A stretch of 64,000 bases of DNA from Acidobacteriota bacterium (lineage in GTDB: Bacteria > Acidobacteriota > Thermoanaerobaculia > Gp7-AA8), in contig JAJXWV010000033.1 in assembly GCA_021781455.1 (NCBI GenBank), positions 201,169 through 265,168 of the forward strand, given 5' to 3'. Made by a program: the position numbers and the translations under genes. Shown one piece after another: positions 1 through 64,000 of the stretch. The stretch's first letter is position 1. Every line of letters begins with the position of its first letter. The notes below the pieces were generated by a model that made no database searches, was not told where the DNA came from, and worked only from the letters and a program-made list of their open reading frames with translations.

Positions 1-252
1 GACGTTGATGGACTGGAAGCCGGTGCCGATCGGCGTCGTCACCGGGCCCTTCAGGGCGAGCTTGTTGCGCAGGATGGAGTCGAGCACTTCCTGAGGCAGC
101 GGATCGCCGAACAGGGACAGGGCCTCGGAGCCGACGGAGTACTTCTCCCACTCGATGTCGACGCCCGAGCAGTCCAGGATGGCCACGACCGAGGCCGTGA
201 CCTCCGGCCCGATTCCGTCACCGGGGAGGAGCGTGATCTTGTGCGTTGCCAT
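1..252 (-). CDS. Isocitrate/isopropylmalate dehydrogenase family protein, N-terminal fragment; gene continues beyond the window start
   Basis: Reverse translation from ATG at 252 gives MATHKITLLPGDGIGPEV..., the classic N-terminus of NAD-IDH/LeuB-type beta-decarboxylating dehydrogenases. High GC3. Confidence 0.6.
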   Translation of the reverse strand, partial: MATHKITLLPGDGIGPEVTASVVAILDCSGVDIEWEKYSVGSEALSLFGDPLPQEVLDSILRNKLALKGPVTTPIGTGFQSINV

Positions 253-1327
253 TGCTGTAAATCCTTTCCGCGCGCTGGCGCGCCGCGTCGGCCGAGAAGT
301 CCATGGGCAGCAGCTCGCCGATGGGCCCGTACTCCGGCAGCTCGTGGAGACAGCGCCGGACGCTCTCGAGCGTCGGCGGGATGAACTCCAGATACCACAT
401 CCGGCCGCGGGTGATGGGCTGCTTGGAGAACGTTCCGAGAATCTTCAGAGAGCGCTGCAGGAGAGTTTCGAAATAGCGGCGTCGGATGGAGCGGCGCTCG
501 CCATGAGGGAGCTCGCTGCGGCCGGGCATGCCGACGGACCGCCATTCCGCGTAGTAGTCGACGAGCTCGAGCTCGGTGTCCTCACCGAGGAGGCGGGCCA
601 CTCCGCGGTCGCGGAGCAGGGAGGCCACGTCGTACGTGTCGGGGCCCATCCTCAGATCCTGAAAATCGATCACATACAATTTATCATTTACTATATGAAT
701 ATTCTGGCCATGATAATCACGATGACAAAGCACGTACGGATGTCGTGAAATGTTCAGGGCCAGCCGCCGGAACAGCGGATTCAGCTCCAGCGACTTCTCC
801 CCCTCCACTCCCATGAGCTGATGCACGTAGAACTCCCGCGACATCTCCAGCTCGTTGGCGAAGAAGTCGGCCGTGAATGGAGGGTTGATGTCCACCGCTC
901 CGCCGCGCTGGAAGTAGACCAGCAGGGTGACGGCCTTGCGGTACCACTTCACCCCCTCCTCGCGGCTCTGGTGCAGGAGGTCGAAAAGGGTCTGGTTGCC
1001 GATGTCCTGCTGCAGTGCCGCGCACTCATTGAACTCGAGCACCTTCGGCACGTATGCGTACTTCGACACCGCATCGTAGGCGGCCAGGTAACGCTGCAGC
1101 TCGGAGCGGACCTCGTCGGGATACCAGGCCATGACGTAGCTCTGCCCGTCGCCCGTGGTGACGCGATAGTAGACGCGCACGGAGGCGTCGCCGGTCAGTT
1201 GCGCGGCGTTCCATGCGTCGCCGAGCCATTTGCGAAGTGACGCGGTCGCGGTGTCGGGGAGTGCACTGCCAGGAGTCACAGAAAGGCGTCCAGCAAAGCG
1301 GCTGCCGGGGGGCTGGCCCGGCGCCAC
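218..1327 (-). CDS. Phosphotransferase-family kinase (APH/choline-kinase-like fold)
   Basis: 369 aa ORF with an HRDYHGQNIHI (HxDxxxxN) catalytic loop, a downstream DFQD motif and an N-terminal V..YYRV nucleotide-binding region. Overlaps the downstream dehydrogenase start by about 35 nt. Confidence 0.65.
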   Translation of the reverse strand: MAPGQPPGSRFAGRLSVTPGSALPDTATASLRKWLGDAWNAAQLTGDASVRVYYRVTTGDGQSYVMAWYPDEVRSELQRYLAAYDAVSKYAYVPKVLEFNECAALQQDIGNQTLFDLLHQSREEGVKWYRKAVTLLVYFQRGGAVDINPPFTADFFANELEMSREFYVHQLMGVEGEKSLELNPLFRRLALNISRHPYVLCHRDYHGQNIHIVNDKLYVIDFQDLRMGPDTYDVASLLRDRGVARLLGEDTELELVDYYAEWRSVGMPGRSELPHGERRSIRRRYFETLLQRSLKILGTFSKQPITRGRMWYLEFIPPTLESVRRCLHELPEYGPIGELLPMDFSADAARQRAERIYSNGNAQDHAPPR

Positions 1328-1411
1328 GCGGGGTTTCTCGGTTTCAAATGCGAATGCGAAGCGAGCCAGGCAGGCGGGCAGGTCGTGGCCTGCCCGCTGC
1401 TCGCGGTGAGC

Positions 1412-2137
1412 TCACTTCGGCGCCGGGCCCTTTTCGTCGGCCGTGGCGTCGCGGATGGTGATCGACTCGATCGTGGTCGGCTTGTTCGGCCGGTCGTTCT
1501 CGCCACGCGGCGCGTTCACGATCTTGTCGGCCACGTCCATTCCCTTCGTAACCTGGCCGAAGGCGGTGTACTGGCCGTCCAGCGACGGGTAGTCCGCCAC
1601 CATGATGAAAAACTGCGACGACGCACTGTCCGGATCAGAGGAGCGCGCCATCGAGACGATGCCTCTCTTGTGCTTGACGCTGTTGAACTCGGCCTTCAGG
1701 TACTTGCCTGAGCCGCCCCGGCCCCACGAGCTCACGTCGGCGGTTTTCGTGTTCGGGTCGCCGCCCTGGATCATGAATCCCGGGATCACGCGGTGGAACT
1801 TCGTGCCGTTGTAGAAGCCCTGCCGGGCCAGGTCGAGGAAGTTCTTCACGTGATTCGGCGCGACGTCGGGAAAGAAGCGGATGTCGATCTCGCCGGCGGT
1901 CGTATGCAGCACCGCGACTTTGTCCTTGTAATCACTCATCGGTTTCTCCTCCTGGTCCGCGCTCGTCGTCGCCGCCGCGGTGTTCGTGCTCTCCGTCGCG
2001 GCGGCCGTCGTGGCCGTCGTCTCGGTGACGGTCGTGGCCGTCGTCGAGCTCTCGGTGGTGGTGGTCTGCGTCTGGGCCTGCTTCTCGCCGCAGGCGATCA
2101 CTGCGAGCGCCAGAGCGGCAAAGATCATGTTCTTCAC
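1412..2137 (-). CDS. Cyclophilin-type peptidyl-prolyl cis-trans isomerase; lipoprotein with Thr-rich linker
   Basis: Signal peptide with lipobox LAVIAC, then a T/A-rich low-complexity linker, then the cyclophilin core (FHRVIPGFMIQGGDP...). RBS AAGGAGG upstream of the ATG. Confidence 0.85.
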   Translation of the reverse strand: MKNMIFAALALAVIACGEKQAQTQTTTTESSTTATTVTETTATTAAATESTNTAAATTSADQEEKPMSDYKDKVAVLHTTAGEIDIRFFPDVAPNHVKNFLDLARQGFYNGTKFHRVIPGFMIQGGDPNTKTADVSSWGRGGSGKYLKAEFNSVKHKRGIVSMARSSDPDSASSQFFIMVADYPSLDGQYTAFGQVTKGMDVADKIVNAPRGENDRPNKPTTIESITIRDATADEKGPAPK

Positions 2138-2253
2138 GGTGTCCTCCTTGGAGGCGCGATCCTATCAGCGGGTAGCGGGTAGCGGCTAGGAAGAGCGAGG
2201 AGAGACGAGCGAGCATCGGGCACCAGAACGGCTGCCGCCTTCCTGCCCGCTCC

Positions 2254-3813
2254 TCAGGGCATCATGGGCGAGACCAGCGGGTTGCGCACTTCGCCCGTGA
2301 TCAGGATGTCGCCGTCGGTGGCGTAGAGCTCGACGCGGTCGCCGCCGCCGTTCACCTTGCCGGTGGCGCGAATGCGGGTCTTGCCGCTGCCGGCCGGCTC
2401 GCGCCGGATCGAAAGGCCGTTGAAATCGCTGCGGATCGAGTTGGCATCCGCGTCGGAGGTGAGGATCGTCGCGTCGATGTCGGCCGCGAAGTGCGGCGTC
2501 ACGTTGAGGACCACGTTCCCCTCCAGCGACTTGGCGACGACGGTCTGCGTCCTCACGCCGGGGTCGAGGCTGATCGTCACGTCGCCCGATCGCGTGTCGG
2601 CGTAGACCGGGCCGCTCGTGGAACGGACCGTGATGTCCCCGCCGCCGGAGTGCAGCGTCAGGCCCCCTGCGGCGTAGATGACCCGGATCATCCCCCCGTC
2701 GGTCCAGAGCGTCCCTCCGGAACGGGCGGTGTTGACCACGATGTCGCCGGCGCCGGTGCGCGCGTTCATCGGTCCGAACATGTCTCCGAAGGTGAGCGGG
2801 CCGCCCCGAGTGGAGACGATGCACTGCCCGGTCACCATGCCGAGCTGGACCAGGCCGGCCCGCGTGGTGATCTTGACGTTGCCGTGGACCTGTCCGATCT
2901 GAACGTCGCCCAGGCCGCTGGTAAATTCGAAGTTGCCGTCCACGACCTGCCTCTGAACCGCTCGTGGCACCACCGGCCCGATCGAGTCAGCGGCACCCTG
3001 CGGGACCAGCAGCGTGCGCACCGATTGCGCCTGCGCGATCGGCGTCCCCTTCCGAAAAATCACCACGTTCCCCATCATGGCGATGGTAGTGAGGACCGGG
3101 CCGCGCGGCGAGTTGACGAAGCCGCGGAAGTTCGCGCCGTCGTAGCTGCCGCGGACCATCAGGTTCGACCTGAATTCGCCGCGGAGGGTCTGCGCGTTCC
3201 AGCGGAAGGCCGCATCAGGAGCAACCGCCACCTGAATCTCGCCGTTCACCGTCTGCAGTTGCGTGTTGGCGGCCAGCCGTCCGTTGGGATCGAAGTAGAT
3301 GCTTCCATTGGCCGTGTCCACGCTGGCTGCGCCGGTGACGTTGTCGAGTACAACCGCACCGTTGATGTTCTTCACCGAGACCGCACCGGTGGTGCCGGTG
3401 ATGTGAATGCGATCGCTGAGCTGCGACAGGATTCTCACCTGCATCGTCCGCGGCACGCGGGCGGTGAAGGCCACCGAGGCGAACCAGCGCGGGTTGTGGA
3501 CGAGCGGAGTGGCCGTCTTGACCACCAGCGTCTGGCGGTTGATGGTCGTGTAGATCTGGGTCTGGTCGCGGGCTTCCTTCACGGCAGCCGAATCGGCGCC
3601 CCTCAAAGCGATTTCCGCGCTGAGCGTGATCACCGGCGAGTCAGTGCCGATGATCTCGATGTTGCCGAAGGGATTGTCGATCCAGAGCGTGCCGTCCGGC
3701 TCGATTTGAAAATCCTTGCTGTACCGCTCCGTTTTGGAGAAGGTCGCAGGCCATGCTGCGACTGCGCAGAAAAGCACCGCGGCCGCGAAGAGGAATGGTT
3801 TCGGGGATCTCAT
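2254..3813 (-). CDS. DUF4097 / putative adhesin family all-beta exported protein
   Basis: 519 aa with a signal peptide and repetitive G/T/V-rich beta-strand repeats typical of DUF4097. 4-nt overlap with the upstream anti-sigma gene, consistent with a sigma/anti-sigma/DUF4097 operon. Confidence 0.7.
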   Translation of the reverse strand: MRSPKPFLFAAAVLFCAVAAWPATFSKTERYSKDFQIEPDGTLWIDNPFGNIEIIGTDSPVITLSAEIALRGADSAAVKEARDQTQIYTTINRQTLVVKTATPLVHNPRWFASVAFTARVPRTMQVRILSQLSDRIHITGTTGAVSVKNINGAVVLDNVTGAASVDTANGSIYFDPNGRLAANTQLQTVNGEIQVAVAPDAAFRWNAQTLRGEFRSNLMVRGSYDGANFRGFVNSPRGPVLTTIAMMGNVVIFRKGTPIAQAQSVRTLLVPQGAADSIGPVVPRAVQRQVVDGNFEFTSGLGDVQIGQVHGNVKITTRAGLVQLGMVTGQCIVSTRGGPLTFGDMFGPMNARTGAGDIVVNTARSGGTLWTDGGMIRVIYAAGGLTLHSGGGDITVRSTSGPVYADTRSGDVTISLDPGVRTQTVVAKSLEGNVVLNVTPHFAADIDATILTSDADANSIRSDFNGLSIRREPAGSGKTRIRATGKVNGGGDRVELYATDGDILITGEVRNPLVSPMMP

Positions 3814-4835
3814 TGCTGGTGGATCTTGCTCAGGGCCTCTGCTGCTTTGACGCGCACGTACAGGTTTTCGTCACCCTGGGCCACTTTCTGGCGCAGCGAG
3901 TCGACGGCCTCCGCGTCGAGAGCCTGACCGCTGCCGGCCATCTTCGAGAGAGCCTCCACGGCCTTGATGCGGACCGACGGATTGGGATCGTTCTTCAGCG
4001 CATCGATGAGCGCGTCGCGGGTCACTTCACCATTGGAGGTGACGCGGGCGGGCAGCTTCTGGAGCGTGTCGACGGCGCGGATGCGCACGCCTTCGCGCTG
4101 CTCGTTGCGCAGAATCCCCGCCAGCGCCTGCGCGATCTCCGTATTCGCATACTGCGGCTGCGAGTAGGTCTGACGGACCCAGTCGATCGCCTGCGAGCGC
4201 GCCGGAGACGTCTTTTCTTCGTTCTGCAGCACGTAGGACAGCAGGCGGACCATGCTCTTGTCGGTCGGGCTGCCCGTCACGGTCACATGCGAGGTGAGGT
4301 CGAAAGCCACCCCGATCTGACCGTCGCTCGGATCGGCATCGACGAACTGGACATGCTGGATGTCCGGACGACCTTCGATGTTGGGACTGACCGCGGTCGC
4401 CGGAAGCACACGGGTCTCGGCAATCGAGTAGACCGGCTGCGCGCCGACCAGCGGGCGCAGCGCGGCCACGGTGGCCGGCTGCGAAAAGAGGCGCAGCGGT
4501 GCGGCGCGATGCCCGGTGAAATACGCCGCCCCGGCCACGAGCACCACTCCCGCAGCCTGCGCCACCCACCTCACCACAGGACGCCGGTGGAAGGGGACGA
4601 CCACAGCCTGCTGCCGGGGCATGACCTCGTCGAGGAAGCGCTCACGGGCGCGCGCCGGCACTGCCACGGCGGGCAGGGCGCCGAGGATCTGCCAGGTATC
4701 CTTGAACGAAAGCCACTCTTCACCGCACGCTGCACAGGTCTCGATGTGCCGGTGCGCGGTCTCGCGGCTGGCCGGGTCGAGCGACTCGGCCAACAGAAGC
4801 GGCAGGCTCTCTCTCACGACATGGCATTCAGACAT
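3810..4835 (-). CDS. Zinc-finger anti-sigma factor with C-terminal HEAT (PBS-lyase-like) repeats
   Basis: N-terminal HRHIETCAAC (HxxxCxxC) zinc-binding anti-sigma motif, a central TM segment and C-terminal repeats of (V/I)R..A..AL. Lies immediately downstream of the ECF sigma gene and overlaps it. Confidence 0.7.
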   Translation of the reverse strand: MSECHVVRESLPLLLAESLDPASRETAHRHIETCAACGEEWLSFKDTWQILGALPAVAVPARARERFLDEVMPRQQAVVVPFHRRPVVRWVAQAAGVVLVAGAAYFTGHRAAPLRLFSQPATVAALRPLVGAQPVYSIAETRVLPATAVSPNIEGRPDIQHVQFVDADPSDGQIGVAFDLTSHVTVTGSPTDKSMVRLLSYVLQNEEKTSPARSQAIDWVRQTYSQPQYANTEIAQALAGILRNEQREGVRIRAVDTLQKLPARVTSNGEVTRDALIDALKNDPNPSVRIKAVEALSKMAGSGQALDAEAVDSLRQKVAQGDENLYVRVKAAEALSKIHQQ

Positions 4836-5394
4836 CGGTCACCTCCGCGCGCGTCCACGGACAGCAGCTTCTTGAGCGTCTCCATGGCCCGGAACACGCG
4901 CGTCTTGACGGCACCCTCGCTGCAGCCGGCGATCTGGGCGATCTCCGCATACGACAGCCCCTGGTAGCGCGACAGCAGAATGGCCTCGCGCTGCTCGGCC
5001 GTGAGCTCCTGCAGCGCACGCTGGATGCGCAGCGCGTTCTCCCGCTGCTCGAGCGTCCGGTCGGGGCTCTGGTCGGCCGGCGCGGGGAGCGTCACCAGGA
5101 CGTCCTCGCTCTCCTTGACCTTGTTGTCGGCCTTGCGGAGATAGTCCCGGCACCAGTTGGCGGTAATCGAAAACAGCCAGGTCGACAGCTTGGCGTCTCC
5201 CTGAAACTGATTCGCGTGCTTGATCATCTTCACGAACACTTCCTGCGTGGCATCCTCGGCCGCCTCGGCGCTCTTCAGAAAACGGAGGGCGAAGTTGTAG
5301 ATCCGGCCGCTGTAGCGGTCGTAAATCTCGGATGCCGGGGAGAAGTCACCCCCCTGAACGATCCTCATCAACTCCTGATCGCTCAGGTGTTTCA
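4814..5394 (-). CDS. ECF-type RNA polymerase sigma-70 factor
   Basis: Sigma-70 region 2 (ATQEVFVKM...WLFSITANWCRDYLR) and region 4 (LSYAEIAQIAGCSEGAVKTRVFRA). Start chosen at MKHLSDQEL, which has a GGGGAG RBS. The track ORF extends to 5464. Confidence 0.85.
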
Positions 5395-5515
5395 TCTCCC
5401 CTGGTTCTCTCCCCTTCGACGGCGGCATGGCAGAAAGGTTACGGACGATCCCGATGCGCAACAACGCGGATGGACGTTTGATTCGTTCCGGATGAGCCCG
5501 GACGCGGTTACGTGG

Positions 5516-6766
5516 TTACGTGGTGGCTGGAGTGGGCCCACCAGTCGGCTCACTCGCCGCGGAACCGCGTGACTGCGCGACCGCGTAACCCCCCGCTGCT
5601 GGATCCTCTACCTCGATACTAGCAATGACGAGCGCGAAAACGTCCAGCATCAGGTAGAACACCTCCGTATCCCCGAAGTTGAACTCGAACAACCCGGCGC
5701 AGGCGAGCGCGACCGCCACCGCCGCTCCGGCCTGCGCCCAGCGGCGTGCCGGCCCCGACCAGGCTCGTGCACATTCGCGGAGGAAGAAGAACAACAGCAG
5801 AACGTACGCGACAAGGGCCACGATGCCGCGCTCAGCCCAGATCTGGACCACGTTGTTGTGGAGGTGCGGCACGCGGTAGCGGGGCGCGTCGTGCATGCGG
5901 TAGAGCGGATAGAGCTGCTTGATGTTCGCCGGGCCGACGCCGAACAGCGGGTAATCGCGGATGATCTCGACGCCCGCCTGGACCATGCGGATCCGGTCGA
6001 AGTTCGACTCCTGCTTCGTGCTGAAGACCGAGGCGAAGCGCGCAAAAATCGGCAGCGGAGCAAAGGTGAGGAACAGGATCGCCACCGGTACGGCGTAGGC
6101 GATCCAGCGCGGCCGCGTGAACAGGAGCACCACCGCCATTGCCAGGACCCACGCCAGCCACGCGCTCCGCGTATACGTCAACAGCAACGCCACCGTGGAG
6201 AGCGCGGCCGGAACCAACATCCAGTGCCTGCGCGTGTGAATCCAGAGGATGGCAAAGAGAATGGCCAGCGGCATCAGCTCGCCCGAGAAGGTCATGACGT
6301 GGGGGGCCGTCCCTGTGATGCGATGCTCCAGATCGTGCCGCCCCTCGAAGACGTACTGGACGAGGCCGTCGCTCGCGGCCCACGTGACGAAAACCGCGTG
6401 GGCATACAACGCCAGTCCGCGCATCCGCGGGAGCTCGCGGAAGAGGATCAGCGCCGTCGGGAAGATCAGCATCTTGACCCAGAGCATGTTCTCGCCGAAG
6501 GAATGGATGTGCCTTGGCGCGACGAACGAGGAGATCGTCGAAGCGATGCCGTAGAGCGCCAGCGGATAGTAGAGGACGTGAACGGAGGGGCGGATCTGAC
6601 GTCTGGCAAGCGCCCACGCCAGAAGCAACAGCGCCAGCCCGCCTGTGATCTCGGAGAGCGCGATCTTCCCCTGGAAAACGAGGTGAGCGAGGTAGAAGAA
6701 AGCCGACCAGCGCACCAGCGGCGGCAGGTTCTCGGGAAGGCGAAGCAGTCTCTTGGGGCCGAGCAC
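5516..6766 (-). CDS. O-antigen ligase family (Wzy_C/WaaL-like) polytopic membrane protein
   Basis: About 10 TM helices and the characteristic LLTYTRSAWLAWVLA segment of O-antigen polymerase/ligase domains. Confidence 0.75.
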   Translation of the reverse strand: MLGPKRLLRLPENLPPLVRWSAFFYLAHLVFQGKIALSEITGGLALLLLAWALARRQIRPSVHVLYYPLALYGIASTISSFVAPRHIHSFGENMLWVKMLIFPTALILFRELPRMRGLALYAHAVFVTWAASDGLVQYVFEGRHDLEHRITGTAPHVMTFSGELMPLAILFAILWIHTRRHWMLVPAALSTVALLLTYTRSAWLAWVLAMAVVLLFTRPRWIAYAVPVAILFLTFAPLPIFARFASVFSTKQESNFDRIRMVQAGVEIIRDYPLFGVGPANIKQLYPLYRMHDAPRYRVPHLHNNVVQIWAERGIVALVAYVLLLFFFLRECARAWSGPARRWAQAGAAVAVALACAGLFEFNFGDTEVFYLMLDVFALVIASIEVEDPAAGGYAVAQSRGSAASEPTGGPTPATT

Positions 6767-6792
6767 GCGCCTGGGCGCCTACGCCGCGCCTT

Positions 6793-7032
6793 TCATGCTT
6801 CGTCGAACGCTTCTTCGACGAGCATCACCGGGATGTCGCTGACGATCGGGTAAACCCGGTGGCATTTGACACACTGCAGCCCCTGCTCGACGACCGGTTC
6901 TTCGCCGCGGAACTTGTCGCGGTACTTGTCGCGAACGGCCGTCCGCTTCGCCTCGGAAAGAGGCACGAGCTTGACTTCCTGCTTGCAGAGCGGGCAGGCG
7001 AGGATTTCGAGCAGTTCGTTGTCGATCGCCAT
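6793..7032 (-). CDS. Trm112-family (DUF343) small zinc-ribbon-like protein
   Basis: MAIDNELLEILACPLCKQEV...LQCVKCHRVYPIVSDIPVMLVEEA matches the Trm112p-like fold. The longer track ORF 6793..7206 is an artefact of read-through into the GGGTAGC repeat, which translates as PATRYPL. Confidence 0.7.
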   Translation of the reverse strand: MAIDNELLEILACPLCKQEVKLVPLSEAKRTAVRDKYRDKFRGEEPVVEQGLQCVKCHRVYPIVSDIPVMLVEEAFDEA

Positions 7033-7077
7033 TTCGCGCGAACTATACAGATCGAATACGCGACTGGCCAGTCCGAG

Positions 7078-7470
7078 CGGGTAGCGGGTAGCGGGTAGCG
7101 GGTAGCGGGTAGCGGGTAGCGGGTAGCGGGTAGCGGGTAGCGGCCAAAGATAGGCGTTCGCACATGAGTCAGCTGAATTGTTCGAGATGCAGCTAATCGC
7201 TCGCATGTTTTCTGACCACAGAGCACACAGAGAGCACTGAGTTCATCGCGCAGGCGTCTCCGTGTTCTCTGTGCTCTCTGTGGTTAAGAAAACCCGTCCC
7301 CGGCGCCGACACTCGAACAGCCTACCCGCTGAAGTTCCGGAAGAGCCCTGAATTCAGAACGCAGAATTCAGAATGAAGATCGAAGGCCAGAGCGCCGGAT
7401 CGTCCTGCCTCTGCCCGCTCGTCTCCTCAGACGTCCTGCTCCCTACCCGCTACCCGCTACCCGCTACCCG
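7078..7470. repeat. Inverted arrays of tandem GGGTAGC heptamers (7078-7144 forward, 7441-7470 reverse) bracketing a roughly 300-bp lower-GC loop; the loop contains a second hairpin (ccacagagcacacagagagcac / gtgttctctgtgctctctgtgg)
   Basis: Direct reading: about 9 heptamer units on the left, 4 reverse-complement units on the right. The same heptamer occurs at 2165-2190 and 34166-34266. Confidence 0.8.
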
Positions 7471-7491
7471 CTCGTCTATCATTCGCCGCAC

Positions 7492-8556
7492 GTGAGAATC
7501 CTCCATCTCGCCGCCGGCAACCGATGGACAGGAGCGGCTGCTCCCGCCTTTGCGGAAGTGGATGCGCTCCGCGCCGCGGGCGTCGACGCGCACTACGCGT
7601 ACGTCGGCGGCTACAAGCTCGAGCGAAAGCTGGCCGACGTCGCCTTCGCCCATCCATTCATCGAGAAGGCGCAGAACCCCGCCTCGTTTCTGCGAACGCT
7701 GCGCGCGCTGGCGTCGCTGGGGAAGTTCGACATCGTTCACGCGCATCTGACCTGGGACCATTGGGTGGGACGTTTTCTGGCCCGCCGCAGCGGCGCGCTC
7801 CTGGCGCGCACGTTCCACTCGCGGCGGGTGCTGCGCTCCGATCCATTCACGCGCTCTCTCATCGCCCGGACGGCGGTCCTCTGTGCCGTAAACGCCACAT
7901 TCATCGATGCACCGCCGGTCCGACGGCGCGGAGCGCTCTTTACGCCACCGCCCGTCGACCACCGCCAGTTCACCCCGGACGGCGGCGACGTCCGCTCCGC
8001 ATACGGAATCGAACGTTCCGCGCCGCTGGTCGCCGCCATCGGCAAGCTGTCGGCCGGGCGCGGCTTCGAGACCGCGTTGCGAACGTTCCAGCGGATCCGG
8101 ACGCAGATCCCCGCGGCGCGAATGATGATCATCGGACACGGCGAGCACCGCCCCCGTCTGGAGGCGCTCGCGGCAGAGCTCGGCATCGCCGCCGACCTCG
8201 TGTGGGCCGGCTACCACGAAGACGATCTCGCGGCGCACTATCGGGCCGCCAACGTTCTGCTGTTCACCGAGCGCGGCTCCGACGAGGGGCACCGCGCCGT
8301 GCTCGAGGCCATGGCCTGCGGCGTGCCTCCGGTGGCGGCGCCGATCACAGGAATCGAGGCGCTGCTCCGTCCGTTCGAGAGGCAACTGGTTGCCGCGGAA
8401 CGCGTGCCCGAATCGATCGCCAGGACGGCCATCGCGGTCCTGCTCGGCAACAGCCCCGCTGGCGCCGAGCTTGCTGCAGCCACACAGCAGTTCGGTTACG
8501 GCGCATCCGCGGAGCGCCTCTCGAGCGCCTATGAACGTGCAATGGCGCGTTCATAA
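7492..8556 (+). CDS. Glycosyltransferase family 4 (GT-B, group 1)
   Basis: GTG start. C-terminal EAMACGVPPVA-type nucleotide-sugar binding motif and the overall GT4 layout. Confidence 0.75.
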   Translation: MRILHLAAGNRWTGAAAPAFAEVDALRAAGVDAHYAYVGGYKLERKLADVAFAHPFIEKAQNPASFLRTLRALASLGKFDIVHAHLTWDHWVGRFLARRSGALLARTFHSRRVLRSDPFTRSLIARTAVLCAVNATFIDAPPVRRRGALFTPPPVDHRQFTPDGGDVRSAYGIERSAPLVAAIGKLSAGRGFETALRTFQRIRTQIPAARMMIIGHGEHRPRLEALAAELGIAADLVWAGYHEDDLAAHYRAANVLLFTERGSDEGHRAVLEAMACGVPPVAAPITGIEALLRPFERQLVAAERVPESIARTAIAVLLGNSPAGAELAAATQQFGYGASAERLSSAYERAMARS

Positions 8557-8643
8557 ATCGCAAAACAATCGCAAAAGGCGTGAACCCTGATTGCGCGCCC
8601 TCTGCTCCGGGCGGAAAATGAGACCGGGTCCCAACATTCTCCG

Positions 8644-10680
8644 ATGCCGGCATTCGACTTCATGACCGTGGTCACGTTCGCGGCGCAGATCATCAGCGCC
8701 TCAGTGGTCGCGCTCCTGCTCTTCGGTTTCCAGCGGCAATACCGGAAGTCGTATCTCAAGCACTGGACCGCCGGCTGGACGGCCCTGGCGGTATACCACC
8801 TGGCCTCGTTCGCCGGACTTGTGCTGAGCTCCCAATACGGTGCATCGGCCGTCGATCCGAGACGGATCACCGCCGCCGTTCTTGCGGCCGTGGCCGGATA
8901 CGCGCAGATCGGATGGTTTCTCTTCGCGCCGTACGAGCTCGTGCGGCGTCGCCCCATCAGGATGATCGCGGCGCGGCGCATCCTGGCCGGCCTGGTCGTC
9001 TTCTCCCTGATCACGACCGTCCTCTTTCTCGACCGCAGCTCGTTCTCGATCACCCGGAACGTGGCCCGGGTCGGCGTTCACGCGTTCCTCGGTGGAATCG
9101 GATTCCTGATCGCTTCCATCGCCTTGTGGCGAGCGCGCAAGCGAAGCACCGGTATCGGCTTCACGGTGCTGAGCACCGCCTATTTCTTCTACGCCCTCGA
9201 GCAGCTGCAGTACGCGTTCCTGACGGTCTCCTGGGCTGTGGCCGGCGAAATTCCGCGCTACCTGAACGCGCTCGGCTATGCGGATTTCCTTCTGCAGTCG
9301 GTACTGGCCGTGGGCGTGATCGCCTGCCTGCTGGAAGACGAGCGTGAGGCCGCCGAGCTGGCCGGCGCGGAGATCGAGCACCTGGCCTATCACGACGCGC
9401 TGACCGGGCTGCCGAACCGGCCGCTGTTCATCGACCGGCTCATCGTCTCGATCGCTCAGTCGCAACGCTCCGGCCACAAGATCGCGGTGATGTTCGTCGA
9501 CCTCGACCGGCTGAAAGACGTCAACGATTCCCTCGGCCACTCCGTCGGCGACCAGCTCATCAAAATTGCGGCCGAGCGGGTACGCCGCTGTGTCCGCGAG
9601 GGAGACACGGTGGCCCGCTTCGGGGGCGACGAGTTCACGCTTCTCGTGCCGAAGATCGACTCCATCGAGGACGCTGCCAAGATCGCCAACAAGATCCTGG
9701 AAACGGTGAAGATCCCGATGATCGTCAACGACCGCGAGCTCGTGGCCACGGCCAGCATCGGCGTGAGCATCTACCCGAACGATGGACTCGATGCCGAGAC
9801 CCTGGTGCGCAACGCCGACACGGCCATGTACCGCGCCAAGGATTCAGGGCGGGACAACTACCACCTCTACGCCCCGGCCATGAACGCCCGCGCCCTCGAG
9901 CGCCTGGCGCTCGAAAACATGCTGCGCAAGGCCATCAGCAACGACGAGCTCGTCCTGCACTATCAACCGCTGATCGACACGAACAGCCGCTCGATGATCG
10001 GCACCGAAGCGCTGGTGCGCTGGAATCATCCGGAGCTGGGGCTGCTCTCGCCGGCACACTTCATCTCCGTGGCCGAGATTTCGGGACTGATCATCCCCAT
10101 CGGCGACTGGATCATCGACACGGCCATGCGCCAGTTGAAAGCCTGGCACCGGCGCGTGGGACCGGAGCTGCGCATGTCCATCAATCTTTCGGCGCGCCAG
10201 TTCCAGCAGCAGGACCTCGTCGAGCAGATCCGCGCCGCCCTCAACCGGCACGGCCTTCCCGCGCCCAGCATCGAGCTCGAGATCACCGAAAGCAACGCCA
10301 TGCAGAACGCGGAGAACACGATCCGCACCCTTCGGGAGCTGAAGAATCTCGGCGTCCGCATCGCCATGGACGACTTCGGTACCGGCTACTCCTCGCTCAA
10401 CTACCTCAAGCGCTTCCCGATCGACACGCTCAAGCTCGACCAGTCCTTCGTGCAGGGTGTTCTGACCGATTCGTCGGATGCGGCCATCGTCAGTGCGGTG
10501 ATCTCGATGGCCCACAGCCTCGACCTCGAGGTCGTCGCCGAAGGGGTGGAGACCGAGGAGCAGCTGGCCTTCCTGCATAAGCAGCGCTGCGACCGAATTC
10601 AGGGCTTCTACTTCAGCGCTCCCCTGGCGTCGGAGGACATGGAGCGCTTCCTCGTCGCCAGGAACGCCGCGGCCATGTAG
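8644..10680 (+). CDS. Membrane-anchored bifunctional GGDEF/EAL protein (diguanylate cyclase/phosphodiesterase) with N-terminal multi-TM sensor domain
   Basis: About 8 TM helices, a GGDEF domain (RFGGDEFTLL) and an EAL domain (EALVRW...DDFGTGYSSL...QGFYF). Confidence 0.85.
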   Translation: MPAFDFMTVVTFAAQIISASVVALLLFGFQRQYRKSYLKHWTAGWTALAVYHLASFAGLVLSSQYGASAVDPRRITAAVLAAVAGYAQIGWFLFAPYELVRRRPIRMIAARRILAGLVVFSLITTVLFLDRSSFSITRNVARVGVHAFLGGIGFLIASIALWRARKRSTGIGFTVLSTAYFFYALEQLQYAFLTVSWAVAGEIPRYLNALGYADFLLQSVLAVGVIACLLEDEREAAELAGAEIEHLAYHDALTGLPNRPLFIDRLIVSIAQSQRSGHKIAVMFVDLDRLKDVNDSLGHSVGDQLIKIAAERVRRCVREGDTVARFGGDEFTLLVPKIDSIEDAAKIANKILETVKIPMIVNDRELVATASIGVSIYPNDGLDAETLVRNADTAMYRAKDSGRDNYHLYAPAMNARALERLALENMLRKAISNDELVLHYQPLIDTNSRSMIGTEALVRWNHPELGLLSPAHFISVAEISGLIIPIGDWIIDTAMRQLKAWHRRVGPELRMSINLSARQFQQQDLVEQIRAALNRHGLPAPSIELEITESNAMQNAENTIRTLRELKNLGVRIAMDDFGTGYSSLNYLKRFPIDTLKLDQSFVQGVLTDSSDAAIVSAVISMAHSLDLEVVAEGVETEEQLAFLHKQRCDRIQGFYFSAPLASEDMERFLVARNAAAM

Positions 10681-10800
10681 GGACGCCGGGATGTAGGGAC
10701 GCGCAGCAGCGCGTCCGCGACTCCCGTTCCGAAAAGGCGGATCGGTCGGCGCACGACGACCAGAGCTGCGGACGCGCTGCTGCGCGTCCCTACAGTGTTC
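10681..10800. repeat. Family-C palindromic element: tagggacgcgcagcagcgcgtccgc ... gcggacgcgctgctgcgcgtcccta, with each arm itself palindromic
   Basis: Lies between convergent gene ends. Copies also at 29183-29268 and 60521-60632. Confidence 0.8.
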
Positions 10801-11428
10801 GCAGCACGGCACGGACGGGGCTGGCATCGCCTCCCCGGATCCGCAGCGGAAGCGCGATCAGCTCGTAGGAACCCTCTTCGACGCCGTCGAGCACCAACCC
10901 TTCCAGATTCGCCATGTCGTGGCGGGCCAGCGCCTGGTGCGCCTCGAGCGCCTTCGACTCGAAAGGATCGACCGAAGGCGTATCGATACCGACGAGGATC
11001 ACGCCGCGTCCGTGAAGCTCGTCGACGAGCTCCGGCGAGAGGCTGGCGAAGTCGTCGTTCCAGCGACGCGGATCGGGAAACGTGCCGGTATGGAACAGCA
11101 CACGCGGAGCATCGATCCTCTTTCCAGCGACGTGCCGCGGCATGATGCGCGCGGAACGGGCCACGTCGACACGGAAGACGTTGCAGCGCCCGACGAAAAA
11201 ATCGAGAGGCCTGGCCGCGACGTCCTCGCCGCCGGCGAGGTAGTGGCTCGGCGCGTCGGTATGCGCGCCGACGTGCAGGGTGGTGCGAATGTCCGACAGC
11301 GTGAGGTTCGCGCCGGCGCTCATGTCCAGATTCACGTTGCGCTCGAAGGGGGTATCGCCCGGCCAGACGCCGATCGAAGAGTCGACGACGGGCGAGATGT
11401 CGATCAACCGTGCGCTGTCGTCGCTCAT
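10790..11428 (-). CDS. Cyclase-family protein (kynurenine formamidase / arylformamidase-like)
   Basis: HVGAHTDAPSHY metal-binding motif of the KynB/cyclase family, about 213 aa. ATGA overlap with the upstream gene's stop indicates translational coupling. The track ORF's N-terminal extension is an artefact. Confidence 0.75.
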   Translation of the reverse strand: MSDDSARLIDISPVVDSSIGVWPGDTPFERNVNLDMSAGANLTLSDIRTTLHVGAHTDAPSHYLAGGEDVAARPLDFFVGRCNVFRVDVARSARIMPRHVAGKRIDAPRVLFHTGTFPDPRRWNDDFASLSPELVDELHGRGVILVGIDTPSVDPFESKALEAHQALARHDMANLEGLVLDGVEEGSYELIALPLRIRGGDASPVRAVLRTL

Positions 11429-12897
11429 GCCGAAGCGATCACCTTGAGCTCGACGGCGATGGGAGTCGGCAGCGAATCGACTCCCACGGTCGTGCGCGTC
11501 GGCTGGATGGCGCCGAGGAGCTCGCCGTAGGCGCGGTTGAAGCGGTCGAAGTCGCGCTTCATGTCGGTCAGGTAGACCGTCACGTCGAGGATCTTGTCGA
11601 GCGAGCTTCCGGCATCCTCCAGGATGACGCGTACGTTCTCGATGGCCGCCCGCGTCTGCACCTCGATGTCGTGGTCGATGATGCTGCCGGCGCCGTCGCG
11701 AACCACGCCGGGAATCTCGCCGCGGCCGGGCTGCCGCGGCCCGATGCCGGAGAGGAACAGGAATTCGCCGACTCTTCGCGCGTGCGGATAGGGACCGACC
11801 GGCTTCGCGGCGCGCGGCGTGACGAGGACATTCGAGTGTTGGGGCACAGACACTCTGGCCGGTGCTGTCTCCGGGTCCGGCACGGCACGGAGCGCCGGCG
11901 CGACGCGTCCGACGAGCCATTCCGGCTCGGGCGGATGTTCGTCATGCGAGTCCAGGGCGCCGGAGGCGGGAACGCGTTGCGATTCGGCGAGCACGTTGTG
12001 CGTCTCGAGGCCGCCCCCCTGCTCCATCGCGCCCACCGGGGCTTCGTCGAACTCCTTCTCCCAGGCGATCTCCTTGCGCGGATTCGGCGTCAGCTCGACG
12101 AGGGCACATCCGGTGCCCCAGACGGGCTGGTAGTCGACCACGCGCCCGTCGTAGAGGTTGTTTTCGCCGGCCAGTGCGGCCAGCCACCAGATGCCCTTGA
12201 ATCCCATGTCCGCGTTCGCTTCGCGGCCGAACTCGCGCGCCACCTGGGCCACGTCCTCGAGCCGTCCCTCGCCTAACATTTCCAGGATCTTGCGGTTCCA
12301 CTCGTCGTCTTTCTGCGATGAGATATGGTCGCAGGCCGGATCGATCTCGGCGACCTCGTAACGGTTGGACAGATTCGAGACCAGGACCACGGCGGTCCTG
12401 CGGCCGTAGCGCTCGATCGCTTCGCGCCCGAGCCGCCCTAACAGGCGCGTCTCGTCCCGTTCCGCGTAGATGTTGCAGGAGACGACCGAGGCGGGGATGG
12501 CGTTGCCCGGATTGAGCAGCTTCAGCGCGGTCACCGTGCCGGTGTCGATGGGAAATCCGTGGTAGTCGACCGTGGCCGCCTGCAGGCCGGCCTCTCTGGC
12601 GATCTCGCAGTAAAGCTTTCCGAACTGCGGGTCGATGCGGAAATCGTACGGGATCTCGCCGAACTCGTACCAGTTCTGGTCGACGAGCAGCCACCTGGGA
12701 TTCGGGTCGACCTGAAACAGGTGCCCGATCACGGAGAACCACTGCGTCGAGTACAGCAGCAGCAGTTCTGCGCCGCTGGCGGCGATCTCGCGGCCGATGG
12801 CTTCGTAGCTGGCTTTCAACGACGCCCAGCCAGAGTTGCGCTCGGGCGCAAGCAGGATGTGCGGCTGGCCCGCGGCAATGTAGAGCGTTTCGATCAC
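11425..12897 (-). CDS. Fusion protein: N-terminal LigB-type (class III extradiol dioxygenase-like) domain plus C-terminal RidA/YjgF (2-aminomuconate-deaminase-like) domain
   Basis: The N-terminal roughly 280 aa resemble MhpB/AmnA/AmnB-family subunits, but several canonical His ligands look substituted. The C-terminal roughly 125 aa are a textbook RidA fold (AKPVGPYPHARRVGEFLFLSGIGP...TTVGVDSLPTPIAVELKVIA). Confidence 0.6.
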   Translation of the reverse strand: MIETLYIAAGQPHILLAPERNSGWASLKASYEAIGREIAASGAELLLLYSTQWFSVIGHLFQVDPNPRWLLVDQNWYEFGEIPYDFRIDPQFGKLYCEIAREAGLQAATVDYHGFPIDTGTVTALKLLNPGNAIPASVVSCNIYAERDETRLLGRLGREAIERYGRRTAVVLVSNLSNRYEVAEIDPACDHISSQKDDEWNRKILEMLGEGRLEDVAQVAREFGREANADMGFKGIWWLAALAGENNLYDGRVVDYQPVWGTGCALVELTPNPRKEIAWEKEFDEAPVGAMEQGGGLETHNVLAESQRVPASGALDSHDEHPPEPEWLVGRVAPALRAVPDPETAPARVSVPQHSNVLVTPRAAKPVGPYPHARRVGEFLFLSGIGPRQPGRGEIPGVVRDGAGSIIDHDIEVQTRAAIENVRVILEDAGSSLDKILDVTVYLTDMKRDFDRFNRAYGELLGAIQPTRTTVGVDSLPTPIAVELKVIASA

Positions 12898-12907
12898 GTC
12901 TCGCCCT

Positions 12908-13365
12908 CTTTGAATTGAAAATTGAAAATTGAAAATTGAAAACGAAAAAAAACGAGAAATCAGTTTCGGCTGCGTCGAACGATCGTCGTCAGAATGGCAA
13001 TCAATTCGCTTGACTCTTCGATCAGCGGCTCAATCTTCTTGTGCTGCTCAGACAGCGATCGGTTCAAAATTCTGAGCCAGTACCTCGCCTCACGCGCTTC
13101 CTTGAGAGCGATTGTGCATTTAGAGATGAAATCCGCGCGACTTTGCGCCGCGTCAGCTTCCTCGAGATTTGCTCCCACAGAGCTCGCCGCATTGCTCCCC
13201 TGCGCACTGGTTCCGCGTAAAGCGGGTTCAGAGTGGTAGATGGAGCGGTGCAAGTCGACGACCGCACAGGCGAATTCAAACACACGTTCGCGCAGCTCCG
13301 AGCCCTTTCCGTCTTCGCGGTCTCGCACTCTCATGTCTTTTCAATTTTTCAATTTTCAATTTCGT
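12908..13365. mobile_element. Low-GC insertion carrying a four-helix-bundle protein gene, bounded by inverted arrays of GAAAATT heptamers (12908-12955 and 13338-13365)
   Basis: ttgaaaattgaaaattgaaaattgaaaa on the left and ttttcaatttttcaattttcaattt on the right. Composition is much more AT-rich than the flanking operon. Confidence 0.45.
12960..13334 (-). CDS. Four-helix-bundle protein (23S rRNA intervening-sequence protein family, TIGR02436-like)
   Basis: 124 aa helical protein with the conserved (F/Y)xL..Q..RA..S motif context typical of IVS/four-helix-bundle proteins. Atypical codon usage. Confidence 0.65.
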   Translation of the reverse strand: MRVRDREDGKGSELRERVFEFACAVVDLHRSIYHSEPALRGTSAQGSNAASSVGANLEEADAAQSRADFISKCTIALKEAREARYWLRILNRSLSEQHKKIEPLIEESSELIAILTTIVRRSRN

Positions 13366-13507
13366 TCGAGCCCCATCCTGAGGCTCTGCGCCAGATGGCA
13401 GAGCATCGCGCCGGCGGACATCCTTCCCCATTTCGGAACCATGTCATCGCGGATGCTTTTTACGCGATTGAGGATCTCGAGGCGGGCCGCGTCTTCCCAG
13501 AGGGTCT

Positions 13508-14989
13508 TCATAGTTTCACGCAGACGTTTTTCGGTTCCGTGAAGAAGTTCAGCGACTCGAATCCGCCCTCGCGGCCGACGCCGCTTTCTTTCATGCCGCC
13601 GAACGGGACGCGCAGGTCGCGCAGGAGCCAGCAGTTGATCCAGACCGTTCCGCTGTCGAGGGCGGCGGCGACGCGATGGGCGCGCCGCAGGTCGCGCGTC
13701 CACACCGTGGCGGAGAGTCCATAGCGCGTACCGTTGGCGAGCGCCAGCGCCTCCTCTTCGCTGTCGAACGGCGTCACCGTCACCACGGGCCCGAAAATCT
13801 CGTCCTGCAGGACGTCGGAGTCGCACGACAGGCCGGTGATGACGGTCGGCTCGACGAAGAATCCCGGGCGGTCGACCCTCTTTCCGCCCGTGTGGATCGT
13901 GCCGCCTTCCTTCTGCGCGATCTCCAAGTACCCGGAGACCTTCTGCAGGTGGGCTTCGCTGATCAACGCGCCGACGTCGGTCGTCTCGTCGAGCGGGTCG
14001 CCGACGCGAAGCCGCTTCGTCGCTTCGACAAAGCCGTCGAGGAAGGCATCGAAGACTGCCCTCTCCACGAAGATGCGCGATCCGCAAAGGCAGATCTCGC
14101 CCTGGTTCCAGAAGCTGGAGCGGATGGAGGTGGCGATCGCCTCCTCGAGATCGGCATCGGCGAAGAGGATGTTCGGGTTCTTTCCGCCGAGCTCCAGCGA
14201 AAGCTTCTTGAACATGGGGGCAGCGTTCGCGGCCACGCCCGCACCGGTCACCGTCCCGCCGGTGAACGAGAGCAGCGGCACATCGGGATGCCTGACCAGC
14301 GCACGGCCTGCCTTCTGGCCGTGTCCGTGGACGATGTTGATCACGCCCGGCGGGATTTCCGCCTCGAGCGAAAGCTCCGCGAGGCGATGGGCCGTGAGCG
14401 GAGTGAACTCGCTCGGTTTGGCGACGCACGTGTTTCCCGCGGCGATGGCCGGTGCGATCTTCCAGGAGAGCAGGTAGAGCGGCAGGTTCCACGGCGAGAT
14501 CAGGCCGGCCACGCCGACCGGCTGGCGCAGCGTGTAATTGAGCGCCGTTCCATCCGTGGAATGCGCCTCGGTGGACTGATGCAGGATCGCCGTGGCGAAG
14601 AAGCGGAAGTTCGCTGCGGCGCGCGGGATGTCGAGGCGCCGCGCCAGCGAAATCGGTTTCCCGCCGTCGCGCGCCTCCAGTCGCGCCAGCTCCTCGAGAT
14701 TGCCTTCGATCAGATCGCCGAGGCGGAGCAGCATCGCCGACCGTTCCGCGGCGGGCGTGTTGCTCCACGCCCTGAACGCCTGGCGGGCGGCGCTGACGGC
14801 GTTCTCGATGTCGCGCTCGTCGCTGTCCGGAACGGAGGCCATGACCTCGCCCGTGCCCGGCTCGATGTCCGGAATCGTCGTGCCCGAGGCAGCCGCTGTG
14901 AAACGACCGCCGATGAAGTTGCGAACGGCGACCGAAGACTGCGACCTGTTTCTCTTCGCTGCTTTGCTGCTCTCGTCCACATCAGTCAT
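13508..14989 (-). CDS. NAD(P)-dependent aldehyde dehydrogenase (2-hydroxy/2-aminomuconic semialdehyde dehydrogenase-like)
   Basis: ALDH catalytic motifs LELGGKNP and the catalytic Cys (EICLCGSR), plus an FTGGTVTG-type cofactor motif. 493 aa. Confidence 0.85.
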   Translation of the reverse strand: MTDVDESSKAAKRNRSQSSVAVRNFIGGRFTAAASGTTIPDIEPGTGEVMASVPDSDERDIENAVSAARQAFRAWSNTPAAERSAMLLRLGDLIEGNLEELARLEARDGGKPISLARRLDIPRAAANFRFFATAILHQSTEAHSTDGTALNYTLRQPVGVAGLISPWNLPLYLLSWKIAPAIAAGNTCVAKPSEFTPLTAHRLAELSLEAEIPPGVINIVHGHGQKAGRALVRHPDVPLLSFTGGTVTGAGVAANAAPMFKKLSLELGGKNPNILFADADLEEAIATSIRSSFWNQGEICLCGSRIFVERAVFDAFLDGFVEATKRLRVGDPLDETTDVGALISEAHLQKVSGYLEIAQKEGGTIHTGGKRVDRPGFFVEPTVITGLSCDSDVLQDEIFGPVVTVTPFDSEEEALALANGTRYGLSATVWTRDLRRAHRVAAALDSGTVWINCWLLRDLRVPFGGMKESGVGREGGFESLNFFTEPKNVCVKL

Positions 14990-14995
14990 GACAGA

Positions 14996-16073
14996 TCATC
15001 CTTGCTTCGCTTCGCCCGGAATGAACTCGGAAGGATCGAACTCCCATCGGTCGATATCCGGATCCCAGGAGTCCCACGGCATGATGGCGGCCATTCGGCC
15101 GCGCAACGCCGGCGGGATTGCCTCCGGGACGATGAACGCTTTCTGGCGGCGGAGCTTGTAAGGATTGCGAAACTCGAAACCGAGAACGCCGAGAATGTAA
15201 CGGGCCACGTACCAGGTGGCCTGCGGGTTCCAGCCGTGGGCGATCTTGACGACCACGCCCAGACCGTCGGGATAATCGGGATGCTGGACGGCCAGGCCGA
15301 GCAGGCCGTCGGCGCCTTCCTTGGCGATGACGCGGCCGCCACAGGCCTTGAGGATCGTCGAGTCGAGGCGGTTGAAGCCGCCAATCAGGTCGGGATGCGC
15401 GACCATCGCCTCCCAGATCCAATCGTCATCGTTTTCAATGACTAAATTTGCGAACAATTTAGCAAGATCCGTTACTGTCATCGAAATGGTCGGCAGGCCG
15501 CAGCCGTCCTTGGCCACCGTGCCCATCGGCCACTCGGCGCCGAGCACCCGGCGCAGGTAATCGACGTAGGCGAGGAAGAACGGGTGGTGCGGCCAGACGT
15601 ACCCGACGCGCGACCAGCCCTTGAGCATGCAGCCGCGCAGGATCGCGGCGTGCTCTCCGGAGCAGGTGTGGTACCAGCGCCGCGGCCGGCGCACCTGGCG
15701 GCCGAACTGCACGAGCGGCACGTCGTGGGGCGTCTGCATGAGCCCCCATTCGCCTTCCAGAAGGATCGAGCGGGCCACGCGCACGTGTTCCGTATCGCCG
15801 TTGTGCGAGGCGACGGCAATGGCCTTCTGCTCACTGTTGAGCGCGTTCGCGAGCTCGCCGGCGAATACCTTCATCATGACCGGCTTGACCATGGAGCGGC
15901 CGTAGACCTCGACATTGCCGCCGAACGAATGGAGAACGCTCCGTCCCGATACCCACGAGACGGCGCCGTGAATGGTGTTCTCGGCGATGCCGTTGCGCCG
16001 GTACTCGACGAGCGGCTGCCAGTTGGGCATCGGCCGCGCGAAGTTCGGCGGAAGGGACTCGTCAAAAGGCATG
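14996..16073 (-). CDS. Asparaginase-II family (PF06089-like) protein
   Basis: Motif series matching Rhizobium-type asparaginase II: GIAENTIHG, RSMVKP, ASHNGDTEHV, CSGEHAA, KDGCGLPT, KEGADG. Start chosen at MPFDESL; the upstream extension in the track ORF reads into a REP element. Confidence 0.6.
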
Positions 16074-16084
16074 TGCCGCAATTC

Positions 16085-16330
16085 TAGGACGATTGCGAAT
16101 TGCGAATTGCCCAACCCGTCACTCTGAGCCGGCGAAGCCGCGGGGGTGGGCGGCTGGGCGGAGCGGCGGAGCGCGGCGAAGAGTCTCTTACCGGGACGAT
16201 TGTTGGGCTGCAACTCGCGTGTGACAGCACCGGCTCAGAGTGACGGGCGCGCCCAGGACAGGCCGGAAAGCCTGTCCCACACGAAGGGCAGGCTCCCGGC
16301 TCTCACCGAAGAAAGTTCGGGGCCACGTCG
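16085..16330. repeat. Family-A composite REP/MITE-like element (modules gtcactctgagccggcg, gagtctcttaccgggacgattg, ggacaggc..gcctgtcc)
   Basis: Highly similar copies at 17371-17640, 29790-29945, 37073-37335, 40685-40805, 49100-49345 and 59925-60115. Fragments at 22385-22430 and 43885-43945. Confidence 0.8.
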
Positions 16331-16647
16331 CGCATGAAGGCCTCCATGTTCCGCATGACCCGCCTGGAATCGTGATTGTTGAAGTCGAACCAGAGCATGA
16401 GCCGGTCCTCGGGGTGAAATCGCTCGCGTACCTGCGCCGCCACGGCCGCGGCATCACCGATCAGCGCGTTGTTGGTGGCCCGCCGGACTTTCTCCTCGTC
16501 GAGCGTCCCCGAATTCCATGTTGTTTGAGTTTATCCCTTCGTGTAGGGCAGGCTTTCCAGCCTGCCCCGCACAAGTGGCGGGCCGGAAAAACCGCCCCAC
16601 ACGAGAAAATGCCCACCATGAACTGCAGAACCGAGAGAACCGAGAAA

Positions 16648-17382
16648 ATGCGACGAACCACACACGTCCTCGCGCTCTTCCTCCTTGCCGCCTGCGCGAC
16701 TGCGCCGGTCATCGTTCCGAACCAGTACGGATTGCGGGTCGTGCCGGACTATGCGACCTACCAGCGCCTGGTGCGGCTCGATCCATCGATGCGGCTTGTG
16801 GACGTCGAGCACGCCGTTCCCGGAATCGGCATCGACGTCCGCTACGCCACGTCGAACAACTTCATGCACCGGCCGCTGTACCCGATCGCGAAGGTGTTCC
16901 TCCGCGCGCCGGCCGCCCAGGCCCTCGCCGACGTCGAGCGCGAGCTCGCGCCGCAGGGCCTCGGTCTGAAGGTGTTCGACGGTTACCGTCCTTACCGGAT
17001 CACCGAAGCGATGTGGGAGCCCATCAAGGATCCGGATTTCGTCGCCGATCCGTCGAAAGGCTCACGCCACAACCGCGGAGCGGCCGTCGACCTCACGCTC
17101 GTCGATCTCCACACCGGCGACGAGATCGCCATGCCCACGCCGTATGACGACTTCACGCCGCGTGCGCGCCAGGACTTCAACGACCTGCCCGCGGACGTGA
17201 TCGCCAACCGCGCGAAGCTGCGCGAGGTCATGGTGCGCCACGGCTTCGACCCCCTGCCGTCCGAGTGGTGGCACTTCGACTACCACAGCTGGCAGAAGTT
17301 CGAGCTGATGGACGTGACGCTCGAGGAGCTGGCCGCGCACCAGATCGCAGAGGGCAGAGCGCAGGCCAACCCGTCATTCTGA
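16648..17382 (+). CDS. ddpX: D-alanyl-D-alanine dipeptidase (VanX/DdpX, peptidase M15D) lipoprotein
   Basis: Signal peptide with lipobox (LLAACATAP). Motifs SRHNRGAAVDLTLVD and EWWHFDY typical of VanX-family zinc dipeptidases. The last codons run into a REP element. Confidence 0.8.
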   Translation: MRRTTHVLALFLLAACATAPVIVPNQYGLRVVPDYATYQRLVRLDPSMRLVDVEHAVPGIGIDVRYATSNNFMHRPLYPIAKVFLRAPAAQALADVERELAPQGLGLKVFDGYRPYRITEAMWEPIKDPDFVADPSKGSRHNRGAAVDLTLVDLHTGDEIAMPTPYDDFTPRARQDFNDLPADVIANRAKLREVMVRHGFDPLPSEWWHFDYHSWQKFELMDVTLEELAAHQIAEGRAQANPSF

Positions 17383-17640
17383 GCCACGCGGTGTGGGACA
17401 GGCTTCCCAGCCTGTCCTCTTTCGGGTGCTGGAAAACCCTCGCCGCACGAGCGGTTGGGTGGAGCGGCGTTGCGCGGCGAAGAGTCTCCAGATTGCATGA
17501 TCGCGGTGAGCCTCCTCACCTGCGCAATCTTTTCCGACCTAACAATCGTCCCGGTAAGAGACTCTTCGCCGCGCTACGCCGCCGGGGGCGGCTCCGCCGG
17601 CTCAGAGTGACGGGTTAGCCCGCGATCTGCGATCTGCCCT
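17371..17640. repeat. Family-A composite REP element copy
   Basis: Shares gtcattctgagcc, ggacaggcttcccagcctgtcc and gagtctcttaccgggacgattg modules with the other copies. Confidence 0.8.
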
Positions 17641-17651
17641 CTGCGATCTCG

Positions 17652-19043
17652 TCAGTACCGCGCCACCACCGAGATCGACCCCACCTTGTAATTCGGCGAG
17701 CTGTCATAGGCGGCGTCGATTGCGAATCGCGGCCAGGCCAGGCCTGCGCCGATCGACTTGTGGTTCTGACTCCGCCCCTGCGGGAACAGCATGGCCGCGG
17801 CCACGCGGTCGGGCTGGTCGAGAGGTCCGACGTACTGGGTCGCATGCGCCGGATCGCGCCAGAATCCGGCGCGCAGGGCGAACGGGATCTTCGTCGAGAA
17901 GAAGTATTCGGTACCCAGGTGCAGCTCCGTGACGTCCCTGGCGGCGAACGGCTTCGACAGCTGCCGCACGGTGTCGTTGATGGAGACGAAGTCATCGACC
18001 AGGTTGGAGTACTTCACGTGCACGGCGTCGAGGTTCACCGTCCAAACGGGGATGGGGCGGACGGACACGCCGAGGCCTGCCACGTCCGGCATGTGGAACG
18101 TAGTGTCGGCGAGCGGCACATAGTCGAAGTTCGTGGCGAACGTGGCCACGAAAGTCGGGGCCGTGAACTTCGGTCCTTTCTTGTAGACGCCGCCGAGGCT
18201 CACCTTGTCGGTCGCGTCGAACTTGAATCCGACCGTGAAGGTCACGTCGTGCTGTGCCTGGACCTGGACAACGCCGGCGGAGTTGACCTTGCCGGTGGCC
18301 TGCACGACCTGGCTGAGCGTCTCCAGCTGGCTGCTGAGCCGCAGCGTCTGCGCATACTCCTTGAACTGCTGGTAGCGCGCGGTGGCGCCGAGCGAGAGCT
18401 TCCCGAACTGCCAGGCCCCGGCGAGACCGTAGGTCCGCTCCTCGAGATCGAGGCTGCTGATGAACGGGATGGTGGTGTACTCGAGGCAGGCAAAAGGATC
18501 ATTGGCCTGCTGACGGATGGCCTCGCACTGGGCCTGGCTTACCGGGCCAGTGCCGTCTCTCGGGAGGAAGAAGTTCGGAACGTCGGCTTCAACCGCGCCA
18601 GTGAACGTGTTTCGCTGCGGCGCCACGAACCCCACTCCGGCGTTCTTCAGCGGCTGGTGGTAATAGGCGCCGATGCGGAAGTTCTTGATGGGGACGATCA
18701 CGCTGGCGAAGGTGGGATCGACGCGCGGGCTGAAGTGCTGAAAGGCGGTCCGGGTGACGTCGGGGAAGGTCCCGGTCGTCGAGAAGATCTGCGACTCTTC
18801 GTAATTCCGCGCCTCGATCGAGAACTCGGTCTTGCGCAGGATGGTCAGGCCGGCTGGATTGGCTTCGGCTGCCGATGCATCGTCGGCGAGGCCGAGAAAT
18901 GCGCCGCCCATGCCCAGCGAGCGGGCGCCCGGATTGCCGAAATTGAACTGCAGGCCCGAGAGCGACTCGATGTCTGTGTTCTGCGCCGCCAGCGGCAGCG
19001 CGATGATCGTGCAGAGGACGACCAGAAAGATCAGTCTGCGCAT
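17652..19043 (-). CDS. Outer-membrane beta-barrel protein (FadL/TodX-like transport family)
   Basis: Signal peptide (MRRLIFLVVLCTIIALPLAAQ), alternating amphipathic beta-strand pattern, C-terminal aromatic residue (..VVARY). Confidence 0.6.
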   Translation of the reverse strand: MRRLIFLVVLCTIIALPLAAQNTDIESLSGLQFNFGNPGARSLGMGGAFLGLADDASAAEANPAGLTILRKTEFSIEARNYEESQIFSTTGTFPDVTRTAFQHFSPRVDPTFASVIVPIKNFRIGAYYHQPLKNAGVGFVAPQRNTFTGAVEADVPNFFLPRDGTGPVSQAQCEAIRQQANDPFACLEYTTIPFISSLDLEERTYGLAGAWQFGKLSLGATARYQQFKEYAQTLRLSSQLETLSQVVQATGKVNSAGVVQVQAQHDVTFTVGFKFDATDKVSLGGVYKKGPKFTAPTFVATFATNFDYVPLADTTFHMPDVAGLGVSVRPIPVWTVNLDAVHVKYSNLVDDFVSINDTVRQLSKPFAARDVTELHLGTEYFFSTKIPFALRAGFWRDPAHATQYVGPLDQPDRVAAAMLFPQGRSQNHKSIGAGLAWPRFAIDAAYDSSPNYKVGSISVVARY

Positions 19044-19146
19044 GCAAATCCTCCGGTTTGGATGACTTGCACGAAGGATAACGCGAAACGCGGTCGCGGC
19101 AGAACCCTCGACAGCGGGACCGGCGACGAGTGCCGGCCCGGACATA

Positions 19147-19374
19147 TCACGAATGCATCGTCGGCAGGCGCAGATCGGCTATGCAGCCCGGATCCTCGGC
19201 ACAGTCCGTCGAGACATTTCCGCACACCCGCGGCGTACAGGCCGTGGCGACCCGGATCGTCCATCCCGACGGGCTGAGCCGCTCGGCGAGCCGGAGGGCC
19301 TGAGCCATCGACGTGAAGTGAATCGGCACCGGACGTTCCGAAACGACGACCATGTAACGCAGGCTGCGCATCAT
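19147..19374 (-). CDS. Hypothetical small protein
   Basis: ORF only (MMRSLRYMVVVSERPVPIHF...), no recognised domain. Confidence 0.3.
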   Translation of the reverse strand: MMRSLRYMVVVSERPVPIHFTSMAQALRLAERLSPSGWTIRVATACTPRVCGNVSTDCAEDPGCIADLRLPTMHS

Positions 19375-19424
19375 TGTCTCTCTCCCTAATTGCGGAGTGA
19401 CGGCGTACACCCAATCCCTACCAA

Positions 19425-19850
19425 TCTTTATGGCTCTTCAGGATATTCAGTGGGTCCGGCGAGGTTTCGAAGGGCACTCCAGCCGTGGAGGCGTGAGGTT
19501 TAAGGCGGCTTAGCCGCCGTAAGAATTTAGCGGCGGCCGTCAGGCCGCCGGAACAAGCGATCGCATCAGCGTACGAGGGCACGAAGTGCCCGACAGAAGG
19601 CCGGGAAACAGACCGACGATCTGTCGCGCGCTGCGCGCGCTCGGACGCTGGGTCGGGCCGATCGGACGGCGGCCTGACGGCCGCCGCTAAATGATGTCGG
19701 CGGCTCCGCCGCCTCGACAAAGCCTTACTGGCAACTTCGACGTCTGACGGCCAGGGGTGAGGGCTTCTCCGTAAACGATTGACTCAGTAGCCATGAACCC
19801 AGCTGTCAGTTTCTGATCTCACCCACGGAAATCCCCGTAGAGCCATCTTT
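19425..19850. repeat. Family-B palindromic MITE-like element (core aatttagcggcggccgtcaggccgccg ... cggcggcctgacggccgccgctaaat)
   Basis: Copies in inverse orientation at 26855-27240, and a shorter copy at 51120-51335. Confidence 0.8.
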
Positions 19851-19929
19851 ATCGAATGGCAGAGATCCGCCGGGAGCGAGACTTCGCGCGCCGGGATACC
19901 GCCCCGGCGACCTCGAGCGACCAGGGCAG

Positions 19930-21651
<1,722 letters not shown>

Positions 21652-21654
21652 AGA

Positions 21655-21905
21655 AGGGGGCGAATTCTAGCAAACCAGTCGAGGGACTGCGCGATTGCCG
21701 GTTGCGCGGTTGCGCGGTGTGTCTCTCGGGTCGATCTTTCATTTGTCGTTCGAGCCAGCATGCGGCTCGAACATTTGTGTGGGACAGCTCAGGGATCGCA
21801 CCAAGCAACCGCGGAACCGCGCAACCTCGTAACCGCGCAACCTCGTAACCGCGCAACCTCGTAACCTCGCAACCGCGTGAAGCAACCTCGTAACCTCGCG
21901 GCCTT
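21655..21905. repeat. Inverted tandem arrays of GGTTGCGC/CGCGCAACC-type short units flanking a short spacer
   Basis: ggttgcgcggttgcgcgg ... (ccgcgcaacctcgtaa)n. Related copies at 33226-33325 and 61541-61570. Confidence 0.7.
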
Positions 21906-21930
21906 CCCCATTTCTGCTAGTTTGGGATCG

Positions 21931-22383
21931 GTGACCAAAGAGATTCTCGTCTTCGACCGCTCCCCCGTAGCGCGGCTGGTCAGCTGTGCCGCCGTGTTCG
22001 CGTCCGCGGCGCTGGTCTTCAACTATCTGGCCAAGAGCGGCAACGACATCGACGTCCTCTCGTTTGGTTTTTTCATCGTGCTCTTTCTCGGCACGCTGGC
22101 CGCCGCGATCGCGCAGTACGGCGATCACATCTATCTCAGCGACGACGGCGTGATGTACGAGAACCGGCTGCTCAAGCTCCTCGGAAGGCGCGGCCGGTGG
22201 ATGCGCTGGGAGGACATCATCGAGATCCGGGAGCTGCGCAGGAGCGTGCTGGTGCTGCTCTCGCGCGACGGGCAACGCATGCTCATCGACGCCATCCTCG
22301 GCTACGCGATTGCAAAACATGAGGTCCTCAGGCGGGCTCCGCAGGCCATTCTCAGCGGAACGCTCGCGCCTGAGGATCGTTGA
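21931..22383 (+). CDS. Hypothetical membrane protein (two TM helices plus a bacterial PH-like domain)
   Basis: ORF with good GC3. Start uncertain (GTG 21931 or TTG 21922); the N-terminus of the track ORF is repeat-derived. Confidence 0.4.
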   Translation: MTKEILVFDRSPVARLVSCAAVFASAALVFNYLAKSGNDIDVLSFGFFIVLFLGTLAAAIAQYGDHIYLSDDGVMYENRLLKLLGRRGRWMRWEDIIEIRELRRSVLVLLSRDGQRMLIDAILGYAIAKHEVLRRAPQAILSGTLAPEDR

Positions 22384-22428
22384 GCAGACGTTTCGCGGCC
22401 CCCCGTCACTCTGAGCCGGCGGAACCGG

Positions 22429-23568
22429 TTACTTCGTCCCCACCGGCTGCCCTGCAATCGCGCGCTCGTACACTTCGCGGTATCTCGGCACGACGCGCAC
22501 GACGTCGAATTTCTCGATGGCGATGGCGCGACCGGCGGCACCCATCCGGCGCTGCAGCCGCTCGTCGCCGAGGATCTCGATGGCCCGCGCGGCCATCGAT
22601 TCGACGTCGCCGACCGGCAGGAGGAACCCCGACTCGCCGTCGGTGACGACCTCGGGCACGCCGCCTGTCGAGGTGCTGATGACCGGCACTTCACAGGCCA
22701 TCGCTTCCAGTGCGGCCATGCCGAACGACTCCGACTCGGAAGGCAACAGGAAGAGGTCTGCGGCGCCGAGGATCTCCTCGAGGTTCGGGACATTGCCGAC
22801 GAAGAACACGCGGCTGGCAATTCCCTCCTGCCGGCAGAAGGCCTCGGCACGCGACCGGTCCGGGCCGTCGCCGATCATCACCATGCGGCTTGGGATGACG
22901 CGCGCCACTCGCGCGAAAACTTCCAGCACGTCGATCACGCGCTTGACCGGCCGGAAGTTCGAGACGTGACAGACCAGCTTCTCGCCGGTCCAGCCGAAGA
23001 GGTGCTGAAAGGCTTCGCCATGACGGCGAAACCGCTGCGTGTCGACGAAGTTCGGGATCACTTCGATCGCCTTGTCCGTGGAAAAGTTCTCCACGGTCTG
23101 CTCCTTCAGCCATTGCGAGACCGCCGTCACGCCGTCCGAGACCTCGATGCCGAATTTCGTGATCGGGAGATAGCTGGCATCACGGCCGACCAGCGTGATG
23201 TCGGTGCCGTGCAGTGTGGTGATGAGCTTCAGCGTGCTCGAATGGAGGATCTGCTGCGCCAGGTGCGCGCTGATGGCGTGCGGAATCGCATAGTGGACGT
23301 GCAGCACGTCCAGCTGCTCGTACGCCGCCACCTCGGCCTGCTTCGTGGCCAGCGCCAGTGTGTAAGGCGGATAAGGATCAAACAGCGGATATGACGTGAC
23401 CGTGACCTCGTGAAAGTGGACACGCTCGTGGAACATGTCCAGACGCGAGGGCATGGCGTAGCTGATGAAGTGCACATCGTCACCGAGCCTCGCCAGCGCG
23501 ATGCCGAGCTCGGTGGCCACGACTCCCGAGCCGCCGAAAGTGGGATAGCAGGTGATGCCGATCTTCAT
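22429..23568 (-). CDS. bshA: N-acetyl-alpha-D-glucosaminyl L-malate synthase BshA (GT4)
   Basis: Hallmark N-terminus MKIGITCYPTFGGSGVVATELG, and a C-terminal GT4 motif (EAMACEVPVISTSTGG). Confidence 0.85.
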   Translation of the reverse strand: MKIGITCYPTFGGSGVVATELGIALARLGDDVHFISYAMPSRLDMFHERVHFHEVTVTSYPLFDPYPPYTLALATKQAEVAAYEQLDVLHVHYAIPHAISAHLAQQILHSSTLKLITTLHGTDITLVGRDASYLPITKFGIEVSDGVTAVSQWLKEQTVENFSTDKAIEVIPNFVDTQRFRRHGEAFQHLFGWTGEKLVCHVSNFRPVKRVIDVLEVFARVARVIPSRMVMIGDGPDRSRAEAFCRQEGIASRVFFVGNVPNLEEILGAADLFLLPSESESFGMAALEAMACEVPVISTSTGGVPEVVTDGESGFLLPVGDVESMAARAIEILGDERLQRRMGAAGRAIAIEKFDVVRVVPRYREVYERAIAGQPVGTK

Positions 23569-23582
23569 GCTTACCTCAGATG

Positions 23583-23650
23583 GCAGATGGCAGATGGCAG
23601 ATCGCAGGTTTGAATCCGCCTGCGATCCGCGATCTGCCATCTGCGATCTT
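23583..23650. repeat. Inverted tandem array of GCAGATG/GCAGATC heptamers forming a hairpin
   Basis: tggcagatggcagatggcagatcgcagg..cctgcgatccgcgatctgccatctgcgatc between bshB1 and bshA. Confidence 0.75.
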
Positions 23651-23652
23651 CA

Positions 23653-24372
23653 TCAGAGTTCCCTTCCCTTGTAGGCCGCCACGATGTCGTCGAGGCGCGG
23701 AGGCTGGCGCGTGACGAACGGCTCGCCGTAGCGGGCGCCGATCTGCGCGCCGAAATGGCGGCCGCGCGCTTCGATCATCTCCATGAAATCGGGCCTCGAG
23801 AGCACCGTCAGCGGCTCTTTCGACTTCGGATCGTAGAACTGCGACTTGAATGCGGCGATGGCGCGCATCTTCGTCTTCCAGCTCGCCGTGACGTCGACGA
23901 TGAACGTCGGCATGTGCACGTGATGCTGGAAGAAGTACACCACTGCCTGGGGTCGATGCGCGCGCCGGCCCGTGTCGATGGCCTTCAGCCCGGCGTAGAA
24001 CGCGGCATCGCCGACGACGCGGCCGGCGCGCTCGTGGTCGGGATGGCGGTCCTGCGGGTACGGCGCGAAGACGACCGACGGCCGAGCACGGCGGATGACG
24101 TCGATGAGCGCCATCTCCTGTTCGCGGCCGGTCTGGAGGCCGCCATCATGGAAATCGAGCTGCTCGCGGAACGAGGCGCCGAGGATCTTCGCGGAGGCCC
24201 GAGCCTCGCGTTTGCGGATCTGCGGCGTCCCGCGCGTGCCCATCTCCCCGCGGGTGAGGTCGACGATGCCCACGCGCAGCCCGTCCTTCACGCTTTTCGC
24301 GACGGTCGCTCCGCACGAGAGCTCCACGTCGTCCGGATGAGCGCCGATGAACAGAAGATCAACTTTTTCCAT
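23653..24372 (-). CDS. bshB1: Bacillithiol biosynthesis deacetylase BshB1 (LmbE/PIG-L family)
   Basis: LFIGAHPDDVELSCGAT (PIG-L zinc motif HPDDE) and conserved HPDH. Confidence 0.85.
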   Translation of the reverse strand: MEKVDLLFIGAHPDDVELSCGATVAKSVKDGLRVGIVDLTRGEMGTRGTPQIRKREARASAKILGASFREQLDFHDGGLQTGREQEMALIDVIRRARPSVVFAPYPQDRHPDHERAGRVVGDAAFYAGLKAIDTGRRAHRPQAVVYFFQHHVHMPTFIVDVTASWKTKMRAIAAFKSQFYDPKSKEPLTVLSRPDFMEMIEARGRHFGAQIGARYGEPFVTRQPPRLDDIVAAYKGREL

Positions 24373-24394
24373 GATCACATGTGAAGTGCTGAGT

Positions 24395-24465
24395 ACTGAG
24401 TGCTGAGTACTGAGTGCCGAGAACTCACGGGTCTTACTCAGTACTCAGCACTCAGTACTCAGCAC
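24395..24465. repeat. Inverted tandem array of CTGAGTA/CTGAGTG heptamers (hairpin)
   Basis: gtgctgagtactgagtgctgagtactgag ... ctcagtactcagcactcagtactcagcac. Confidence 0.8.
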
Positions 24466-24469
24466 TTCC

Positions 24470-25981
24470 TTACAGTCCGAGAATCTTGAAGACGTCCGCG
24501 TCGGGCTCGATCTCCTCGACGAGCGTATCGACGAGATGCTGGCCGAAGCGGACCCAGTATGCAAACCACGCGACAACACGGTCCTGGACGTGGCCGTCGG
24601 GATAGAAGGTCGACACGAGCTCCCGCGCCGCGGCGTAGCGGTCGCGATCCTTGCGCACCAGGCCGCGGATGGCGCGTTCGGTCAGCTTGTCGAAGTGATA
24701 TTCGATGTGCCCGATGGAGCGGTTGATGGCGCGCGCCAGCGCGTGCTCGGCGGGGAGGGCGATCTCGCCGATCTGCGTGATCCGGGCGGCGAGGTCGCGC
24801 CGCGCCGCTCGAGCCAGCGACTTCACCTCTTCCACGCCTGCCGCTTCGTGCGAGGCCAGGATCTCGTCCGGAGCGGCGAAGACGCTTTCCGGATCGATGC
24901 CGAACCGTGAGAAGAGCCGCACCACGCGCTTCGGCGCCACGAGGGCATGGCCGCGCAGAGCGACGCGCGGCAGCGGTACGCCGAGGAGCTCGTGCAGGGG
25001 AGCGATCTGCGCGTAGTAAGCCACCTCCGAAGGACCGCCGATGAAGACGTCCGGGTGGAGGATCGCGTCCTGCAGAAGCGGCCGCGTATTCGCTGAAGTG
25101 GAGATCGTGGTCGGGTCGTCGACCTCGGCCGCGTTGTCGATGATGTGCCGCACTCCGTTGGCGTCGAGGCGGAACAGAAGGGTGTATCGATTGCCTTCGC
25201 GCGGCAGGATCTGCGGCTGATAGCCGGAGAGCTCCAGCGCCCGCGACCTGCCCGCCAGAGCCTCCTGCATGACGTCACACTTCGCGAGCATCTGCTCGAA
25301 CAGCCGCGCGCCGGCCCGCCGGAGCTCGGGCAGGAGCGCGTCGACGAAAACGATCTTCTCGCTCACGGCCGTGGCCACGAGCTCCGCGAACGAGTCGGCG
25401 AACGAGATCCCTTCGCGCAGCCACTTCGGACGCGGCAGGTCGTACAGCGCGAGCAGCGCGGTGGTGAGCGCCTCCGGAATCACGGCCGGGCCGACCACCT
25501 GCTTCGAGGCCACAGGACGGGTCGCCTTCAGAGTCACGAGATCGACCTGCCGGTTGACGCCGCTGCGTTCTGACGGAACGGAGGCGACCGGCAGTCCGAG
25601 AGTGGCCGCCTCGTCGTAGTCGTGATCTTCGGTCGCCAGCCAGAAGAAGATCGTGGCGCGCATGCCGCGGGACTCGAAGTCGCGCTTCATGCGGATCATC
25701 GAGGCGATCTTGGCCATCGTGTACAACGGGCCGCCGGCGAAGCCGACCTGCTGGCCGGCCACGATGGTGGCTGTCCGACCCTCATTCCAGCTCCGCAGCT
25801 CATCGTCGACGAACGAGCCCCAGCGCCGGTTCGACTCGACGAGCGCGTCGATGAGGGCCTCATCGAGCCCGCGCCGTCGCGGGCGAAGCGTGGCATCGGC
25901 GTCGGGTCCCCGCTCGCCACGCGGGAGGAACTGCGTGGCCCGCTCCGATGACGCCAACCAGTCGAGGACGAAGGGATTCAT
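24470..25981 (-). CDS. bshC: Bacillithiol biosynthesis cysteine-adding enzyme BshC
   Basis: Signature TIVAGQQVGFAGGPLYTMAKI (GQQ motif) near the N-terminus, about 504 aa. The track ORF is over-extended at its 5' end. Confidence 0.8.
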   Translation of the reverse strand: MNPFVLDWLASSERATQFLPRGERGPDADATLRPRRRGLDEALIDALVESNRRWGSFVDDELRSWNEGRTATIVAGQQVGFAGGPLYTMAKIASMIRMKRDFESRGMRATIFFWLATEDHDYDEAATLGLPVASVPSERSGVNRQVDLVTLKATRPVASKQVVGPAVIPEALTTALLALYDLPRPKWLREGISFADSFAELVATAVSEKIVFVDALLPELRRAGARLFEQMLAKCDVMQEALAGRSRALELSGYQPQILPREGNRYTLLFRLDANGVRHIIDNAAEVDDPTTISTSANTRPLLQDAILHPDVFIGGPSEVAYYAQIAPLHELLGVPLPRVALRGHALVAPKRVVRLFSRFGIDPESVFAAPDEILASHEAAGVEEVKSLARAARRDLAARITQIGEIALPAEHALARAINRSIGHIEYHFDKLTERAIRGLVRKDRDRYAAARELVSTFYPDGHVQDRVVAWFAYWVRFGQHLVDTLVEEIEPDADVFKILGL

Positions 25982-26025
25982 CCCCGGATACCGCGCCAGC
26001 GGAACGCGCAGACAGCCTGCTTCGC

Positions 26026-26739
26026 TCACAGTCCCTTGCTCCCCACCAGGATGAGGCGCGGCGAATCGCCGTTCCACGGCTCTCCGTCGAAGTCGCCGAA
26101 TGCCGCGCGGATGGACAGATCGCAAGCCGTGAACATCGCAGAAATCTCGCCGAGTTCGTAGCCTCGCACGCGCTCCAGGTAATGTTTTTGACCGATCGTT
26201 ATCCGTTTGTTGAACGATCGGTCTGATTTGTCGAACCAGCGCTCGATCATCACCGGCCCCCTGGGAGTCTCCCGCGTCTCCTTCCTGACCAGGTGCTCGA
26301 GCTCGCGGTGCACGTTCAGGTAGTCGAACAGAAACGGTGCGCGATGCGCGAGAACGCGCGACATCTCCCGGACCACCTGCATGTTCTCCTCTTCGCTCGC
26401 AAAATACCCGAAGCTGGTGAAGAAGTTGACCAGCCCGGCGATGCTGGCGGTGCAGAACGGGAGCTGGCGCATGTCGGCCCGGGCCACGCGGATGGGGCCG
26501 TGCTCGCTGCGACCGGTCTGCAGCAGGAGGAACGACAGGTCGCATCCGGCGGAGCGGTAGCCGCACTCCTCGAGCTCGTAGAGATGCCGCCCCGTTCCGC
26601 AGGCGACATCGAGCAGCGGTCCGGCGATGGGGCCGCACTGGTCTCGAAAGAACTCCACCTGCCGTCGCGCCTCCTCCTCGTCGCGATAGGAGTAGAGCTC
26701 GAGGTATTCCTCGCCGAACCACTCGCGGTACCAGGTCAT
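26026..26739 (-). CDS. Class I SAM-dependent methyltransferase
   Basis: Motif I LLDVACGTGRH. Start chosen at MTWYREWF. First gene of the bsh operon. Confidence 0.75.
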   Translation of the reverse strand: MTWYREWFGEEYLELYSYRDEEEARRQVEFFRDQCGPIAGPLLDVACGTGRHLYELEECGYRSAGCDLSFLLLQTGRSEHGPIRVARADMRQLPFCTASIAGLVNFFTSFGYFASEEENMQVVREMSRVLAHRAPFLFDYLNVHRELEHLVRKETRETPRGPVMIERWFDKSDRSFNKRITIGQKHYLERVRGYELGEISAMFTACDLSIRAAFGDFDGEPWNGDSPRLILVGSKGL

Positions 26740-26807
26740 CACGCGGCAGTTTATGCGAGGGACGGCGAGGCTCCGGAAGCAGCCGGGACCGAGGGGTTCA
26801 TGCAACC

Positions 26808-27330
26808 CAAAAAGAAAATGTTGAATGTTGAATGTTGGCCCTACAGGGATTTCCGTGGGTGAGATGAAAATTGGCATTGACAGCTGGGTTCATTGCTACC
26901 GATGGTTTGCGGAGAAGCCCTCACCCCTGGACGTCTGACGTCGAATTTGCCATTGGAGCTTTGTCGAGGCGGCGGAGCCGTCGACATCATTTAGCGGCGG
27001 CCGTCAGGCCGCCGTCCGATCGGCCCGACCCAGCGTCCGAGCGCGCGCAGCGTGCGACAGATCCTCGGTCTGTTTCCCGGCCTTCTGTCGGGCACTTCGT
27101 GCCCTCGTACGCTGATGCGATCGCTTGCTCCGGCGGCCTGACGGCCGCCGCTAAATTCTTGCGGCGGCTAGGCCGCCTTGAAAGTCGCTGCTCCGCGGCG
27201 CGAGTGCACTCTTCGAAATTTCGCCGGACCCACTGAATATCCTGAAGCGCCTGAATATTCAATGTTGTCAGAGTCTCCGGTTCGCCTCTTCATCCAACAC
27301 TCAATATTCAACATTCAACACTTCGCTTTC
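26808..27330. repeat. Family-B MITE copy (26855-27240) sitting between inverted arrays of GAATGTT/GAATATT heptamers (26808-26835 and 27245-27330)
   Basis: aatgttgaatgttgaatgttgg on the left, caacactcaatattcaacattcaacac on the right. The internal 385 bp are the reverse complement of the 19425-19850 copy. Confidence 0.75.
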
Positions 27331-27331
27331 A

Positions 27332-28363
27332 TCACAGTTCGCTCAGGCGCTGCCGCAGGGCGCGCTCGTTCTCTCTGGCGTGTTCCAGCGCCGATTCCAG
27401 CGCGGCGACGATGGCGCGCGTGTTGGCGAGCAGCGACTCGATGCCGGCGCGCTCGGCCGCGGTATCGGCCGGCGCAGCGGCCGCGAACGGCTCCGCAACC
27501 GCAACGGGAGGATCGATCACCGGCGCCGCGCCGAACGGGTCTTCCTCGAGCGGCGGCGCCGCCGGCGCGAAGACGCTTTCGAACGCAGCAACGGGCACCG
27601 GGGCCGGCTGTGCGAATGCCGCCGGCGGCACCTCGACTGCCGGACGCCCCGCCGGTGAAGGTCTCGGCGCACCCTCGCGCATGGAAAGCTTCGGCGTGCC
27701 GGCCGAGGCGGAGGTCGCTCCCGCCTTCGCCGACATGTCGGGGGCGGTCAGCTCCGGCTCTTCGGCCAGTGTCGTGTCGACGTGGTTCTTGAGGTTGTCG
27801 AGAATTCGTCCCACGGCCGCACGCAGCGTCGCCGTGACTCCCACGCCGTTGATCGCGGCCGCCTCGATCACCGGCGCCGGGCCCGGCTCCAGATAGGCGG
27901 TCATGTCGTCGACGCTGTCGGTGTTGGGCAGATCGCGCTTGTTGTACTGGAACACCAGCGCCACTTTCTCCGGATCGATCCGGTTGAGGCGCAGGTTGGT
28001 CTTGAGGTTCTGCAGGCTGTCGACGTTCGACTCGCGCATCGACGCCTGCGAATCGGCGACGAAGACCACGCCGTCGGCGCCGCGAAGCACCAGCTTGCGC
28101 GTGGCGTCGTAGAACACCTGGCCGGGAACCGTGTACAGCTGCACGCGGACCTTCTGGCCGCCGATCGTGCCGAGCTCCATCGGCATGAAGTCGAAGAAGA
28201 GGGTGCGGTCCGTCTCCGTCGACATCGAGATCATCTTGCCCTTGTTCTCAAGCTTCGGATTGGCGTAGACCTTTTCCAGGTTCGTCGTCTTCCCGCACAG
28301 GCCGGGCCCGTAGTACACGAGCTTGACCGTGACTTCGTTGATCGCCTTGTTGATCAGGACCAT
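27332..28363 (-). CDS. MglA-family Ras-like small GTPase with a long Ala/Pro-rich C-terminal extension ending in a coiled coil
   Basis: N-terminus VKLVYYGPGLCGKTTNL plus G3/G4 motifs (TVPGQ, QYNKRD) closely match MglA. The protein is 343 aa versus about 195 aa for MglA. Confidence 0.8.
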   Translation of the reverse strand: MVLINKAINEVTVKLVYYGPGLCGKTTNLEKVYANPKLENKGKMISMSTETDRTLFFDFMPMELGTIGGQKVRVQLYTVPGQVFYDATRKLVLRGADGVVFVADSQASMRESNVDSLQNLKTNLRLNRIDPEKVALVFQYNKRDLPNTDSVDDMTAYLEPGPAPVIEAAAINGVGVTATLRAAVGRILDNLKNHVDTTLAEEPELTAPDMSAKAGATSASAGTPKLSMREGAPRPSPAGRPAVEVPPAAFAQPAPVPVAAFESVFAPAAPPLEEDPFGAAPVIDPPVAVAEPFAAAAPADTAAERAGIESLLANTRAIVAALESALEHARENERALRQRLSEL

Positions 28364-28500
28364 TGGGGTTCCTCCGATGGAGTGAGAGCCGATAGATTAG
28401 CAGGGAGAGCGAGCGGGCAGCGAGCAGCGGACAGGCTGGCCCTTTGTGTGACCTGACCGCCGCCCGAGGCCTGCGGAAACTTGATACCCTTCGGTCCGCC

Positions 28501-29181
28501 ATGTCTCGCAAAGAAATCCTGACCAAGGTGTGTACCGAGCAGATCGTCGGAGTCGTCCGCGAAGAGACCCTCGAGGCCGCAGCCGCGGTCGCCGAGGCCT
28601 ATGCCGCCAACGGCGTGAAGATCATCGAGATCACGATGACCACTCCCGACGCCATCGAGTTGATCGGCACACTCGCCAAGCGCCATGCCGAGCACAACAT
28701 CATCATCGCCGCCGGAACGGTTCGCAGCACGAACGACGCCGCGCGGGCCCGGCGCGCCGGAGCCCAGATGATCGTTTCGCCGCACACTGACCTCGCCGTC
28801 ATCGACTACGCCGCGGAAAACGACCTGCTCGTCGTGGCAGGAGCCGTGACCTCCACCGAGATCATTCACGCCTGGGATGCCGGCTGCGACATCGTCAAAA
28901 TCTTCCCCGCCCAGTTCTTCGGTGGTCCCGACTACATCCGCGCCGTTCGCGGCCCGATCCGCGACATCCCCATGCTCGCCGGCGGTCCCGTTCCGCTGGA
29001 CATGATCGACTCCTATCTCGATGCCGGCTGCGTGGCCGTCAACCTCGGCGCTTCACTTGCCGTCCCCGAGCTCGTGACGACGCGCCAATGGGAAGAGATC
29101 GGCCGGCGGGCCATGCTGGCCACCTCCATCATCCAGTCGCGCAAGAGCGTGGCTCGCCCCGACTCGCCGTACGTGCACTGA
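28501..29181 (+). CDS. eda: KDPG/KHG aldolase (Eda family)
   Basis: Eda-type TIM-barrel motifs (IIEITMTTPDA, catalytic-region KIFPA), 226 aa. Start at MSRKEIL. Confidence 0.8.
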   Translation: MSRKEILTKVCTEQIVGVVREETLEAAAAVAEAYAANGVKIIEITMTTPDAIELIGTLAKRHAEHNIIIAAGTVRSTNDAARARRAGAQMIVSPHTDLAVIDYAAENDLLVVAGAVTSTEIIHAWDAGCDIVKIFPAQFFGGPDYIRAVRGPIRDIPMLAGGPVPLDMIDSYLDAGCVAVNLGASLAVPELVTTRQWEEIGRRAMLATSIIQSRKSVARPDSPYVH

Positions 29182-29182
29182 G

Positions 29183-29268
29183 GCGTGCAGGGACGCGCTG
29201 CTGCGCGTCCGCAGCCCTCGTTTCGGGGCAGATGAACGGAGTTGCGGACGCGCTGCTGCGCGTCCCTC
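29183..29268. repeat. Family-C palindromic element copy
   Basis: cagggacgcgctgctgcgcgtccgc ... gcggacgcgctgctgcgcgtccct. Confidence 0.8.
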
Positions 29269-29278
29269 CTTGGCGCCC

Positions 29279-29770
29279 ATGGCACAATTGCCGGCGATGC
29301 TGACGTTGCTCGCGCTGTTCCTCGCCACGGCCTTTCCGTCCAATTCACAGACTTCATGGATGCGTCCCGAGTCGTTCCACCTGGTCATCGGCATGAGCCG
29401 TGACGAGACGGTGCAGACGCTGCAGAAAGCCGGATGGAAGCCGCAGAAGGGTGACGACGCCGCACACCTCATCGTCGACTACACGACCACCCGGTCGCTG
29501 ACGCTCGAGTTCCACAACAACCGGCTGCGTTCCGTTCGCTTCGAGCTCTTCACCGTTCTTCACGAGATCGGCGGCGCCTTCGAGGAAGAGAAGGCCTATC
29601 TCCGGAAGACCTTCGGCGAGCCGAAGCACGTGAAATCGAAATCGGTGCTGATCTACGAATCGACCCTGCCGAACGTGATGGCCGTGGTCAACGACGATCC
29701 GAAGTCGTCCAACGGCAGGAAAGGACTCGGCGTGCTGGTGGTCCGTTACTACGACCCCGTGGCGAAGTGA
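29279..29770 (+). CDS. Hypothetical exported protein
   Basis: Signal peptide (MAQLPAMLTLLALFLATAFPS), good GC3, no recognised domain. Confidence 0.5.
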   Translation: MAQLPAMLTLLALFLATAFPSNSQTSWMRPESFHLVIGMSRDETVQTLQKAGWKPQKGDDAAHLIVDYTTTRSLTLEFHNNRLRSVRFELFTVLHEIGGAFEEEKAYLRKTFGEPKHVKSKSVLIYESTLPNVMAVVNDDPKSSNGRKGLGVLVVRYYDPVAK

Positions 29771-29789
29771 CGCCGCGCCCGACCGCTAC

Positions 29790-29945
29790 GTCATCCTGAG
29801 GCCGCGCAACCGCGCCCCCCGTCACTTCAGAGTGACGGAGCTCGCCGTTCCACCCAACCGCACTTGCGGGGCGGGCTTTTGTGCCCGCCAGGGAGGGCAG
29901 GCTGGAAAGCCTGCCCCACACCGACCGGCTCAGAGTGACGGGCGG
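29790..29945. repeat. Family-A REP element copy
   Basis: gtcacttcagagtgacgg / ggcaggctggaaagcctgcc / ggctcagagtgacggg modules. Confidence 0.75.
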
Positions 29946-29951
29946 GTCACG

Positions 29952-31892
29952 TTACTGCGCACCGCCGCTGATCGTCGCGGTTGCGCCCGTCTCGACGGCA
30001 GGCTTCCTGGCGATGTACTTCGCCGTCGGCCCCTCGTACACGTACACGCCTTCGCCAAGGGTCCCGACGTAGGTGCGGTCGGGGACGAAAGGATCAGGCG
30101 CGATCGCAGTCACTTCGGTGCTGCGACCGGGGAGCGGGAGAGTCACCCAGTCCGGCTCGTGCGGGTTGGCGACGAGCAGGTCGCGCTGGCCGCGCGAGGT
30201 CAGGTAGAGCAGATGTTCCGAGCTTCGGGCCACGCCGAACACCGAGGCGTACTGGGCGTCGGGCGCTTCGACGGGAATCCACCGCCGCTCATGGTTGATC
30301 CTGCCGGCCTTCACGCCCTGAGCTCCGGCCACGAACAGCACCTGGCCTCCATCGCCGTCGCGGATGGCCAGAGTGCGCCCGCGGGCAGGAGCATCGGCGA
30401 TGGTCAGCCACTCCCGGCCGTCGAAGACGGTCAGTCCGCTGTCCGTCAGCGCGTAAAGAGCCGGGCCGCGACCTAACATCCCGACGGCCAGGTCCACCGT
30501 TCGGTCGTCTTCCCCCGCAAGCCGGTACCACGTCTTTCCCGAGTCACGGGAGGTGAAGACGCCCTCCGACGTCGCCGCGAAAGATCGCACGGCCGAAAAC
30601 CGCAGGATCTTGTCCACGCGCAGTGGAAGATTGAACGGAGCGCTCTGGGCCCAGGTCACGTCGTCGCTGCTCGTGAAGAATCCGCGTTCCGTGCCGGCCA
30701 CGAACTTCACGTCGCTGTGGGGGTCGGGCTCGATCGAAAGGGAGAGCACCTCGGGCAGCTTGGTCGAGTTCGTCTTCTCCCAGGTCCGGCCGCCGTCGTC
30801 CGAGCGGTAGATGCCGGACGCTGCTCCGCCATACGCGACCGCGGCATACGCCCGGCCCTTCACCACCGGGTCCGCGACGACCGTCGTGATCTTCAGGTCG
30901 TACAAACCCGTCGAGGAGCGCGTAAAGGTCTTCGCGTTGTCCTCGGAGACGTAAACGCCGTCGCCCTCGGTTCCGATGACGATCCGGTTCGGCCGCTGCG
31001 GTTGCAGCGCGATCTCGTTGATCACGAGGCCCGGATCCGACACCGCGTACCACGACTTGCCCCGATCGTCGGAGCGATACAGCCCGGCTACCGATCCCGC
31101 GTACAGCTCGTCGGGGTTGCAGGGATTCACTTCGATCGCGTGGATGCGCCGGTTGTCGAATCCGTCGCGATAGCGCGTCCACTTATCGCCGCCGTTGGTG
31201 CTGTTGTAAACCCAGCCGCACGTGGCCACCCAGACGCTGTCCGGCTCATTGGGCTCGATCAGAATCGAGAACATGTCCGTGTCGAGGACCATCCCGTTGT
31301 TGATCAGCTTCCACGTCTTGCCGCCGTCGAGCGTGCGCTGCCCCTGGCGCCATGTGCCGACGTAAATCCGGTTGTTCGTGCGAGGGTCGATGGCCACCGA
31401 CTCGACGTTGATCTGGTTCGAGATCTTCTGCCACGAATCGCCGCCGTCGCGACTGCGATAGACACCCGTCAACCCACCCGCAACCACGAAATTCGCGTCA
31501 TGCGGATCGACAGCCAGGGCACGCACAGAAAAATCCTCGAGCCCCGAGTCGCGGCGCGTCCACGTCTTCCCCTGATCGTCGGAGACTGCGATGACGCCAC
31601 CGCCCCACAAACCCCAGCACGCCGCCCACAGCCGGTGCGTCCGATCGACAGCGAGGCTGTCCACGACGTAACCGGGAAATGGAATACTGCCGAACGGATT
31701 GCGCCAGCTCTTCGCGCCGTCGGTCGAGACATAGAGCTCGCCGCTGCTCGTGCCGAGGTAGTAGGTGTCGGGTTCGACCGGGTCGATGATCAGCGCGCGG
31801 ACGTCGGCGCCATAGAGCGCGGCCCGCCGCCACTGTGCGAACACAGGAGCCGAGATGAGGAGAATCGCGAGAAGAATGAGGACTTTACGCAT
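29952..31892 (-). CDS. Exported BNR/Asp-box repeat beta-propeller protein (Sortilin/Ycf48/sialidase-like)
   Basis: Signal peptide and many S-x-D-x-G-x-T-W Asp-box repeats (SDDQGKTW, SRDGGDSW, TLDGGKTW, STNGGDKW, SDDRGKSW, SDDGGRTW, SRDSGKTW). Confidence 0.7.
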   Translation of the reverse strand: MRKVLILLAILLISAPVFAQWRRAALYGADVRALIIDPVEPDTYYLGTSSGELYVSTDGAKSWRNPFGSIPFPGYVVDSLAVDRTHRLWAACWGLWGGGVIAVSDDQGKTWTRRDSGLEDFSVRALAVDPHDANFVVAGGLTGVYRSRDGGDSWQKISNQINVESVAIDPRTNNRIYVGTWRQGQRTLDGGKTWKLINNGMVLDTDMFSILIEPNEPDSVWVATCGWVYNSTNGGDKWTRYRDGFDNRRIHAIEVNPCNPDELYAGSVAGLYRSDDRGKSWYAVSDPGLVINEIALQPQRPNRIVIGTEGDGVYVSEDNAKTFTRSSTGLYDLKITTVVADPVVKGRAYAAVAYGGAASGIYRSDDGGRTWEKTNSTKLPEVLSLSIEPDPHSDVKFVAGTERGFFTSSDDVTWAQSAPFNLPLRVDKILRFSAVRSFAATSEGVFTSRDSGKTWYRLAGEDDRTVDLAVGMLGRGPALYALTDSGLTVFDGREWLTIADAPARGRTLAIRDGDGGQVLFVAGAQGVKAGRINHERRWIPVEAPDAQYASVFGVARSSEHLLYLTSRGQRDLLVANPHEPDWVTLPLPGRSTEVTAIAPDPFVPDRTYVGTLGEGVYVYEGPTAKYIARKPAVETGATATISGGAQ

Positions 31893-31940
31893 GCCCGACC
31901 AATCACAGGAGAATGTACCACGCCAACTGAAGCAAACGGG

Positions 31941-32010
31941 CCGCCAGCGCTGAGTCCTGAGTGCTGAGTAGAACGCGACTCAGGACTCAGGACTCAGGAC
32001 TCAGGACTTC
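31941..32010. repeat. Inverted tandem array of CTGAGTC/CTGAGTG heptamers
   Basis: gctgagtcctgagtgctgagta ... gactcaggactcaggactcaggactcaggac. Confidence 0.75.
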
Positions 32011-32044
32011 CCGCTGCCCGCTCGCCTGCTATCCTACAAACGAG

Positions 32045-32962
32045 ATGAACGAACTCCGTACCTGCGTCTTTCCTTGTGCCGGCTTCGGCACACGCTTCTT
32101 TCCGGCGACGAAAGTGATCCCGAAGGAGATGCTTCCGCTCGTCGACAAACCGATCCTCCAGTACGGGATCGAAGAGGCGGTCGCTTCGGGGCTCGACAAG
32201 CTCGTCATCGTCACTTCGAAGGGAAAGGACTCGATTCTCGACCACTTCGACCGGACGGCCGAGCTCGAGCGGTCGCTGCAGGAGCGGAAGAAGACCGACC
32301 TGCTCGAGGAAGTCGAAGCGGTCAGCACGATGGTCGACCTCATCTCGGTGCGCCAGAAGGAAGCGCTGGGGCTCGGTCACGCAGTGCTGATGGCACGGGA
32401 TGCGGTGGGGCCGAACCCGTTCGCCGTGATCCTTCCGGATGACGTGATCCTCGCCGATGAGCCATGCCTTCTGCAGATGCGCCACGTCTTCGAGGAGACA
32501 GGACGTCCCGTCGTGGCGTTGATGGAGGTTCCGCCCGAGGAGACCTCGCGCTACGGAATCGTCGGCGGCGACCAACTCGGCAACCGCCGCTTCCGCATCC
32601 GCGACATGGTCGAGAAGCCGAAGATCAATCCCCCGTCACGCTACGCGATCATCGGCCGCTACATCCTTCCGCCGGAGATCTTTCCCGTGCTCGAAAAGAC
32701 CGAACGCGGTTCGGGCGGCGAGATCCAGCTCACCGATGCTCTGCGCGAGCTGGTGCGCACCGGCGACTTCTACGGTTATGTCTTCGACGGGAAGCGCTAC
32801 GACGCCGGCGAAAAGCTCGGCTATCTCAAGGCCACGGTCGACTACGCCCTCAAGCACCCGCAGATCGGGCCGGAATTCCGCGCCTATCTGAAAGCGGTTT
32901 TCGGCGGCAACGGGAAAGCGGATGAAGCCGCGCCGCGATCCACGCCGCGCGCACGAACGTGA
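32045..32962 (+). CDS. galU: UTP--glucose-1-phosphate uridylyltransferase
   Basis: N-terminus LRTCVFPCAGFGTRFFPATKVIPKEMLP, and motifs VEKP and GRYIL. Confidence 0.9.
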   Translation: MNELRTCVFPCAGFGTRFFPATKVIPKEMLPLVDKPILQYGIEEAVASGLDKLVIVTSKGKDSILDHFDRTAELERSLQERKKTDLLEEVEAVSTMVDLISVRQKEALGLGHAVLMARDAVGPNPFAVILPDDVILADEPCLLQMRHVFEETGRPVVALMEVPPEETSRYGIVGGDQLGNRRFRIRDMVEKPKINPPSRYAIIGRYILPPEIFPVLEKTERGSGGEIQLTDALRELVRTGDFYGYVFDGKRYDAGEKLGYLKATVDYALKHPQIGPEFRAYLKAVFGGNGKADEAAPRSTPRART

Positions 32963-33225
32963 GCGGCGAGAAGGAGCTGGAGATCCTCGATCTGCCCGGT
33001 GACATCCGGGCTCTGATCGCAGAATGCGAGGTGACCGGCACCCGCACGCGCTTTCTGCGGAACGGCCGTCCCGTCGCGGTGCTGGTCTCGCATGACGAAT
33101 ATCTGGCGTTGCGCGAGACGGTCGAGATCGTGAGAGACGGACAGCTCCTGATGAAAGTCACGGCGGCCGAGGAACAGGTCAAGCGGGGCGCGATGCTGTT
33201 GGTGGAGGACCTGTTCGAGACTTGA
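32959..33225 (+). CDS. Type II antitoxin, Phd/YefM family
   Basis: GTG start overlapping the galU stop. Core RPVAVLVSHDEYLALRETVEI. Confidence 0.65.
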   Translation: MSGEKELEILDLPGDIRALIAECEVTGTRTRFLRNGRPVAVLVSHDEYLALRETVEIVRDGQLLMKVTAAEEQVKRGAMLLVEDLFET

Positions 33226-33325
33226 TGGATGGTTGCGCGGTTCCGGGGTTGCGCGGATCCGCGGTTTCCTCGTCGTCAGAAAGTTCACACGCGCAACCTG
33301 GTCATCACCGCGCAACCGCGCCACC
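33226..33325. repeat. GGTTGCGCGG-type inverted repeat element inserted between the antitoxin and toxin genes
   Basis: ggttgcgcggttccggggttgcgcgg ... ccgcgcaacc ... ccgcgcaaccgcg. Confidence 0.7.
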
Positions 33326-33329
33326 TGTC

Positions 33330-33590
33330 ATGTGGAACGACCGTCTTCGAATCGCAGAGTCCGTGGAAGCGGAGTGGAAGGCCCTGGCTGCCGATGAGCG
33401 GGACGTGGTACGAAACGCGCTGCGCACCATCGACGATGATCCGATTGCCGGTGCGCCGCTGTTCGATCCGCTGGCCGGCCTGTGGAGCTATCGCGCCGGA
33501 GGTCTGCGGATTCTCTACCGCATCATGGCGGAGGCGCGCTTCGTGGTGATCCTTTCGATTTCGCGGGTCGAGGAAGGGAAGAAGAGTTGA
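33330..33590 (+). CDS. Type II toxin, RelE/ParE family
   Basis: 86 aa with the C-terminal pattern WSYRAGGLRILYRI...FVVILSISRV typical of RelE/ParE toxins. Confidence 0.65.
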   Translation: MWNDRLRIAESVEAEWKALAADERDVVRNALRTIDDDPIAGAPLFDPLAGLWSYRAGGLRILYRIMAEARFVVILSISRVEEGKKS

Positions 33591-34165
33591 AATTCATCCT
33601 GGCCTCAGCCTCGCCGCGACGGCGCGAGCTGCTCGAGGCGATCCGGCTGCCGTTCGACGTGCTCCCCAGCGCGATTCCCGAGGTCCGGGCCGAAGGCGAA
33701 TCGCCGGAGGAGTACGTGGCCCGCCTCTCGCGCGAGAAGGCTGCCGCCATCGGCCAGCAGCATCCGGCGCGCTGGGTCATCGCAGCGGACACGACCGTTC
33801 TGCTCGAGGACCAGCTTCTCGAGAAACCGCTCGACAAAGTGGATGCGGCGAGGATGCTCGGCGCGATCGCCGGCCGCACCCACGTCGTCTACACCGGCGT
33901 GACCCTGCTCAACGTGGAGCTCTCGTACCACGACACGCGTGTGGCCGAATCCGAAGTTCGCATGCTGCCGTTGAGCGACCGCGACATCGAGTGGTACGTC
34001 GCCACCAGCGAGCCGCTGGACAAGGCTGGGGCCTACGCCGTGCAGGGCATCGGGGCCATGTTCATCGAATCGATCCACGGCAGCTATACCAACGTGGTCG
34101 GCTTGCCGCTGGCGCTGCTTTTTCAGATGCTGCGCAAAGCGGGGCTCGATCCGCTGTCGCAGTAG
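33587..34165 (+). CDS. maf: Maf-like nucleoside triphosphate pyrophosphatase
   Basis: LKFILASASPRRRELL N-terminus (TTG start overlapping the toxin TGA) and the full Maf/Ham1 fold. Confidence 0.8.
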   Translation: MKFILASASPRRRELLEAIRLPFDVLPSAIPEVRAEGESPEEYVARLSREKAAAIGQQHPARWVIAADTTVLLEDQLLEKPLDKVDAARMLGAIAGRTHVVYTGVTLLNVELSYHDTRVAESEVRMLPLSDRDIEWYVATSEPLDKAGAYAVQGIGAMFIESIHGSYTNVVGLPLALLFQMLRKAGLDPLSQ

Positions 34166-34266
34166 AATCGAGACGGGTAGCGGGTAGCGGGTAGCGGGTA
34201 GCGGGTAGGAAACACGGCCTACCCGGTACACGCTACCCGCTACACGCTACCCGCTACCCGCTACCC
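34166..34266. repeat. Inverted tandem arrays of GGGTAGC heptamers (hairpin)
   Basis: gggtagc x4 ... ctacccggtacacgctacccgctacacgctacccgctacccgctacccgc. Confidence 0.8.
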
Positions 34267-34286
34267 GCTGTCTTCTTGGGGGGCAC

Positions 34287-35822
34287 ATGTCGTCTGCAGC
34301 AAAAGTGGGCGTGTTCATGCTGGTGATCCTGGCGATCCTCGCCTACCTGATCCTCAGGATCGAGGACATCCGCTTCGGCGGAGGACCACCGCGCAAGGTC
34401 ACCGTCGTGTTCGACAACGCCGCGGGCCTGGACAAGCAGTCCGCCGTCCGCGTTGCGGGCGTGCGCGTCGGCAAGGTCGAGAAGATCGCCATCCGCCCCT
34501 CGGACGGGAAAGCCGTGGCCACCCTCGACATCGAAGACCCCAACGTGCTGCTTCATCAGAACGCCAGCGCCAAGGTCGCGAACCTCGGCATGCTCGGCGA
34601 GAAATACGTCGAGCTCGATCCCGGAACGCCTGACACACCTCTGGTCACACGGCAAAGCATCGTCCTGCGCGGGACCCAGCCGGCCACCATCGACGACGTC
34701 ACCAACCAGATCTCGGCGATCGCCACCGACGTCAAAGCCATCACCGCATCGCTGCGCCACGTCATGGGCGGTCCGGCGGGACAGCAGCGGCTCGACGACA
34801 TCGTGGAGAACGTCCGCACGATCACCGCGGAGGTGCGCGACCTGGTCGCCGCCAACCGCACCAACGTCGACGCCACGCTCGCTAATGCGCGTGACATCAC
34901 CGCCCAGCTCAAGGTCGAGATCCCGCGGCTGGCCGCCTCGCTCGACAAGGTGGCCAACACCGTCGGCGGAACGGTCGGCGAAAATCGCACCGACGTCCGG
35001 CAGATCGTCGAGAACCTGCGAGGGCTCTCCGGTGAGCTCCGCACGACTGCCGACAACCTCAACTCCATCACCGGACAGGTCAAGAGCGGCGAGGGCACCG
35101 TCGGCAAGCTGATCTACAGCAACGACGTTCACGACAAGCTCACCGACGCGCTCACTTCGGTGGAGAGCGGCGTCAACGAGCTGCGCAACACCCTCGGGCG
35201 GGCCAACCGGATCCAGCTCGATCTCGGCATGAAGGACGACTACTACGGCAATTTCCACAGCAACACGCCGCTGGTCTCCGAGAGCAACAGCCACTCGCGC
35301 GCCGAAGTCATGGTGCGCGTCAACCCCAACCCGGAGCGAAACCGCTTCTACAACCTCACCCTCGCCGACGATCCGCGTGGCAAGCGCCAGGACCAGACCT
35401 ACGAACGGACGTTCACCGATCCGGCCACCGGCAAGTCGACCACGATCATCGACCAGCAGACGAAGTTCAGCCACGACTTCGTCCTCTCCGCGCAGGCCGG
35501 CTGGATGCTCGGCGACTTCGACCTGCGGCTCGGCATCATCGACAACACCGGAGGAGGCGGTCTCGATTACCGCTGGAACGACCGCCTGCGGTTCACCGGC
35601 GAAGCCTTCGACTTCGGCGGCCGCGTCGACCCCAAGCCGCATCTGCGGCTCTTCGGCGAGTACGTCCTGAGGAAGGAAAAACCCCGCACGCCGCAGATCT
35701 TCCTCTCCACCGGCTACGACAACCCGCTGAATCACAGCCGCTCGGTCACGTTCGGCGGCGGCATCCGCTGGCGCGACGACGACCTCAAATACCTGATCGG
35801 GAGCGTGCCGATCGGAAAGTAG
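34287..35822 (+). CDS. MCE/MlaD-family protein with N-terminal TM anchor and extended C-terminal region
   Basis: TM helix, then an MlaD domain (KVTVVFDNAAGLDKQSAVRVAGVRVGKVEKI), then helical repeats. Confidence 0.75.
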   Translation: MSSAAKVGVFMLVILAILAYLILRIEDIRFGGGPPRKVTVVFDNAAGLDKQSAVRVAGVRVGKVEKIAIRPSDGKAVATLDIEDPNVLLHQNASAKVANLGMLGEKYVELDPGTPDTPLVTRQSIVLRGTQPATIDDVTNQISAIATDVKAITASLRHVMGGPAGQQRLDDIVENVRTITAEVRDLVAANRTNVDATLANARDITAQLKVEIPRLAASLDKVANTVGGTVGENRTDVRQIVENLRGLSGELRTTADNLNSITGQVKSGEGTVGKLIYSNDVHDKLTDALTSVESGVNELRNTLGRANRIQLDLGMKDDYYGNFHSNTPLVSESNSHSRAEVMVRVNPNPERNRFYNLTLADDPRGKRQDQTYERTFTDPATGKSTTIIDQQTKFSHDFVLSAQAGWMLGDFDLRLGIIDNTGGGGLDYRWNDRLRFTGEAFDFGGRVDPKPHLRLFGEYVLRKEKPRTPQIFLSTGYDNPLNHSRSVTFGGGIRWRDDDLKYLIGSVPIGK

Positions 35823-35824
35823 AC

Positions 35825-35960
35825 GAGTGCTGAGTACTGAGTGCTGAGTACTGAGTGCTGAGTACTGAGTGCTGAGTACTGAGTGCTGAGTACTGAGTGG
35901 TCAGTACTGAAGCCTCGGTTTTTCCCACTCAGTACTCAGCACTCAGTACTCAGCACTTCG
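35825..35960. repeat. Inverted tandem arrays of CTGAGTA/CTGAGTG heptamers (about 9 units per arm)
   Basis: Direct reading. The longest example of this hairpin class in the window. Confidence 0.85.
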
Positions 35961-35977
35961 GAACAGGACTGTTGGAC

Positions 35978-37072
35978 ATGCCTAATGGAGTCATTCGTAC
36001 GATTTTGATCTTCGGCGGCCGCTCGGCCGAGCACGACGTGTCGATTCTGTCGGCGCGATCGGTCGCAGGGGCGGCGGCGAAGGACCGCATCGAGATCATC
36101 CCTCTCTGCATGGCCCGCGACGGCCGCTTCGTCGCTCCGGAACGCAGCGCGCGGATTCTGGCCGGAGAGGAAAAGAGCGGGCGTGGAGACGACGAATTCT
36201 CGTTCGAGATCTGGCTGCGGACGGCAAAGATCGACATCGTCTTTCCGCTGATCCACGGAACCGGTGGAGAAGACGGAGCGCTGCAGGGATATCTCGAAAC
36301 CCTTGGCGTCGCCTACGTCGGCAGCGGCGTCACGGCCTCTGCCGTGGGCATGGACAAGGTGCACATGAAGCAGGCCTTCGCCGCGGCGAAGCTGCCGATG
36401 GTCGACTACGTCGCGCTGCTGGAGAGCGAGTGGCGCAACGAGCGCGAGCGGGTCACGCGCGCAGTGGTGAACACGCTGCGCCTGCCGTATTTCGTGAAGC
36501 CCGCCAACAGCGGATCGTCCGTCGGCGTGACCAAGGTCAAGAGCGATTCCGACCTCACCGCTGCCATCGAGTTCGCGCTGCGTTTCGACGAGAAGGTGCT
36601 CGTGGAGCGCGGCATCGACGCGCGCGAGATCGAAGTGTCCGTCCTGGGCAATGAGCAGCCGCAGGCCAGCGTACCCGGCGAGATCATGGCCGGCCACGAG
36701 TTCTACGACTACGAGGACAAGTACATCGACGAGAAATCGCAGCTGGTCATCCCGGCTAAGCTTCCGAAGGACAAAAGCGACGAGTTCCGCAGGCTGGCCG
36801 TGACTGCCTTCAAGGCCATCGGCGCATCCGGTTACGTGCGCGCCGACTTCTTCCTCGAGCGGGGCACGAACCGCGTCTTCGTGAACGAGGTCAATACGAT
36901 TCCGGGCTTCACCAGGATCTCGATGTACCCGAAGCTGTGGGAGGCGACCGAGATCAAGTACGCACGGCTGATCGAGCGCCTGATCGAGCTCGGCCTCGAG
37001 CACTCCCGCCAGCGAGCCGCCCGCCGTCAGGACGCCATGGCCTGGCTGGAGAGCGCGAAACCACTGGGGTGA
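35978..37072 (+). CDS. ddl: D-alanine--D-alanine ligase
   Basis: ATP-grasp Ddl motifs (IFGGRSAEHDVS, HGTGGEDGALQG, FVKPANSGSSVG, VNEVNTIPGFT). Confidence 0.9.
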   Translation: MPNGVIRTILIFGGRSAEHDVSILSARSVAGAAAKDRIEIIPLCMARDGRFVAPERSARILAGEEKSGRGDDEFSFEIWLRTAKIDIVFPLIHGTGGEDGALQGYLETLGVAYVGSGVTASAVGMDKVHMKQAFAAAKLPMVDYVALLESEWRNERERVTRAVVNTLRLPYFVKPANSGSSVGVTKVKSDSDLTAAIEFALRFDEKVLVERGIDAREIEVSVLGNEQPQASVPGEIMAGHEFYDYEDKYIDEKSQLVIPAKLPKDKSDEFRRLAVTAFKAIGASGYVRADFFLERGTNRVFVNEVNTIPGFTRISMYPKLWEATEIKYARLIERLIELGLEHSRQRAARRQDAMAWLESAKPLG

Positions 37073-37335
37073 GACTCCCGTCACTCTGATTCTGAGCCGG
37101 CGAAGCCGCGGTTCCCGTCACTCTGACTCTGAGCCCGCGAAGCCGCGGGGAAGGGTGGGCGGATGGAGCGGCGTAGCGCGGCGAAGAGTCTCAAACCGAC
37201 GAATCGTCCCGGTAAGAGACTCTTCGCCGCGCTCCACCGCTCCCACCCATCCACCACCCCCGCGTTTCCCCCGGCTCAGAGTGACGGGGCCGCTGGGCCC
37301 GCCGGCTCAGAGTGACGGGAGGCCGCGGCTCCGGC
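37073..37335. repeat. Family-A composite REP element (two tandem gtcactctga-type units plus a gagtctcttaccgggacgattcg inverted pair)
   Basis: Direct sequence comparison with the other copies. Confidence 0.8.
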
Positions 37336-37348
37336 TTAGACTGCACCC

Positions 37349-39007
37349 ATGTGGTCGCTCCGCATCACCCTCTCCAAGCTCCGGCCGTTCAATGCGACCA
37401 ACACGGCGCGGGCGCTCATCGTGGCGGCGGTGCTGGCAGCTTTTCTCTACGGCGACTTCGCCCTGTTTCGGCGCCTGTTCGCCGCCACCGCCACCATCGA
37501 GAGCGCCACTCCGTTCTTCGCTCTGGGGCTGCTGCGCAACCTCTTGGCGATGGTCTTTCTCGTGGCCACGGTTGTTCTTTTTTCCTCGGCCCTGACCGCC
37601 GCCATCGGCGCGTTCTTCTCGGATCTCGACCTCGACATCTATCACGCCGCCCCGCGATCGAAGCTCCGCCTGGCGATGGCGCGATGGGGCAAGACGCTGA
37701 TCCAGAGCGGCGCCATCGTCTTCGCCTTTCTCATTCCGCTGTTCGTGGCCTTCGCCAGGCAGTACTCGATCGGTCCGTGGTTCTACGTCGAGGCGTGCGC
37801 GAACCTGCTGCTGCTGCTCACCATCCCGGTGAGCCTGGCCAGCGCGCTGATCATCGTGCTGGTGCGCTGGTTTCCGGTGCGTCACGTCCACCAGATCGTG
37901 GCCACGATCGCCATGATCGTGCTGACGCTGGCGGTAGTGGCCTTCCGCATGAGCCGGCCGGAGCGGTTCTTCGCCAACATCAGGACCGATGACGTGGTGA
38001 AGGTGCTGCGCACCGTCGAGCTGCCGTCGATGGAGTCGTACCCGAGCTCGTCGATCGCGTCCCTCATGGTGGCGCGGGCCAGCCGTTCGCCGCTGCCCGC
38101 GATTGCGCCGCGCATCGCCGTTCCGGCCATCGCTCTTTTTCTCCTCTTCGTAGCCGTGGCTCGCGGCTTCTACTTCGCTGCATTCGTGCGGGCCCGCGAG
38201 ACGATGGCGCCTGTGGCGCTCGGATCGGATCTGGCCACCCGGCTCATCGATCGCGCCCTGGCGCCCTTCGACCTGCAGACGCGCGCCCTCGTGGCCAAGG
38301 AGGTCCGGACGCTGGCCCGCGACGTCGCCCAGTGGTCGCAGGTCTTCCTCATGGCAGCCCTGCTGTTCATCTACCTCTACAACATCCGCATGCTGCCCCT
38401 GGGCGGCGACGCCCGGGCCACGATCCTGGCCTACTTCAACGTGGGAATGGCCGGATTCGTGGTCACGGCAATCTGCCTTCGTTTCGCGTACCCGTCGGTA
38501 TCGGCGGAGGGGAAATCGTTCTGGATGGTGCAGAGCGCCCCCGTCTCTTATCGGCAGTTCCTGCGCGTGAAGGTCGTCGTCTACGCAGCGCCGCTGACGC
38601 TCCTCTCGGTCCTGCTGACGGCGTTCGCAAACGCCATCCTTCATGCCGGCCCGGCTGTCTGGATCTTCACGCTCGTCGGCTCGTCGCTCCTGGCGGTGAC
38701 GCTGGTGAGCCTCGGGGTCGGACTGGGGGCCTTCTCCCCTGACTTCTCGGCCGAGAACCCGTTGCAGGTCGGGCTATCACTCGGCGGATTCGCGTACATG
38801 GCCGTGGCCCTCAGCTACGTGGCCGTGATCATGCTGCTCATGGCCCGGCCGATCATCGCCTACTTCTTCTGGCGTGTTTTCGGGATCGGGCACAACCACG
38901 GTTGGATCTCCATCGCCGTACCCATCGTGATTGCGGTCACGCTGTCCCTGATTCTCATGGTGTTTCCTCTGCTCATTGCGGAGCGACGCTTGGCGCGTCG
39001 CATCTGA
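37349..39007 (+). CDS. Polytopic membrane protein (about 14 TM; possible exporter/permease-like)
   Basis: Long hydrophobic helices throughout, good GC3, no soluble domain recognised. Confidence 0.55.
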   Translation: MWSLRITLSKLRPFNATNTARALIVAAVLAAFLYGDFALFRRLFAATATIESATPFFALGLLRNLLAMVFLVATVVLFSSALTAAIGAFFSDLDLDIYHAAPRSKLRLAMARWGKTLIQSGAIVFAFLIPLFVAFARQYSIGPWFYVEACANLLLLLTIPVSLASALIIVLVRWFPVRHVHQIVATIAMIVLTLAVVAFRMSRPERFFANIRTDDVVKVLRTVELPSMESYPSSSIASLMVARASRSPLPAIAPRIAVPAIALFLLFVAVARGFYFAAFVRARETMAPVALGSDLATRLIDRALAPFDLQTRALVAKEVRTLARDVAQWSQVFLMAALLFIYLYNIRMLPLGGDARATILAYFNVGMAGFVVTAICLRFAYPSVSAEGKSFWMVQSAPVSYRQFLRVKVVVYAAPLTLLSVLLTAFANAILHAGPAVWIFTLVGSSLLAVTLVSLGVGLGAFSPDFSAENPLQVGLSLGGFAYMAVALSYVAVIMLLMARPIIAYFFWRVFGIGHNHGWISIAVPIVIAVTLSLILMVFPLLIAERRLARRI

Positions 39008-39065
39008 ATCGGCTCTGGTAGAATCGAAGTACCAATCAATTGCCAGCAGTCATGAAGGAGAGGAA

Positions 39066-39497
39066 ATGAGCGAGATTCCCCCGCCCACGGTTCCGCCTAC
39101 CGGTGGTTCTTACACGCCCCCGGGTGGTTCGTATACGCCGCCTCCGCCTCCACCTCCGGGCTCCGTTCCGCCGTCAGGGAGCTCCGACCGGACGCTCATG
39201 GTGGTCTTGTCGTATCTGTGGATCCTCTGCCTCATCCCTCTTCTGACGAAGAAGGACGATTCCGAAGTGCAGTGGCACGCGAAGAACGGCACGGCGCTGC
39301 TCGGAGTCGAGATCATCGTCTGGATCGCGTTCTTCGTACTGCGCATGTTCCTGAAGTTCATGGCCTGCGGCTTCGCTACGATCGAGTGCGTTGTCTGGAT
39401 CGCTTTCCTCGTGGTGCGCATCATGTGCATCGTCAAGGGCGCAGGCGGGCAGCGTTTCCGCATCCCGATCGTCACCGATTTCGCGGAAAAAATGTAA
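39066..39497 (+). CDS. DUF4870-family small membrane protein with Pro-rich N-terminus
   Basis: GAAGGAGAGG RBS. MVVLSYLWILCLIPLLTKKDDSEVQWHAKNGTALLGV matches the DUF4870 core. N-terminal GGSYTPPGGSYTPPPPPPP repeats. Confidence 0.65.
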   Translation: MSEIPPPTVPPTGGSYTPPGGSYTPPPPPPPGSVPPSGSSDRTLMVVLSYLWILCLIPLLTKKDDSEVQWHAKNGTALLGVEIIVWIAFFVLRMFLKFMACGFATIECVVWIAFLVVRIMCIVKGAGGQRFRIPIVTDFAEKM

Positions 39498-39508
39498 GGA
39501 GGCCCTGA

Positions 39509-39847
39509 ATGTCATCGAGTACTCCGGGCAGTTCGTACACTCCTCCCCCACCGGCGGGCGGTGGCGCGGGCGGCGGCGATCTCGTCTATCCGACGCAGCC
39601 GCCGAAAGACCCGATTCTCGTGCTGGTGCTGAACCTGCTGCTGCTGGGCGGCGTCGGTTACATCATCATCGGCCAGAAGACCAAGGGCATCGTGGCCATC
39701 GTGGTCTGGGTCCTCGGCCTGGCCACCTGCGGCGTGGTCAGCGGTCTGGTTGGCATCTTCGGCGCGATCGACGGCTACATGCAGGCCCAGCAACTGCAGC
39801 AGGGCCATCCAGTCGGGCAGTGGACCTGGTTCAGCGACCACCGCTGA
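39509..39847 (+). CDS. TM2-domain-like small membrane protein with Pro-rich N-terminus
   Basis: Two TM helices with a GxxxG pattern (NLLLLGGVGYIIIGQKTKGIVAI). N-terminus SSYTPPPPAGGG echoes the upstream paralog. Confidence 0.55.
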   Translation: MSSSTPGSSYTPPPPAGGGAGGGDLVYPTQPPKDPILVLVLNLLLLGGVGYIIIGQKTKGIVAIVVWVLGLATCGVVSGLVGIFGAIDGYMQAQQLQQGHPVGQWTWFSDHR

Positions 39848-39894
39848 TCGTCTGTTCTCATCAAGGATTGAGAAAGGGCGCCGGCAACGGCGCC

Positions 39895-40135
39895 CTTTTG
39901 TTACTTTCGGAGTTCCTCGGTTCCTCGGGGTTCCTCGGGGTTCCTCGGGGTTCCTCGGGGTTCCTCGGGGTTCCTCGGAGTTCCTCGGGGACCACTTTTG
40001 ATGATGATACCGAGGAACCGAGGAACCGAGGAACCGAGGAACCGAGGAACCGAGGAACCGAGGAACCGAGGAACCGAGGAACCGAGGAACCGAGGAACCG
40101 AGGAACCGAGGAACCGAGGAACCGAGGAACTTCTA
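39895..40135. repeat. Inverted tandem arrays: (ttcctcgggg)n on the left and (ccgaggaa)n on the right (about 9 plus 15 units)
   Basis: Direct reading. Overlaps the 3' end of sufT by a few nt. Confidence 0.85.
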
Positions 40136-40681
40136 CCAGATCCCCAGCTGAAGCTTCGCGGCATCCGACATCATGCTGCGGTCCCACACTGGGTCGAACA
40201 CCACCTCGACCTCGGCCTCGCGCACGGTCGGCAGCGTCTCCACCTTCATCTTCACGTCGCTCGCCAGGACCGGTCCCATGCCGCAGCCGGGAGCGGTCAA
40301 TGTCATTTTGATCCTGACGTCGAACGCGCCGTTGTCGGTATGGTGAACGTCGCAGAGATAGACAAGTCCGAGGTCGACGATGTTGACCGGGATCTCGGGG
40401 TCGTAACACGTGCGGAGCTGCTCCCACACGAGCTGCTCGACCGTCTCGGCCGTCACTTCCTGCGACTCGGCCGTCTGCGGCACTTCCTGCGGCGTCTTGC
40501 CGATGGCCTCGACGTCGTTGCCGGAGATGCGGACCATGAGGCCACGGTCGGTGATCAGGGTGTAGGCGCCGCCGAGCGACTGCGTGATCGTCGCGTGCGC
40601 CCCTTCCGGTACGAGCACGCGCTCGCCGCTCGGGATCATGATCGCTTCTGCGTTGCGGCTGAAGGTGATTTCTTCTCGCAT
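40133..40681 (-). CDS. sufT: SufT-like Fe-S cluster assembly protein (DUF59/MIP18 family with N-terminal extension)
   Basis: C-terminal DUF59 motif (CYDPEIPVNIVDLGLVY). Last gene of the suf operon. Confidence 0.7.
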   Translation of the reverse strand: MREEITFSRNAEAIMIPSGERVLVPEGAHATITQSLGGAYTLITDRGLMVRISGNDVEAIGKTPQEVPQTAESQEVTAETVEQLVWEQLRTCYDPEIPVNIVDLGLVYLCDVHHTDNGAFDVRIKMTLTAPGCGMGPVLASDVKMKVETLPTVREAEVEVVFDPVWDRSMMSDAAKLQLGIW

Positions 40682-40684
40682 TGT

Positions 40685-40805
40685 TTCCTCGTGTCATCCT
40701 GAGCCGGCGAAGCGCGGCGAAGGACCCCGGAACAGGAATCGAAATGATCGGGGTCCTTCGCCGCGCTACGCGCCTTTGGCGCTCCGCCGGCTCAGGATGA
40801 CACCT
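40685..40805. repeat. Family-A REP element copy (tcatcctgagccggcg ... cgccggctcaggatga inverted pair)
   Basis: Between sufU and sufT. Confidence 0.75.
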
Positions 40806-40809
40806 GTGT

Positions 40810-41253
40810 TTACTCGGTGCTCACCGCCTGTTTTTCTCCCTCGAGCGCGCTCCGCAGCGTATGCCAGGCGAGGATGGCGCATTTGACGCGGGTCGGGAAC
40901 TCGGCCACACCGGCGAAGGGAGCAAAACGGCCGAGGTCGTCCGATACATGGGTTTCTCCGGTGACCAGTTTGTGAAACGTGTCGAAGAGGACTTCTGCTT
41001 CCTGCCGCGTTTTCCCTTTGACCGTTGCGCTCATCACCGACGCGGAGGCCTTGGAGATCGCGCAGCCGCTTCCGATGAAGCTCACGTCACGGATGACGTC
41101 GCCGTCGATCTTCAGGAAGACGGTGTAGTGATCGCCGCAGAGCGGGTTGAAGCCCTCGACCTTCGTCGTTGCGTCCGGCAGCTCGCGGAAATTCCGCGGG
41201 TTCTTGTTGTGGTCGAGGATGACCTGCTGGTAGAGCTCGCGAAGGTCAGACAT
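40810..41253 (-). CDS. sufU: SufU/IscU-like Fe-S cluster scaffold / sulfur acceptor
   Basis: NPLCGDHYTVFLKIDGDVIRDVSFIGSGCAIS with conserved Cys ligands. Confidence 0.85.
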   Translation of the reverse strand: MSDLRELYQQVILDHNKNPRNFRELPDATTKVEGFNPLCGDHYTVFLKIDGDVIRDVSFIGSGCAISKASASVMSATVKGKTRQEAEVLFDTFHKLVTGETHVSDDLGRFAPFAGVAEFPTRVKCAILAWHTLRSALEGEKQAVSTE

Positions 41254-41264
41254 TACACGCCCTC

Positions 41265-41430
41265 CCCGCCCGGACCGCAGTTCGCAGACCGCAGACCGCA
41301 GATCGCGCGTCAGACACGCGCAGCATCCACTGCGGCGCGATCCACGCCAGAAAATCCCGAGGAACCCGAGGAACCAGGAACCCGAGGAACCAGGAACCCG
41401 GTCTGCGGTCTGTCGTCTGCGGTCTCGCGA
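41265..41430. repeat. Inverted arrays of gaccgcag and cccgaggaacc-type 8-11 nt units
   Basis: cggaccgcagttcgcagaccgcagaccgcagatcgcg ... cccgaggaacccgaggaaccaggaacccgaggaacc ... ggtctgcggtctgtcgtctgcggtctcg. Confidence 0.8.
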
Positions 41431-42758
41431 TCACCGGAACACCTCGATCACCCGCTTCAGACCGGCGATCAGCGCATCGACTTCTTCACGAGTGTTGTAC
41501 ATGCCGAACGACGCCCGGCTCGTCGCCGGAACGTTGAAGCGCATCATGAGCGGTTGCGCGCAGTGATGCCCGGTGCGGATGGCCACACCTTCCTGGTCGA
41601 GGATCGTGCCGATGTCGTGCGGATGAACGCCTTCCAGCGTGAAGGAGATGACACTGGCCTTCTCGGCCGCCGTGCCGATGATGCGCAATCCGGGAATCTC
41701 CACGAGCCTCCCGGTCGCGTAGACGAGCAGGTCGTGCTCGTGAGCGCCGATTTTCTCGATTCCGGCCGTGCTCACGTAGTCGAGTGCCGCAGCCAGGCCG
41801 AGCACCCCGGAGATATTCGGCGTTCCCGCTTCGAACTTGTACGGCAGCGCGTTGTAGGTGGTCTTCTCGAAGGTGACCGACAGGATCATGTCGCCGCCGC
41901 CCTGCCAGGGAGGCATCGCGTCGAGGATCGGCTGCTTGCCGTAGAGGACGCCGATGCCGGTCGGCCCGTAGACCTTGTGTCCTGAGAATGCGTAGAAATC
42001 GCAGTCGAGCTCCTGCACGTCGATGGGCAGATGAGGCACTCCCTGGGCGCCGTCGATCAGGATCAGCGATCCGTTGGCGTGGGCCAGGGCGATCATCTGC
42101 CGGATCGGGTTGATCGTGCCGAGGGCGTTGGAGGCGTGGCCGACGGCCACGATCTTCGTGCGCGGAGTGAGGAGGTTGGCGAATTGATCGAGCATGACCT
42201 CGCCAGCGTCGTTGACCGGCGCGATGCGCAGCTGGGCGTGCTTCTCGCCGCACAGCAGCTGCCACGGGACGATGTTCGAGTGATGCTCGATGGCCGTGAT
42301 CAGGACCTCGTCGCCCTCACCCACATTGGCGCGGCCCCAGGCCTGGGAGACGAGGTTGATCGACTCGGTCGTGCCGCGCGTGAAGACGATCTCCTTCTCG
42401 TCGCGGGCATTGAGGAAGCGCTTCACGGTCGTGCGCGCCGCCTCGTACTCGCTGGTGGCGACTTCGCTCAGGTAGTGCACGCCGCGATGAACGTTCGAGT
42501 TTTCTTCGCTGTAGTAGCGAACCAGGCGGTCGATCACCGCCTGCGGTTTCTGGGTGGTGGCTGCGTTGTCGAGATAGACGAGCTTCCGCCCGTGGACGCT
42601 GCGCGCCAGGATCGGGAAGTCGCGGCGGATGCTCTCGACGTCGTAGTCGGACCGCAGACCGCGGACCGCAGACCGCAGCGGCTGTGCTTCCGAGAGGCGG
42701 TCGGTGGTCGGCGATCGGTGCGCTGTGGTCTGCGGTCCGCGGTCTGCGGTCCGGGTGG

Positions 42759-42761
<3 letters not shown>
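41431..42761 (-). CDS. sufS: Cysteine desulfurase SufS (PLP-dependent), with a repeat-encoded N-terminal extension
   Basis: Group II desulfurase motifs (YLDNAATTQKP, SGHKVYGPTGIGVLYG, HHCAQPL). The only in-frame ATG/GTG/TTG is at 42761, giving an ATGA overlap with the sufD stop. The first roughly 40 codons are the gaccgcag octamer hairpin. Confidence 0.85.
42648..42760. repeat. Inverted arrays of GACCGCAG octamers lying inside the annotated 5' coding region of sufS
   Basis: gaccgcagaccgcggaccgcagaccgcag ... ctgtggtctgcggtccgcggtctgcggtcc. Confidence 0.85.
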
Positions 42762-44878
<2,117 letters not shown>

Positions 44879-44880
44879 TG

Positions 44881-44965
44881 ATCTGAAGTGCTGAGTACTG
44901 AGTGCTGAGTACTGAGTGTCCGACTTGCCCACTCAGTACTCAGCACTCAGCACTCAGTACTGCCT
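44881..44965. repeat. Inverted arrays of CTGAGTA/CTGAGTG heptamers between sufB and sufC
   Basis: The track ORF for sufC reads through this as MGKSDTQYSALSTQHF. Confidence 0.85.
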
Positions 44966-44969
44966 TTCT

Positions 44970-46403
<1,434 letters not shown>

Positions 46404-46427
46404 GGTCTTCTCAGCGCGTGCAGTGCT

Positions 46428-46904
46428 TCATCGCGACGCCTCTTCCGGGCGCGCTTCCAGTTTTCTCTTGTCAACGACGGTGACAGGCATGATGCCGTGC
46501 GCGAGATCGTCGAGCGTGACCTGCTCGAAGGCACCCTTGATGGCGCGATTGATCCCGAACATGAAGCGGCGCGACGGGCAGGCGACGCGGATGGCGCAGA
46601 CGGCGTGCCCCGCCGGGTCGGTGGTCTCGCACTCGACGAGATCCCAGGGACCCTCCAGCACTTCGATCAGGTCGCCAAGGGTGACGCGGTTCGCGTCATC
46701 GTCGAACGAATACCCACCGCCGATCCCCCGGTGGGAATGGATGAGCCCGCCCTGATTGAGCGCCTTCAGGACTTTCGTGACCATCGGAATCGGCAGGTGG
46801 TAGAACTCCGCGATTTCGCGTGCAGCCACGACCTGCCCGCGGTGCCGCGAGAGGTAAACGGTGGCAAGAAGGCCGTAATCGGTGAGGCGGGAGATCTTGA
46901 GCAT
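46428..46904 (-). CDS. Rrf2-family transcriptional regulator (IscR/SufR-like)
   Basis: N-terminal wHTH (MLKISRLTDYGLLATVYL) and a Cys cluster (C..C.....C) for Fe-S sensing. First gene of the suf operon. Confidence 0.85.
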   Translation of the reverse strand: MLKISRLTDYGLLATVYLSRHRGQVVAAREIAEFYHLPIPMVTKVLKALNQGGLIHSHRGIGGGYSFDDDANRVTLGDLIEVLEGPWDLVECETTDPAGHAVCAIRVACPSRRFMFGINRAIKGAFEQVTLDDLAHGIMPVTVVDKRKLEARPEEASR

Positions 46905-47180
46905 CGGGCGTCACCCAGTCGAGGGGTCAAAACAGTACCACTGCGGTACGGTTTATACAACCGCGCGGGCGGGCGGGTTTGTTCCTCGTGGTCGGAGCGT
47001 TCCGTACGGGGCGCGGAGGGGCTGTGGGGTACGCGGTCACCGGGTCACCAGGTCGCCGGGTCTCGAGGTCGCGAGGTCGGATCCACCCGGTGACCTGGTG
47101 ACCCGGTGACCCGATGTCCCGCCGCTGGAACATGCGACCCTCCCTCCCCGTTCTACACCCGCGAAAAGGAGAGTTGCCGA

Positions 47181-47660
47181 ATGCGAAATCTCGCTGCAGT
47201 GGCGATCGCGTCGATGCTCTTCGGGAGCGTGGCAAGCGCTCAGATGAAGGTTCCACAGGCGCCGCAGAGCGGCTCGCCGGTGGTCATACAGCCTGCCCTG
47301 CAGACGCAGACTGAACCTTCACTCGAGTCCGCACGCCGCATCCCGCGAGCCGAAGCGATCAAGCTGGTCAAGGAGAAGAAAGCCATTTTCGTCGACGTCC
47401 GGCCCAAAGAGTCTTACGACGCCGGGCACATCAAGGGAGCGATCAGTATCCCGTTGAGCGAGCTCATCGCGCGGTTGCGTGAACTGCCGCCGAAGAAGTT
47501 CATCATCACCTACTGTGCCTGACTGCAGGAACACACGAGCGCCCGTGCGGTGCTCGACCTCAACGCTCATGGAATCAAGAACACGGCCGCCCTGCTCGGC
47601 GGGTGGAACGGCTGGGTGGAAGCCAAAGAGCCGATCGAAACGACCCCGGCCAAAAAGTAA
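47181..47660 (+). CDS. Periplasmic single-domain rhodanese-like sulfurtransferase interrupted by an in-frame TGA at 47520-47522 (pseudogene, or selenocysteine/readthrough candidate)
   Basis: Signal peptide, then a rhodanese fold (AIFVDVRPKESYDAGHIKGAISIP...KFIITYCA-TGA-LQEHTSARAVLDLNAHGIKNTAALLGGWNGW). Homology continues in the same frame after the TGA up to a TAA at 47658-47660, which is followed by a canonical terminator. Confidence 0.5.
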
Positions 47661-47685
47661 AGAATTCGAACTTCAATTTCCTCTG

Positions 47686-47713
47686 AAGCCCGGCGCAAGC
47701 CGGGCTTTTTCTT
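47686..47713 (+). terminator. Rho-independent terminator
   Basis: gcccggc-gcaa-gccgggc stem-loop followed by tttttctt, about 25 nt after the TAA of the rhodanese reading frame. Confidence 0.65.
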
Positions 47714-47778
47714 CAGTCCTGAGTGCTGAGTCCTGAGTCCTGAATGGATTGGACCTGGCTCGGCATCAACTGAAGTGA

Positions 47779-49345
<1,567 letters not shown>

Positions 49346-49378
49346 ACATGGACTACCAATCGTCAATACATTGACGAC

Positions 49379-49813
49379 ATGCCCGAGCGCGATCTGGTGG
49401 CCGGCGTGGTTCAGCTGGCGAACCTTCTGACCCGGAAGCTCGCCCCGGTGTTCGAGCGGGCGGGCGTCACTCCTCAGCAGTGGGCGGTGCTCTCGGTGAT
49501 CGGTGAATCGGCGGCGCCGATGTCGCTGGCCGGCGTGGCGCGGGTGATGCTGGTCTCGAAACAGAACATGACCGGAATGATCGCCCGGCTGGAGCAGCTG
49601 GGACTGACCGAACGCGGCGGCGATCCGAACGACCTCCGCTCCTCGCGCGTGCAGCTGACCCGGCGCGGACGGTCGGTCGTCGAAAAACTGCTCCCTGCTT
49701 ACGAGCAATGGCTGGAGTCGATCGGTCGCGGCGAGCTCTCGCATCGCGATCTGCAGAGCCTGGCCCGCAGCGTCAATCGGCTCATCGACGCCATCGAAGC
49801 AGACGAGGATTGA
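49379..49813 (+). CDS. MarR-family transcriptional regulator
   Basis: wHTH region QQWAVLSVIGESAAPMSLAGVARVMLVSKQNMTGMIARLEQLGLTER. Confidence 0.75.
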   Translation: MPERDLVAGVVQLANLLTRKLAPVFERAGVTPQQWAVLSVIGESAAPMSLAGVARVMLVSKQNMTGMIARLEQLGLTERGGDPNDLRSSRVQLTRRGRSVVEKLLPAYEQWLESIGRGELSHRDLQSLARSVNRLIDAIEADED

Positions 49814-49814
49814 C

Positions 49815-51002
49815 TCACGCGGTCGCCGCGCTCTCGCTCCTCCCGACCACCACGCGGTTTCTCCCCTCGTGTTTCGCCGTGTAAAGCCTCTCGTCTGCGG
49901 CGTGGAAGAGCGCATCCGGATTCCGTCCGTCTTCCGGGAACATGGCCGCGCCGATGCTCACGGTCACGAACGATCCGTCCGGCGGCGCCGGCAGCGACTC
50001 GATGCCGGCGCGGACGCGCTCGGCAACCGCGGCCGCTGAGACGGCGTCGGCCTCCGGAAGAATGACGGCAAACTCCTCGCCGCCGTAGCGGGCCGCGAAA
50101 TCGGGCGTGCGGATGTTCTCCCGGATCGCGGCCGCCACCCGCTGCAGGGCGTCGTTTCCGGCGAGGTGACCGAAGGTGTCGTTGTATTTCTTGAAGTGAT
50201 CGAGATCGAGCACCAGCACGCCGAAGGGCGCCGGATAGCGTGCCCCGCGGCTGATCTCCCCGTCGATGCGCTCGCGGAAGGCGCGAAAGTTCGGCAGGCC
50301 GGTGAGGTCGTCGGTGCGGGCGTGGTCGCGGAGCTTGTCGCGCATCTCCGCAACCGCTTTGCCGAGGTTCGAGATCTCCAGATCCCCACGCACCGGCACC
50401 TCGGCGTTGACGTCACCCCTGGCAATGCGGTCAGCCGCTCGCGAAAGCTCCTCGATCGGTTGCACCACCTTCCGCAACGTGGTCTGCACTGCCGCAAAAC
50501 TGAGAATGACGACGATCCAGGCCACGGCCAACCCGATCACCATCATGTCCGGCGCGTCGCGCTCGAGCTCCGGGATGGTCTGCGCGACGATCGCCTTCCG
50601 CTGCCCGGACAGTGCCGCAGCCTCGAGCACGACGGCGTTGGAAGTCGCGTCGACATCCTCGGTGCGAGGATGCGGCTCGGCGACCACCTCCGCGAAGGCG
50701 CGTATCTTCGCCCGCAGCGGCCCCGTGTCAAGCGACGCGAGCGCCTTGTCGTCGACCACCTGCTCGACCACCCGGTAATCGCCGGCGCTCTTGTGCGGAA
50801 GCTGCGCACGAAACGCGTTCTGCTGCTCGATGAGCTTGTCCAGCGAGGCGGTGGCGTTCGTCTCCACCCCGATCAGCCGGCTCCACCGGTCCTGCGAGCG
50901 TCCAGCCCACCAGCTGAGGCCAAGAGTGATGGCGAACAGCACGAGTGCGAAGGCGCCCGTCAGCAGGAGCACGCGGGTGCGGAGATGCGTGCGACGCGGC
51001 AT
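49815..51002 (-). CDS. Membrane-anchored diguanylate cyclase (TM-HAMP-GGDEF; GGEEF variant)
   Basis: N-terminal TM, periplasmic region, second TM and HAMP, then a GGDEF domain with RYGGEEFAVIL. Confidence 0.8.
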   Translation of the reverse strand: MPRRTHLRTRVLLLTGAFALVLFAITLGLSWWAGRSQDRWSRLIGVETNATASLDKLIEQQNAFRAQLPHKSAGDYRVVEQVVDDKALASLDTGPLRAKIRAFAEVVAEPHPRTEDVDATSNAVVLEAAALSGQRKAIVAQTIPELERDAPDMMVIGLAVAWIVVILSFAAVQTTLRKVVQPIEELSRAADRIARGDVNAEVPVRGDLEISNLGKAVAEMRDKLRDHARTDDLTGLPNFRAFRERIDGEISRGARYPAPFGVLVLDLDHFKKYNDTFGHLAGNDALQRVAAAIRENIRTPDFAARYGGEEFAVILPEADAVSAAAVAERVRAGIESLPAPPDGSFVTVSIGAAMFPEDGRNPDALFHAADERLYTAKHEGRNRVVVGRSESAATA

Positions 51003-51020
51003 GCAGACAGGATAAGACAA

Positions 51021-51370
51021 GTGCTGAGTCCTGAGTGCTGAGTCCTGAGTGCTGAGTCCTGAGTGCTGAGTCCTGAGTGCTGAGTCCTGAGTGCTGAGTG
51101 CTGAGTGCTGAGCGCTGAGCGCCGAGGCGGCGGAGCCGCCGAAAGAATTTAGCGGCGGCCGTCAGGCCGCCGGAGGGTCGGTCGTGTGAGCGTAAGAGGG
51201 CGCGAAGCGCCCGGCAGAAAACTGGGGAGAAACACAAGGATCTGTCGCACGCTTTGCGCGCTCGGACGCTGCGTCGGCTGATCCGACGGCGGCCTGACGG
51301 CCGCCGCTAAATTCTTTCGGCGGCTCCGCCGCCTCAGCACTCGCCCACTCAGGACTCAGGACTCAGCACT
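51021..51370. repeat. Family-B MITE copy (51120-51335) nested between inverted arrays of CTGAGTC/CTGAGTG heptamers (51021-51115 and 51335-51370)
   Basis: About 13 heptamers on the left and 4 reverse-complement units on the right; the MITE core is in between. Confidence 0.8.
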
Positions 51371-51382
51371 AGAATCGCGACG

Positions 51383-52573
51383 ATGGTCGACCTCCGTTCG
51401 ATCTATCTCGAGACGCTCGAGCGCTGCGCCTCGCAGCGCCTGGTCCGATCGGTCATCAGGCCGGGCATGCCGCGCAACGTGGTGGCGATCGGCAAATGCG
51501 CCGGATCGCTTCTCGACGGTGTTGCCGCGGTTCACGAGATCGCCGACGCTTTCGTCGCCGTTCCGCACGGCTATCGGGAACCGACCACGAAATGCGAGCT
51601 CGCCGTCGGCGGGCATCCCGACTTCACCCCGGCAAGCTTCGCCGCGGGCCGGAAGCTGACCGAGTTCGTCGAAGCGCGCGAAGATCTGCTCTGCCTCGTC
51701 TCCGGCGGCGGGTCGGCCTGCGTCGAGGTTCCCCTTCAGCCGTGTTTCAAGGAATCCGATCTCGTGGCGACGAACGCGCGGCTGACCGCCAGCGGGATTC
51801 CGATCGGTCAGATCAACATCGTCCGCAAGCACCTTTCGGCGATCAAGGGAGGCCGGCTTGCTGCAGGCGCACGCGGCCGCGTCGTCACGCTCGTCTATTC
51901 CGACGTTTCGGTCGGAGCGATGCGTGACGTCGCTTCGGGTCCGACTCTCGCCGACCCCAGCACGAACGGCGACGCGGCCGCGATTCTCGACCGCGTTGGC
52001 GGATGCGATGCGGTCGCCGCGATCCTGCGACAGAAGGACGTGCCCGAAACGATCAAGCGGCACGTCAGCGCGGAGACGATCCTCATCGCCGACAACGACA
52101 CGCTCACCGCGGCGGCAGCCGACATCGCCACCGAACGCGGTCTGCGCGCCATCCGCTGGCCGAGCCAGATCGAGTCGGACGTCTCAGAGGCCGCCACCGC
52201 CCTGGTCCGGCGCGCCGCCGATCTGCGGGAGACGGAGTTGCTCATAGCCGGCGGCGAACCGACCGTCGTCCGCCTCGGCCGGGGACGGGGCGGACGCTGC
52301 AGCGAGCTGGCCCTGCGGTTCGCAGCCGCCGCCGCGGCCGCACACCTGTCCGGTCTGTCGGCGCTGTTCGGCAGCAGCGACGGAGCGGACGGCAACAGCG
52401 GTGCTGCCGGCATCGAATTCGACGCCATTCCCGAGGAGGTCGACCGGGCGGCGGTCGAAAAGGCTCTGCGGGATTCCGACTCGTTCCCGCTCGCAGCCGG
52501 ACTCGGCCGAGCGATTATGATTCCCCCCGCCGGCAACAATCTGCGTGATCTGTTTCTGCTGGCTCGTAGTTAG
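51383..52573 (+). CDS. Glycerate kinase, MOFRL family (DUF4147 plus MOFRL)
   Basis: Conserved LLIAGGEPTV and GRGGRCSE-type motifs of GckA/TtuD-like glycerate 2-kinases. Confidence 0.7.
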   Translation: MVDLRSIYLETLERCASQRLVRSVIRPGMPRNVVAIGKCAGSLLDGVAAVHEIADAFVAVPHGYREPTTKCELAVGGHPDFTPASFAAGRKLTEFVEAREDLLCLVSGGGSACVEVPLQPCFKESDLVATNARLTASGIPIGQINIVRKHLSAIKGGRLAAGARGRVVTLVYSDVSVGAMRDVASGPTLADPSTNGDAAAILDRVGGCDAVAAILRQKDVPETIKRHVSAETILIADNDTLTAAAADIATERGLRAIRWPSQIESDVSEAATALVRRAADLRETELLIAGGEPTVVRLGRGRGGRCSELALRFAAAAAAAHLSGLSALFGSSDGADGNSGAAGIEFDAIPEEVDRAAVEKALRDSDSFPLAAGLGRAIMIPPAGNNLRDLFLLARS

Positions 52574-52596
52574 CACGCGGGAACAGCGCAGTTCGC

Positions 52597-52680
52597 CATC
52601 ACGGGCTCTTGGTTGTTGGCTCTTGGCTCTTGGGATGGCCGGGGTTGCCCAAGAGCCAAGAGCCAACAGCCAGGAGCCAA
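52597..52680. repeat. Inverted arrays of GCTCTTG/GTTGTTG heptamers upstream of the giant ORF
   Basis: ggctcttggttgttggctcttggctcttgg ... cccaagagccaagagccaacagccaggagccaac. Confidence 0.75.
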
Positions 52681-52690
52681 CTTCGAGGAA

Positions 52691-55600
52691 ATGGACGAAA
52701 GGCCGATCGACAGTGCGCCGGAGCATCCGCACGAGGGGCATCATCGCTCCGCGCGCGAGCGGCAGCGCCGTGGCCCGATGTGGGGCTGCCTGAGGACCAT
52801 CGTCATCGGCAGCATCGCCCTCTTCGCGCTGCTGATCGTCATCATCGGCGGCGGTTACGTCTATCTCGGATCGGCCAGTTTTGCCGATCTGGTCCGGCTG
52901 CGGATCCAGAAGACCCTGGAGAGCCGGCTGGGGCGGGCGGTGTCGATCGGCAGCGTGCAGATCGTCACCTCGCGGCCGCAGCACGTGATCATCAACGACC
53001 TGCGCATCGCCAATGCACCGGGTGCAGTGAACCGGTATTTCGCGACGGTGCGGCAGGTGGAGATCACCGGCGGGGTGGAGTCGTTCTGGGGACGCAACAT
53101 CACCGTCAGCCGCGTCGACATCCGCGACCCGCGCCTGAATTTCGAGATCTATCCGGCGGGCTCGAAGCTCGTGCACAACTTCCCGCACTGGAACCCCGGC
53201 CCGAAGAGCCGCTTCGAGATGGTCCACCTCACCATCGGCCGCCTCTTCGTCACGAGCGGGACGATGGACTTCCTCGACCGTCGTCACGACATTGCCGCGA
53301 CGGCGATGGACCTGGCCTCGGAGATCGACGTCGCGGCGAAAGGCGAAGTGTACGAAGGCATCGCCAACAGCCCGCGCATGACCGTGCGCATCCAGGACTA
53401 CGTGCCGTTCGATGTCGACCTGCGCGGCGGCTTCCGCTACATGCCCGGTGCGCTGGCGCTCAAGTCCATCGCCATGCACGGCCGGGGCATCGAAGCCTAT
53501 GTGGCGGGGAGGGTCGCGCCTCTCAGCGAAGGCATCTACACGCTGAACGTGCGCTCGAACGTCGCGTTGGACCGCGTCCGCGAGATTTTCCGGGTCAACC
53601 GCGTCCTGCAGGGCAATTTCATTCTCGACTCCGTTCTGCACGGAAACGGCGGCGCGTTCTCGCTCACCGGGGCATGGGCGTCGCCGAAGATCAGAGCCGA
53701 CGTCTACGACCTGACCGCGGCAAAGGGAAGGCTCGACGTCAACGGCGACCGCACCATCGTCGAGGTGAACACCGCCAGATACGGCGGAGGCACGATCTCC
53801 GCGCACTACGTCCTGCCGCAGTACTCCGAGCCCTATCCGATGTCGGTGGACCTCAGGTACAACGGCGTCTCGCTCGAGAAGCTATTCACCGACTGGGGCG
53901 TCAAGGACACTGGGCTGCGCGGCGGAGCCACGGGGCGGCTGGCCTATCACTGGAGCAAGGACAAGATCCTCGAAGGTGCCGGACGTGGGAGCGCCACGCT
54001 TTCGCGGACGACGACGGCGTTCTCCAATGCGAAGTACCCGATTCCGCTCGGAGGATCGGCGGACTTCGCTCTCGACAACGGCGTGGTCAGGTTCAGCCGG
54101 GCGTCGTTGACGACGGCGGCAACGTCCGTCGACTTCACCGGTTCGCTGCGCATCGAGGACGTCTACACCGACCTGGCCCTCCGCATTCACAGCGGCGATT
54201 TTTCCGAGCTCGACCGCCTCGGATTCAACTTCGCGCGGTCTGCGGGAAAGAACAAGTACGAGCTGCTCGGGTTAGGCGGGGCAGGCGACATCACCGGCAC
54301 GGTGAAGGGAAAGCTCAAGACGCCGCAGGTCGCCGCGCACATCGCAGGCACAGCCACGAAATACAACGACGCCCTGCTGGGCGACTCCGACATCGACCTC
54401 CGCTACGATGGTGTCAGGGGCCTGCTGACGTTCGATCGCGCGCTCTTCCGCGAGAGCGGCGGCCATCTGACCATGACCGGCACGATCGAGTTCCCGGACC
54501 GGGGGCCCTCGCCTCGATTCGACCTGGCGGTGGATGCAACCGGCTATCCTGTCGATCGCGCCGTCGCCGTGGTGACACTCCCGTTCAAAGGCATCCGCGG
54601 AGCGGGCACCGGACACATGGTCATCACCGGCACGCCCGATCAGGGGCGGGTCACGTTCGGGGGACTGACGATCGCGCAGGGGGCCTCCCAGCTCAAGCTC
54701 AACGGCGACATCTCCTGGTTCCCGGGGAAAGGCACCTCGCGGTTCAATCTCGACATCGCCGCGCGCGATTTTCCCGTCGCCGACATCGTCACCTTCCTCG
54801 ACCTCGGCACGGTGCCGGTGACCGGCCAGCTCACCGGCACGCTCCATCTCGAAGGGACGAAGACGAACCCCCAGGGCGCCGGCGCGATCACCGTTCGCAA
54901 CGGCACGATCTACGGCGAGCCGGTCACGCAGGCCACGGCGGACATCGCCTTCACGCAGGGCAAGCTTCGGGCGACGAACGTGAAGGTCACGGCACCGGCG
55001 GGGAACATCACCGGTGAGGCGGAGCTGGACCTCAACCAGAACAACTTCAGCTACACGATCCAGTCGAGCTCGATCGACCTGTCGAAGGTCAAGCTCCTGC
55101 AGTCGCTGGCCGGCCTGTTAGGCGGCAAAGTCACCATCACGTCGAGCGGCGCCGGGACGTTCAACCAGCCGGAGCTCGTCCTCTCCGCGACGCTCACGGA
55201 CGCCACGCTTCGCGGCCTCGCTCTTCCGGCCGGCACTCCACCACCTCAGCTCTACGTCGCCATCCGCAACGGACAGCTGATCGTCCGCGGTTCCATCGCA
55301 GACATCGTGACGGTCGACGGCAACGGTACGATCGGCGCGAATCTCTCGGTCAATGGCCTGGTCAGGATCGTCGTCGGCGACGTGGCGCGTTTCGCGGCCC
55401 TCTTCCCCTCCACGGCGACGCTGTCGGTTTCCGGGAAGCTCGAAACCGACCTTCAGCTCGGCGGCACGCTGTCCTCCATCGAAGGGATTCGCATCGACGG
55501 CACGGTTCCGGTCCTCGACATCTACCTCTCCGACCACGAGTTCACGCCCGCCCGCTCCATTCGCTTCGGCCTGCGCGGCGGCCGCCTCACCATCGACGAT

Positions 55601-58600
55601 TTCCAGCTGCAGCATCCCGGCGCCTCGTTTTCGCTGGCCGGCTCCGCGGACCTCGTCGGCGCGAAACAGCTGAACCTCACCCTGAAGGGCAACGTGGAAG
55701 CAGCGCTGGCGCAGCTGTTCGTGACCGGGCTGCGTGCCGACGGCCAGGTCGACGTGGCGGCCGCTCTCGGCGGGACCCTGGCTGCGCCGCGGATCACCGG
55801 CACGGCGGAAATCGAGAACGCTCAGTTCCGCTTCCCCGGATTCCCACAGATCATCGACCAGGTCACCGGCACGATCCGTTTCGAGGGCGAGCGCATAAGG
55901 ATCGAGGCTCTTCACGCCACGGTCGGCGGCGGCGAAGTCACCGCCGGGGGCGAGATCGCAGTCAACGGCATCAAGCCGCAGAACGTGAATCTCCGTCTCG
56001 AGGGAAAGGACGTGACTCTGCGGTATTTCGAAGGGCTGTCCATTGCCGGCACCTTCGGCCTGACCCTGCAGGGCGACCTCGAGCGCATGCGCCTCCAGGG
56101 CAGCGTGACCGTGAACCGTGCCCTGTACAGCCGCGATTTCGACTTCGGAACGGCGCTGCTCAACGTCGTCCTGGCACGCCGGACCATCATTCCCGTGGTC
56201 GGCGCGAGCTGGCAGGACAAGGTCAGCCTCCAGGTCCACATCGACGCTCGGGACACCCTGGCCATCCGAAACAACATCGCCGACGTCACCGGCTCCGGAA
56301 ACCTGGACGTGCGGGGAACTCTGGCCAACCCGACGGTCATCGGCACGGTGACACTCGACGAAGGCGGCCGCGTGCGCCTGCAGAGTGTCGACTACCACGT
56401 CATCAGCGGCTCGATCAGTTTTCAGAATCCGTTCCGCATCGATCCGTATTTCGACATCACCCTGGAAGGACGCGTGTCGAGCGTCGGGTATTCGGAATTC
56501 GACCGGGGCGGCCCGATCGACGTGACCATCAACCTCACCGGCACGATCGACCGCTTCACTCCCTCGATCACCAGTGATCCGCCGGCCAGCGACATCACCC
56601 TCTTTTCGCTTCTCGGCCTCGGCGCTCTGGCCGGCCGCACCACCGGCGGCACCGTTCAGGCAACGCCCAATACCGGGGTCCTCGGTGTCGGCCAGTCCAT
56701 CCTGGCTCAGAGCCTTCTGCGCGCGATCCCGTTCGCCAGCGCGTTCAGCTACGACCCTGGCTATCTCGATGTCACCGACGATCCCGGGCCTAAGGTCACG
56801 TTCCAGCGCCAGATCTCGAGCAACCTCCGCGTTCTGGTGATCTACAACCTCAAGACCTCGCTCACCCGGAGCCTTCTGGAGTGGCAGGTAAGTCCCGACT
56901 GGACGCTGCAGTTCACCCAGGACGAGATTCGCAAGGAGTACCGCGTCGAGGCGCGCTTCCGCAGGCGTTACGAAGGACACTGGACCTGGGGTGGCCACGG
57001 GCGGCCCGTGACCATGTCGGCTTCGATCGGCAGGCTGGCCGGCGCCAGAGCCACCCAGCAGTCGCCGGCGGCGACGCCCGCGCCGATGGGCACCGGGCCG
57101 ATGGTCACGCGCATTGCCTACCGCGCCGACGCGGCGTTCGACACGTCGGTACTCAAGCAGTACATCGCCGTGAAAATCGGGCAACCGCTTTCCAGACGCG
57201 CGGTGCAGGCCTCGATCAAGAGCATCTTCGCCACCGGCGACTTCCGCGACATCCAGGTTGAGACCACTCCCGACGGGCCCGGTGTGGCAGTCACGTTCGT
57301 GCTGTCGCTCAATTACCGCATCGCGGAGATCCACTTCGACGGCATCTCCGGCTCACTGAAGGACCGTGCCGATCACGACCTGACCGTGCACATCGGCGAC
57401 GTCCTCTCCCTCAACGCCATCGACCGCAGTGCCACGGCCGTGCAGCAGGGACTCAACGACATCGGCTACCTGGAAGCCTCGGTCGACCCGGAGACACAGT
57501 TCGAGCGCGCGCACAGCCGGGCCGTCATCATCTTCCACGTCACCGCCGGGCCGCAGGCGAAGATCGGGACGGTCCTCGTCGCCGGCAATGTCGCGCCATT
57601 CACTCCCGCCACGCTGATCCAGCAGATGCGCCGCGGTCCCGGCAAGACGTTCAACCGACAGCAGGCGCGCGCGGATGCTTACCTGATGCGGCGTTTCATG
57701 CTCCGCCGCGATTACCGGAAGGCCGAAGTTCGCTACCTCGGCGACACGTACGAGAAAGCCACTGCCACCGTGGCCCTCCGCTACAGCGCGATCTCCGGAC
57801 CGAAGGTGCGTGTCGAGGTCGTCGGTGTGCCGCGGCACGCCGTCCGCGGCGTTCTGCCGTTCTCGCGCAACCAGGCCTACAGCGAGGACGCCATCGAAGC
57901 GGCTGCGCAGAACATCATCACGCTCTATCAACAGCGCGGTTACTACAACGTGGCCGTCGACACCGAAGGACGACTCCAGCCGGACGACACCTGGGTGACC
58001 ACTTTCAACGTCAAGCCGGGGGAACACTTCCGGCTGACCGCGGTCAACTTCACGGGGAACACGAAGATTGCAGCCAGGAAACTGCGCCAGGTCGTCACCA
58101 CCGCACCGCAGGGAGGTATCCGCTCGTTCTTCGCGGGGTTGTTCCACCGCGGCGGGGTCACGCAGGCCCAACTGACCAGCGATCAGGATGCCATCCAGTC
58201 GCTGTACCGGCTCGAGGGGTTCTCCGAGGCCACCGTCGCCACGTCGGTGGTGAGCACGAACGCCGCGGCCGGCACCATGACGGTGACCTTCCCGATCACC
58301 GAAGGGCCGCAGACGATGGTCGCCAGCCTGAAGATCGAAGGGAATGAACAGGTCCCGGCGCGCGACCTTCCGGCGCTGCAGCTCGAGGCCGGCCATCCGT
58401 TCAATCCGCAACTGCTGCGGACGGACATCGTCAACCTGCAGAGCTACTACGCAGACCGCGGCAATGCCGAGGTTCAGATCACGCCGCGCATGGACATCTC
58501 GGACGACAAGACGAACGCAAACGTAACGTACGTCATCGCCGAGGGGCCGAAGATCAAGATCGATGACGTCATCGTTCGCGGCAATACCTACACGAAATCG

Positions 58601-59899
58601 AGCGTGGTGCTGCGCGAGGCAGAGCTGAAGAAAGGGAAGCCGTTCTCCTACTCCTCGCTGCTCGAAGCGCAGCGGAATCTCTACGGGCTCGGCATCTTCC
58701 AGCGAGCGGAGGTGCAGCCCGAGCAGGCCGGCACGGCCGTGGACGAGCGCAATGTGGTCCTGCAGGTGGAGGAAGGAAAAGACCTCACTGTCTCCGGTTC
58801 CCTCGGTGCCGCCAAACAGACGGGAGTCGGCAATGCGCTCGTAGGCTCCGTATCTCTGGCCAACCGCAACCTCTTCGGCACCGGACGCTTCCTCGGAATG
58901 GATCTCGTGGGAAGCAACAACGGCCAGCGGCGAGAGGCCTTCCTCACCTATCGCGAACCGTTCATCGGTCCTTACAACGTGCCGGTTCAGATTTCGATCT
59001 TCAAGAGCGACGAGCAGCGGACGAGTGCGCACATCGTCCAGCGCGGCCTTTCCATCGAGGCGACCAAGATCACCCGCTTCGAGACCCGATGGTCGCTCCG
59101 ATACGAATACCGCATCGCCGACTGCAAGATCGAAAATCCCGGTGACCTTTGTTCGCAGGTCGCCCAGGCGCTCATCCCCGGGATCGATCGCAGTATCTCC
59201 GACGTCAGCATCGCCGACATCACGCCGACGTTCTTCTGGGACAAGCGCGACGATCCCATCGATCCGCACCGCGGCTTCTTCACCAGCGCCTCGGTCGAAT
59301 ACGCGTTCCACGCGTTCGCCGCGCATGCCCAGTTCTTCAAGGAATACGCGCAGGCGTCGTACTACCTGCCCCTCAGCGCGCGCACGGTTTTCGCAGTCTC
59401 GTCGCGCCTCGGGCTGATCCAGGCACTCGGATCGACCGCCTCGGACAACTGCGGCGAGTCCTGCATACCCCTCACCGAGCGTTTCACCGGAGGGGGCGAG
59501 TCTTCGCACCGCGCCTACTCGCTCGACCTCCTCGGCGATCTCTGCTCAGAGGAAAACAATCCCGGACCGGGATGCCGGTCGACTCTCGTGCGTTTGGTCA
59601 ACCCGGACGGCTCGCCCGGCAACGTCGCCGCGATCGGCGGACGCGGCCTGTTCATCACGAATCTCGAGCTGCGCTTCCCGATCTTTGCCAGCGTGGGCGG
59701 CGCGCTGTTCACCGACATTGGAAACGTGTTCGCCGACAGCACCATCCAGTTGAACAACCTGCGCTATGGCGTCGGCGCCGGCATCCGCTATCTGTCACCG
59801 GTCGGCCCGCTGCGCTTCGACATCGGCTACAAGCTTCATCGGGAACCCCAGTACGAGAAGCCCTTCGCGTACTTCATCACGCTGGGTTACGCGTTCTGA
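52691..59899 (+). CDS. Giant fusion protein: TamB/AsmA-like translocation-assembly module (N-terminal signal-anchor plus DUF490) covalently fused to a complete Omp85/BamA-TamA-like module (POTRA repeats plus 16-strand beta-barrel)
   Basis: Single uninterrupted frame of about 2400 codons. N-terminal TM anchor (LRTIVIGSIALFALLIVIIGG), TamB-type repetitive beta-rich body and DUF490 C-terminal region (..DITLFSLLGLG.., LEWQVSPDWTLQFTQD). A roughly 40 aa non-hydrophobic linker follows, then POTRA-like repeats (e.g. IRGNTYTKSSVVLREAELKKGKPFSYSSLLEAQRNLYGLGIF). The Omp85 barrel has the RFTGGGESSHRAYS (RGF/GG) motif and the terminal ...FITLGYAF. The Omp85 part has no signal peptide of its own. Confidence 0.8.
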   Translation: MDERPIDSAPEHPHEGHHRSARERQRRGPMWGCLRTIVIGSIALFALLIVIIGGGYVYLGSASFADLVRLRIQKTLESRLGRAVSIGSVQIVTSRPQHVIINDLRIANAPGAVNRYFATVRQVEITGGVESFWGRNITVSRVDIRDPRLNFEIYPAGSKLVHNFPHWNPGPKSRFEMVHLTIGRLFVTSGTMDFLDRRHDIAATAMDLASEIDVAAKGEVYEGIANSPRMTVRIQDYVPFDVDLRGGFRYMPGALALKSIAMHGRGIEAYVAGRVAPLSEGIYTLNVRSNVALDRVREIFRVNRVLQGNFILDSVLHGNGGAFSLTGAWASPKIRADVYDLTAAKGRLDVNGDRTIVEVNTARYGGGTISAHYVLPQYSEPYPMSVDLRYNGVSLEKLFTDWGVKDTGLRGGATGRLAYHWSKDKILEGAGRGSATLSRTTTAFSNAKYPIPLGGSADFALDNGVVRFSRASLTTAATSVDFTGSLRIEDVYTDLALRIHSGDFSELDRLGFNFARSAGKNKYELLGLGGAGDITGTVKGKLKTPQVAAHIAGTATKYNDALLGDSDIDLRYDGVRGLLTFDRALFRESGGHLTMTGTIEFPDRGPSPRFDLAVDATGYPVDRAVAVVTLPFKGIRGAGTGHMVITGTPDQGRVTFGGLTIAQGASQLKLNGDISWFPGKGTSRFNLDIAARDFPVADIVTFLDLGTVPVTGQLTGTLHLEGTKTNPQGAGAITVRNGTIYGEPVTQATADIAFTQGKLRATNVKVTAPAGNITGEAELDLNQNNFSYTIQSSSIDLSKVKLLQSLAGLLGGKVTITSSGAGTFNQPELVLSATLTDATLRGLALPAGTPPPQLYVAIRNGQLIVRGSIADIVTVDGNGTIGANLSVNGLVRIVVGDVARFAALFPSTATLSVSGKLETDLQLGGTLSSIEGIRIDGTVPVLDIYLSDHEFTPARSIRFGLRGGRLTIDDFQLQHPGASFSLAGSADLVGAKQLNLTLKGNVEAALAQLFVTGLRADGQVDVAAALGGTLAAPRITGTAEIENAQFRFPGFPQIIDQVTGTIRFEGERIRIEALHATVGGGEVTAGGEIAVNGIKPQNVNLRLEGKDVTLRYFEGLSIAGTFGLTLQGDLERMRLQGSVTVNRALYSRDFDFGTALLNVVLARRTIIPVVGASWQDKVSLQVHIDARDTLAIRNNIADVTGSGNLDVRGTLANPTVIGTVTLDEGGRVRLQSVDYHVISGSISFQNPFRIDPYFDITLEGRVSSVGYSEFDRGGPIDVTINLTGTIDRFTPSITSDPPASDITLFSLLGLGALAGRTTGGTVQATPNTGVLGVGQSILAQSLLRAIPFASAFSYDPGYLDVTDDPGPKVTFQRQISSNLRVLVIYNLKTSLTRSLLEWQVSPDWTLQFTQDEIRKEYRVEARFRRRYEGHWTWGGHGRPVTMSASIGRLAGARATQQSPAATPAPMGTGPMVTRIAYRADAAFDTSVLKQYIAVKIGQPLSRRAVQASIKSIFATGDFRDIQVETTPDGPGVAVTFVLSLNYRIAEIHFDGISGSLKDRADHDLTVHIGDVLSLNAIDRSATAVQQGLNDIGYLEASVDPETQFERAHSRAVIIFHVTAGPQAKIGTVLVAGNVAPFTPATLIQQMRRGPGKTFNRQQARADAYLMRRFMLRRDYRKAEVRYLGDTYEKATATVALRYSAISGPKVRVEVVGVPRHAVRGVLPFSRNQAYSEDAIEAAAQNIITLYQQRGYYNVAVDTEGRLQPDDTWVTTFNVKPGEHFRLTAVNFTGNTKIAARKLRQVVTTAPQGGIRSFFAGLFHRGGVTQAQLTSDQDAIQSLYRLEGFSEATVATSVVSTNAAAGTMTVTFPITEGPQTMVASLKIEGNEQVPARDLPALQLEAGHPFNPQLLRTDIVNLQSYYADRGNAEVQITPRMDISDDKTNANVTYVIAEGPKIKIDDVIVRGNTYTKSSVVLREAELKKGKPFSYSSLLEAQRNLYGLGIFQRAEVQPEQAGTAVDERNVVLQVEEGKDLTVSGSLGAAKQTGVGNALVGSVSLANRNLFGTGRFLGMDLVGSNNGQRREAFLTYREPFIGPYNVPVQISIFKSDEQRTSAHIVQRGLSIEATKITRFETRWSLRYEYRIADCKIENPGDLCSQVAQALIPGIDRSISDVSIADITPTFFWDKRDDPIDPHRGFFTSASVEYAFHAFAAHAQFFKEYAQASYYLPLSARTVFAVSSRLGLIQALGSTASDNCGESCIPLTERFTGGGESSHRAYSLDLLGDLCSEENNPGPGCRSTLVRLVNPDGSPGNVAAIGGRGLFITNLELRFPIFASVGGALFTDIGNVFADSTIQLNNLRYGVGAGIRYLSPVGPLRFDIGYKLHREPQYEKPFAYFITLGYAF

Positions 59900-59924
59900 C
59901 CTGGCCCAACATCATCTTGAACCG

Positions 59925-60115
59925 CGAAGCGCGCCCCCGTCACTCTGAGCCGGCGGAACCGCGGGTGCGGTGGATGGGCGGGAGCGGTGGAGCGCGGCGA
60001 AGAGTCTCTTACCGGGACGATTGACAGGTGTGAGACTCTTCGCCGCGCTACGCCGCTCCACCACCCGCCCTTCCCCGCGGCTACGCCGGCTCAGAGTGAC
60101 GGAGCCGCGATCATT
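59925..60115. repeat. Family-A composite REP element copy
   Basis: gtcactctgagccggcg / gagtctcttaccgggacgattg / caatcg..gagactcttcgccgcg / ggctcagagtgacgg modules. Confidence 0.8.
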
Positions 60116-60167
60116 CGATCAATTGAAGTGCCACGAAAACGTGTGGGAGAATCGCCGGCACACAACC

Positions 60168-60521
60168 ATGGCAAGCGGAAGGTTCGCTGACTTCTGGCCA
60201 GACTATGTGCGGGCCCACTCCCGCCCGAAGACGCGTGCGCTCCACGCCACTGGCTCGACGCTGGCCGTGCTGTCGCTGATCCTGGCACTGTCGATCAATC
60301 TCTGGGTCCTCGTGCTCGTCCCCATCACCGGCTACGGCTTCGCCTGGTACTCGCACTTCTTCGTCGAGCACAACAGGCCCGCCACGTTCGGCCATCCCTT
60401 CTATTCACTCTTCGCTGACTACCGCATGGTGTTCCTGATGATGGCCGGGAGGATGAGCGAAGAAGTGGCAAGATACATTCCCGCCGATTCGGCTCCGGTC
60501 GCGTTAGGCACCCATGCGTAG
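60168..60521 (+). CDS. DUF962 (Mpo1-like) membrane protein
   Basis: RFADFWPDYVRAHSRPKTRALHATGSTL...YGFAWYSHFFVEHNRPATFGHPFYSL matches the DUF962 family. Confidence 0.65.
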   Translation: MASGRFADFWPDYVRAHSRPKTRALHATGSTLAVLSLILALSINLWVLVLVPITGYGFAWYSHFFVEHNRPATFGHPFYSLFADYRMVFLMMAGRMSEEVARYIPADSAPVALGTHA

Positions 60522-60632
60522 GGACGCGCAGCAGCGCGTCCGCAACCACGCGGTGGTGGTGGTGGCGGCAGAGAATACCCCTCAGTCATGAACGAGAGCG
60601 GCGGAGGCGCTGCTGCGCGTCCCTACATCCCG
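60521..60632. repeat. Family-C palindromic element copy
   Basis: tagggacgcgcagcagcgcgtccgc ... gcgctgctgcgcgtcccta. Confidence 0.8.
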
Positions 60633-60751
60633 TGGGGCTTCAGCCGGCAGCGGGTAGCTGGAGACATCAGGACCTGATCCTGCATCCAGACCCCTGCCCG
60701 CTGCACGCCACCCGCTTCTGGTTATCATGCGCGGCCAAAAGGAGTCCTGCG

Positions 60752-61525
60752 ATGGGGATGCTCGAGGGAAAGACCGGAATCGTGTTCGGGGTGGCGAACA
60801 AGCGCTCCATCGCCTGGGCCATCGCGCAGGCCCTGGCGCGGGAAGGGATGCGCCTGGCCTTCACCTTCCAGGGCGAACGGCTGAAGGGGAGCGTGGAGGA
60901 GCTGTCGTCGACGATTCCCGGCTCACTTCTCCTCCCGTGCGACGTGAGCAGCGATGCGGAGGTGGAGTCCGTGTTCGCCATGGTGGGCGAGAAGCTCGGA
61001 CGGCTCGACGCCATGCTCCACTCGGTCGCCTTCGCGCCGCGCGAGGACCTCGAGAACGAGTTCGTGAAGACCTCCCGCGAAGGGTTCAAGACCGCCCACG
61101 ACATTTCCGCCTACTCCCTGGTGGCGGTCACGCGCGCGGCGATGCCGCTGTTCCAGAAATCGGGCGGAGGCTCCGTCCTGGCTCTTACCTACTACGGAGC
61201 CGACAAAGCCGTCGAAGGCTACAACGTGATGGGGGTGGCCAAGGCCTCGCTCCAGGCGTCCGTTCGTTACCTCGCCGCCAACCTCGGGCCGAAGAACATC
61301 CGGGTGAACGCCCTCTCCGCGGGCCCGGTCAACACGCTCGCTGCGCGCGGGATCTCCGGCTTCACCAGCATGCTCAAACATCACGCCGAGAAGGCGCCGT
61401 TGCGCAGGAACATCACCCTCGAGGAGGTCGGCAACGCCGGCCTGTTCCTTCTTTCCCCGATGTCGTCGGGCATCACCGGCGAGATCATGTTCGTCGACTG
61501 CGGCTACAACATCGTGGGACTGTGA
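60752..61525 (+). CDS. fabI: Enoyl-[acyl-carrier-protein] reductase (NADH) FabI
   Basis: GKTGIVFGVANKRSIAW N-terminus, catalytic Y..K (YNVMGVAKASLQ) and an AAAGGAG RBS. Confidence 0.9.
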   Translation: MGMLEGKTGIVFGVANKRSIAWAIAQALAREGMRLAFTFQGERLKGSVEELSSTIPGSLLLPCDVSSDAEVESVFAMVGEKLGRLDAMLHSVAFAPREDLENEFVKTSREGFKTAHDISAYSLVAVTRAAMPLFQKSGGGSVLALTYYGADKAVEGYNVMGVAKASLQASVRYLAANLGPKNIRVNALSAGPVNTLAARGISGFTSMLKHHAEKAPLRRNITLEEVGNAGLFLLSPMSSGITGEIMFVDCGYNIVGL

Positions 61526-61578
61526 ACTGAGCCAGCGCACAACGGGTTACGAGGTTGCGCGGTTACGCGGTGAGCGCA

Positions 61579-62232
61579 TTACGGCCGGCCTGACAGGACG
61601 ACATTCGGGCCGGGCTGCGGGCTGCCGCCGTTCTTCTCCAGGGTCACGACTACGTTCGTGATCGCCTTCGGCATGGTCGGCACGTTCACCGTCGCGTGTC
61701 CGTTCGTCACGCCGAACAGACCTCCGCTGGACGGTGAGCCGTCCGGGCCGTACAGCCACAGCTCGTAGTCGGCCTCTTTGCCGGTCGTTGGAAGCCCCGT
61801 GGTCACGAGCACGGCGTGCTCGACCGAAGGATCGACGAAGAGCCTGCCGCGCGCGGCACCCGCGGCCGGTGCGACCAGTGCGATCGTCTGCACATCGGGA
61901 GCGGAGATGACAGAGAGCTCGTCGGCGAGTTTCTCCTTCTGCTCCTTCAAGACGCTATTGGCGTTGGTGAGCTCCTTGATTTCGGCGCGCTCGCTTCGCG
62001 TCTGCTCACGCGCGACACGCATTCCTGCCTCGCGCCAGATCCACAACGCCAGGAAAAGAATGGCCAGGATGCCGAACCACCAGCCGAAGCCGCGGCCATC
62101 CGCAGCGGCTGGTTGCACTGCCGCGCTCAGACACTCGGGACAGCTCTCGACGTGCTCGCGAACCACCGCCTCCTCTTCGGGAGTCGCCGGTCCGCCTGCG
62201 GCGGCGATCGTCTGAAACTCGTCGTGGGTCAT
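61579..62232 (-). CDS. Anti-sigma factor with N-terminal zinc finger and C-terminal RskA-like (anti-sigma-K) domain
   Basis: HVESCPECLS (HxxxCxxC), a single TM, and a C-terminal RskA-type domain. No ECF sigma gene immediately upstream. Confidence 0.65.
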   Translation of the reverse strand: MTHDEFQTIAAAGGPATPEEEAVVREHVESCPECLSAAVQPAAADGRGFGWWFGILAILFLALWIWREAGMRVAREQTRSERAEIKELTNANSVLKEQKEKLADELSVISAPDVQTIALVAPAAGAARGRLFVDPSVEHAVLVTTGLPTTGKEADYELWLYGPDGSPSSGGLFGVTNGHATVNVPTMPKAITNVVVTLEKNGGSPQPGPNVVLSGRP

Positions 62233-62545
62233 CGCTCGCGCCTAACGCTTCCGGGATTCGTCCTCGGATTCGGTGCGATCCGAAGGAAACTCGATGTCCG
62301 TCCTGACACCCAGCCGCGTCTTCGTGCGCCGTCCGGGAAAGCCGCTCGGCCGTCCCGCCGATTGCGAGTTGACCGAATGTCCGTTCACACCCCCGTCCCA
62401 GAAACCCTTGCCTCTTACGTTCTCTCGTGGATTGCCTGCCATGCTCTTGTCCCGCTCGCTGAAGTGTGGCGATTCTAGTGGCAACGGCCGCGCCGGCCAA
62501 GTGGCATCGGAATGGCACTTTCAGGACTGCGCAGGGGGAGACCCG

Positions 62546-62828
62546 AATGGTCGACAACGTCGTACCGATCAGCAACTTTCACCCGTATCAGCCGCCCGGT
62601 GTCACACCGCACGCTGAGCAACCCGAGCGGGGGTTGCCGGGAGTGCTCGAAAGACTCGGCGTGGAGCCGGCGCGCTTCCGCAATTTCAAGGAACGAGTCG
62701 GCAGCATGAACGGCCGCGACTGGCTCGCTCAGCTGAGGTCGTTCGCTCGCAGCAGGCCGGCCGTGATCCTGACCGGCATCGCCGTCGCCGTCATCGGTGC
62801 GCGCCTGATCCGCCGGCGGGTCATGTAG
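62546..62828 (+). CDS. Hypothetical small protein with C-terminal TM helix
   Basis: GGGGGAG RBS 6 nt upstream of the ATG, GC3 about 83%, C-terminal hydrophobic helix (AVILTGIAVAVIGARLI). Confidence 0.4.
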
Positions 62829-62902
62829 AGGAGATGTGGCACCGACAGCCCGTTCCTGTCTCTTCTCGGGGCCCGGCACAGACCAGAGCGTCTGCGCCAC
62901 AT

Positions 62903-63313
62903 CTATTGCGAGTGCGTCGAGTAGTCGATCGTCACCCGATTGCCCACGATCCTGCCCTGCAGCCTCACCCGCGCAGAGGCAGGCGGAACACCCTTGCTCG
63001 TGCTCTGTCCGCTCAACTGGAAACTGCAGCAGCCATTCCGCACGTATGTCCCGGTCATGGTCCCCTGCGCGTCCTCGCTCTGCACCTCACCGCCGGGTTT
63101 GGTGACCATGCCGGCGGCGGCGAGCTCGGCGGCGCTCTCGGCGAGAGTGGCCGCCACGATGCGAGAGCGAAAACGCTGGGCCTCCTGCAACGACAGGGTC
63201 GAGTCGAGCAGCAGCAGCTCCATGAGCGCGAAATACAGCACGGCCAGCAGCAGCGCTGCGCCGAGCACGAATCCGCGCTGCCTACTGGTGCGCCCGCGGC
63301 TGGAGAATCTCAT
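62903..63313 (-). CDS. Putative pseudopilin-like protein (N-terminal TM; T2SS/T4P minor pilin cluster)
   Basis: N-terminal hydrophobic helix with Glu (FVLGAALLLAVLYFALMELLLLD). Adjacent to a prepilin-type gene. Confidence 0.4.
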   Translation of the reverse strand: MRFSSRGRTSRQRGFVLGAALLLAVLYFALMELLLLDSTLSLQEAQRFRSRIVAATLAESAAELAAAGMVTKPGGEVQSEDAQGTMTGTYVRNGCCSFQLSGQSTSKGVPPASARVRLQGRIVGNRVTIDYSTHSQ

Positions 63314-63788
63314 CGATGGCAAGCAGTCCTTTGGCGTCCGTCGCCTGCAGGCGGACCGAATCGGGGTGATCTTCGATCGGAAAGTCGGTGACCTGGAACT
63401 GCGGAACGCCACGGGCGGTCCATTCCGAAGTCTGCGCGCCGACGCTGAAGGCCCGGCGGTGCGCTTCGCCCTTGATGCTGAAGTCCCAGACGATGGTCTC
63501 GGCGAATCCGCTCTCCTGGAGCGAGTAGAGAATGAGGACCGTCGGCGATTGCGAGTACTTGTCGTAGGACTCGAGATAGTACGGGCTGGTGGCGTCCATG
63601 ACGTCCCTGCGCACCCTCGCCACCACCGCGCTGCTCTCCGGACGCGAGAGAAAGTCGACCGGCAGGCGCGCTTCGTAGCCGTTCATCTGCGCCGTCATCA
63701 GCGCCATGATGTAGAGAAACACGCCGAAGAGCGTCAGCGACACGAGCACTTCCATCAGCGTGAAACCCGCCGCGCGCCGGCTCACCAC
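63282..63788 (-). CDS. Prepilin-type N-terminal cleavage/methylation domain protein (pseudopilin)
   Basis: GFTLMEVLVSLTLFGVFL is the canonical class III signal / N-methylation motif (G-F-T-L-x-E). Confidence 0.65.
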   Translation of the reverse strand: MVSRRAAGFTLMEVLVSLTLFGVFLYIMALMTAQMNGYEARLPVDFLSRPESSAVVARVRRDVMDATSPYYLESYDKYSQSPTVLILYSLQESGFAETIVWDFSIKGEAHRRAFSVGAQTSEWTARGVPQFQVTDFPIEDHPDSVRLQATDAKGLLAIDEILQPRAHQ

Positions 63789-64000
63789 AGGTTCGTTCCT
63801 CCCGTGTCCACACGCTTGATGGCCAGCGTGGCCACGCGCCGTCCGCCGCGCCAGCGCACCGTCATCACCACGTTCTTGACCGCCGGCGAGGCGGTCGTCA
63901 CCGTCACCGACGTCGAGTACGGCAATAGAGGCTCGAGGATCGTGGTCTGGCTCATGAAGGAGGTCGGCGACGACTCCAGGTTCGCGAAGTCGATCCGCCG
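63782..64000 (-). CDS. Hypothetical protein, C-terminal fragment (gene starts beyond the window end); probably part of the pseudopilin cluster
   Basis: In-frame translation ...TILEPLLPYSTSVTVTTASPAVKNVVMTVRWRGGRRVATLAIKRVDTGGTNLW-stop. 4-nt overlap with the downstream prepilin start. Confidence 0.35.
   Translation of the reverse strand, partial: RRIDFANLESSPTSFMSQTTILEPLLPYSTSVTVTTASPAVKNVVMTVRWRGGRRVATLAIKRVDTGGTNLW

Follow-up and report, generated by a model that had tools for sequence, protein, structure and literature searches.

Inverted heptamer arrays between the Trm112 and GT4 genes belong to a class of repeats that populates intergenic regions of a Thermoanaerobaculia lineage

Intervening sequences occur in the 23S rRNA of Leptospira and Coxiella. 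Cyanobacteria reportedly carry STRR heptamer repeats, together with small dispersed repeats that nest in hairpins and heptamer arrays, as Mazel in 1990 and Elhai in 2008 are said to have described. Better documented are the G-rich heptamer repeats of Xanthomonas (GGGAATC) and Nostoc (GGGGAYT) (Rehm et al. 2015, PMC4692102); in Xanthomonas there are 70-75 inverted, or "convergent", GGGAATC pairs per genome, and only 7-8% of the repeats lie between divergent genes (PMC4692102). Heptamer direct repeats with the unit TAACTGA are known from Beggiatoaceae, Cyanobacteria and Bacteroidetes, and a role as binding sites within the mRNA leader has been suggested for them (PMC4679880). The REP, BIME and REPIN families are palindromic elements associated with RAYT transposases (PMC3733652, PMC3116915), and the 23S rRNA intervening sequences consist of an inverted-repeat stem enclosing a PF05635 ORF (PMC10053308; Pfam family description).

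The locus described here lies in a 64-kb stretch of DNA, hereafter called the window, which is the whole stretch that we analysed. Annotation of its first 18.5 kb was taken from L003, a record identical to the window, and gene calls outside 1-18.5 kb were made with a GC3-based heuristic of our own. An earlier note, made from the sequence alone, had counted about nine forward and four reverse GGGTAGC units around a short segment, and this count was borne out. The left outer array comprises nine exact GGGTAGC units on the plus strand at 7076-7143 (TRF: AGCGGGT x9.7, 100% matches), and the inverted right array three exact and one single-mismatch GCTACCC units at 7443-7472 (TRF: CTACCCG x4.3). Together, (GGGTAGC)x9.7 and the inverted (GCTACCC)x4.3 enclose 299 bp. 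Pairing between the outer arms extends over 39 nt at 92% or over 30 nt at 100%, across a distance of 299-323 nt, and the region 7060-7490 folds as DNA at -128.5 kcal/mol (z = -12). The 14-mer GGGTAGCGGGTAGC occurs 20 times in the window at no more than one mismatch, versus 0.02 expected from shuffles. At least four G3 tracts with loops of 1-7 nt are present on each strand, as (GGGTAGC)9 on the plus and (GGGTAGC)4 on the minus strand.

The element does lie between Trm112 and the glycosyltransferase (GT4) start, as the note had stated, but what it adjoins is the start of Trm112 and not its end, the gene being on the minus strand at 6793-7032; the element is therefore located in a divergent promoter region. 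A promoter scan found one site, versus 0.1 expected: a predicted Trm112 promoter with a -35 box TGGCCA (7070-7065), a 17-nt spacer and a -10 box TATAGT (7047-7042), of which the boxes and spacing are kept in L001 and L008. This sole promoter-like site faces outward, away from the element. Because the predicted -10 box is so close to the Trm112 ATG (7032-7030), the Trm112 mRNA is probably leaderless. On the other side, TATCAT at 7477-7482, which stands 9 nt ahead of the GTG start of GT4 (7492), is kept as TATCAT or TATGAT in L001, L008 and L205, and we infer that it serves as the GT4 -10 box. The element thus sits between two predicted core promoters arranged back-to-back, and the conserved boxes are in the flanks, outside the arrays (Table 1). 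A phase-variable promoter repeat was considered as a class and rejected, with the left array found upstream of the -35 box and the right array periodic to 4 nt before the -10-like box. An intrinsic terminator was rejected likewise: no terminator-like site was found in 6950-7600, and the element lies 5' of both its neighbours.

Table 1. Features of the element and its flanks (window coordinates), and hairpin units found at the orthologous Trm112/GT4 spot in relatives (locus)
Feature	Location	Strand	Remark
Predicted Trm112 core promoter (flank, not part of element)	7042..7070	-	promoter scan
Left outer arm: CGAG then (GCGGGTA)x9.7	7074..7143	+	G-rich; G3N4 quadruplex-type motif matched nine times
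Spacer, unique	7144..7207	.	no ORF, no homologue elsewhere
Inner nested hairpin, CACAGAG/CACAGAGAG-type units	7208..7291	.	about 32 base pairs, 2x2 internal loop
Spacer, unique, with one solo right-arm unit CCTACCCGCT at 7321-7330	7292..7349	.	
Relic right half of heptamer hairpin module, GAATTCA GAACGCA GAATTCA GAATGAA GA	7350..7379	+	
Relic of ancestral right arm and junction (GATCGTCCTGCCTCTGCCCGCTCGTCT...)	7398..7431	+	matches L001 right arm GATCGCTCCTGCCCGCTCGTCT
Right outer arm: CGTCCTGCTCC then (CTACCCG)x4.3 and CTCG	7432..7474	+	
-10-like TATCAT before GT4 (flank, not part of element)	7477..7494	+	seen directly in the sequence
Hairpin unit GGGGTCG	L008, L207		
Hairpin unit AGTCCTG (outer arms), nested GGCATGA hairpin	L205		
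Hairpin unit GTTGGCG	L178		
Hairpin unit GTCGGCG	L142		
Hairpin unit AAGCAGA	L182		
Hairpin unit GGTTGCTG	L191		
Hairpin unit CACAGAG	L139		
Hairpin unit GGGTTTG	L165		

The enclosed segment had been thought to lie far below the genome background in GC content; it is only lower, at 56.2% versus 64.7% for the window and 64.3% for its remaining intergenic regions of 100 nt or more. It does contain a hairpin of its own, which folds as RNA at -51.3 kcal/mol (z = -7.8) with an internal loop, one bulge and one G.T/G.U pair. The arms of this inner hairpin are not perfect, as had been proposed, but 79% complementary in a gapless alignment. Its CACAGAG-type unit also forms a hairpin in the orthologous region of a distant relative (L139). 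The short gaattcagaa repeats were confirmed as two occurrences of GAATTCAGAA, at 7350 and 7364, and belong to a GAATTCA/GAACGCA module whose homologues include a complete hairpin in L001, within the orthologous region, and a copy at another intergenic site of L008 (4900-5030). The GAATTCAGAATGAAGA hairpin module is dispersed: L001 and L008 do not have it in the same intergenic region. The suggestion of a nested repeat cargo therefore stands, in that the outer arms enclose one intact CACAGAG-type hairpin and half of a GAATTCA/GAACGCA module.

Neither an ORF nor a coding signal was detected in the interior, and tblastn with three PF05635 proteins gave no match to a decayed copy of that family in 7144-7442. 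Pfam searches of six-frame interior peptides returned two chance-level matches only (E 0.02-0.04, below cut-offs). The locus at 7076-7472 is thus not a PF05635 cassette of the intervening-sequence type, which would hold an ORF of about 120 aa for a four-helix bundle between its arms. No tRNA or tmRNA gene was found. The covariance-model search that the earlier note had called for yielded nothing at Rfam gathering thresholds across the whole window, and a search of 6900-7600 with E values up to 10 gave only sub-threshold, miRNA-like hairpin noise, the best match, of a generic hairpin kind, being MIR156 at 24 bits versus a threshold of 62. Neither the window nor the loci L001, L008, L009 and L011 yielded another copy of the interior, and only the 30-nt GAATTCA module gave matches there. 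Pfam searches of the genes that we called at 17.6-62.8 kb turned up no transposase, nor does the annotation of 1-18.5 kb include one. The element was not assigned to the MITEs: it has inverted termini, no flanking direct repeats, and an interior that is single-copy in the window and the fetched loci.

To compare orthologous intergenic regions, as had also been proposed, we collected the loci of relatives by a protein-guided scan, which replaced a search for strain variants in metagenomes with the conserved left flank TTCGCGCGAACTATACAGATCG that had given 0 matches. Against 459 bp in the window, the Trm112/GT4 intergenic region measures 325 bp in L001, 117 bp in L008 and 28 bp in L009; across about 75 relatives its length is mostly no more than 18-33 bp. 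A hairpin is found at the same spot in about 30 lineages, with units that differ between them (Table 1). Aligned to L001 (93% identity), the window loses its match exactly over 7095-7463, and aligned to L008 it does so over 7078-7451; no homologue of the interior was found even in the relative with 93% identical flanking DNA. Close relatives have another interior and other arm units, with both arms altered concordantly: GCGGGCA/TGCCCGC in L001 corresponds to GCGGGTA/TACCCGC here, and GTTGGCG/CGCCAAC in L178 to GTCGGCG/CGCCGAC in L142. The left arm of L001 has only a degenerate proto-array, GCGGGCA GCGGTCA GCGGCGA. On the right, the element contains a 31-nt tandem duplication, with its first copy at 7401-7431 and the second starting at 7432; the right outer arm is this second copy, in which the unit TGCCCGC changed to TACCCGC and was then amplified. 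The left array has nine units in five independent contigs, and seven in L004, where it lies at the end of a short-read contig and may be an assembly artefact.

From these alignments, a hairpin can be shown to have stood precisely here, between the back-to-back predicted core promoters of Trm112 and GT4, ever since the ancestor shared with L008; its sequence has turned over since then, with the repeat units changing in concert on both arms. In the lineage of the window, the right arm was rebuilt by the 31-nt tandem duplication, after which a variant unit was amplified, and the left proto-array was homogenised and expanded to about ten units. The loop has gathered further hairpin modules, at least one of them from a family found in other intergenic regions. 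Judged by the units in the different lineages, hairpin gain at this site is recurrent.

The GGGTAGC-bracketed segment is not unique: the 64-kb window holds 17 inverted pairs of short tandem arrays, located in divergent, convergent and tandem intergenic regions. The pair at 7076-7472 (inverted AGCGGGT arrays, intergenic, G minus C of the 5' arm = +3) is the first of these, and the segment is one member of a class that populates the intergenic regions of this Thermoanaerobaculia lineage. We define this class by two intergenic arrays that share a 7-8-nt unit, run in opposite orientations and have the G-richer arm on the 5' side. We counted 52 inverted array pairs in 542 kb of related DNA versus 9 in 548 kb from other phyla. 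Unit families recur within the window, with GGGTAGC at 2167, 7076 and 34174, AGTGCTG/AGTACTG at 24385, 35825, 44887 and 51020, and GACCGCA at 41273 and 42650; all four AGTGCTG-type pairs begin in the same phase. The arrays as such do not mark the lineage, an idea that we rejected given that more than 113 contigs, spread over many phyla, contain (GGGTAGC)4. There it is mostly solitary, with an inverted GGGTAGC-type pair at only 8 of the 80 loci examined. Each GGGTAGC unit includes GTAG, which is missing from most other unit families in the window.

The class follows two rules. The G-rich arm is on the 5' side in 41 of 46 pairs (27 of 30 unit classes), and arm length is tight at about four units; units without G-runs, such as AATTGAA, AGTGCTG and GACCGCA, have the same architecture and the same four-unit arms. 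Other wide pairs in the window have contents of their own: the one at 12913-13362 carries a PF05635 gene, and those at 17341-17649, 26817-27320 and 51020-51370 carry dispersed palindromic elements. Avd-like PF05635 genes located exactly between inverted heptamer arrays were found in this window and in four phyla, namely Acidobacteriota, Planctomycetota, Patescibacteria and Bacillota. As RNA, ten hairpins from co-directional regions fold better in sense in five cases and in antisense in five, and strand-specific selection on RNA was therefore rejected. A search of the library available to us found no paper on Thermoanaerobaculia repeats or on PF05635 with heptamer arrays. What is new at class level is the G-rich 5' arm, the arm length of about four units and the presence of Avd-like PF05635 genes inside the brackets.

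Of the described systems, the repeats of Rehm et al. (2015) share with ours a 7-nt unit starting with a G-run, an intergenic location, variable copy number with about four units favoured, and opposite-strand pairs with the G-rich array first and a possible stem-loop. They differ in having one unit family in Xanthomonas, compared with at least 37 unit classes here, most without G-runs, and in their rarity between divergent genes, where five of the eight divergent regions in the window carry an inverted pair. Nesting, cargo and concerted turnover of the arms are not described for the Xanthomonas repeats, and the G-quadruplex that GGGAATC forms in vitro is, for our arrays, predicted from the sequence motif. 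Like REP, BIME and REPIN elements, the class consists of short, multi-copy intergenic palindromes in family-specific sequence classes, often as inverted pairs, with quick turnover between strains, no coding capacity and, in the GGGTAGC unit, the GTAG motif. The differences are that REPs are single imperfect palindromes of 20-40 bp that keep a GTAG or CGTC tag at one end, whereas our arms are tandem arrays that arose in place, that no RAYT is among the genes called or annotated in the window, and that most unit families have no GTAG. With arms that are arrays of 30-68 nt standing 299 nt apart, we did not classify the element as a REP or REPIN. An inverted-repeat stem with cargo in its loop is shared with the 23S rRNA intervening sequences, but 7076-7472 has no PF05635 ORF or remnant and is outside an rRNA gene. 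The cyanobacterial STRR repeats are reportedly similar in being intergenic heptamer arrays with small repeats nested into hairpins; they are from another phylum, have other units, and are said not to be inverted as a rule. The TAACTGA repeats are also intergenic heptamer arrays near start codons (2-6 units there), but they are almost always direct and oriented to the downstream gene, with 1 of 170 inverted.

Our favoured reading, which we consider probable, is that the segment is a compound, nested, REP-like palindromic element, non-coding and without a locus-specific function, shaped by slippage, arm-to-arm homogenisation and nesting. The arrays would lengthen and shorten by replication slippage, and intrastrand template switching (quasipalindrome correction), selection for pairing or the two combined may keep the arms complementary. 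New hairpin modules would preferentially enter the loop of an existing hairpin. If the element acts at all, it would do so as DNA, through a putative cruciform stem of 30-39 bp and possibly a putative G-quadruplex, at a site that may collect negative supercoils from divergent transcription. It would then be REP/BIME-like selfish or neutral repeat DNA with no function specific to its two neighbours. Some observations sit uneasily with a neutral view. The hairpin has been kept through about 20% protein divergence with compensated arms, which selection for a functional structure would equally predict, and neither the 5'-G-rich polarity nor the four-unit arms are predicted by purely neutral slippage; these two features may point to a directional mechanism or to some function. 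The recurrent unit families and the shared AGTGCTG phase fit copying of whole elements better than an origin in place.

Copying of this kind is the essence of an alternative that we regard as unlikely, namely REP/REPIN- or MITE-like mobile DNA, moved as a whole unit or as modules by an enzyme encoded elsewhere (e.g., a hairpin-recognising Y1 transposase of the RAYT/IS200 type). The arrays would then be terminal inverted repeats and the interior passenger DNA. Unit families shared by several loci within 64 kb, array termini in a common phase, the cargo of the wide pairs, the dispersal of the GAATTCAGAATGAAGA module and the CACAGAG hairpins both here and in L139 would all be accounted for, and the GTAG in GGGTAGC is the motif at which RAYTs cleave REPs (PMC3733652). 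Against this, the interior 7144-7442 is single-copy across the window and the fetched loci, there is no target-site duplication and no transposase among the genes called or annotated, most unit families are without GTAG, REPs are not tandem arrays, and the outer arms are derived in place, as the 31-nt duplication and the L001 proto-array indicate. We think it distinctly unlikely, too, that a dedicated mechanism and not slippage alone makes the inverted heptamer and octamer arrays, in a self-propagating, "intervening-sequence-like" class that writes or maintains repeat stems. Pointers in that direction are the G-rich 5' arm in 27 of 30 classes, arms of about four units whatever their sequence, and PF05635 genes in loops in four phyla; were it true, the locus at 7076-7472 would be an ORF-less, nested derivative of that class.

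Under the twin-domain model, negative supercoils accumulate between outward-facing promoters. A functional DNA structure, in which a supercoil-driven cruciform or a G-quadruplex insulates or couples Trm112 and GT4 transcription, a role put forward for the G-rich heptamer repeats of Xanthomonas, would suit an element located exactly between two such predicted promoters. The array (GGGTAGC)n fits G3N4G3N4G3N4G3 with the G-rich array 5' on each strand, G-first polarity is general across the class, the hairpin has kept compensated arms since the L008 split, and the GGGAATC repeats of Xanthomonas form G4 in vitro (PMC4692102). We nevertheless hold this to be very unlikely, given that most relatives have a 28-bp intergenic region and no hairpin, that most unit families share the architecture and four-unit arms without any G-runs, and that the interior is freely replaced between close relatives. 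Much the same facts bear on the proposal of a regulatory region for the envelope-polysaccharide genes, for which we see no dedicated function: 18-33 bp suffice in most relatives, and the promoter boxes are outside the arrays. A structured RNA, either the proposed small RNA, made from the interior, or a long GT4 5' leader under RNase III or translation control, is highly improbable. In its favour, very high stability is predicted for the structure. In L178, L142 and L182 the hairpin lies directly against the start codon of GT4 and would therefore be transcribed there if the GT4 promoter lies upstream, and operon-internal PF05635 cassettes keep such stems, recalling the RNase III-processed 23S rRNA intervening sequences. 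However, the interior matches no Rfam family, is not conserved among relatives and has no homologue in a close one; RNA stability has no strand bias, the predicted promoters face away from the element, and the conserved -10-like box is downstream of it, next to the GT4 GTG. Just as improbable is a phase-variable switch in which heptamer copy number alters promoter geometry and turns GT4 or Trm112 on and off. Promoter-associated repeats act in this way in other bacteria (PMC12721329), and near-identical strains may include a seven-unit variant beside the nine-unit form, but that variant is at a contig end, five independent contigs have the same nine units, and the left array is upstream of the Trm112 -35 box. 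Since 4 nt separate the end of the right array from the -10-like box, a change by one 7-nt unit leaves the sequence at a fixed distance unchanged.

The segment is thus fast-evolving repeat DNA, and neither a conserved RNA gene nor a dedicated GT4 switch. As ordinary repeat DNA for this genome, the locus is of little consequence in itself; the class is more useful. In practical terms, its arrays break short-read assemblies of Thermoanaerobaculia genomes and make ORF callers over-extend gene starts. It also offers an unusually clean natural experiment on the origin and persistence of palindromic intergenic repeats, in which one 28-bp intergenic site has been filled independently some 30 times with hairpins of different units, and close relatives show both arms changing in concert. 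The polarity and length rules are not explained by hairpin stability alone, and the class ties Avd-like PF05635 proteins to a defined DNA/RNA architecture outside rRNA genes and diversity-generating retroelements.

The computational follow-up confirmed that GGGTAGC arrays bracket an interior with its own hairpin (Table), by TRF, a 14-mer count, arm pairing and folding. The left arm holds nine exact GGGTAGC units, and the right arm three exact GCTACCC units plus one with a single mismatch; the window has 20 occurrences of the 14-mer GGGTAGCGGGTAGC at ≤1 mismatch, where shuffled sequence would give 0.02. With the flanking CGAG/CTCG included, the outer arms are 92% paired across 39 nt, or 100% paired across 30 nt. 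As single-stranded DNA, 7060-7490 is predicted to fold at -128.5 kcal/mol (z = -12) into a nested structure closed by the outer arms, whose 299-nt interior contains three recognisable pieces. Two details of the earlier note proved overstated: the inner hairpin, described as having perfect arms, contains a 2x2 internal loop, a bulge and a G.T pair, and the interior GC content, described as far below background, is 56.2% vs 64.7% for the window.

Features of the element, its flanks, its counterparts at related loci (L numbers, fetched from other contigs and relatives) and related array pairs
Feature	Locus	Coordinates	Remarks
Trm112 gene (PF03966)	window	6793-7032	minus strand
Predicted Trm112 promoter	window	-35 TGGCCA 7070-7065; -10 TATAGT 7047-7042	minus strand; 17-nt spacing; promoter scan
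Left outer arm	window	7076-7143	(AGCGGGT)x9.7; 100% perfect; TRF
Inner hairpin	window	7208-7291	CACAGAG-type units; RNA fold -51.3 kcal/mol, z = -7.8
Solo CCTACCCGCT	window	7321-7330	piece of interior
GAATTCAGAACGCAGAATTCAGAATGAAGA	window	7350-7379	piece of interior
Right outer arm	window	7443-7472	inverted (CTACCCG)x4.3; TRF
Conserved TATCAT	window	7477-7482	9 nt upstream of GT4 GTG
GT4 glycosyltransferase gene	window	GTG start at 7492	plus strand
Unit family GGGTAGC	window	2167, 7076, 34174
Unit family AGTGCTG/AGTACTG	window	24385, 35825, 44887, 51020
Unit family GACCGCA	window	41273, 42650
Unit family AACCGAGG-type	window	39907, 41356, 43723
Unit family GGTTGCGC-type	window	21688, 33231, 61545
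PF05635 gene	window	12960-13334	wider span 12913-13362
PF05635 gene	L041	3081-3630	Thermoanaerobaculia
PF05635 gene	L087	1852-2480	Planctomycetota
PF05635 gene	L095	6855-7199	Patescibacteria
PF05635 gene	L101	3812-4144	Christensenellaceae
PF05635 gene	L134, L174, L182/L184, L203, L208, L209, L211		conserved site between two LigB-family genes
GGGTTTG hairpin	L165		Trm112/GT4 region
GTTGGCG hairpin	L178		Trm112/GT4 region
GTCGGCG hairpin	L142		Trm112/GT4 region
AAGCAGA hairpin	L182/L184		Trm112/GT4 region
GGTTGCTG hairpin	L191		Trm112/GT4 region
CACAGAG hairpin	L139		Trm112/GT4 region
GAGCTGTT hairpin	L162/L168/L169		Trm112/GT4 region
GGTCTCGC hairpin	L180		Trm112/GT4 region
GGTTGCGC hairpin	L190		Trm112/GT4 region
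CGCGGTYK hairpin	L011 and relatives		Trm112/GT4 region
Simple GGGGTCG/CGACCCC hairpin	L008		14-nt loop; GT4 79% identical
Right arm as in L008	L207		GT4 75% identical; interior at least 100 nt
AGTCCTG-type outer arms	L205		GT4 72% identical; nested (GGCATGA)n hairpin
Degenerate arms GCGGGCA GCGGTCA GCGG ... CTCCTGCCCGCTCG	L001		flanks 93% nucleotide identity
Complete TTCTGCG/GAATTCA heptamer hairpin	L001		interior, inside degenerate arms

The element contains no tRNA or tmRNA gene, no terminator, no similarity to PF05635 proteins and no coding signal (no ORF >59 codons, and nothing credible in Pfam); there is no target-site duplication, and no second copy of the interior was found in the window or the other fetched loci. 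Since Trm112 lies on the minus and GT4 on the plus strand, the element sits within a divergent promoter region. The predicted Trm112 promoter, which ends 9 nt ahead of the Trm112 ATG, was the only promoter-like site detected, and the boxes on both the Trm112 and the GT4 side are kept in L001, L008 and L205. Both genes are inferred to have little or no leader, and the repeat element to lie between two predicted core promoters and not to be transcribed from them. The apparently leaderless arrangement with back-to-back -10 boxes (7030-7047 and 7477-7494) is also seen at L009 9970-10003, a 28-bp ground state where the overlap of the two boxes is centred on a TGTACA core. First-start ORF calls run into repeats, as in the 137-aa "Trm112" call at 6793-7206.

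The divergent Trm112/GT4 arrangement is kept in ~75 relatives, most commonly with an intergenic length of 18-33 bp, as in L009, whose sequence, CAT TTGGCGCGAATTGTACACTTCGCGCGGA TTG, can be read as a pair of -10 boxes set back to back. At ~30 loci a hairpin at the same spot expands the region to 63-216 bp, with a different unit in nearly every lineage; L146, L154, L170, L198 and L199 carry non-repeat palindromic elements instead. Within the closer clade, defined by retention of the TATCAT/TATGAT flank (L008, L207, L205 and L001), alignment to the window breaks at exactly 7095-7463 for L001 and at 7078-7451 for L008, the remaining breaks being other array-bracketed segments.

These comparisons reveal much of the history of this copy. 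The arm units are GCGGGCA/TGCCCGC in L001 vs GCGGGTA/TACCCGC in the window, so that both arms have changed and their pairing has been kept. The ancestral right arm is still present at 7398-7424; 7401-7431 (CGTCCTGCCTCTGCCCGCTCGTCTCCTCAGA) is directly followed by a second copy from 7432 (CGTCCTGCTCCCTACCCGCT...), in which ACCCGCT has been amplified four-fold ahead of the shared junction CGTCT. On the left, three degenerate heptamers formed a proto-array that has become uniform and grown to 9.7 units. In the loop, the L001-type GAATTCA hairpin survives as its right half only, and the CACAGAG hairpin has been gained. At least the GAATTCAGAATGAAGA module is dispersed, as it also occurs in another L008 intergenic region (PPIase/DUF4097). 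L004, a near-identical strain with 1 SNP in 2.4 kb, has 7 units rather than 9, at a contig end where this may be an artefact. A second concerted change distinguishes the related genomes of L178 (2928-3000) and L142 (328-416), where a hairpin stands at the same site and all units differ: GTTGGCG vs GTCGGCG (T/C) in one arm is compensated by CGCCAAC vs CGCCGAC (A/G) in the other.

The window contains 17 inverted array pairs with units of 7, 8 or 9 nt, 11 of them with a loop of ≤25 nt. Divergent, convergent and co-directional intergenic regions all carry such pairs, usually 2-20 nt from start or stop codons, and the neighbouring genes are ordinary housekeeping ones (among them ProRS, BshA/B/C, Ddl, the Suf operon and enolase). 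The names borne by GT4 homologues place the window in a metagenome-assembled genome of Thermoanaerobaculia (Acidobacteriota), and identical DNA is also found in GCA_027388875.1. In a uniform census, 542 kb of Thermoanaerobaculia-like DNA (window, L008, L009, L011 and L125-L204) yielded 52 inverted pairs (period 7 in 40, period 8 in 11), and 548 kb from other phyla, at loci preselected for a GGGTAGC array, yielded 9. G exceeds C in the 5′ arm of 41/46 informative pairs (p = 4e-8), and by unit class 27/30 are G-first (p = 8e-6), as were all inverted GGGTAGC-type pairs seen in any phylum. Arm length has a median of 4.3 units (interquartile range 3.9-4.6), independent of unit sequence. Hairpin stability explains neither rule; a palindrome of opposite polarity would be equally stable.

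Several other observations concern the arrays. A contig scan for the GGGTAGC unit alone found (GGGTAGC)4 or longer on >113 contigs (L012-L124) from Proteobacteria, Bacteroidota, Actinomycetota (several Streptomyces), Planctomycetota, Verrucomicrobiota, Gemmatimonadota, Cyanobacteria, Chloroflexota and others; these arrays are mostly solitary, with inverted pairs chiefly in one Planctomycetota genome (BP9.bin90) and Gemmatimonadaceae. In the largest window pair, 39907-40130, the arms differ in period, (TCGGGGTTCC)x8.6 vs (ACCGAGGA)x15.2, and pairing is impossible without a 2-nt bulge per unit. Short-read contigs end within arrays (L004, L007) and many PF05635 homologues (P0122-P0230) are on contigs of only 500-700 bp; the arrays thus break up the assemblies of these genomes.

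Wide pairs enclose cargo. Small PF05635 genes (23S rRNA intervening-sequence/Avd-like four-helix bundle) lie exactly between inverted heptamer arrays wherever both flanks are available, in cases spanning four phyla; in Thermoanaerobaculia, two LigB-family genes flank the cassette in conserved synteny, and its (AATTGAA)4/(TTCAATT)4 arms are retained. We found no paper describing PF05635 genes in such loops. In other wide pairs the cargo consists of dispersed palindromic elements. One such element, of ~215-420 bp (19432-19845, 26836-27251 and 51125-51335; 83-89% identity between copies), has internal inverted repeats TTTAGCGGCGGCCGTCAGGCCGCCG, and two of its three copies lie within inverted heptamer-array brackets of different units (AATGTTG; AGTGCTG). 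A second family occurs at 37075-37321, 59930-60109, 16115-16202, 49135-49326 and 17537-17616; its copy at 17365-17625 has a CAGAGCG/GCGATCT array bracket and GTCATTCTGAGCC-type termini, and similar GTCATCCTGAGC termini occupy the Trm112/GT4 region of L154 and L170. Elsewhere, a TamB-TamA/BamA-like fusion is encoded by the 2428-aa ORF at 52613-59899, in which DUF748/TamB is joined to four POTRA repeats and an Omp85 barrel. The start called for this ORF overlaps the GGCTCTT/CCAAGAG hairpin, and the real one therefore probably lies farther downstream.

We consider it fairly probable that the element is a compound REP-like palindromic repeat, active, if at all, at the DNA level and lacking any GT4- or Trm112-specific function. 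It has occupied this site since its common ancestor with L008, and the comparisons show expansion and contraction of arrays, joint change of arms, a right arm formed by local duplication, and nesting of hairpin modules in the loop. Replication slippage may lie behind the array changes, intrastrand template switching or selection for pairing may keep the arms complementary, and insertion may be targeted to the loop. Any activity would take the form of a cruciform or G-quadruplex in the supercoil-rich divergent promoter region. The main rival, REP/MITE-like DNA mobilised in trans, accords with the recurrence of unit families and phases but is at odds with arms that arose in place and with the unique interior, and we regard it as unlikely. 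That the element serves as a functional supercoil/G4 insulator seems less likely still.

A structured RNA is very improbable: the element has no Rfam match, and hairpins between co-directional genes give no sign of strand-specific RNA selection (sense folds better in 5/10, antisense in 5/10). We give equally little credence to a phase-variable switch; a gain or loss of array units cannot change how far apart -35 and -10 lie in either predicted promoter. Of the readings offered in the earlier note, a nested repeat was the right one, and neither a small RNA nor a dedicated regulator found support.

The nearest precedent for the class is the GGGAATC heptamer arrays of Xanthomonas, which include 70-75 inverted convergent pairs per genome, show a four-unit preference and form G4 in vitro (PMC4692102). 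In contrast, the present class has dozens of unit families, most lacking G-runs, is common between divergent genes, and shows nesting, cargo and documented concerted arm turnover. REP/BIME/REPIN sequences (PMC3733652, PMC3116915) are similar as intergenic palindromes, but the element lacks their defining single 20-40 bp palindrome and GTAG tag. Literature searches gave no paper describing repeats of this kind from Thermoanaerobaculia. Polarity, arm length, the PF05635 genes and the other cargo leave a small probability for a dedicated process that would write or maintain these stems. The locus is ordinary for its genome, and the class is a variant on known repeat elements.

Follow-up and report, generated by a model that had tools for sequence, protein, structure and literature searches.

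At one locus in an Acidobacteriota genome, four genes for enzyme families typical of aminoaromatic meta-cleavage lie close together. The initial annotation read them as a self-contained catabolic operon. The question addressed here is whether this locus, studied in a window of 64 kb, could carry such a pathway by itself and, if not, what it derives from.

Organisation of the locus

Sequence inspection and profile searches of the window recovered the four genes as originally named, all on the minus strand and in the expected Pfam and NCBIfam families (Table 1). The ATGA in which the fusion stop overlaps the kynB start (11428-11425) is seen directly in the sequence, and 6 nt separate the asparaginase-like stop from the ALDH start. 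The genes had been described as four co-directional, coupled genes. They are co-directional, but they are not contiguous: a 610 bp gap between ALDH and fusion holds a 51-codon ORF, whose start overlaps the ALDH stop via a further ATGA, and a gene for a four-helix-bundle protein. These two ORFs and two deletions (discussed below) had been overlooked. Separate assemblies (L001-L004; NCBI, ENA and Logan samples) show this gene order too, and their proteins are 100% identical. As these contigs were assembled independently, the arrangement is not an assembly artefact. The inverted repeat following kynB is probably the 3' end of the transcript; a consensus terminator scan did not flag it.

Table 1. 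Positions of features at the locus, numbered within the window.
Feature	Position	Strand	Remarks
LLM 3' stump (last 63 codons)	16321..16509	-	no start codon; in-frame stop ahead
Palindromic repeat element copy	16113..16290		inserted between LLM stump and asparaginase-like start
Asparaginase_II-like gene	16072..14996	-	358 aa; PF06089, E 2e-47
ALDH gene	14989..13508	-	493 aa; PF00171, E 7e-172
Truncated DUF1569/DinB-family fragment (51-codon ORF; first ~48 codons)	13356..13511	-	at amnB position
Upstream heptamer-array arm	13335..13363		ATTGAAA-type units on operon strand; inverted pairs I9-I12
Four-helix-bundle gene (23S rRNA intervening-sequence protein family)	12960..13334	-	124 aa; PF05635, E 3e-15
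Downstream heptamer-array arm	12913..12953		inverted partner of upstream arm
LigB + Ribonuc_L-PSP fusion gene	12897..11425	-	490 aa; PF02900 + PF01042
Alpha-subunit domain (fusion residues 1-278)	12064..12897	-	AmnA-type, iron-free, 2-aminophenol 1,6-dioxygenase
Linker (fusion residues 279-354)	11836..12063	-	predicted disordered; AF2 pLDDT 22-31
RidA-family 2-aminomuconate deaminase domain (fusion residues 355-490 + stop)	11425..11835	-	
kynB-like cyclase/arylformamidase gene	11428..10790	-	212 aa; PF04199, E 2e-16
32-bp inverted repeat	10692..10794		94% complementary, 39-nt loop; begins at kynB stop codon

All of the family assignments made at the outset hold in profile, PDB and fold matches. 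The ALDH is of the AmnC/NbaE-like, 2-aminomuconate-6-semialdehyde dehydrogenase type, as had been suggested: its best PDB matches are all 2-aminomuconate semialdehyde dehydrogenases (4U3W, E 7e-140; 7BZV, 1e-135; 4I1W, 2e-134), and its scores for the NCBIfam equivalogs HpaE and 2-hydroxymuconic semialdehyde DH stay under the respective cutoffs. The last gene, previously termed KynB-like, encodes a KynB-type formamidase (arylformamidase / kynurenine formamidase). It is closest to KynB 4COB (E 3.5e-50) and matches TIGR03035 over its full length (1-206/206) with 217.1 bits, the cutoff being 223.05.

The 124-aa protein scores 73.1 bits against TIGR02436 (cutoff 24). Its gene is bracketed by the two heptamer arms, which pair in the MFE fold, and it is present at the same junction in 17 of the 52 relatives with enough flank; in relatives that lack it, the stop of amnB and the start of the fusion overlap. 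The gene is an inserted cassette with no part in the pathway chemistry. As with the 23S rRNA intervening-sequence proteins (PF05635/TIGR02436), the flanks of the ORF form a long stem around it. Here, however, the cassette sits in a protein-coding operon rather than in rRNA, and the stem consists of tandem heptamers that covary between lineages. The palindromic repeat has a second, inverted copy at 17391-17616 and more copies near 37208 and 59984; the window has 4 occurrences of its 33-nt core where 0 would be expected (inverted pairs I1, I4, I6 and I16).

The fusion protein and its missing partner

The fusion matches PF02900 over residues 19-245 (E 1e-12) and PF01042 over residues 363-489 (E 1e-23). 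Its LigB domain is most similar to the alpha subunits in the PDB (7TXY_A, E 5e-54; 3VSG_A, 2e-49; 8IHG_B, 5e-48), with weaker matches to the solved beta subunits (E 7e-24 to 5e-20), and Foldseek agrees (TM 0.84-0.87 to alpha chains, 0.76-0.78 to beta chains). When aligned to the beta subunit, with residue roles taken from PMC5291488, the domain has G/Q/T/N/D at His13/His62/Tyr129/His195/Glu251. Each of the three Fe ligands and of the two second-sphere residues is thus replaced, in the pattern of the solved alpha subunits; H/H/Y/H/E is kept in 64/64 beta-like partners of the relatives. This bears out the earlier suspicion that metal-ligand histidines were substituted and that the domain might be a non-catalytic alpha-type subunit. 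The RidA domain, correctly recognised as AmnD/NbaF-like, has as its best solved relative the 2-aminomuconate deaminase 6IZH (E 4e-25; Foldseek TM 0.88, rmsd 1.8 Å, 39-40% identity), and both have an insertion of ~12 residues that the canonical RidA 2DYY lacks.

The protein is therefore a non-catalytic 2-aminophenol 1,6-dioxygenase alpha subunit, followed by a disordered linker of ~76 residues and a RidA-type 2-aminomuconate deaminase. The linker varies in length among orthologues, which total 441 to 508 aa. Such a fusion would physically couple the first and third steps of the unstable aminomuconate branch. It had been called unusual, a description that does not stand: there are >3,000 homologues, in at least six phyla.

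The alternative is a self-contained four-gene operon in which the fusion cleaves the ring itself or its LigB domain is newly catalytic; the replaced residues speak against it. The idea draws on the co-directional genes of fitting enzyme families and on the ATGA coupling of fusion and kynB, and we regard it as highly improbable. The domain is nearer to alpha than to beta subunits in both sequence and fold, the relatives supply a separate catalytic AmnB with intact ligands, and in a characterised system AmnA and AmnB are each insoluble if expressed alone (PMC10470539).

The closest known systems are amnBACD/cnbCaCbD of Pseudomonas sp. AP-3, P. pseudoalcaligenes JS45 and Comamonas CNB-1 (3VSG-3VSJ, 8IHG, 6IZH) and the actinobacterial ARO microcompartment locus (7TXY). 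They have in common with the window an alpha subunit without Fe ligands, a 2-aminomuconate-semialdehyde-type ALDH, and a RidA-type 2-aminomuconate deaminase with the same insertion. In contrast to them, the window lacks amnB and the lower-pathway genes (amnEFGH equivalents), and it encodes alpha subunit and deaminase as one covalent fusion. The described amn/cnb/ARO loci contain neither KynB nor the class-3-asparaginase-like hydrolase found here, nor the LLM, SDR and TDO found in relatives.

The conserved operon and its proposed route

Across ~150 related loci, drawn from at least six phyla, the complete order reads [TDO]-[SDR]-LLM-asparaginase-like-ALDH-AmnB-AmnA::deaminase-[KynB], where TDO is tryptophan 2,3-dioxygenase and LLM is luciferase-like monooxygenase. 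Counts were made on 81 loci that a search with the fusion had yielded. In 59/69, AmnB sits next to the fusion, directly upstream. Where the upstream flank spans 6 kb or more, AmnB and ALDH are each present in 45/52, and the asparaginase-like gene and LLM each in 43/52; KynB lies downstream of the fusion in 37/70. The same architecture is seen in Bdellovibrionota/Oligoflexia, Poseidoniales archaea, Myxococcota and Planctomycetota, and TDO is operonic or adjacent in seven loci (L064, L079, L080, L084, L085, L086, L169). The partner is a true AmnB: that of L006 (8739-9632) matches CnbCb (3VSG_B) at E 4e-130 and 8IHG_A at 1e-124. The full cluster, a bacterial operon that is widely conserved and uncharacterised, appears to degrade tryptophan via 2-aminophenol.

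The asparaginase-like protein, which had been left without an obvious role, is among the most tightly conserved members: its orthologues are 66-86% identical across phyla, as conserved as AmnB. It has no match in the NCBIfam library and only a distant one to R. etli ReAIV 8CLY (phmmer E 4e-22). By sequence it is a class-3-asparaginase-like Ser-Lys hydrolase, of the same family as ReAIV/ReAV (PF06089; 8CLY, 7OS3). The window protein and 50/50 orthologues have equivalents of Arg47, Ser48, Lys51, Ser80, Lys263, Cys135, His139, Asp187 and Cys189. Both Ser-Lys tandems are thereby preserved, as are Arg47, which in ReAV binds the substrate alpha-carboxylate (PMC12292245), and two of the three Zn ligands. 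It differs from the R. etli enzymes at the Zn ligand Lys138, which is Glu in 48/50 cluster members, and in its setting, an aromatic-amine operon rather than asparagine utilisation. We propose that it may be a beta-aspartyl ester/amide hydrolase.

On the basis of gene context and family chemistry, we hypothesise a new route for the full cluster. Tryptophan would be converted by TDO to N-formylkynurenine and by KynB to kynurenine, on which LLM would carry out a Baeyer-Villiger oxidation. The product would be aspartate esterified at its beta-carboxyl with a 2-aminophenyl group or, if an O-to-N acyl shift follows, N4-(2-hydroxyphenyl)asparagine, from which the asparaginase-like hydrolase would release L-aspartate and 2-aminophenol. 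AmnB/AmnA would then give 2-aminomuconic semialdehyde, the ALDH 2-aminomuconate, and the RidA domain 4-oxalocrotonate and NH3. In the literature, no description of a kynurenine Baeyer-Villiger route was found. The proposal is supported because it gives a role to both conserved but unexplained enzymes, because the asparaginase-like protein retains the full Ser-Lys catalytic set and Arg47, and because AmnB of the relatives matches the beta subunits of characterised 2-aminophenol dioxygenases.

Catabolism by ketone-to-ester Baeyer-Villiger oxidation and a hydrolase is known from the 4-hydroxyacetophenone monooxygenase/esterase of P. fluorescens ACB. In the cluster, likewise, the LLM lies beside a hydrolase; kynurenine is an aryl/alkyl ketone, and its ester product would yield the phenol for the next enzyme. 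LLMs are established type II Baeyer-Villiger enzymes, including in catabolic ketone-to-ester steps; examples are 3,6-diketocamphane monooxygenase (PMC4631483) and the progesterone pdc LLM (PMC12239570). This is an analogy, the reaction being proposed from the genes. The LLM has no close characterised relative (best PDB match E 0.014, 4e-05 by profile; MsnO8-family match weak) and may alternatively be F420-dependent or a hydroxylase. The lower-pathway genes (4-oxalocrotonate decarboxylase etc.) are not in the cluster, which counts against the route. The conserved SDR is given no role in it, and KynB lies 6 bits under the equivalog cutoff; both also count against it.

The bacterial kynurenine pathway to 2-aminomuconate (kynA/kynB and nbaC-F-type genes) reportedly has the same entry, TDO and KynB, and the same exit, 2-aminomuconate semialdehyde dehydrogenase and a RidA-type deaminase. 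In the clusters inspected, however, no homologue of kynurenine 3-monooxygenase (KMO), kynureninase, the cupin 3-hydroxyanthranilate dioxygenase (HAAO) or ACMS decarboxylase (ACMSD) was found, and a LigB-type AmnBA dioxygenase, LLM and asparaginase-like hydrolase stand in their place. This absence also weakens a different chemistry for the cluster, in which, for example, LLM hydroxylates kynurenine or anthranilate, AmnB/AmnA cleaves 3-hydroxykynurenine or 3-hydroxyanthranilate, and the asparaginase-like enzyme hydrolyses a downstream amide. It is compatible with an input at kynurenine, set by TDO and KynB, and with an LLM whose function is untyped; both hydroxylated compounds are ortho-aminophenols, that is, 2-aminophenol derivatives. 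Aromatic hydroxylation is nevertheless atypical of LLMs, and no specific substrate is offered for a hydrolase so well conserved. We consider this chemistry unlikely.

Loss of both oxygenase genes in cis and the possible fate of the pathway

In the window, both oxygenase genes are missing in cis: LLM has been cut to 63 codons and amnB deleted outright. The stump corresponds by tblastn to residues 329-391 of the L006 LLM (76% identity, E 6e-26), and no further LLM fragment occurs elsewhere in the 64 kb. No piece of amnB turns up either, even at E<=20, although the window covers both homes of amnB in relatives, beside the fusion and beside homologues of the 29.2-35.8 kb genes; both are empty. At the amnB position lies the 51-codon ORF, which corresponds to the first 48 residues of proteins of ~147 aa (P0241, 65% identity, E 2e-13) that themselves match PF07606/PF12867. 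The stop codon of the ORF falls within the heptamer array. The fragment was not found at any other locus examined, and it is unrelated to the membrane protein at the same position in L006.

Since the alpha subunit needs a beta subunit, and amnB is absent and LLM only a stump, the locus does not amount to a self-sufficient catabolic operon. The cluster encoded in the 64 kb cannot cleave the ring, barring partner genes at another site in the genome. We consider it likely that the locus is a remnant, in one Thermoanaerobaculia lineage (Acidobacteriota; MAG GCA_027388875.1), of the conserved multi-phylum operon and its proposed route.

The remaining genes are in good condition. At sites that do not vary among 60-115 orthologues, the four show 0, 1, 0 and 0 private substitutions, and all are full length; of the residues that 20 orthologues share without exception in this segment, the stump keeps 16/16. 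As none has decayed, the deletions are very recent or else partners elsewhere keep the genes under selection. In the latter case the cluster would be functional, with amnB and a full-length LLM at unlinked sites and the redundant in-situ copies deleted. The absence of any relaxed-constraint signal is in keeping with this, and the search for partners covered 64 kb of the genome. Moreover, relatives tolerate a split operon, which makes trans-encoded partners realistic: a ~16 kb inversion parts amnB from the fusion, lone amnB genes are frequent at other loci, LLM-asparaginase-like-ALDH-AmnB occurs without the fusion (L120, L135, L149), and fusion and KynB occur without the other cluster genes (L027-type loci). 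On the other hand, the LLM is a truncated stump at its ancestral position and not a relocated gene, the two syntenic amnB homes are vacant, and the combination of asparaginase-like gene, ALDH and fusion without amnB has no other case among about 160 loci. Complementation by unlinked genes is thus a possibility to which we give the smaller weight, and recent loss of the pathway in this genome, which we slightly favour, is somewhat likelier.

The operon and its gene products

The operon lies on a contig of a Thermoanaerobaculia MAG (GCA_027388875.1) and is encoded on the minus strand, with the layout given in the table. The same gene arrangement, with proteins that are 100% identical, recurs on separately assembled ENA and Logan contigs, and the arrangement is therefore real. 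The initial annotation described a four-gene operon. The four genes are present as described, but that annotation overlooked the remaining stump of a luciferase-like monooxygenase (LLM) gene, as well as two ORFs lying within the 610-bp "gap". Overall the observation is confirmed in part and its interpretation supported in part. A scan of 10600-16750 for consensus promoters and terminators gave nothing informative. On the opposite strand the LLM stump is overlapped by the gene call of an M15 (VanX-like) peptidase (16240-17382, plus strand). This call is 336 aa long, compared to 220-227 aa in relatives (about 110 codons longer), and translation probably starts close to 16681, at the signal peptide MRRTTHVLALF.

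Features of the operon, of related loci (L-numbers) and of the repeat arrays. Positions refer to the window unless a locus is named.
Feature	Position or locus	Strand	Remarks
LLM gene, 3' stump	16509..16321	minus	63 codons
Palindromic repeat element	about 16290..16113		one of four copies
Palindromic repeat element, further copies	17391-17616, ~37208-37240, ~59984-60016		
Asparaginase_II-family gene	16072..14996	minus	358 aa
Aldehyde dehydrogenase (ALDH)	14989..13508	minus	493 aa; 6-nt spacer after asparaginase-like gene
orf51	13511..13356	minus	51 codons; ATGA overlap with ALDH stop
Four-helix-bundle gene (23S rRNA IVS protein family)	13334..12960	minus	
Inverted tandem-heptamer arrays bracketing four-helix-bundle gene	13363-13335 and 12953-12913		
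LigB+RidA fusion	12897..11425	minus	490 aa; GTG start
Cyclase/arylformamidase	11428..10790	minus	212 aa; ATGA overlap (11428-11425) with fusion stop
32-bp inverted repeat	at cyclase stop codon		
Short-chain dehydrogenase (SDR) orthologues	L064 4517-5392; L070 208-1014; L085 4533-5285; L167 6999-7778; L169 5476-6234		
Split loci, fusion side	L027, L029, L010, L038		
Split loci, amnB side	L120, L135, L149		
Other paired heptamer arrays (examples)	7076-7143/7443-7472, 24385-24466, 31950-32008, 34174-34269, 35825-35957, 39907-40130, 42650-42751, 44887-44961, 51020-51370, 52604-52680		

An AlphaFold model of the fusion, computed from 31 sequences, shows two confidently predicted domains (residues 1-278 and 355-490) joined by a disordered linker (279-354). 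With phmmer, the N-terminal domain matches solved alpha subunits of 2-aminophenol 1,6-dioxygenase (7TXY_A, E 5e-54; 3VSG_A, 2e-49; 8IHG_B, 5e-48) and, far more weakly, the beta subunits (E 7e-24 to 5e-20). Foldseek likewise ranks alpha chains first, with TM 0.84-0.87 as against 0.76-0.78 for beta chains. In the Comamonas enzyme (CtAPD) the iron is coordinated by His13, His62 and Glu251 of the catalytic beta subunit, whose Tyr129 and His195 are second-sphere residues (PMC5291488). Aligned with MAFFT, the window fusion has G, Q, T, N and D at His13, His62, Tyr129, His195 and Glu251, where the solved alpha subunits have G, Q, T, G, D (3VSG_A) and G, Q, T, S, D (7TXY_A). The window fusion has other residues in place of the whole His-His-Glu triad and the catalytic His, as do 74-80 of 80 orthologous fusions, while His, His, Tyr, His and Glu are retained in all 64 separate AmnB-like proteins encoded beside these orthologues (64/64). 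Because sequence, fold and the five-residue pattern all match solved alpha subunits, the LigB domain is an AmnA-type, iron-free subunit and not a catalytic extradiol dioxygenase of the LigB/AmnB/HpaD type. The earlier guess of a non-catalytic alpha-type domain is thus borne out, by the ligand alignment and by the closeness to alpha chains in sequence and fold.

The closest solved relative of the C-terminal domain is 6IZH, the 2-aminomuconate deaminase of Pseudomonas sp. AP-3 (E 4e-25; Foldseek TM 0.88, rmsd 1.8 Å); the two have in common a ~12-residue insertion that is not present in the canonical RidA 2DYY. NCBIfam Rid models score below their cutoffs. The domain is predicted to be a RidA-type 2-aminomuconate deaminase. 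More than 3,000 homologues of the fusion exist, and these proteins, now labelled "Rid family hydrolase" or "AmnA", are alpha-subunit::deaminase fusions, for whose LigB domain "dioxygenase" is the wrong name.

The best solved relatives of the ALDH are 2-aminomuconate-6-semialdehyde dehydrogenases (AMSDHs; 4U3W, E 7e-140, then 7BZV and 4I1W), which account for seven of the top eight PDB matches (E 7e-140 to 3e-133). The motifs "...LAR(R)LDIPRAAANFR" and "RDLRvPFGG" align with those of AMSDHs around the substrate-carboxylate arginines, Arg120 and Arg464, which we take to be the substrate-binding residues of AMSDH. In NCBIfam the ALDH scores highest against HpaE (573.5, cutoff 638) and 2-hydroxymuconic semialdehyde dehydrogenase (556.6, cutoff 693) but stays under both equivalog cutoffs, and no model named for AMSDH is found among the best 25 of 43 matches. 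The cyclase matches the equivalog model of kynurenine formamidase (KynB), TIGR03035, over its full length (1-206/206) with 217.1 bits, 6 bits short of the cutoff of 223.05, and its best PDB matches are all KynB (4COB, 3.5e-50; 4COG; 4CO9).

The asparaginase-like protein matches PF06089 (E 2e-47, 162 bits, cutoff 25) and 8CLY (E 4e-22), and belongs, as a distant member, to the class 3 asparaginases. With residue roles taken from the Rhizobium etli class 3 asparaginase ReAV (PMC12292245), the window protein and all orthologues compared (50/50) keep the equivalents of Arg47, Ser48, Lys51, Ser80 and Lys263, and likewise those of Cys135, His139, Asp187 and Cys189. The Cys-Lys-Cys zinc site is incomplete, Lys138 being replaced by Glu (CSGKH to CSGEH) in the window protein and 48/50 cluster orthologues. 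As every catalytic residue is kept, this replacement marks a distinct subfamily. The gene context suggests that the substrate is a substituted beta-aspartyl compound rather than free L-asparagine. An orthologue (69% identical) in a Sericytochromatia MAG (L168, 9001-10020) adjoins a riboflavin kinase/FAD synthetase gene, with no other cluster member within 9 kb.

The cluster in relatives, and what the window has lost

For comparison, 80 genome loci retrieved with the fusion and 80 metagenome loci retrieved with AmnB were analysed, and their genes tabulated by blastp. The consensus order is LLM-asparaginase-like-ALDH-[membrane protein]-AmnB-[four-helix-bundle]-fusion-[KynB]. AmnB adjoins the fusion in 59 of 69 fusion loci. 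Where at least 6 kb of upstream flank is available (52 loci), AmnB and ALDH are each present in 45, and the asparaginase-like gene and the LLM each in 43. The separate LigB protein of the relatives is a true AmnB (E 4e-130 to CnbCb). The same cluster is found outside Acidobacteriota, in Bdellovibrionota/Oligoflexia, marine Poseidoniales archaea, Myxococcota and Planctomycetota.

Seven related clusters have a gene for tryptophan 2,3-dioxygenase (TDO; PF03301, E 1e-52 to 1e-61) in the operon or adjacent to it, and an orthologous SDR often sits between TDO and LLM. The intact form reads TDO-SDR-LLM-asparaginase-like-AmnC-AmnB-AmnA::deaminase-KynB. In clusters outside Thermoanaerobaculia the SDR orthologues, 47-57% identical across phyla, lie just upstream of the LLM; the SDR might conceivably be a flavin reductase partner of the LLM. 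No TDO gene accompanies the cyclase in the 64-kb window.

In several Thermoanaerobaculia genomes the operon is divided, precisely at the boundary of amnB and the fusion. The flanks of these split loci match window genes at 27344-28363 (27.3-28.4 kb, an MglA-like GTPase) and 29237-35810 (29.2-35.8 kb), which fits an inversion of about 16 kb relative to the window gene order, one of its breakpoints falling between amnB and the fusion gene. Other genomes have a lone amnB beside a homologue of the window gene 29952-31892. Loci with only the fusion and KynB (L010, L025-L030, L035, L038, L081) were considered as further genomes with an orphan alpha subunit. This idea was dropped because their flanks, together with the flanks of the loci that have only LLM, asparaginase-like gene, ALDH and AmnB, fit the same inversion; in the fusion-and-KynB loci, amnB probably lies just past the retrieved flank.

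Since the split-locus flanks match window genes, the window covers both sites at which amnB is known to occur, and neither contains it. Even at E<=20, a search of the whole 64 kb gave neither amnB nor any fragment of it, and no further LLM fragment was found at very relaxed thresholds; both searches returned only noise. Among about 160 loci, the window alone has the asparaginase-like gene, ALDH and fusion without amnB. It encodes an alpha subunit without a catalytic beta subunit and lacks the LLM as well, and the cluster as encoded in these 64 kb is unable to cleave the aromatic ring. In the characterised ARO enzyme, neither subunit of the 2-aminophenol dioxygenase is soluble alone (PMC10470539).

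The place of amnB is filled by orf51, which corresponds to the N-terminal ~48 residues of a protein of ~147 aa from the DUF1569/DinB family; no such gene was seen at this position in any other locus examined. The stop codon of orf51 falls within a heptamer array, so that orf51 marks a deletion junction. An origin of orf51 from the ~400-aa membrane gene found between ALDH and amnB in some relatives was rejected, there being no similarity. The LLM stump retains residues 329-391 only, is 76% identical to the LLM of L006, and keeps all 16 invariant residues of this segment. The palindromic repeat element is about 130-180 bp long, and its 33-nt core occurs four times in the window, where 0 occurrences are expected. 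The M15 peptidase gene lies between two inverted copies, one of which separates the LLM stump from the asparaginase-like gene. This placement suggests a repeat-mediated deletion.

The window locus is a decayed, or at least cis-incomplete, copy of a conserved cluster. At sites invariant in 60-115 orthologues, the four surviving genes have 0, 1, 0 and 0 private changes, and there is no signal of relaxed selection by this measure. The few private changes and the undecayed LLM stump imply that the deletions are very recent or that selection is ongoing. We lean slightly towards recent loss of the pathway in this genome. The conserved state of the surviving genes does not tell this apart from trans-complementation, in which amnB and LLM partners are encoded elsewhere in the genome and which is in our judgement the less likely of the two. 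In annotating this genome, one should not count the locus as a functioning pathway for aromatic amines.

A proposed route from tryptophan to 2-aminophenol

The locus would work like the upper amn/cnb 2-aminophenol pathway, to whose families its parts belong, with the caveat that the alpha subunit has no beta subunit in cis. Unlike the amn, cnb and ARO loci, however, the clusters described here have an alpha::deaminase fusion, have no lower-pathway genes clustered with them, and bring in KynB, TDO, LLM and the class-3-asparaginase-like hydrolase. A further difference is from the classical kynurenine pathway, whose KMO, kynureninase, HAAO and ACMSD were seen in none of the clusters inspected.

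In the intact cluster, TDO and KynB would yield kynurenine, and AmnBA, AmnC and the RidA domain would use 2-aminophenol; the two other conserved enzymes would have to bridge the gap. Kynurenine is an aryl ketone. In our proposal, TDO and KynB would supply kynurenine, on which the LLM would carry out a Baeyer-Villiger oxygen insertion, giving the 2-aminophenyl ester of the aspartate beta-carboxyl or, after an acyl shift, N4-(2-hydroxyphenyl)asparagine. The asparaginase-like Ser-Lys hydrolase would then split this beta-aspartyl product into L-aspartate and 2-aminophenol, which would be processed by AmnB/AmnA, AmnC and the RidA domain. The initial annotation saw no obvious role for the asparaginase-like gene. 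Because the Baeyer-Villiger product would be a beta-aspartyl derivative and the hydrolase keeps the Arg that binds the alpha-carboxylate, the route may provide one.

LLMs are type II Baeyer-Villiger enzymes (PMC4631483), and in progesterone catabolism one of them performs a ketone-to-ester step (PMC12239570). The LLM of the cluster has no close characterised relative: against solved structures (single sequence and 20-sequence profile) the closest is a luciferase alpha chain (E 4e-05), and NCBIfam gives only weak partial MsnO8/F420-LLM matches. No kynurenine to 2-aminophenol route, kynurenine Baeyer-Villiger reaction or comparable gene combination was found in the literature searched, an absence that is weak evidence because few subscription-journal papers were included. 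That the intact cluster is an undescribed tryptophan route, in which kynurenine is cleaved by LLM oxidation and asparaginase-like hydrolysis instead of by kynureninase, is a tentative reading, which we regard as possible but short of probable.

The amn/cnb genes for 2-aminophenol, described so far mainly in bacteria that degrade nitroaromatics, are a textbook case of how xenobiotics (nitrobenzene, chloronitrobenzene) are broken down. If the proposed route is correct, tryptophan would turn out to be the natural origin, long sought, of the 2-aminophenol used by the amn meta-cleavage genes, and the window would be a snapshot of a pathway in the course of loss. In a study of the ARO microcompartment, the physiological substrate was described as "likely an upstream precursor" of 2-aminophenol (PMC10470539). 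The relatives place an AmnB close to CnbCb in a cluster framed by TDO and kynurenine formamidase, across six phyla and always alongside two enzymes otherwise unexplained, and this context makes the proposed conversion of kynurenine to 2-aminophenol and aspartate by LLM and asparaginase-like hydrolase directly testable.

The four-helix-bundle cassette and its repeats

The four-helix-bundle protein matches TIGR02436 (73.1 bits, cutoff 24) and PF05635 (57 bits, cutoff 33.8). Its gene is inserted at the junction of amnB and the fusion in about a third (17/52) of the Thermoanaerobaculia loci with enough upstream flank. In loci without it the amnB stop overlaps the fusion start, and the gene is therefore an inserted cassette. 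In all of the approximately 30 Thermoanaerobaculia loci carrying the gene, inverted arrays, each with 4-5 tandem units of 7 nt, enclose it on both sides. The unit varies by lineage (AATTGAA, AATTGAG, GATTGAG, AATTGTG), and the opposite array changes to match; the window arrays pair with each other in the MFE fold. This pattern is compensatory covariation of a predicted stem of about 28-35 bp around the whole ORF. A four-helix-bundle ORF enclosed by a stem is reminiscent of the rRNA intervening sequences processed by RNase III, but here it lies within an mRNA operon.

Paired inverted heptamer arrays are an intergenic feature throughout the window. The intergenic DNA is rich in arrays of tandem 7-nt units (some 8-10 nt), with as many as 15 copies. 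The two arrays of a pair can fold together into a long hairpin with almost no mismatches. The sequence of the unit varies with the site.

Follow-up and report, generated by a model that had tools for sequence, protein, structure and literature searches.

Four-helix-bundle (4HB) proteins matched by the PF05635 and TIGR02436 profiles form a very large family, known mainly as the open reading frames (ORFs) of rRNA intervening sequences (IVSs) and as the DGR protein Avd. In the stretch of acidobacterial DNA analysed here, 64,000 nucleotides long and referred to below as the window, a gene of this type lies within a catabolic operon and is enclosed by inverted arrays of tandem heptamers. The locus thus poses the question of whether the gene is a regular member of the operon, whether it came to rest in a hairpin that was already there, or whether gene and arrays form a single cassette with a history of its own. 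As we show here, the array-ORF-array module comes and goes at gene junctions, gives way to other lineages of its kind, reaches a second junction and decays until only solo hairpins remain.

The gene, its arms and its neighbours

The features of the locus are as follows.

11425..12897, minus strand: LigB (AmnA-like)::RidA fusion, the downstream host gene (domain match)
12908..12942, minus strand: 3' arm, (TTTTCAA)x4.3 on the coding strand, reverse complement of the 5' arm
12943..12959, minus strand: T-rich spacer of 17 nt from the stop codon to the 3' array, ttctcgttttttttcg on the coding strand
12960..13334, minus strand: 4HB protein gene, 124 aa (PF05635/TIGR02436 profile matches, fold, dN/dS)
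13336..13365, minus strand: 5' arm, reading GAAATTGAAAATTGAAAAATTGAAAAGAC on the coding strand, with three ATTGAAA-type units, one of which has an extra A
13356..13511, minus strand: 51-aa ORF between the aldehyde dehydrogenase and 4HB genes, its start overlapping the dehydrogenase stop by 4 nt
13508..14989, minus strand: aldehyde dehydrogenase, 2-aminomuconic-semialdehyde-dehydrogenase-like, the upstream host gene (domain match)

The genes are read from one strand in the order Asparaginase_II, aldehyde dehydrogenase, 51-aa ORF, 4HB, LigB::RidA and cyclase, and the identical arrangement is present on 10 contigs from several samples. The initial annotation of this DNA had described a 124-aa, IVS-type 4HB gene in the loop of a heptamer hairpin, on an AT-rich island between the aldehyde dehydrogenase and LigB::RidA genes and on the same strand as both. 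The flanking genes were named correctly, but the 51-aa ORF separates the dehydrogenase from the 4HB gene. The island is borne out by a GC content of 0.45-0.585 over 12900-13500, compared with 0.62-0.72 on either side, and the loop by the arrays themselves. An (AATTGAA)x4.3 array of 100% identity (12913-12942) lies downstream of the 4HB stop and a (TTTTCAA)x3.4 array (13338-13362) upstream of the ATG, and the two form an inverted repeat of 27 nt with 85% complementarity, 390 nt apart. The cassette unit of ~0.45 kb comprises a purine-rich array of three to five heptamers, the 4HB ORF and a reverse-complement array. The 5' arm stops 3 nt short of the 4HB ATG, and the TGA stop of the upstream 51-aa ORF falls within its first heptamer; the 3' arm ends ~15 nt ahead of the GTG start of LigB::RidA (12897), with an AGAGGG ribosome-binding site between them. 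With one mismatch or fewer, GAAAATTGAAAATT occurs in the 64 kb only at this element, the expectation from shuffles being 0.00.

The arms are paired in both the MFE and the centroid RNA folds, and the energy of the arm duplex is -34.6 kcal/mol as against -16.0 +/- 3.4 with shuffled 3' flanks. The RNA fold of the element as a whole is not more stable than that of shuffles (z = -1.07). No Rfam model matched within 12700-13600 of the window, and no promoter-like site was found in the element.

The gene type given in the initial annotation is confirmed by profile matches and fold. The window protein matches PF05635 (23S_rRNA_IVP; Pfam) with an E value of 2.6e-15 and 57 bits against a cutoff of 33.8, and TIGR02436 ('four helix bundle protein'; NCBIfam) with 1.9e-20 and 73.1 bits against a cutoff of 24. 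An AlphaFold (AF2) model, computed from 39 homologues and as a monomer only, displays four long helices at a pLDDT of 92.9. Its top fold matches in Foldseek are the S23-family structures 2RLD (TM 0.8-0.9) and 2GSC (TM 0.73-0.82), followed by Avd (8UB7, 4DWL; TM 0.65-0.77). 2RLD is also a sequence match (phmmer, E 1e-19), whereas the similarity to Avd is too low for phmmer to detect with the window protein. Scored against the motif GxxRxxxSxxxNxxE (PMC3936711), the protein contains S52-x3-N56-x2-E59, which is nearly invariant across the subfamily; where the motif has Arg, the window protein has N48 and its relatives have varying residues. Nuclease, recombinase and HUH motifs are absent from the 4HB protein, and no PADLOC or PHROG model matches it. 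A second, weak 4HB match in the window (24082-24312; tblastn, E 0.026) was rejected as spurious; it lies inside a PIG-L/BshB-like gene.

Closely related orthologue pairs of the 4HB gene have a dN/dS of 0.04-0.17, which indicates that in most lineages this is a functional gene and not a relic. The neighbouring enzyme has a similar ratio (0.05-0.13), and despite this similarity the 4HB protein diverges ~3x faster.

Occupied, empty and decayed junctions

It could be argued that the 4HB protein is an ordinary, host-beneficial member of an aminophenol/tryptophan-catabolic operon, perhaps a chaperone or regulator, whose hairpin serves in translational or stability control. This proposal draws on the presence of the gene, co-oriented and under purifying selection, at this position in at least 29 related loci. 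The named relatives of the window are Thermoanaerobaculia (Acidobacteriota), and in 11 species-representative genomes the 4HB gene fills the same slot, preceded there by a LigB paralogue of ~300 aa (amnB-like) that follows the dehydrogenase. A census of the amnB|LigB::RidA junction, carried out by a metagenome scan with LigB::RidA and by targeted look-ups, returned 29 occupied loci, 24 empty ones and 8 in some other state. At the occupied loci the gap of 398-511 nt contains the 4HB gene with its arrays. At the empty loci, which are devoid of any trace of a 4HB gene, amnB-like and LigB::RidA share 4 nt (as in L087, gcggTTTGAttctg) or are separated by no more than 6 nt; on the host-gene tree the two states, occupied and empty, are intermingled. 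The contention that the gene was inserted into the operon is thus upheld by the empty site of relatives, and these empty sites largely refute the view of the gene as an ordinary operon member. Further points make that view highly improbable: two deep 4HB clades alternate at the site in near-identical hosts, the window has kept the gene despite losing the amnB-like catalytic subunit, some copies are frameshifted or internally deleted, and the same packaging is found beside unrelated housekeeping genes in many phyla, with the family also occurring between cas genes (PMC3936711). The initial annotation had allowed for the prospect that other copies lack flanking arrays and that the gene is conserved here as a regular part of the operon. 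The other copies do have inverted arrays, and many relatives do have the gene in this place, but its presence is polymorphic, with one lineage replacing another, and it is not a fixed component.

The junctions in the 'other' state include degraded forms of the element. In L102 the 4HB gene is internally deleted, with the two AATTGAA arrays still in place along with 52 nt that encode part of its C-terminus, and in L086 the gene is frameshifted and the arrays are intact, a variant unit, AATTGGG, being mirrored at the symmetric position of both arms. L142 and L147 carry ORF-less heptamer hairpins of 119-125 nt.

Other material is also seen at this junction. L092 and L093 have an insert of 128 nt that is an unrelated GC-rich palindrome (ggagtgcggcgaccgcagtcgccgctttg followed further on by its reverse complement), L106 has an insert of 53 nt and L113 one of 1404 nt. 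In nine loci (L013, L014, L015, L104, L111, L117, L121, L128 and L151) the conserved N-terminal codons of LigB::RidA come right up to the 3' array or run into it, with no canonical start codon between the two.

An alternative suggested by the initial annotation is that heptamer hairpins arise first in intergenic DNA and serve as landing pads, into whose loops 4HB genes and MITEs are later inserted. The window does contain ~18 inverted heptamer/octamer hairpins, two of its three family-B MITE copies lie inside such hairpins, and rRNA IVSs replace helix tips (PMC4990558). The landing-pad model is not supported, however, since no hairpin is present at any of the empty junction sites: their gap is ~0 nt, and no empty AATTGAA-type hairpin precedes the element. 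The unit, moreover, is specific to the 4HB clade, and the short-loop AATTGAA hairpins are located where another lineage has a truncated 4HB gene, while L102 retains 4HB codons. No lineage basal to all carriers was found with an ORF-less AATTGAA-type hairpin free of 4HB remnants. We therefore consider it scarcely plausible that the hairpins came first. The same annotation had also entertained the possibilities that the hairpins are carriers and that the whole is a small selfish module, and both have fared better. The arrays accompany the 4HB gene at two junctions, and the element behaves as a small semi-autonomous module.

The hairpins of the window have GC-rich units and are mostly at gene junctions, examples being 23577-23649, 24385-24466, 31950-32008, 34174-34269, 35825-35957, 42650-42751, 44887-44961, 47035-47121 and 52604-52680. 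Their units recur at different loci (AGTGCTG/AGTACTG at four sites, CCGAGGAA at three, CGGGTAG and GACCGCA at two each), which identifies them as dispersed repeat families and not as local products. The family-B MITE, a palindrome of ~210 nt, is present in three copies that are ~83% identical (51127-51346, 26966-27176 and 19505-19715). The first lies within AGTGCTG arms (51020-51370) and the second in the loop of inverted (AATGTTG)n / (CATTCAA)n arrays (26817-26837 and 27291-27320, 453 nt apart); arrays were not seen around the third. The AATGTTG unit is also the arm unit of a Thermoanaerobaculia 4HB subfamily (L019-L025, L030 and L032), and this AT-rich array pair (26817-27320) may be a decayed 4HB element, in which a search for a 4HB remnant found none. 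A solitary array at 7343-7380 (GAATTCA GAACGCA GAATTCA GAATGAA) resembles the 5' arms of the ORF-less hairpins of L142 and L147 and of the 4HB loci L016 and L062; it sits in the 300-nt loop of an AGCGGGT/CTACCCG hairpin (7076-7472).

The element is found at a second junction of the operon, between the aldehyde dehydrogenase and amnB genes (Aldedh|amnB). There, L131 has an element whose 4HB gene is truncated after 39 codons and whose 3' array and junction are duplicated, L086 has an element with a loop of 92 nt, and L007 and L009 each have a short-loop solo hairpin; all four use AATTGAA units. The 4HB element has thus moved to a second target and decays to ORF-less heptamer hairpins, and the ORF-less hairpins at these junctions are demonstrably or plausibly deletion derivatives (L102, L131, L086 and L007). 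The L008 locus contains, at the same Aldedh|amnB junction that holds the AATTGAA hairpins in L007 and L009, a RAYT-type transposase gene (HUH, ...MPNH[IV]H...) with GC-rich REP hairpins (L008:3350-4050); comparable genes are present at L064:1092-1673 and L081:1010-1633. Such junctions in the operon seem to be hot spots at which several kinds of hairpin element collect.

Residence of the element at two junctions may also bear on the gene content of the window, in which no amnB-like gene, the catalytic LigB paralogue of relatives, was found anywhere (1-64000). The first 48 residues of the 51-aa ORF correspond to the N-terminus of a DUF1569/DinB-type protein of ~147 aa (65% identity to P0241), and this reading frame breaks off precisely where the 5' arm has its outer edge. 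L007 and L009 have one AATTGAA array pair on each side of the amnB gene, the two pairs being co-oriented. Recombination between two such co-oriented copies flanking the amnB-like gene would delete it and leave the arrangement seen in the window, and we infer that the loss of amnB from this lineage is most simply explained in this way. The dN/dS of LigB::RidA is raised in the window lineage (0.21-0.25, compared with 0.05-0.13 in relatives), which, together with the lost amnB-like gene, suggests a decaying pathway.

A comparison of occupied and empty sites revealed no consistent target-site duplication, and the spacer after the 3' arm varies from 6 to 33 nt. No transposase was identified for the 4HB element in these loci and no insertion mechanism was found. 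Within this clade, gain and loss could proceed by homologous recombination in the flanking genes alone.

Repeat units and the phylogeny of the gene

The repeat unit (ATTGAAA, ATTGAGA, ATTGAGG or ATTGTGA) tracks the phylogeny of the 4HB gene, and both arms change together. The clades of the 4HB protein tree coincide exactly with the unit: AATTGAA is found in 13 loci, including the window, and the units AATTGAG, GGATTGA and AATTGTG belong to the other clade. The unit of the 5' arm recurs, as its reverse complement, in the 3' arm of every one of the 25 distinct occupied loci. For a test of covariation, arms of three units were phase-locked on their invariant ATTG/CAAT cores. In this register 93.9% of cells are paired, compared with 25-55% in slid registers, and double-sided change is evident in 8 of 21 pairs. 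The number of covarying cells is 36, as against 12.6 in shuffles, and none of 500 shuffles reached 36. It should be emphasized that these cells represent few independent events, some three or four unit switches, each fixed throughout both arms.

The history of the host genes is a separate one. One and the same site holds members of two deep 4HB clades in hosts of 91% identity: the LigB::RidA proteins of L014 and L115 share 91% identity, their 4HB proteins share 51%, and their units are different. Overall, the Spearman correlation is 0.02. The histories of host and element are decoupled. A single MAG (CAWGHO01) contains two 4HB elements, L006 and L022, with the units AATTGAA and GAATGCA, each matched in its own arms; as these differ within one genome, the units are element-specific and not genome-specific. 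The arrays therefore belong to the 4HB gene, with which they travel and evolve.

The idea that the array unit is copied from its target was considered, as codons 2-4 of LigB::RidA (ATT CTS AAG) contain ATTCTCA. It was rejected because AATTGAA arrays are also present at the Aldedh|amnB junction, where the downstream start is different, and because related GAATKNA units occur in unrelated loci.

The mismatches in the stems speak to the level at which complementarity is maintained. On the sense strand there are 40 G.U and 57 A.C mismatches (p = 0.10), and thus no excess of G.U; complementarity of the arms could accordingly be kept at the DNA level and not by selection on the RNA.

Packaging across the family and relation to known systems

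The generality of this packaging was assessed in 66 further members of the 4HB family in unrelated genomic contexts, drawn from more than ten phyla (classes of Acidobacteriota, Gemmatimonadota, Chloroflexota, Bacteroidota, Cloacimonadota, WOR-3, Spirochaetota, Cyanobacteria, Planctomycetota and others). An upstream/downstream inverted repeat with a score of at least 35 flanks 49 of them (74%), compared with 6 of 302 control genes (2%), the controls being other genes of the same loci; a stricter, earlier scan gave 51% of 4HB loci against 1.9% (p = 3e-26). The six control genes that scored positive include two RAYT genes with flanking REPs, an established case of a gene set among hairpins, and these serve as a positive control for the scan itself. 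A period of 7 is clear (tandem match of at least 0.7) in 33 of the 49 array loci and is the best-fitting period in nearly all others; in some Cloacimonadota and WOR-3 loci the period is 8. The units differ widely between subfamilies (GAATGCA, GAATGTT, GAAGGCA, AAAAGTA, GTGAGAA and others). Across the 49 array loci the 5' arm has a median length of 33 nt, is purine-rich on the sense strand (median 0.76) and is A+T-rich (0.67) even within GC-rich genomes, and in 43 it holds a stop triplet. A perfect example of 33 nt is provided by the viral contig L169, where (TAATTCG)x4.7 stops 1 nt short of the ATG and is matched by an exact complement that runs into the stop codon. The gene upstream has the same orientation in 47 of 62 loci, and its end usually coincides with the array edge, ~25-40 nt ahead of where the 4HB gene begins. 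Further copies of an element's own unit within 10 kb are rare (2 of 43 elements).

A quarter of the surveyed members are without clear arrays; these adjoin housekeeping genes. The suggestion that the array-less members are Avds of DGRs was discarded: no reverse transcriptase adjoins them, and none lies in rRNA.

In L049, L060 and L079 (Cloacimonadota and WOR-3), 4HB genes with period-8 arrays (AAATGACT, AAATACCT) are located upstream of a carboxyl-transferase gene, a position that constitutes another conserved 4HB junction, in different genomes.

Inverted period-7 packaging appears to be a family-wide hallmark of 4HB genes, and that it is usual across many phyla argues for a movable cassette rather than an ordinary operon gene. 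In the literature as far as it was covered, which was incompletely, no paper was found that presents mirrored heptamer arrays as typical of 4HB genes at large, and the hallmark has apparently not been described before.

The nearest known counterpart is the IVS of 23S rRNA. In Coxiella burnetii this carries a 4HB ORF (S23p) and has inverted repeats at its borders, which pair into a 28-bp stem; three tandem heptamers (GACAGAT), the number of which varies between strains, directly precede the S23p start, RNase III cleaves at the first repeat, and the ORF appears to be untranslated and decaying (PMC4990558). The window element resembles the IVSs of C. burnetii and Leptospira in its protein family, in the position of the ORF in the loop of a stem of ~25-30 bp made by terminal repeats, in the tandem heptamers of variable copy number right upstream of the start, and in its sporadic, horizontally acquired distribution. 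Its complementary borders do yield the long stem, with the ORF in the loop, that characterizes an IVS. The differences are that the host transcript is a protein-coding operon and not rRNA, that both arms of elements of the window type are pure tandem heptamer arrays, and that the ORF is under purifying selection whereas that of Coxiella is decaying. As it lies between protein-coding genes and not in a helix of 16S or 23S rRNA, the window element is IVS-like but not an IVS.

Two other groups share single traits with it. Avd has the four-helix-bundle fold and is a pentameric barrel that binds structured RNA; in the DGR ribonucleoprotein RNA rests on this barrel (10.1101/2023.10.23.563531), and PF05635 has been noted to resemble it (PMC10053308). 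The window gene, however, has no reverse transcriptase, template repeat or variable repeat nearby, its neighbours being Aldedh, LigB::RidA, Cyclase and Asparaginase_II, and it is therefore not part of a DGR. In Beggiatoaceae, cyanobacteria and Bacteroidetes, intergenic direct arrays of the heptamer TAACTGA extend to just before start codons (PMC4679880). Like the 4HB arrays they are tandem heptamers that abut a start codon and carry stop triplets, and translational control has been proposed for them, but they are direct repeats with no mirrored partner and are not tied to a gene family.

REPIN-RAYT systems (PMC3116915) are similar in that one small gene lies between inverted hairpin repeats that also occur without the ORF. 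They differ in that the 4HB protein lacks the HUH/Y1 transposase motifs and in that the 4HB repeats are period-7 tandem arrays whose sequence varies between subfamilies; the element is not a REP/RAYT, and the true RAYTs in L008, L064 and L081 look different. The parallel nevertheless underlies a rival reading with a smaller, though appreciable, chance of being right. In it the element would be mobile at the DNA level, the inverted arrays being the functional ends (hairpins or cruciforms in single-stranded DNA) of a transposon-like unit, bound by a 4HB protein that recruits host replication or recombination, as in RAYT/REP, and the arms being kept alike by template switching or gene conversion. 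Such an element would account for the transfer of the unit with the gene to a second junction, the symmetrical mirroring of variant units even in the frameshifted L086 copy, the lack of G.U bias in the stems, the existence of solo hairpins with the AATTGAA unit, and the rearrangement breakpoints at array edges (the 51-aa ORF of the window; the duplication and deletion in L131). That the survey scan also caught REP-flanked RAYT genes shows their formal architecture to be the same. The 4HB protein, however, has no nuclease or recombinase motif, and the one relative of it that has been characterized is an accessory protein that binds RNA. Occupied and empty sites showed no target-site duplication between them, own-unit copies within 10 kb are as rare as noted above, and the array sequences are wholly different between subfamilies, which have only the period and the purine bias in common.

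We think it probable, on balance, that the element is a promoter-less 4HB cassette of the IVS type in an mRNA operon, whose arrays would pair into a stem processed by RNase III. Having no promoter of its own, the cassette would be transcribed by read-through from the upstream gene, and its arrays would pair in the transcript to give a stem of 25-35 bp. The stem would hold the stop codon of the upstream gene (the TGA of the first ATTGA unit in most loci) and the start region of the 4HB gene (often a TTG in the last unit), and sometimes the start of the downstream gene. By analogy with the 23S rRNA IVSs that bear 4HB genes, IVSs being removed by RNase III with no rejoining of the transcript, RNase III may cut the array stem, and such a cut would release the cassette and make the insertion tolerable for the host transcript. 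The 4HB protein, as a putative pentameric RNA-binding barrel, might act on its own arrays of four to five heptamers, with about one subunit per heptamer, and the element would thereby be regulated or propagated.

A bolder proposal, which we regard as rather doubtful, is that 4HB genes with inverted period-7 arrays are the autonomous members of a widespread, unrecognized class of transposase-less mobile elements, of which the ORF-less junction hairpins would be non-autonomous or decayed derivatives, as in REP/RAYT, and that the pentameric barrel reads the heptamer register at about one subunit per repeat. If true, it would account as well for the origin and the movement of rRNA IVSs.

The protein family and the anatomy of IVSs were known; what is apparently new is the occurrence of a 4HB cassette of the IVS type in mRNA operons and its inverted period-7 packaging. 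4HB genes located between cas genes such as cmr3 and cmr2 have been read as functional partners (PMC3936711), and the present findings suggest that these, too, are cassettes at gene junctions. Since the cassettes sit inside operons, 4HB genes between cas or metabolic genes should not be read as partners of their neighbours. From such positions the cassettes can delete host genes by recombination, as probably happened with amnB in the window. This study, through the packaging, the covarying arms, the turnover and the decay of the element, links three puzzles: how IVSs originate and move, what S23p-type proteins do, and where intergenic heptamer repeats come from.

What the first reader, a model, noticed from the sequence alone, without database searches (positions are those of the whole stretch)
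22429..26739. Complete bacillithiol biosynthesis operon (MTase-bshC-bshB1-bshA) in a high-GC Acidobacteria-like genome
BshA (MKIGITCYPTFGGSG), BshB1 (PIG-L motif) and BshC (GQQ motif) are encoded contiguously behind a class I SAM methyltransferase gene. This implies the organism uses bacillithiol or a derivative as its low-molecular-weight thiol. The co-transcribed methyltransferase raises the possibility of a methylated bacillithiol derivative, as reported for N-methyl-bacillithiol in Chlorobi. Hairpin repeats separate each gene.
Basis: partly seen in the sequence, partly recalled or inferred. Interest (0 to 1): 0.5.

Follow-up and report, generated by a model that had tools for sequence, protein, structure and literature searches.

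The report
N-methyl-bacillithiol operon in an acidobacterium
Four adjacent genes in an uncultured Thermoanaerobaculia (Acidobacteriota) genome encode the three bacillithiol-making enzymes plus a homologue of the enzyme that N-methylates bacillithiol; this is a tidy but expected new example of a known pathway.

Summary
On the minus strand, 22429-26739 carries nmbA-like methyltransferase, bshC, bshB1 and bshA. BshA and BshB1 pass NCBIfam equivalog cut-offs. BshC passes both Pfam BshC domains but falls below the NCBIfam cut-off.

The methyltransferase is not generic. Its best solved-structure match is Chlorobaculum tepidum NmbA (9RI2), the proven bacillithiol N-methyltransferase, at E 2e-24 over the full length. 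The next methyltransferase scores 2e-7. Most pocket residues named for CtNmbA are conserved.

The same four-gene order recurs in every Thermoanaerobaculia relative long enough to check, and in loci from Planctomycetota, Fibrobacterales and Anaerolineae. Gemmatimonadota keep an nmbA-bshC pair, and an 807-aa NmbA-BshC fusion exists elsewhere.

In a 72%-identical relative all three junctions overlap by 4 nt. In the window only nmbA/bshC overlaps (GTGA). The other two junctions carry very stable hairpins (-67 and -54 kcal/mol). These are not specific to this operon: the window has 16 strong hairpins, including in the suf operon.

N-methyl-bacillithiol in Acidobacteria was already predicted in 2018 and 2025, so this is a new member of a known kind. 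The product and co-transcription remain untested.

The parts
26026..26739 (-). nmbA-like class I SAM-dependent methyltransferase (237 aa), predicted bacillithiol N-methyltransferase
   Evidence: Best PDB hit is 9RI2 (CtNmbA), E 2.2e-24, full length. BLASTP gives 30% identity over 97% coverage. W16, W20, R70, K198, Y134, F135 and motif I are conserved; H31 is replaced by Ser. Nearly all 120 listed homologues are about 237 aa.
24470..26029 (-). bshC (519 aa from GTG 26029, overlapping the nmbA stop as GTGA; alternative ATG at 25981)
   Evidence: PF10079 and PF24850 pass. TIGR03998 scores 214.9 bits, below its cut-off of 265.8. 4WBD matches at E 2e-20 with the GQQ motif. The N-terminal RVPLxxYPG is conserved with L002. 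BshC is called at 519 aa with a 4-nt overlap in L084.
24383..24468 (.). Intergenic hairpin between bshC and bshB1; arms are built from alternating AGTGCTG/AGTACTG heptamers
   Evidence: 33-bp perfect stem. -67.3 kcal/mol, z -10.6. The same unit occurs at 35868-35957 and 44891-44957, and a related unit (AGTCCTG/AGTGCTG) at 31950-32004. Orthologous hairpins are present in L001, L084 and L086 but absent in L002.
23653..24378 (-). bshB1, GlcNAc-malate deacetylase (241 aa from GTG; probable ATG at 24372)
   Evidence: TIGR04001 scores 288.9 bits against a cut-off of 182.5. The BshB2, MshB and Mca models score far lower. PF02585 PIG-L matches.
23578..23649 (.). Intergenic hairpin between bshB1 and bshA; arms are built from GCAGATG/GCAGATC heptamers. 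Its base covers the GAGG upstream of the bshA ATG.
   Evidence: 31-nt arms, 90% complementary. -53.7 kcal/mol, z -7.2. Flanked by a 10-nt direct repeat ATGAAGATCG at 23644-23653 and 23559-23568.
22429..23568 (-). bshA, N-acetylglucosaminyl-L-malate synthase (379 aa)
   Evidence: TIGR03999 scores 520.5 bits against a cut-off of 273.7. GT4 Pfam domains match. Start MKIGITC agrees with the 372-379 aa calls in relatives.
26837..27251 (-). MITE-like insertion (415 nt) in the leader between the upstream GTPase gene and nmbA
   Evidence: A second copy lies at 19432-19844 (+), 89-92% identical. Imperfect terminal inverted repeats of about 24 nt. The 8-bp direct repeat ATCTTTAT flanks copy L, read. Folds at -203.6 kcal/mol, z -7.3. 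Absent from the 96%-identical relative L001.
27332..28363 (-). Co-directional upstream gene: small Ras/Arf-like GTPase with a long C-terminal extension. It may share a transcript with the operon.
   Evidence: Arf/Ras/small_GTP matches. Only a 9-nt gap to nmbA in L003. Found upstream only in the close clade, not in L004-L011.

Best explanation
This is a four-gene biosynthetic operon, nmbA-bshC-bshB1-bshA, for N-methyl-bacillithiol.

The predicted pathway has four steps:
1. BshA joins UDP-GlcNAc to L-malate.
2. BshB1 removes the acetyl group.
3. BshC adds cysteine to give bacillithiol.
4. The NmbA homologue transfers a methyl group from SAM to the cysteine amino nitrogen.

The gene identities and the family assignment are shown by sequence. 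The pathway chemistry follows from what is established for the characterised enzymes (B. subtilis BshA/B/C; C. tepidum and P. polymyxa NmbA). The product in this organism is inferred.

The ancestral arrangement was translationally coupled, with 4-nt overlaps at all junctions. In the window's lineage, stable heptamer-repeat hairpins were inserted at two junctions and a MITE into the leader. These most likely modulate mRNA stability or relative expression rather than abolish the operon. That last point is inference.
For: - Family models: BshA and BshB1 score above equivalog cut-offs, and BshC's best and only match is the BshC model.
- Methyltransferase versus CtNmbA: 9RI2 matches at E 2.2e-24 over the full length, including the N-terminal and C-terminal Cap segments. 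The next PDB methyltransferase scores 2.3e-7 and covers only the Rossmann core.
- BLASTP gives 30% identity and 97% coverage. This meets the identity (>25%) and coverage (>80%) criteria of PMC12719100. The published E-value threshold could not be applied on the same database.
- Conserved residues: motif I, the D67/D89 acidic residues, and FGYF (Ct Y134/F135), plus W16, W20, R70 and K198.
- All 150 diverse representatives returned by the search with the window protein, and all 120 close homologues, also hit CtNmbA. The best representatives are about 34-40% identical to it over the full length.
- Synteny among 83 loci: the four-gene order is found in the Thermoanaerobaculia/Acidobacteriota relatives L001-L011 (plus L084 and L086) and in Anaerolineae, Fibrobacterales and two Planctomycetota loci. 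An nmbA-bshC pair occurs in about 10 Gemmatimonadota/Longimicrobiales loci.
- Fusion: an 807-aa NmbA-BshC protein has six full-length members from independent sources.
- Coupling: 4-nt overlaps at all three junctions in L002/L003, and a GTGA overlap at nmbA/bshC in the window.
- No sigma-70-like promoter or U-tract terminator lies inside the cluster.
- In an NJ tree the window's clade sits within the family that contains CtNmbA and the Paenibacillus lineage.
Against: - Identity to the characterised CtNmbA is only 30%, and H31, one of the residues adjusted in the published docking, is Ser here.
- Fold comparison does not single out NmbA. CypM ranks first and 9RI2 fifth. The model is only moderately confident (pLDDT 75.9).
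- BshC is below the NCBIfam equivalog cut-off.
- The only cultured member of the class, Thermoanaerobaculum aquaticum, is listed as bacillithiol-only in PMC12719100.
- No bacillithiol-dependent enzymes (bacilliredoxin, DinB-type transferase, YpdA) were found in the 64-kb window.
- Very stable hairpins between genes could act as terminators or processing sites.
- There are no transcript or metabolite data.
Confidence: 0.75

Rival explanations
1. The cluster makes plain bacillithiol, and the NmbA-like methyltransferase acts on a different acceptor. Candidates are a pathway intermediate, cysteine before ligation, a bacillithiol conjugate, or another atom of bacillithiol. The final thiol would then not be N-methyl-bacillithiol.
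For: Identity to CtNmbA is only 30%. H31 is replaced by Ser. Fold search ranks other N- and C-methyltransferases alongside NmbA. PMC12719100 notes that outlying homologues might methylate other acceptors. The reaction catalysed by BshC and its cysteine donor are unknown (PMC5790435).
Against: Homology covers the full length, including the Cap segments that form the substrate basket. Most named pocket residues are conserved. Linkage and fusion are specifically with bshC, the enzyme that makes NmbA's substrate. Hiras 2018 never detected N-methyl-cysteine in C. tepidum.
Confidence: 0.12
2. The genes are adjacent but no longer a single operon. The inserted hairpins act as terminators or processing sites, and the MITE disrupts the leader, so nmbA-bshC, bshB1 and bshA are expressed separately or unequally.
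For: The hairpins fold at -67.3 and -53.7 kcal/mol and sit exactly between genes. The ancestral 4-nt overlaps are lost at two junctions. A 415-nt MITE lies in the leader. The GAGG before bshA lies in the base of a stem.
Against: No T-run follows either hairpin, and no promoter-like site lies inside the cluster. Hairpins at the same junctions are retained in relatives at 75-96% methyltransferase identity, with all four ORFs intact in L084 and L086. Similar hairpins sit inside the essential suf operon. All four ORFs are intact in the window.
Confidence: 0.1
3. The methyltransferase is an unrelated housekeeping enzyme that lies next to the bsh genes by chance.
For: NCBIfam and Pfam give only generic methyltransferase matches, and no NmbA model matched in either library.
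Against: The CtNmbA match is specific and full length. Linkage is conserved in several phyla. The stop and start codons overlap with bshC. Fusion proteins exist.
Confidence: 0.03

Closest known systems
NmbA (CT1040) of Chlorobaculum tepidum, bacillithiol N-methyltransferase (Hiras 2018, PMC6282198; structure 9RI2, Hammerstad 2025, PMC12719100)
   Same: Class I SAM methyltransferase of similar length. Homology is full length, including the Cap segments. Motif I, FGYF, W16, W20, R70 and K198 are conserved. bshA, bshB and bshC occur in the same genome.
   Different: Only 30% identical, and H31 is Ser. In C. tepidum the four genes are scattered (CT0548, CT1419, CT1558, CT1040). Here they form one cluster with nmbA overlapping bshC.
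Bacillus subtilis bacillithiol genes (bshA-bshB1 in the mgsA operon; bshC with panE)
   Same: The same three enzyme families. BshA and BshB1 score as equivalogs. BshC matches the B. subtilis structure 4WBD.
   Different: In B. subtilis bshC is in a separate operon and there is no methyltransferase (PMC5790435). Here all the genes are contiguous and nmbA comes first.
Predicted N-Me-BSH pathways in other Acidobacteriota (Chloracidobacterium spp.; Hammerstad 2025 Supplementary Dataset 1)
   Same: Same phylum and the same four gene families.
   Different: A different class, Thermoanaerobaculia, whose only RefSeq species is listed as bacillithiol-only. Neither paper's main text mentions an operon, gene neighbourhood or fusion.
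REP/BIME-type intergenic palindromes inside operons (own knowledge, e.g. E. coli malEFG)
   Same: Stable stem-loops between co-directional genes, present at many loci in the genome, with no T-tract.
   Different: The arms here are tandem arrays of 7-8-nt units. The units differ between sites, and copy number varies between close relatives. No function was tested.

Membership tests
NmbA (bacillithiol N-methyltransferase) | Class I SAM methyltransferase core with motif I (VLDIAxGxG) and acidic residues of motifs II/III | tested here: met
   LLDVACGTGRH, D67, D89 and FGYF are present and invariant across the family alignment. Methyltransf_25 and Methyltransf_11 pass.
NmbA (bacillithiol N-methyltransferase) | Published homologue criteria against CT1040: identity >25%, coverage >80%, similar length, BLAST E <= 1e-20 (PMC12719100) | tested here: met
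   30% identity, residues 3-232 of 237, 237 versus 266 aa. Pairwise BLASTP E 5e-32 and phmmer E 2.2e-24 against 177,635 PDB sequences. E-values are not on the same database as the paper's, so this criterion is met only approximately.
NmbA (bacillithiol N-methyltransferase) | Residues at the substrate/cosubstrate site named for CtNmbA (W16, W20, H31, R70, K198; Y134, F135) | tested here: met
   W3, W7, R51, K178, Y112 and F113 are conserved. H31 aligns with S17, so 6 of 7 match.
NmbA (bacillithiol N-methyltransferase) | Narrow-basket Cap domain topology seen in the crystal structure | tested here: inconclusive
   The AF2 model (pLDDT 75.9) matches 9RI2 at rank 5, TM about 0.65, behind CypM. The paper reports that AlphaFold mispredicts this Cap topology even for CtNmbA.
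NmbA (bacillithiol N-methyltransferase) | Co-occurrence with bshA, bshB and bshC in the same genome | tested here: met
   The genes are adjacent and co-directional, and nmbA overlaps bshC.
NmbA (bacillithiol N-methyltransferase) | Bidirectional best hit with CT1040 (Hiras 2018 criterion) | not tested
   Neither the whole genome of this organism nor that of C. tepidum was available. Only the forward direction against the PDB was run.
NmbA (bacillithiol N-methyltransferase) | SAM-dependent N-methylation of bacillithiol | not testable with these tools
   Needs an enzyme assay or thiol profiling.
BshA (TIGR03999) | Score above the equivalog cut-off; GT4 fold | tested here: met
   520.5 bits against 273.7. 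The MshA model scores only 73.9.
BshB1 (TIGR04001) | Score above the equivalog cut-off; PIG-L domain | tested here: met
   288.9 bits against 182.5. BshB2 scores 59.2. PF02585 matches.
BshC (TIGR03998 / PF10079 + PF24850) | Score above the equivalog cut-off | tested here: not met
   214.9 bits against 265.8. This is a divergent lineage: BshC is also the least conserved of the four genes among relatives, at 23-28% identity in L004-L011.
BshC (TIGR03998 / PF10079 + PF24850) | Both BshC-specific Pfam domains and homology to the solved BshC | tested here: met
   PF10079 scores 123.7 bits and PF24850 41.5 bits, both above their cut-off of 27. 4WBD matches at E 2e-20 with the GQQ and GP.E..Y motifs aligned.
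Single operon | Same strand, coupled junctions, no internal promoter or terminator | tested here: inconclusive
   Same strand. GTGA overlap at nmbA/bshC. Gaps of 84 and 91 nt are filled by hairpins. No sigma-70-like promoter or U-tract terminator was found, but the consensus used may not fit Acidobacteriota.
Single operon | One transcript spanning all four genes | not testable with these tools
   No transcript data.

The most novel reading that the evidence does not exclude
nmbA and bshC form an old, tightly coupled two-gene module. It shows stop/start overlap in Thermoanaerobaculia, a conserved pair in Gemmatimonadota where bshA and bshB were not found within about 7 kb, and true NmbA-BshC fusion proteins elsewhere. 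This would imply a physical NmbA-BshC complex that channels newly made bacillithiol. It would also offer a naturally fused enzyme as a new handle on the BshC reaction, which has never been reconstituted in vitro. A consequence is that uncultured Thermoanaerobaculia, a class so far scored as bacillithiol-only, would use N-methyl-bacillithiol as their main thiol.
Probability: 0.25. Interest if true: 0.45.

Novelty: new member of a known kind. Interest (0 to 1): 0.3.

Why it matters
The finding extends the predicted range of N-methyl-bacillithiol to uncultured Thermoanaerobaculia, which are common in soils and sediments. It also gives the cleanest kind of genomic-context support for the NmbA assignment: all four steps lie in one cluster, with nmbA translationally coupled to bshC.

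The compact 4.3-kb cluster is a convenient cassette for heterologous production of N-Me-BSH. The linked or fused nmbA-bshC forms could help workers who are trying to reconstitute the BshC reaction.

It does not change the current picture of low-molecular-weight thiols.

Tried and rejected
- **Rfam and tRNA scans of the whole window:** nothing found. The hairpins and the MITE are therefore not known RNA families.
- **Promoter and terminator consensus scan of 21600-28500:** no promoter-like site, and one terminator-like site outside the cluster. This is uninformative about transcription units.
- **NCBIfam and Pfam for the methyltransferase:** only generic or far-below-cut-off matches, such as the DVU_1556 family at 34.8 bits against a cut-off of 155. 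No NmbA model matched in either library.
- **AF2 model plus Foldseek against the PDB:** confirms the methyltransferase fold with a four-strand Cap, but does not discriminate NmbA from CypM, CcbJ or 3D2L.
- **Genome-collection scan:** Close relatives came from exact-protein look-ups instead.
- **Search for bacillithiol-dependent enzymes:** I scanned 43 further candidate ORFs in the window with Pfam and found none. The neighbours are housekeeping genes such as proS, eda, the suf operon, ddl and eno.
- **Inversion of the 7-kb segment:** I considered that the 415-nt inverted repeats flanking proS to nmbA mark an invertible segment. Gene order and orientation are the same in L001, which lacks the repeats, so there is no evidence of inversion.
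- **Upstream GTPase as part of the conserved unit:** it is upstream only in the close clade, so I rejected this.
- **Literature searches:** no paper in the held library combines nmbA, bshC and operon, and none was found on Thermoanaerobaculia hairpin repeats.

Full report
**Observation**

Six-frame ORF listing and family scans show four co-directional genes on the minus strand between 22429 and 26739.

- bshA (22429-23568, start MKIGITCYPTFGGSG) scores 520.5 bits on TIGR03999, against a cut-off of 273.7.
- bshB1 (23653-24378) scores 288.9 bits on TIGR04001, against a cut-off of 182.5. It scores far lower on the BshB2, MshB and Mca models.
- bshC matches only the BshC model in NCBIfam, at 214.9 bits, which is below the equivalog cut-off of 265.8. 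It passes both BshC-specific Pfam domains. It also matches the B. subtilis BshC structure 4WBD at E 2e-20, with the GQQ motif aligned.
- The first gene is a class I SAM methyltransferase. The mechanical ORF is 283 aa, but nearly all of the 120 listed homologues are about 237 aa. The ORF's extra N-terminus lies in a repeat element.

GC content is about 64-65%. Named relatives are Thermoanaerobaculia or Acidobacteriota MAGs.

**Start of bshC**

The junction reads CTGTGAGCGAA. A GTG at 26029 overlaps the methyltransferase stop codon. The peptide it opens (VSEAGCLRVPLARYPGMNPF) aligns with the N-terminus MRVPLEHYPGMNRF of BshC in relative L002. Gene callers give BshC as 519 aa (L084) and 517 aa (L086), each with a 4-nt overlap on the methyltransferase gene. 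The first two genes are therefore translationally coupled and are not separated by a hairpin.

**Is the methyltransferase NmbA?**

A sequence search of all PDB chains gives 9RI2 as the top hit, at E 2.2e-24. The alignment covers residues 2-232 of the query and 15-258 of the target. The next methyltransferase scores 2.3e-7 and aligns only to the Rossmann core. PMC12719100 identifies 9RI2 as C. tepidum NmbA (CT1040) and shows biochemically that it methylates the cysteine nitrogen of bacillithiol.

BLASTP gives 30% identity over 97% of the window protein. This meets that paper's identity and coverage criteria for a homologue. Its E-value threshold cannot be compared directly, because the databases differ.

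In an alignment of the window protein, 15 diverse homologues and CtNmbA, 28 columns are invariant. They include motif I, D67, the FGYF segment (Ct Y134/F135), ESVR and the C-terminal GD-G and SPR motifs. Mapping the residues the paper names at the active site gives W16, W20, R70 and K198 conserved, and H31 replaced by Ser.

All 150 representatives returned by an exhaustive search with the window protein also hit CtNmbA. The best are about 34-40% identical to it over the full length. An NJ tree of 84 sequences places the window within a Thermoanaerobaculia clade. That clade lies inside a family that also holds CtNmbA and the Paenibacillus lineage, and the family largely follows phylum boundaries.

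An AlphaFold2 model (pLDDT 75.9) retrieves the same structural neighbours that the paper lists for CtNmbA: CypM, 3D2L, CcbJ and 1Y8C. 9RI2 ranks fifth. Fold comparison therefore agrees with the assignment but does not discriminate. The paper itself reports that AlphaFold mispredicts the Cap topology.

**Genomic context elsewhere**

I searched 83 loci that encode relatives of the methyltransferase with the window's BshC, BshB and BshA proteins.

- The order nmbA-bshC-bshB-bshA recurs in every Thermoanaerobaculia/Acidobacteriota locus long enough to show it (L001-L011; also L084 and L086).
- The same order occurs in one Anaerolineae, one Fibrobacterales and two Planctomycetota loci.
- Partial forms occur in Hydrogenedentota and Eisenbacteria.
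- About ten Gemmatimonadota/Longimicrobiales loci have nmbA followed directly by bshC. bshA and bshB were not found within about 7 kb of those pairs.
- In Bacteroidota, Paenibacillus, Ignavibacteria, Holophagae and Chlorobiaceae, nmbA stands alone. This matches the scattered genes of C. tepidum.
- One representative (P0136, 807 aa) is a methyltransferase-BshC fusion. Its cluster has six full-length members from independent sources, so it is not a sequencing artefact.

This recurrent linkage to the enzyme that makes NmbA's substrate is strong contextual support for the assignment.

**Operon architecture and the hairpins**

In L002/L003, whose methyltransferase is 72% identical, all three junctions are 4-nt ATGA overlaps and there are no hairpins. 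In the window and in relatives at 75-96% identity (L001, L084, L086), the bshC/bshB1 and bshB1/bshA junctions instead carry hairpins within spacers of roughly 84-142 nt.

In the window these hairpins fold at -67.3 kcal/mol (z -10.6) and -53.7 kcal/mol (z -7.2). Their arms are tandem arrays of 7-nt units. Between the window and L001 the same units are present, but copy number and loops differ.

Neither hairpin is followed by a T-run, and the consensus scan finds no promoter-like site in the cluster.

The hairpins are not special to this operon. My scan finds 16 strong hairpins in the 64-kb window. Twelve lie between candidate ORFs, and the four scored as inside an ORF probably reflect over-extended ORF starts. 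Ten have 7-8-nt periodic arms, and several sit between genes of the suf operon.

It describes a genome-wide habit, not a design feature of this pathway. Their effect on expression is unknown. By analogy with REP elements, I infer mRNA stabilisation or tuning of expression.

**The leader**

In L001 about 80 nt separate the upstream GTPase gene from nmbA. In the window the gap is 593 nt. The extra DNA is an AATGTTG-heptamer hairpin plus a 415-nt MITE-like element (26837-27251). The MITE has a second, inverted copy at 19432-19844 and a partial third copy at 51125-51335.

The upstream GTPase gene is only 9 nt from nmbA in L003. It is absent upstream in L004-L011. The conserved unit is therefore the four genes.

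**Comparison with the literature**

- Hiras et al. 2018 (PMC6282198) discovered N-Me-BSH and NmbA. From gene content they predicted complete N-Me-BSH pathways in Acidobacteria, with 33% of the bacillithiol-positive Acidobacteria genomes carrying nmbA.
- Hammerstad et al. 2025 (PMC12719100) found 4 of 51 RefSeq Acidobacteriota species with all four genes. They list Thermoanaerobaculum aquaticum as bacillithiol-only.
- Neither paper's main text mentions operons, gene neighbourhood or fusions. No paper in the held library combines nmbA, bshC and operon.
- In B. subtilis, bshA and bshB1 share an operon while bshC is elsewhere. The BshC reaction has not been reconstituted in vitro (PMC5790435).

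**Verdict**

This is a real and intact nmbA-bshC-bshB1-bshA cluster. It most likely makes N-methyl-bacillithiol (confidence about 0.75).

It is a new member of a known kind. The pathway, the enzyme family and its presence in the phylum were already known or predicted. The modest additions are three: the compact coupled operon, its presence in uncultured Thermoanaerobaculia, and the recurrent nmbA-bshC module and fusion.

The product, the methyl acceptor and co-transcription remain untested.

Noticed in passing
window 19432-19844 (+) and 26837-27251 (-); partial copy at 51125-51335: A MITE-like element of about 415 nt is present in two inverted copies, 89-92% identical, flanking the 7-kb proS-to-nmbA segment. 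It has imperfect terminal inverted repeats of about 24 nt (GGCTCTTCAGGATATTCAGTGGGT / ACCCACGGAAATCCCCGTAGAGCC). An 8-bp direct repeat ATCTTTAT flanks copy L, and AATATTCA/AACATTCA flank copy R. Its palindromic core is about 215 nt. It folds at -203.6 kcal/mol (z -7.3). It is absent at both sites in the 96%-identical relative L001. No Rfam hit and no transposase were seen.
   Followed up: partly
window 21699-21880, 23578-23649, 24383-24468, 31950-32004, 34174-34267, 35868-35957, 42648-42753, 43724-43805, 44891-44957, 47035-47111, 52604-52678: Intergenic regions across the window, including those inside the suf operon, carry long hairpins whose arms are tandem arrays of 7-8-nt units. Examples are AGTGCTG/AGTACTG, CGGGTAG, GCAGATG, GGTTCCTC, GGTCACC, GGCTCTT and CGCGGTTG. 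Units differ between sites, and copy number varies between close relatives. I know of no described family of this type, and one literature search found nothing.
   Followed up: partly
window 23644-23653 and 23559-23568: The 10-nt string ATGAAGATCG, which is the bshA start, occurs on both sides of the bshB1/bshA hairpin in the window and in L001. Relative L002 has a single copy at an ATGA overlap. This looks like a target duplication made when the hairpin was inserted, but L084 lacks it. The mechanism is unexplained.
   Followed up: partly
window 10692-10794 and 29189-29267; 37165-37243, 40711-40767 and 59981-60059: Two further families of repeated palindromes, not built from heptamers, sit at gene ends: AGGGACGCGCTGCTGCGCGTCC, and GGAGCGGnGnAGCGCGGCGAAGAGTCTC with a looser relative at 40711-40767. 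They are REP-like.
   Followed up: no
window 52613-59899 (+): A single 2428-aa ORF combines TamB/DUF748/YhdP-type domains with four POTRA repeats and a C-terminal Omp85 barrel. The two partners of the TAM translocation module, which are normally separate, would be fused in one polypeptide.
   Followed up: no
proteins P0136 and P0271-P0277 (not in the window): These are 807-aa natural fusions of an NmbA-like methyltransferase (N-terminal) with BshC. Six full-length members come from independent NCBI, JGI, ENA and Logan assemblies.
   Followed up: partly
window 27332-28363 (-): A small Ras/Arf-like GTPase with a GPGLCGKTT P-loop, which I recall as MglA-like (not tested here). It has a C-terminal extension of about 150 aa that is rich in Ala and Pro and ends in a predicted helix. 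It lies directly upstream of nmbA, with only a 9-nt gap in relative L003, but only in the close clade.
   Followed up: partly
window 11425-12897 (-): A 490-aa ORF combines a LigB-type extradiol dioxygenase domain with a C-terminal RidA/L-PSP domain.
   Followed up: no
L001 10786-12347: In the closest relative (ENA contig_69876), bshC is called only as a 270-aa fragment, although tblastn finds 92% identity from the junction onward. This is probably a frameshift or an assembly error in that record.
   Followed up: no
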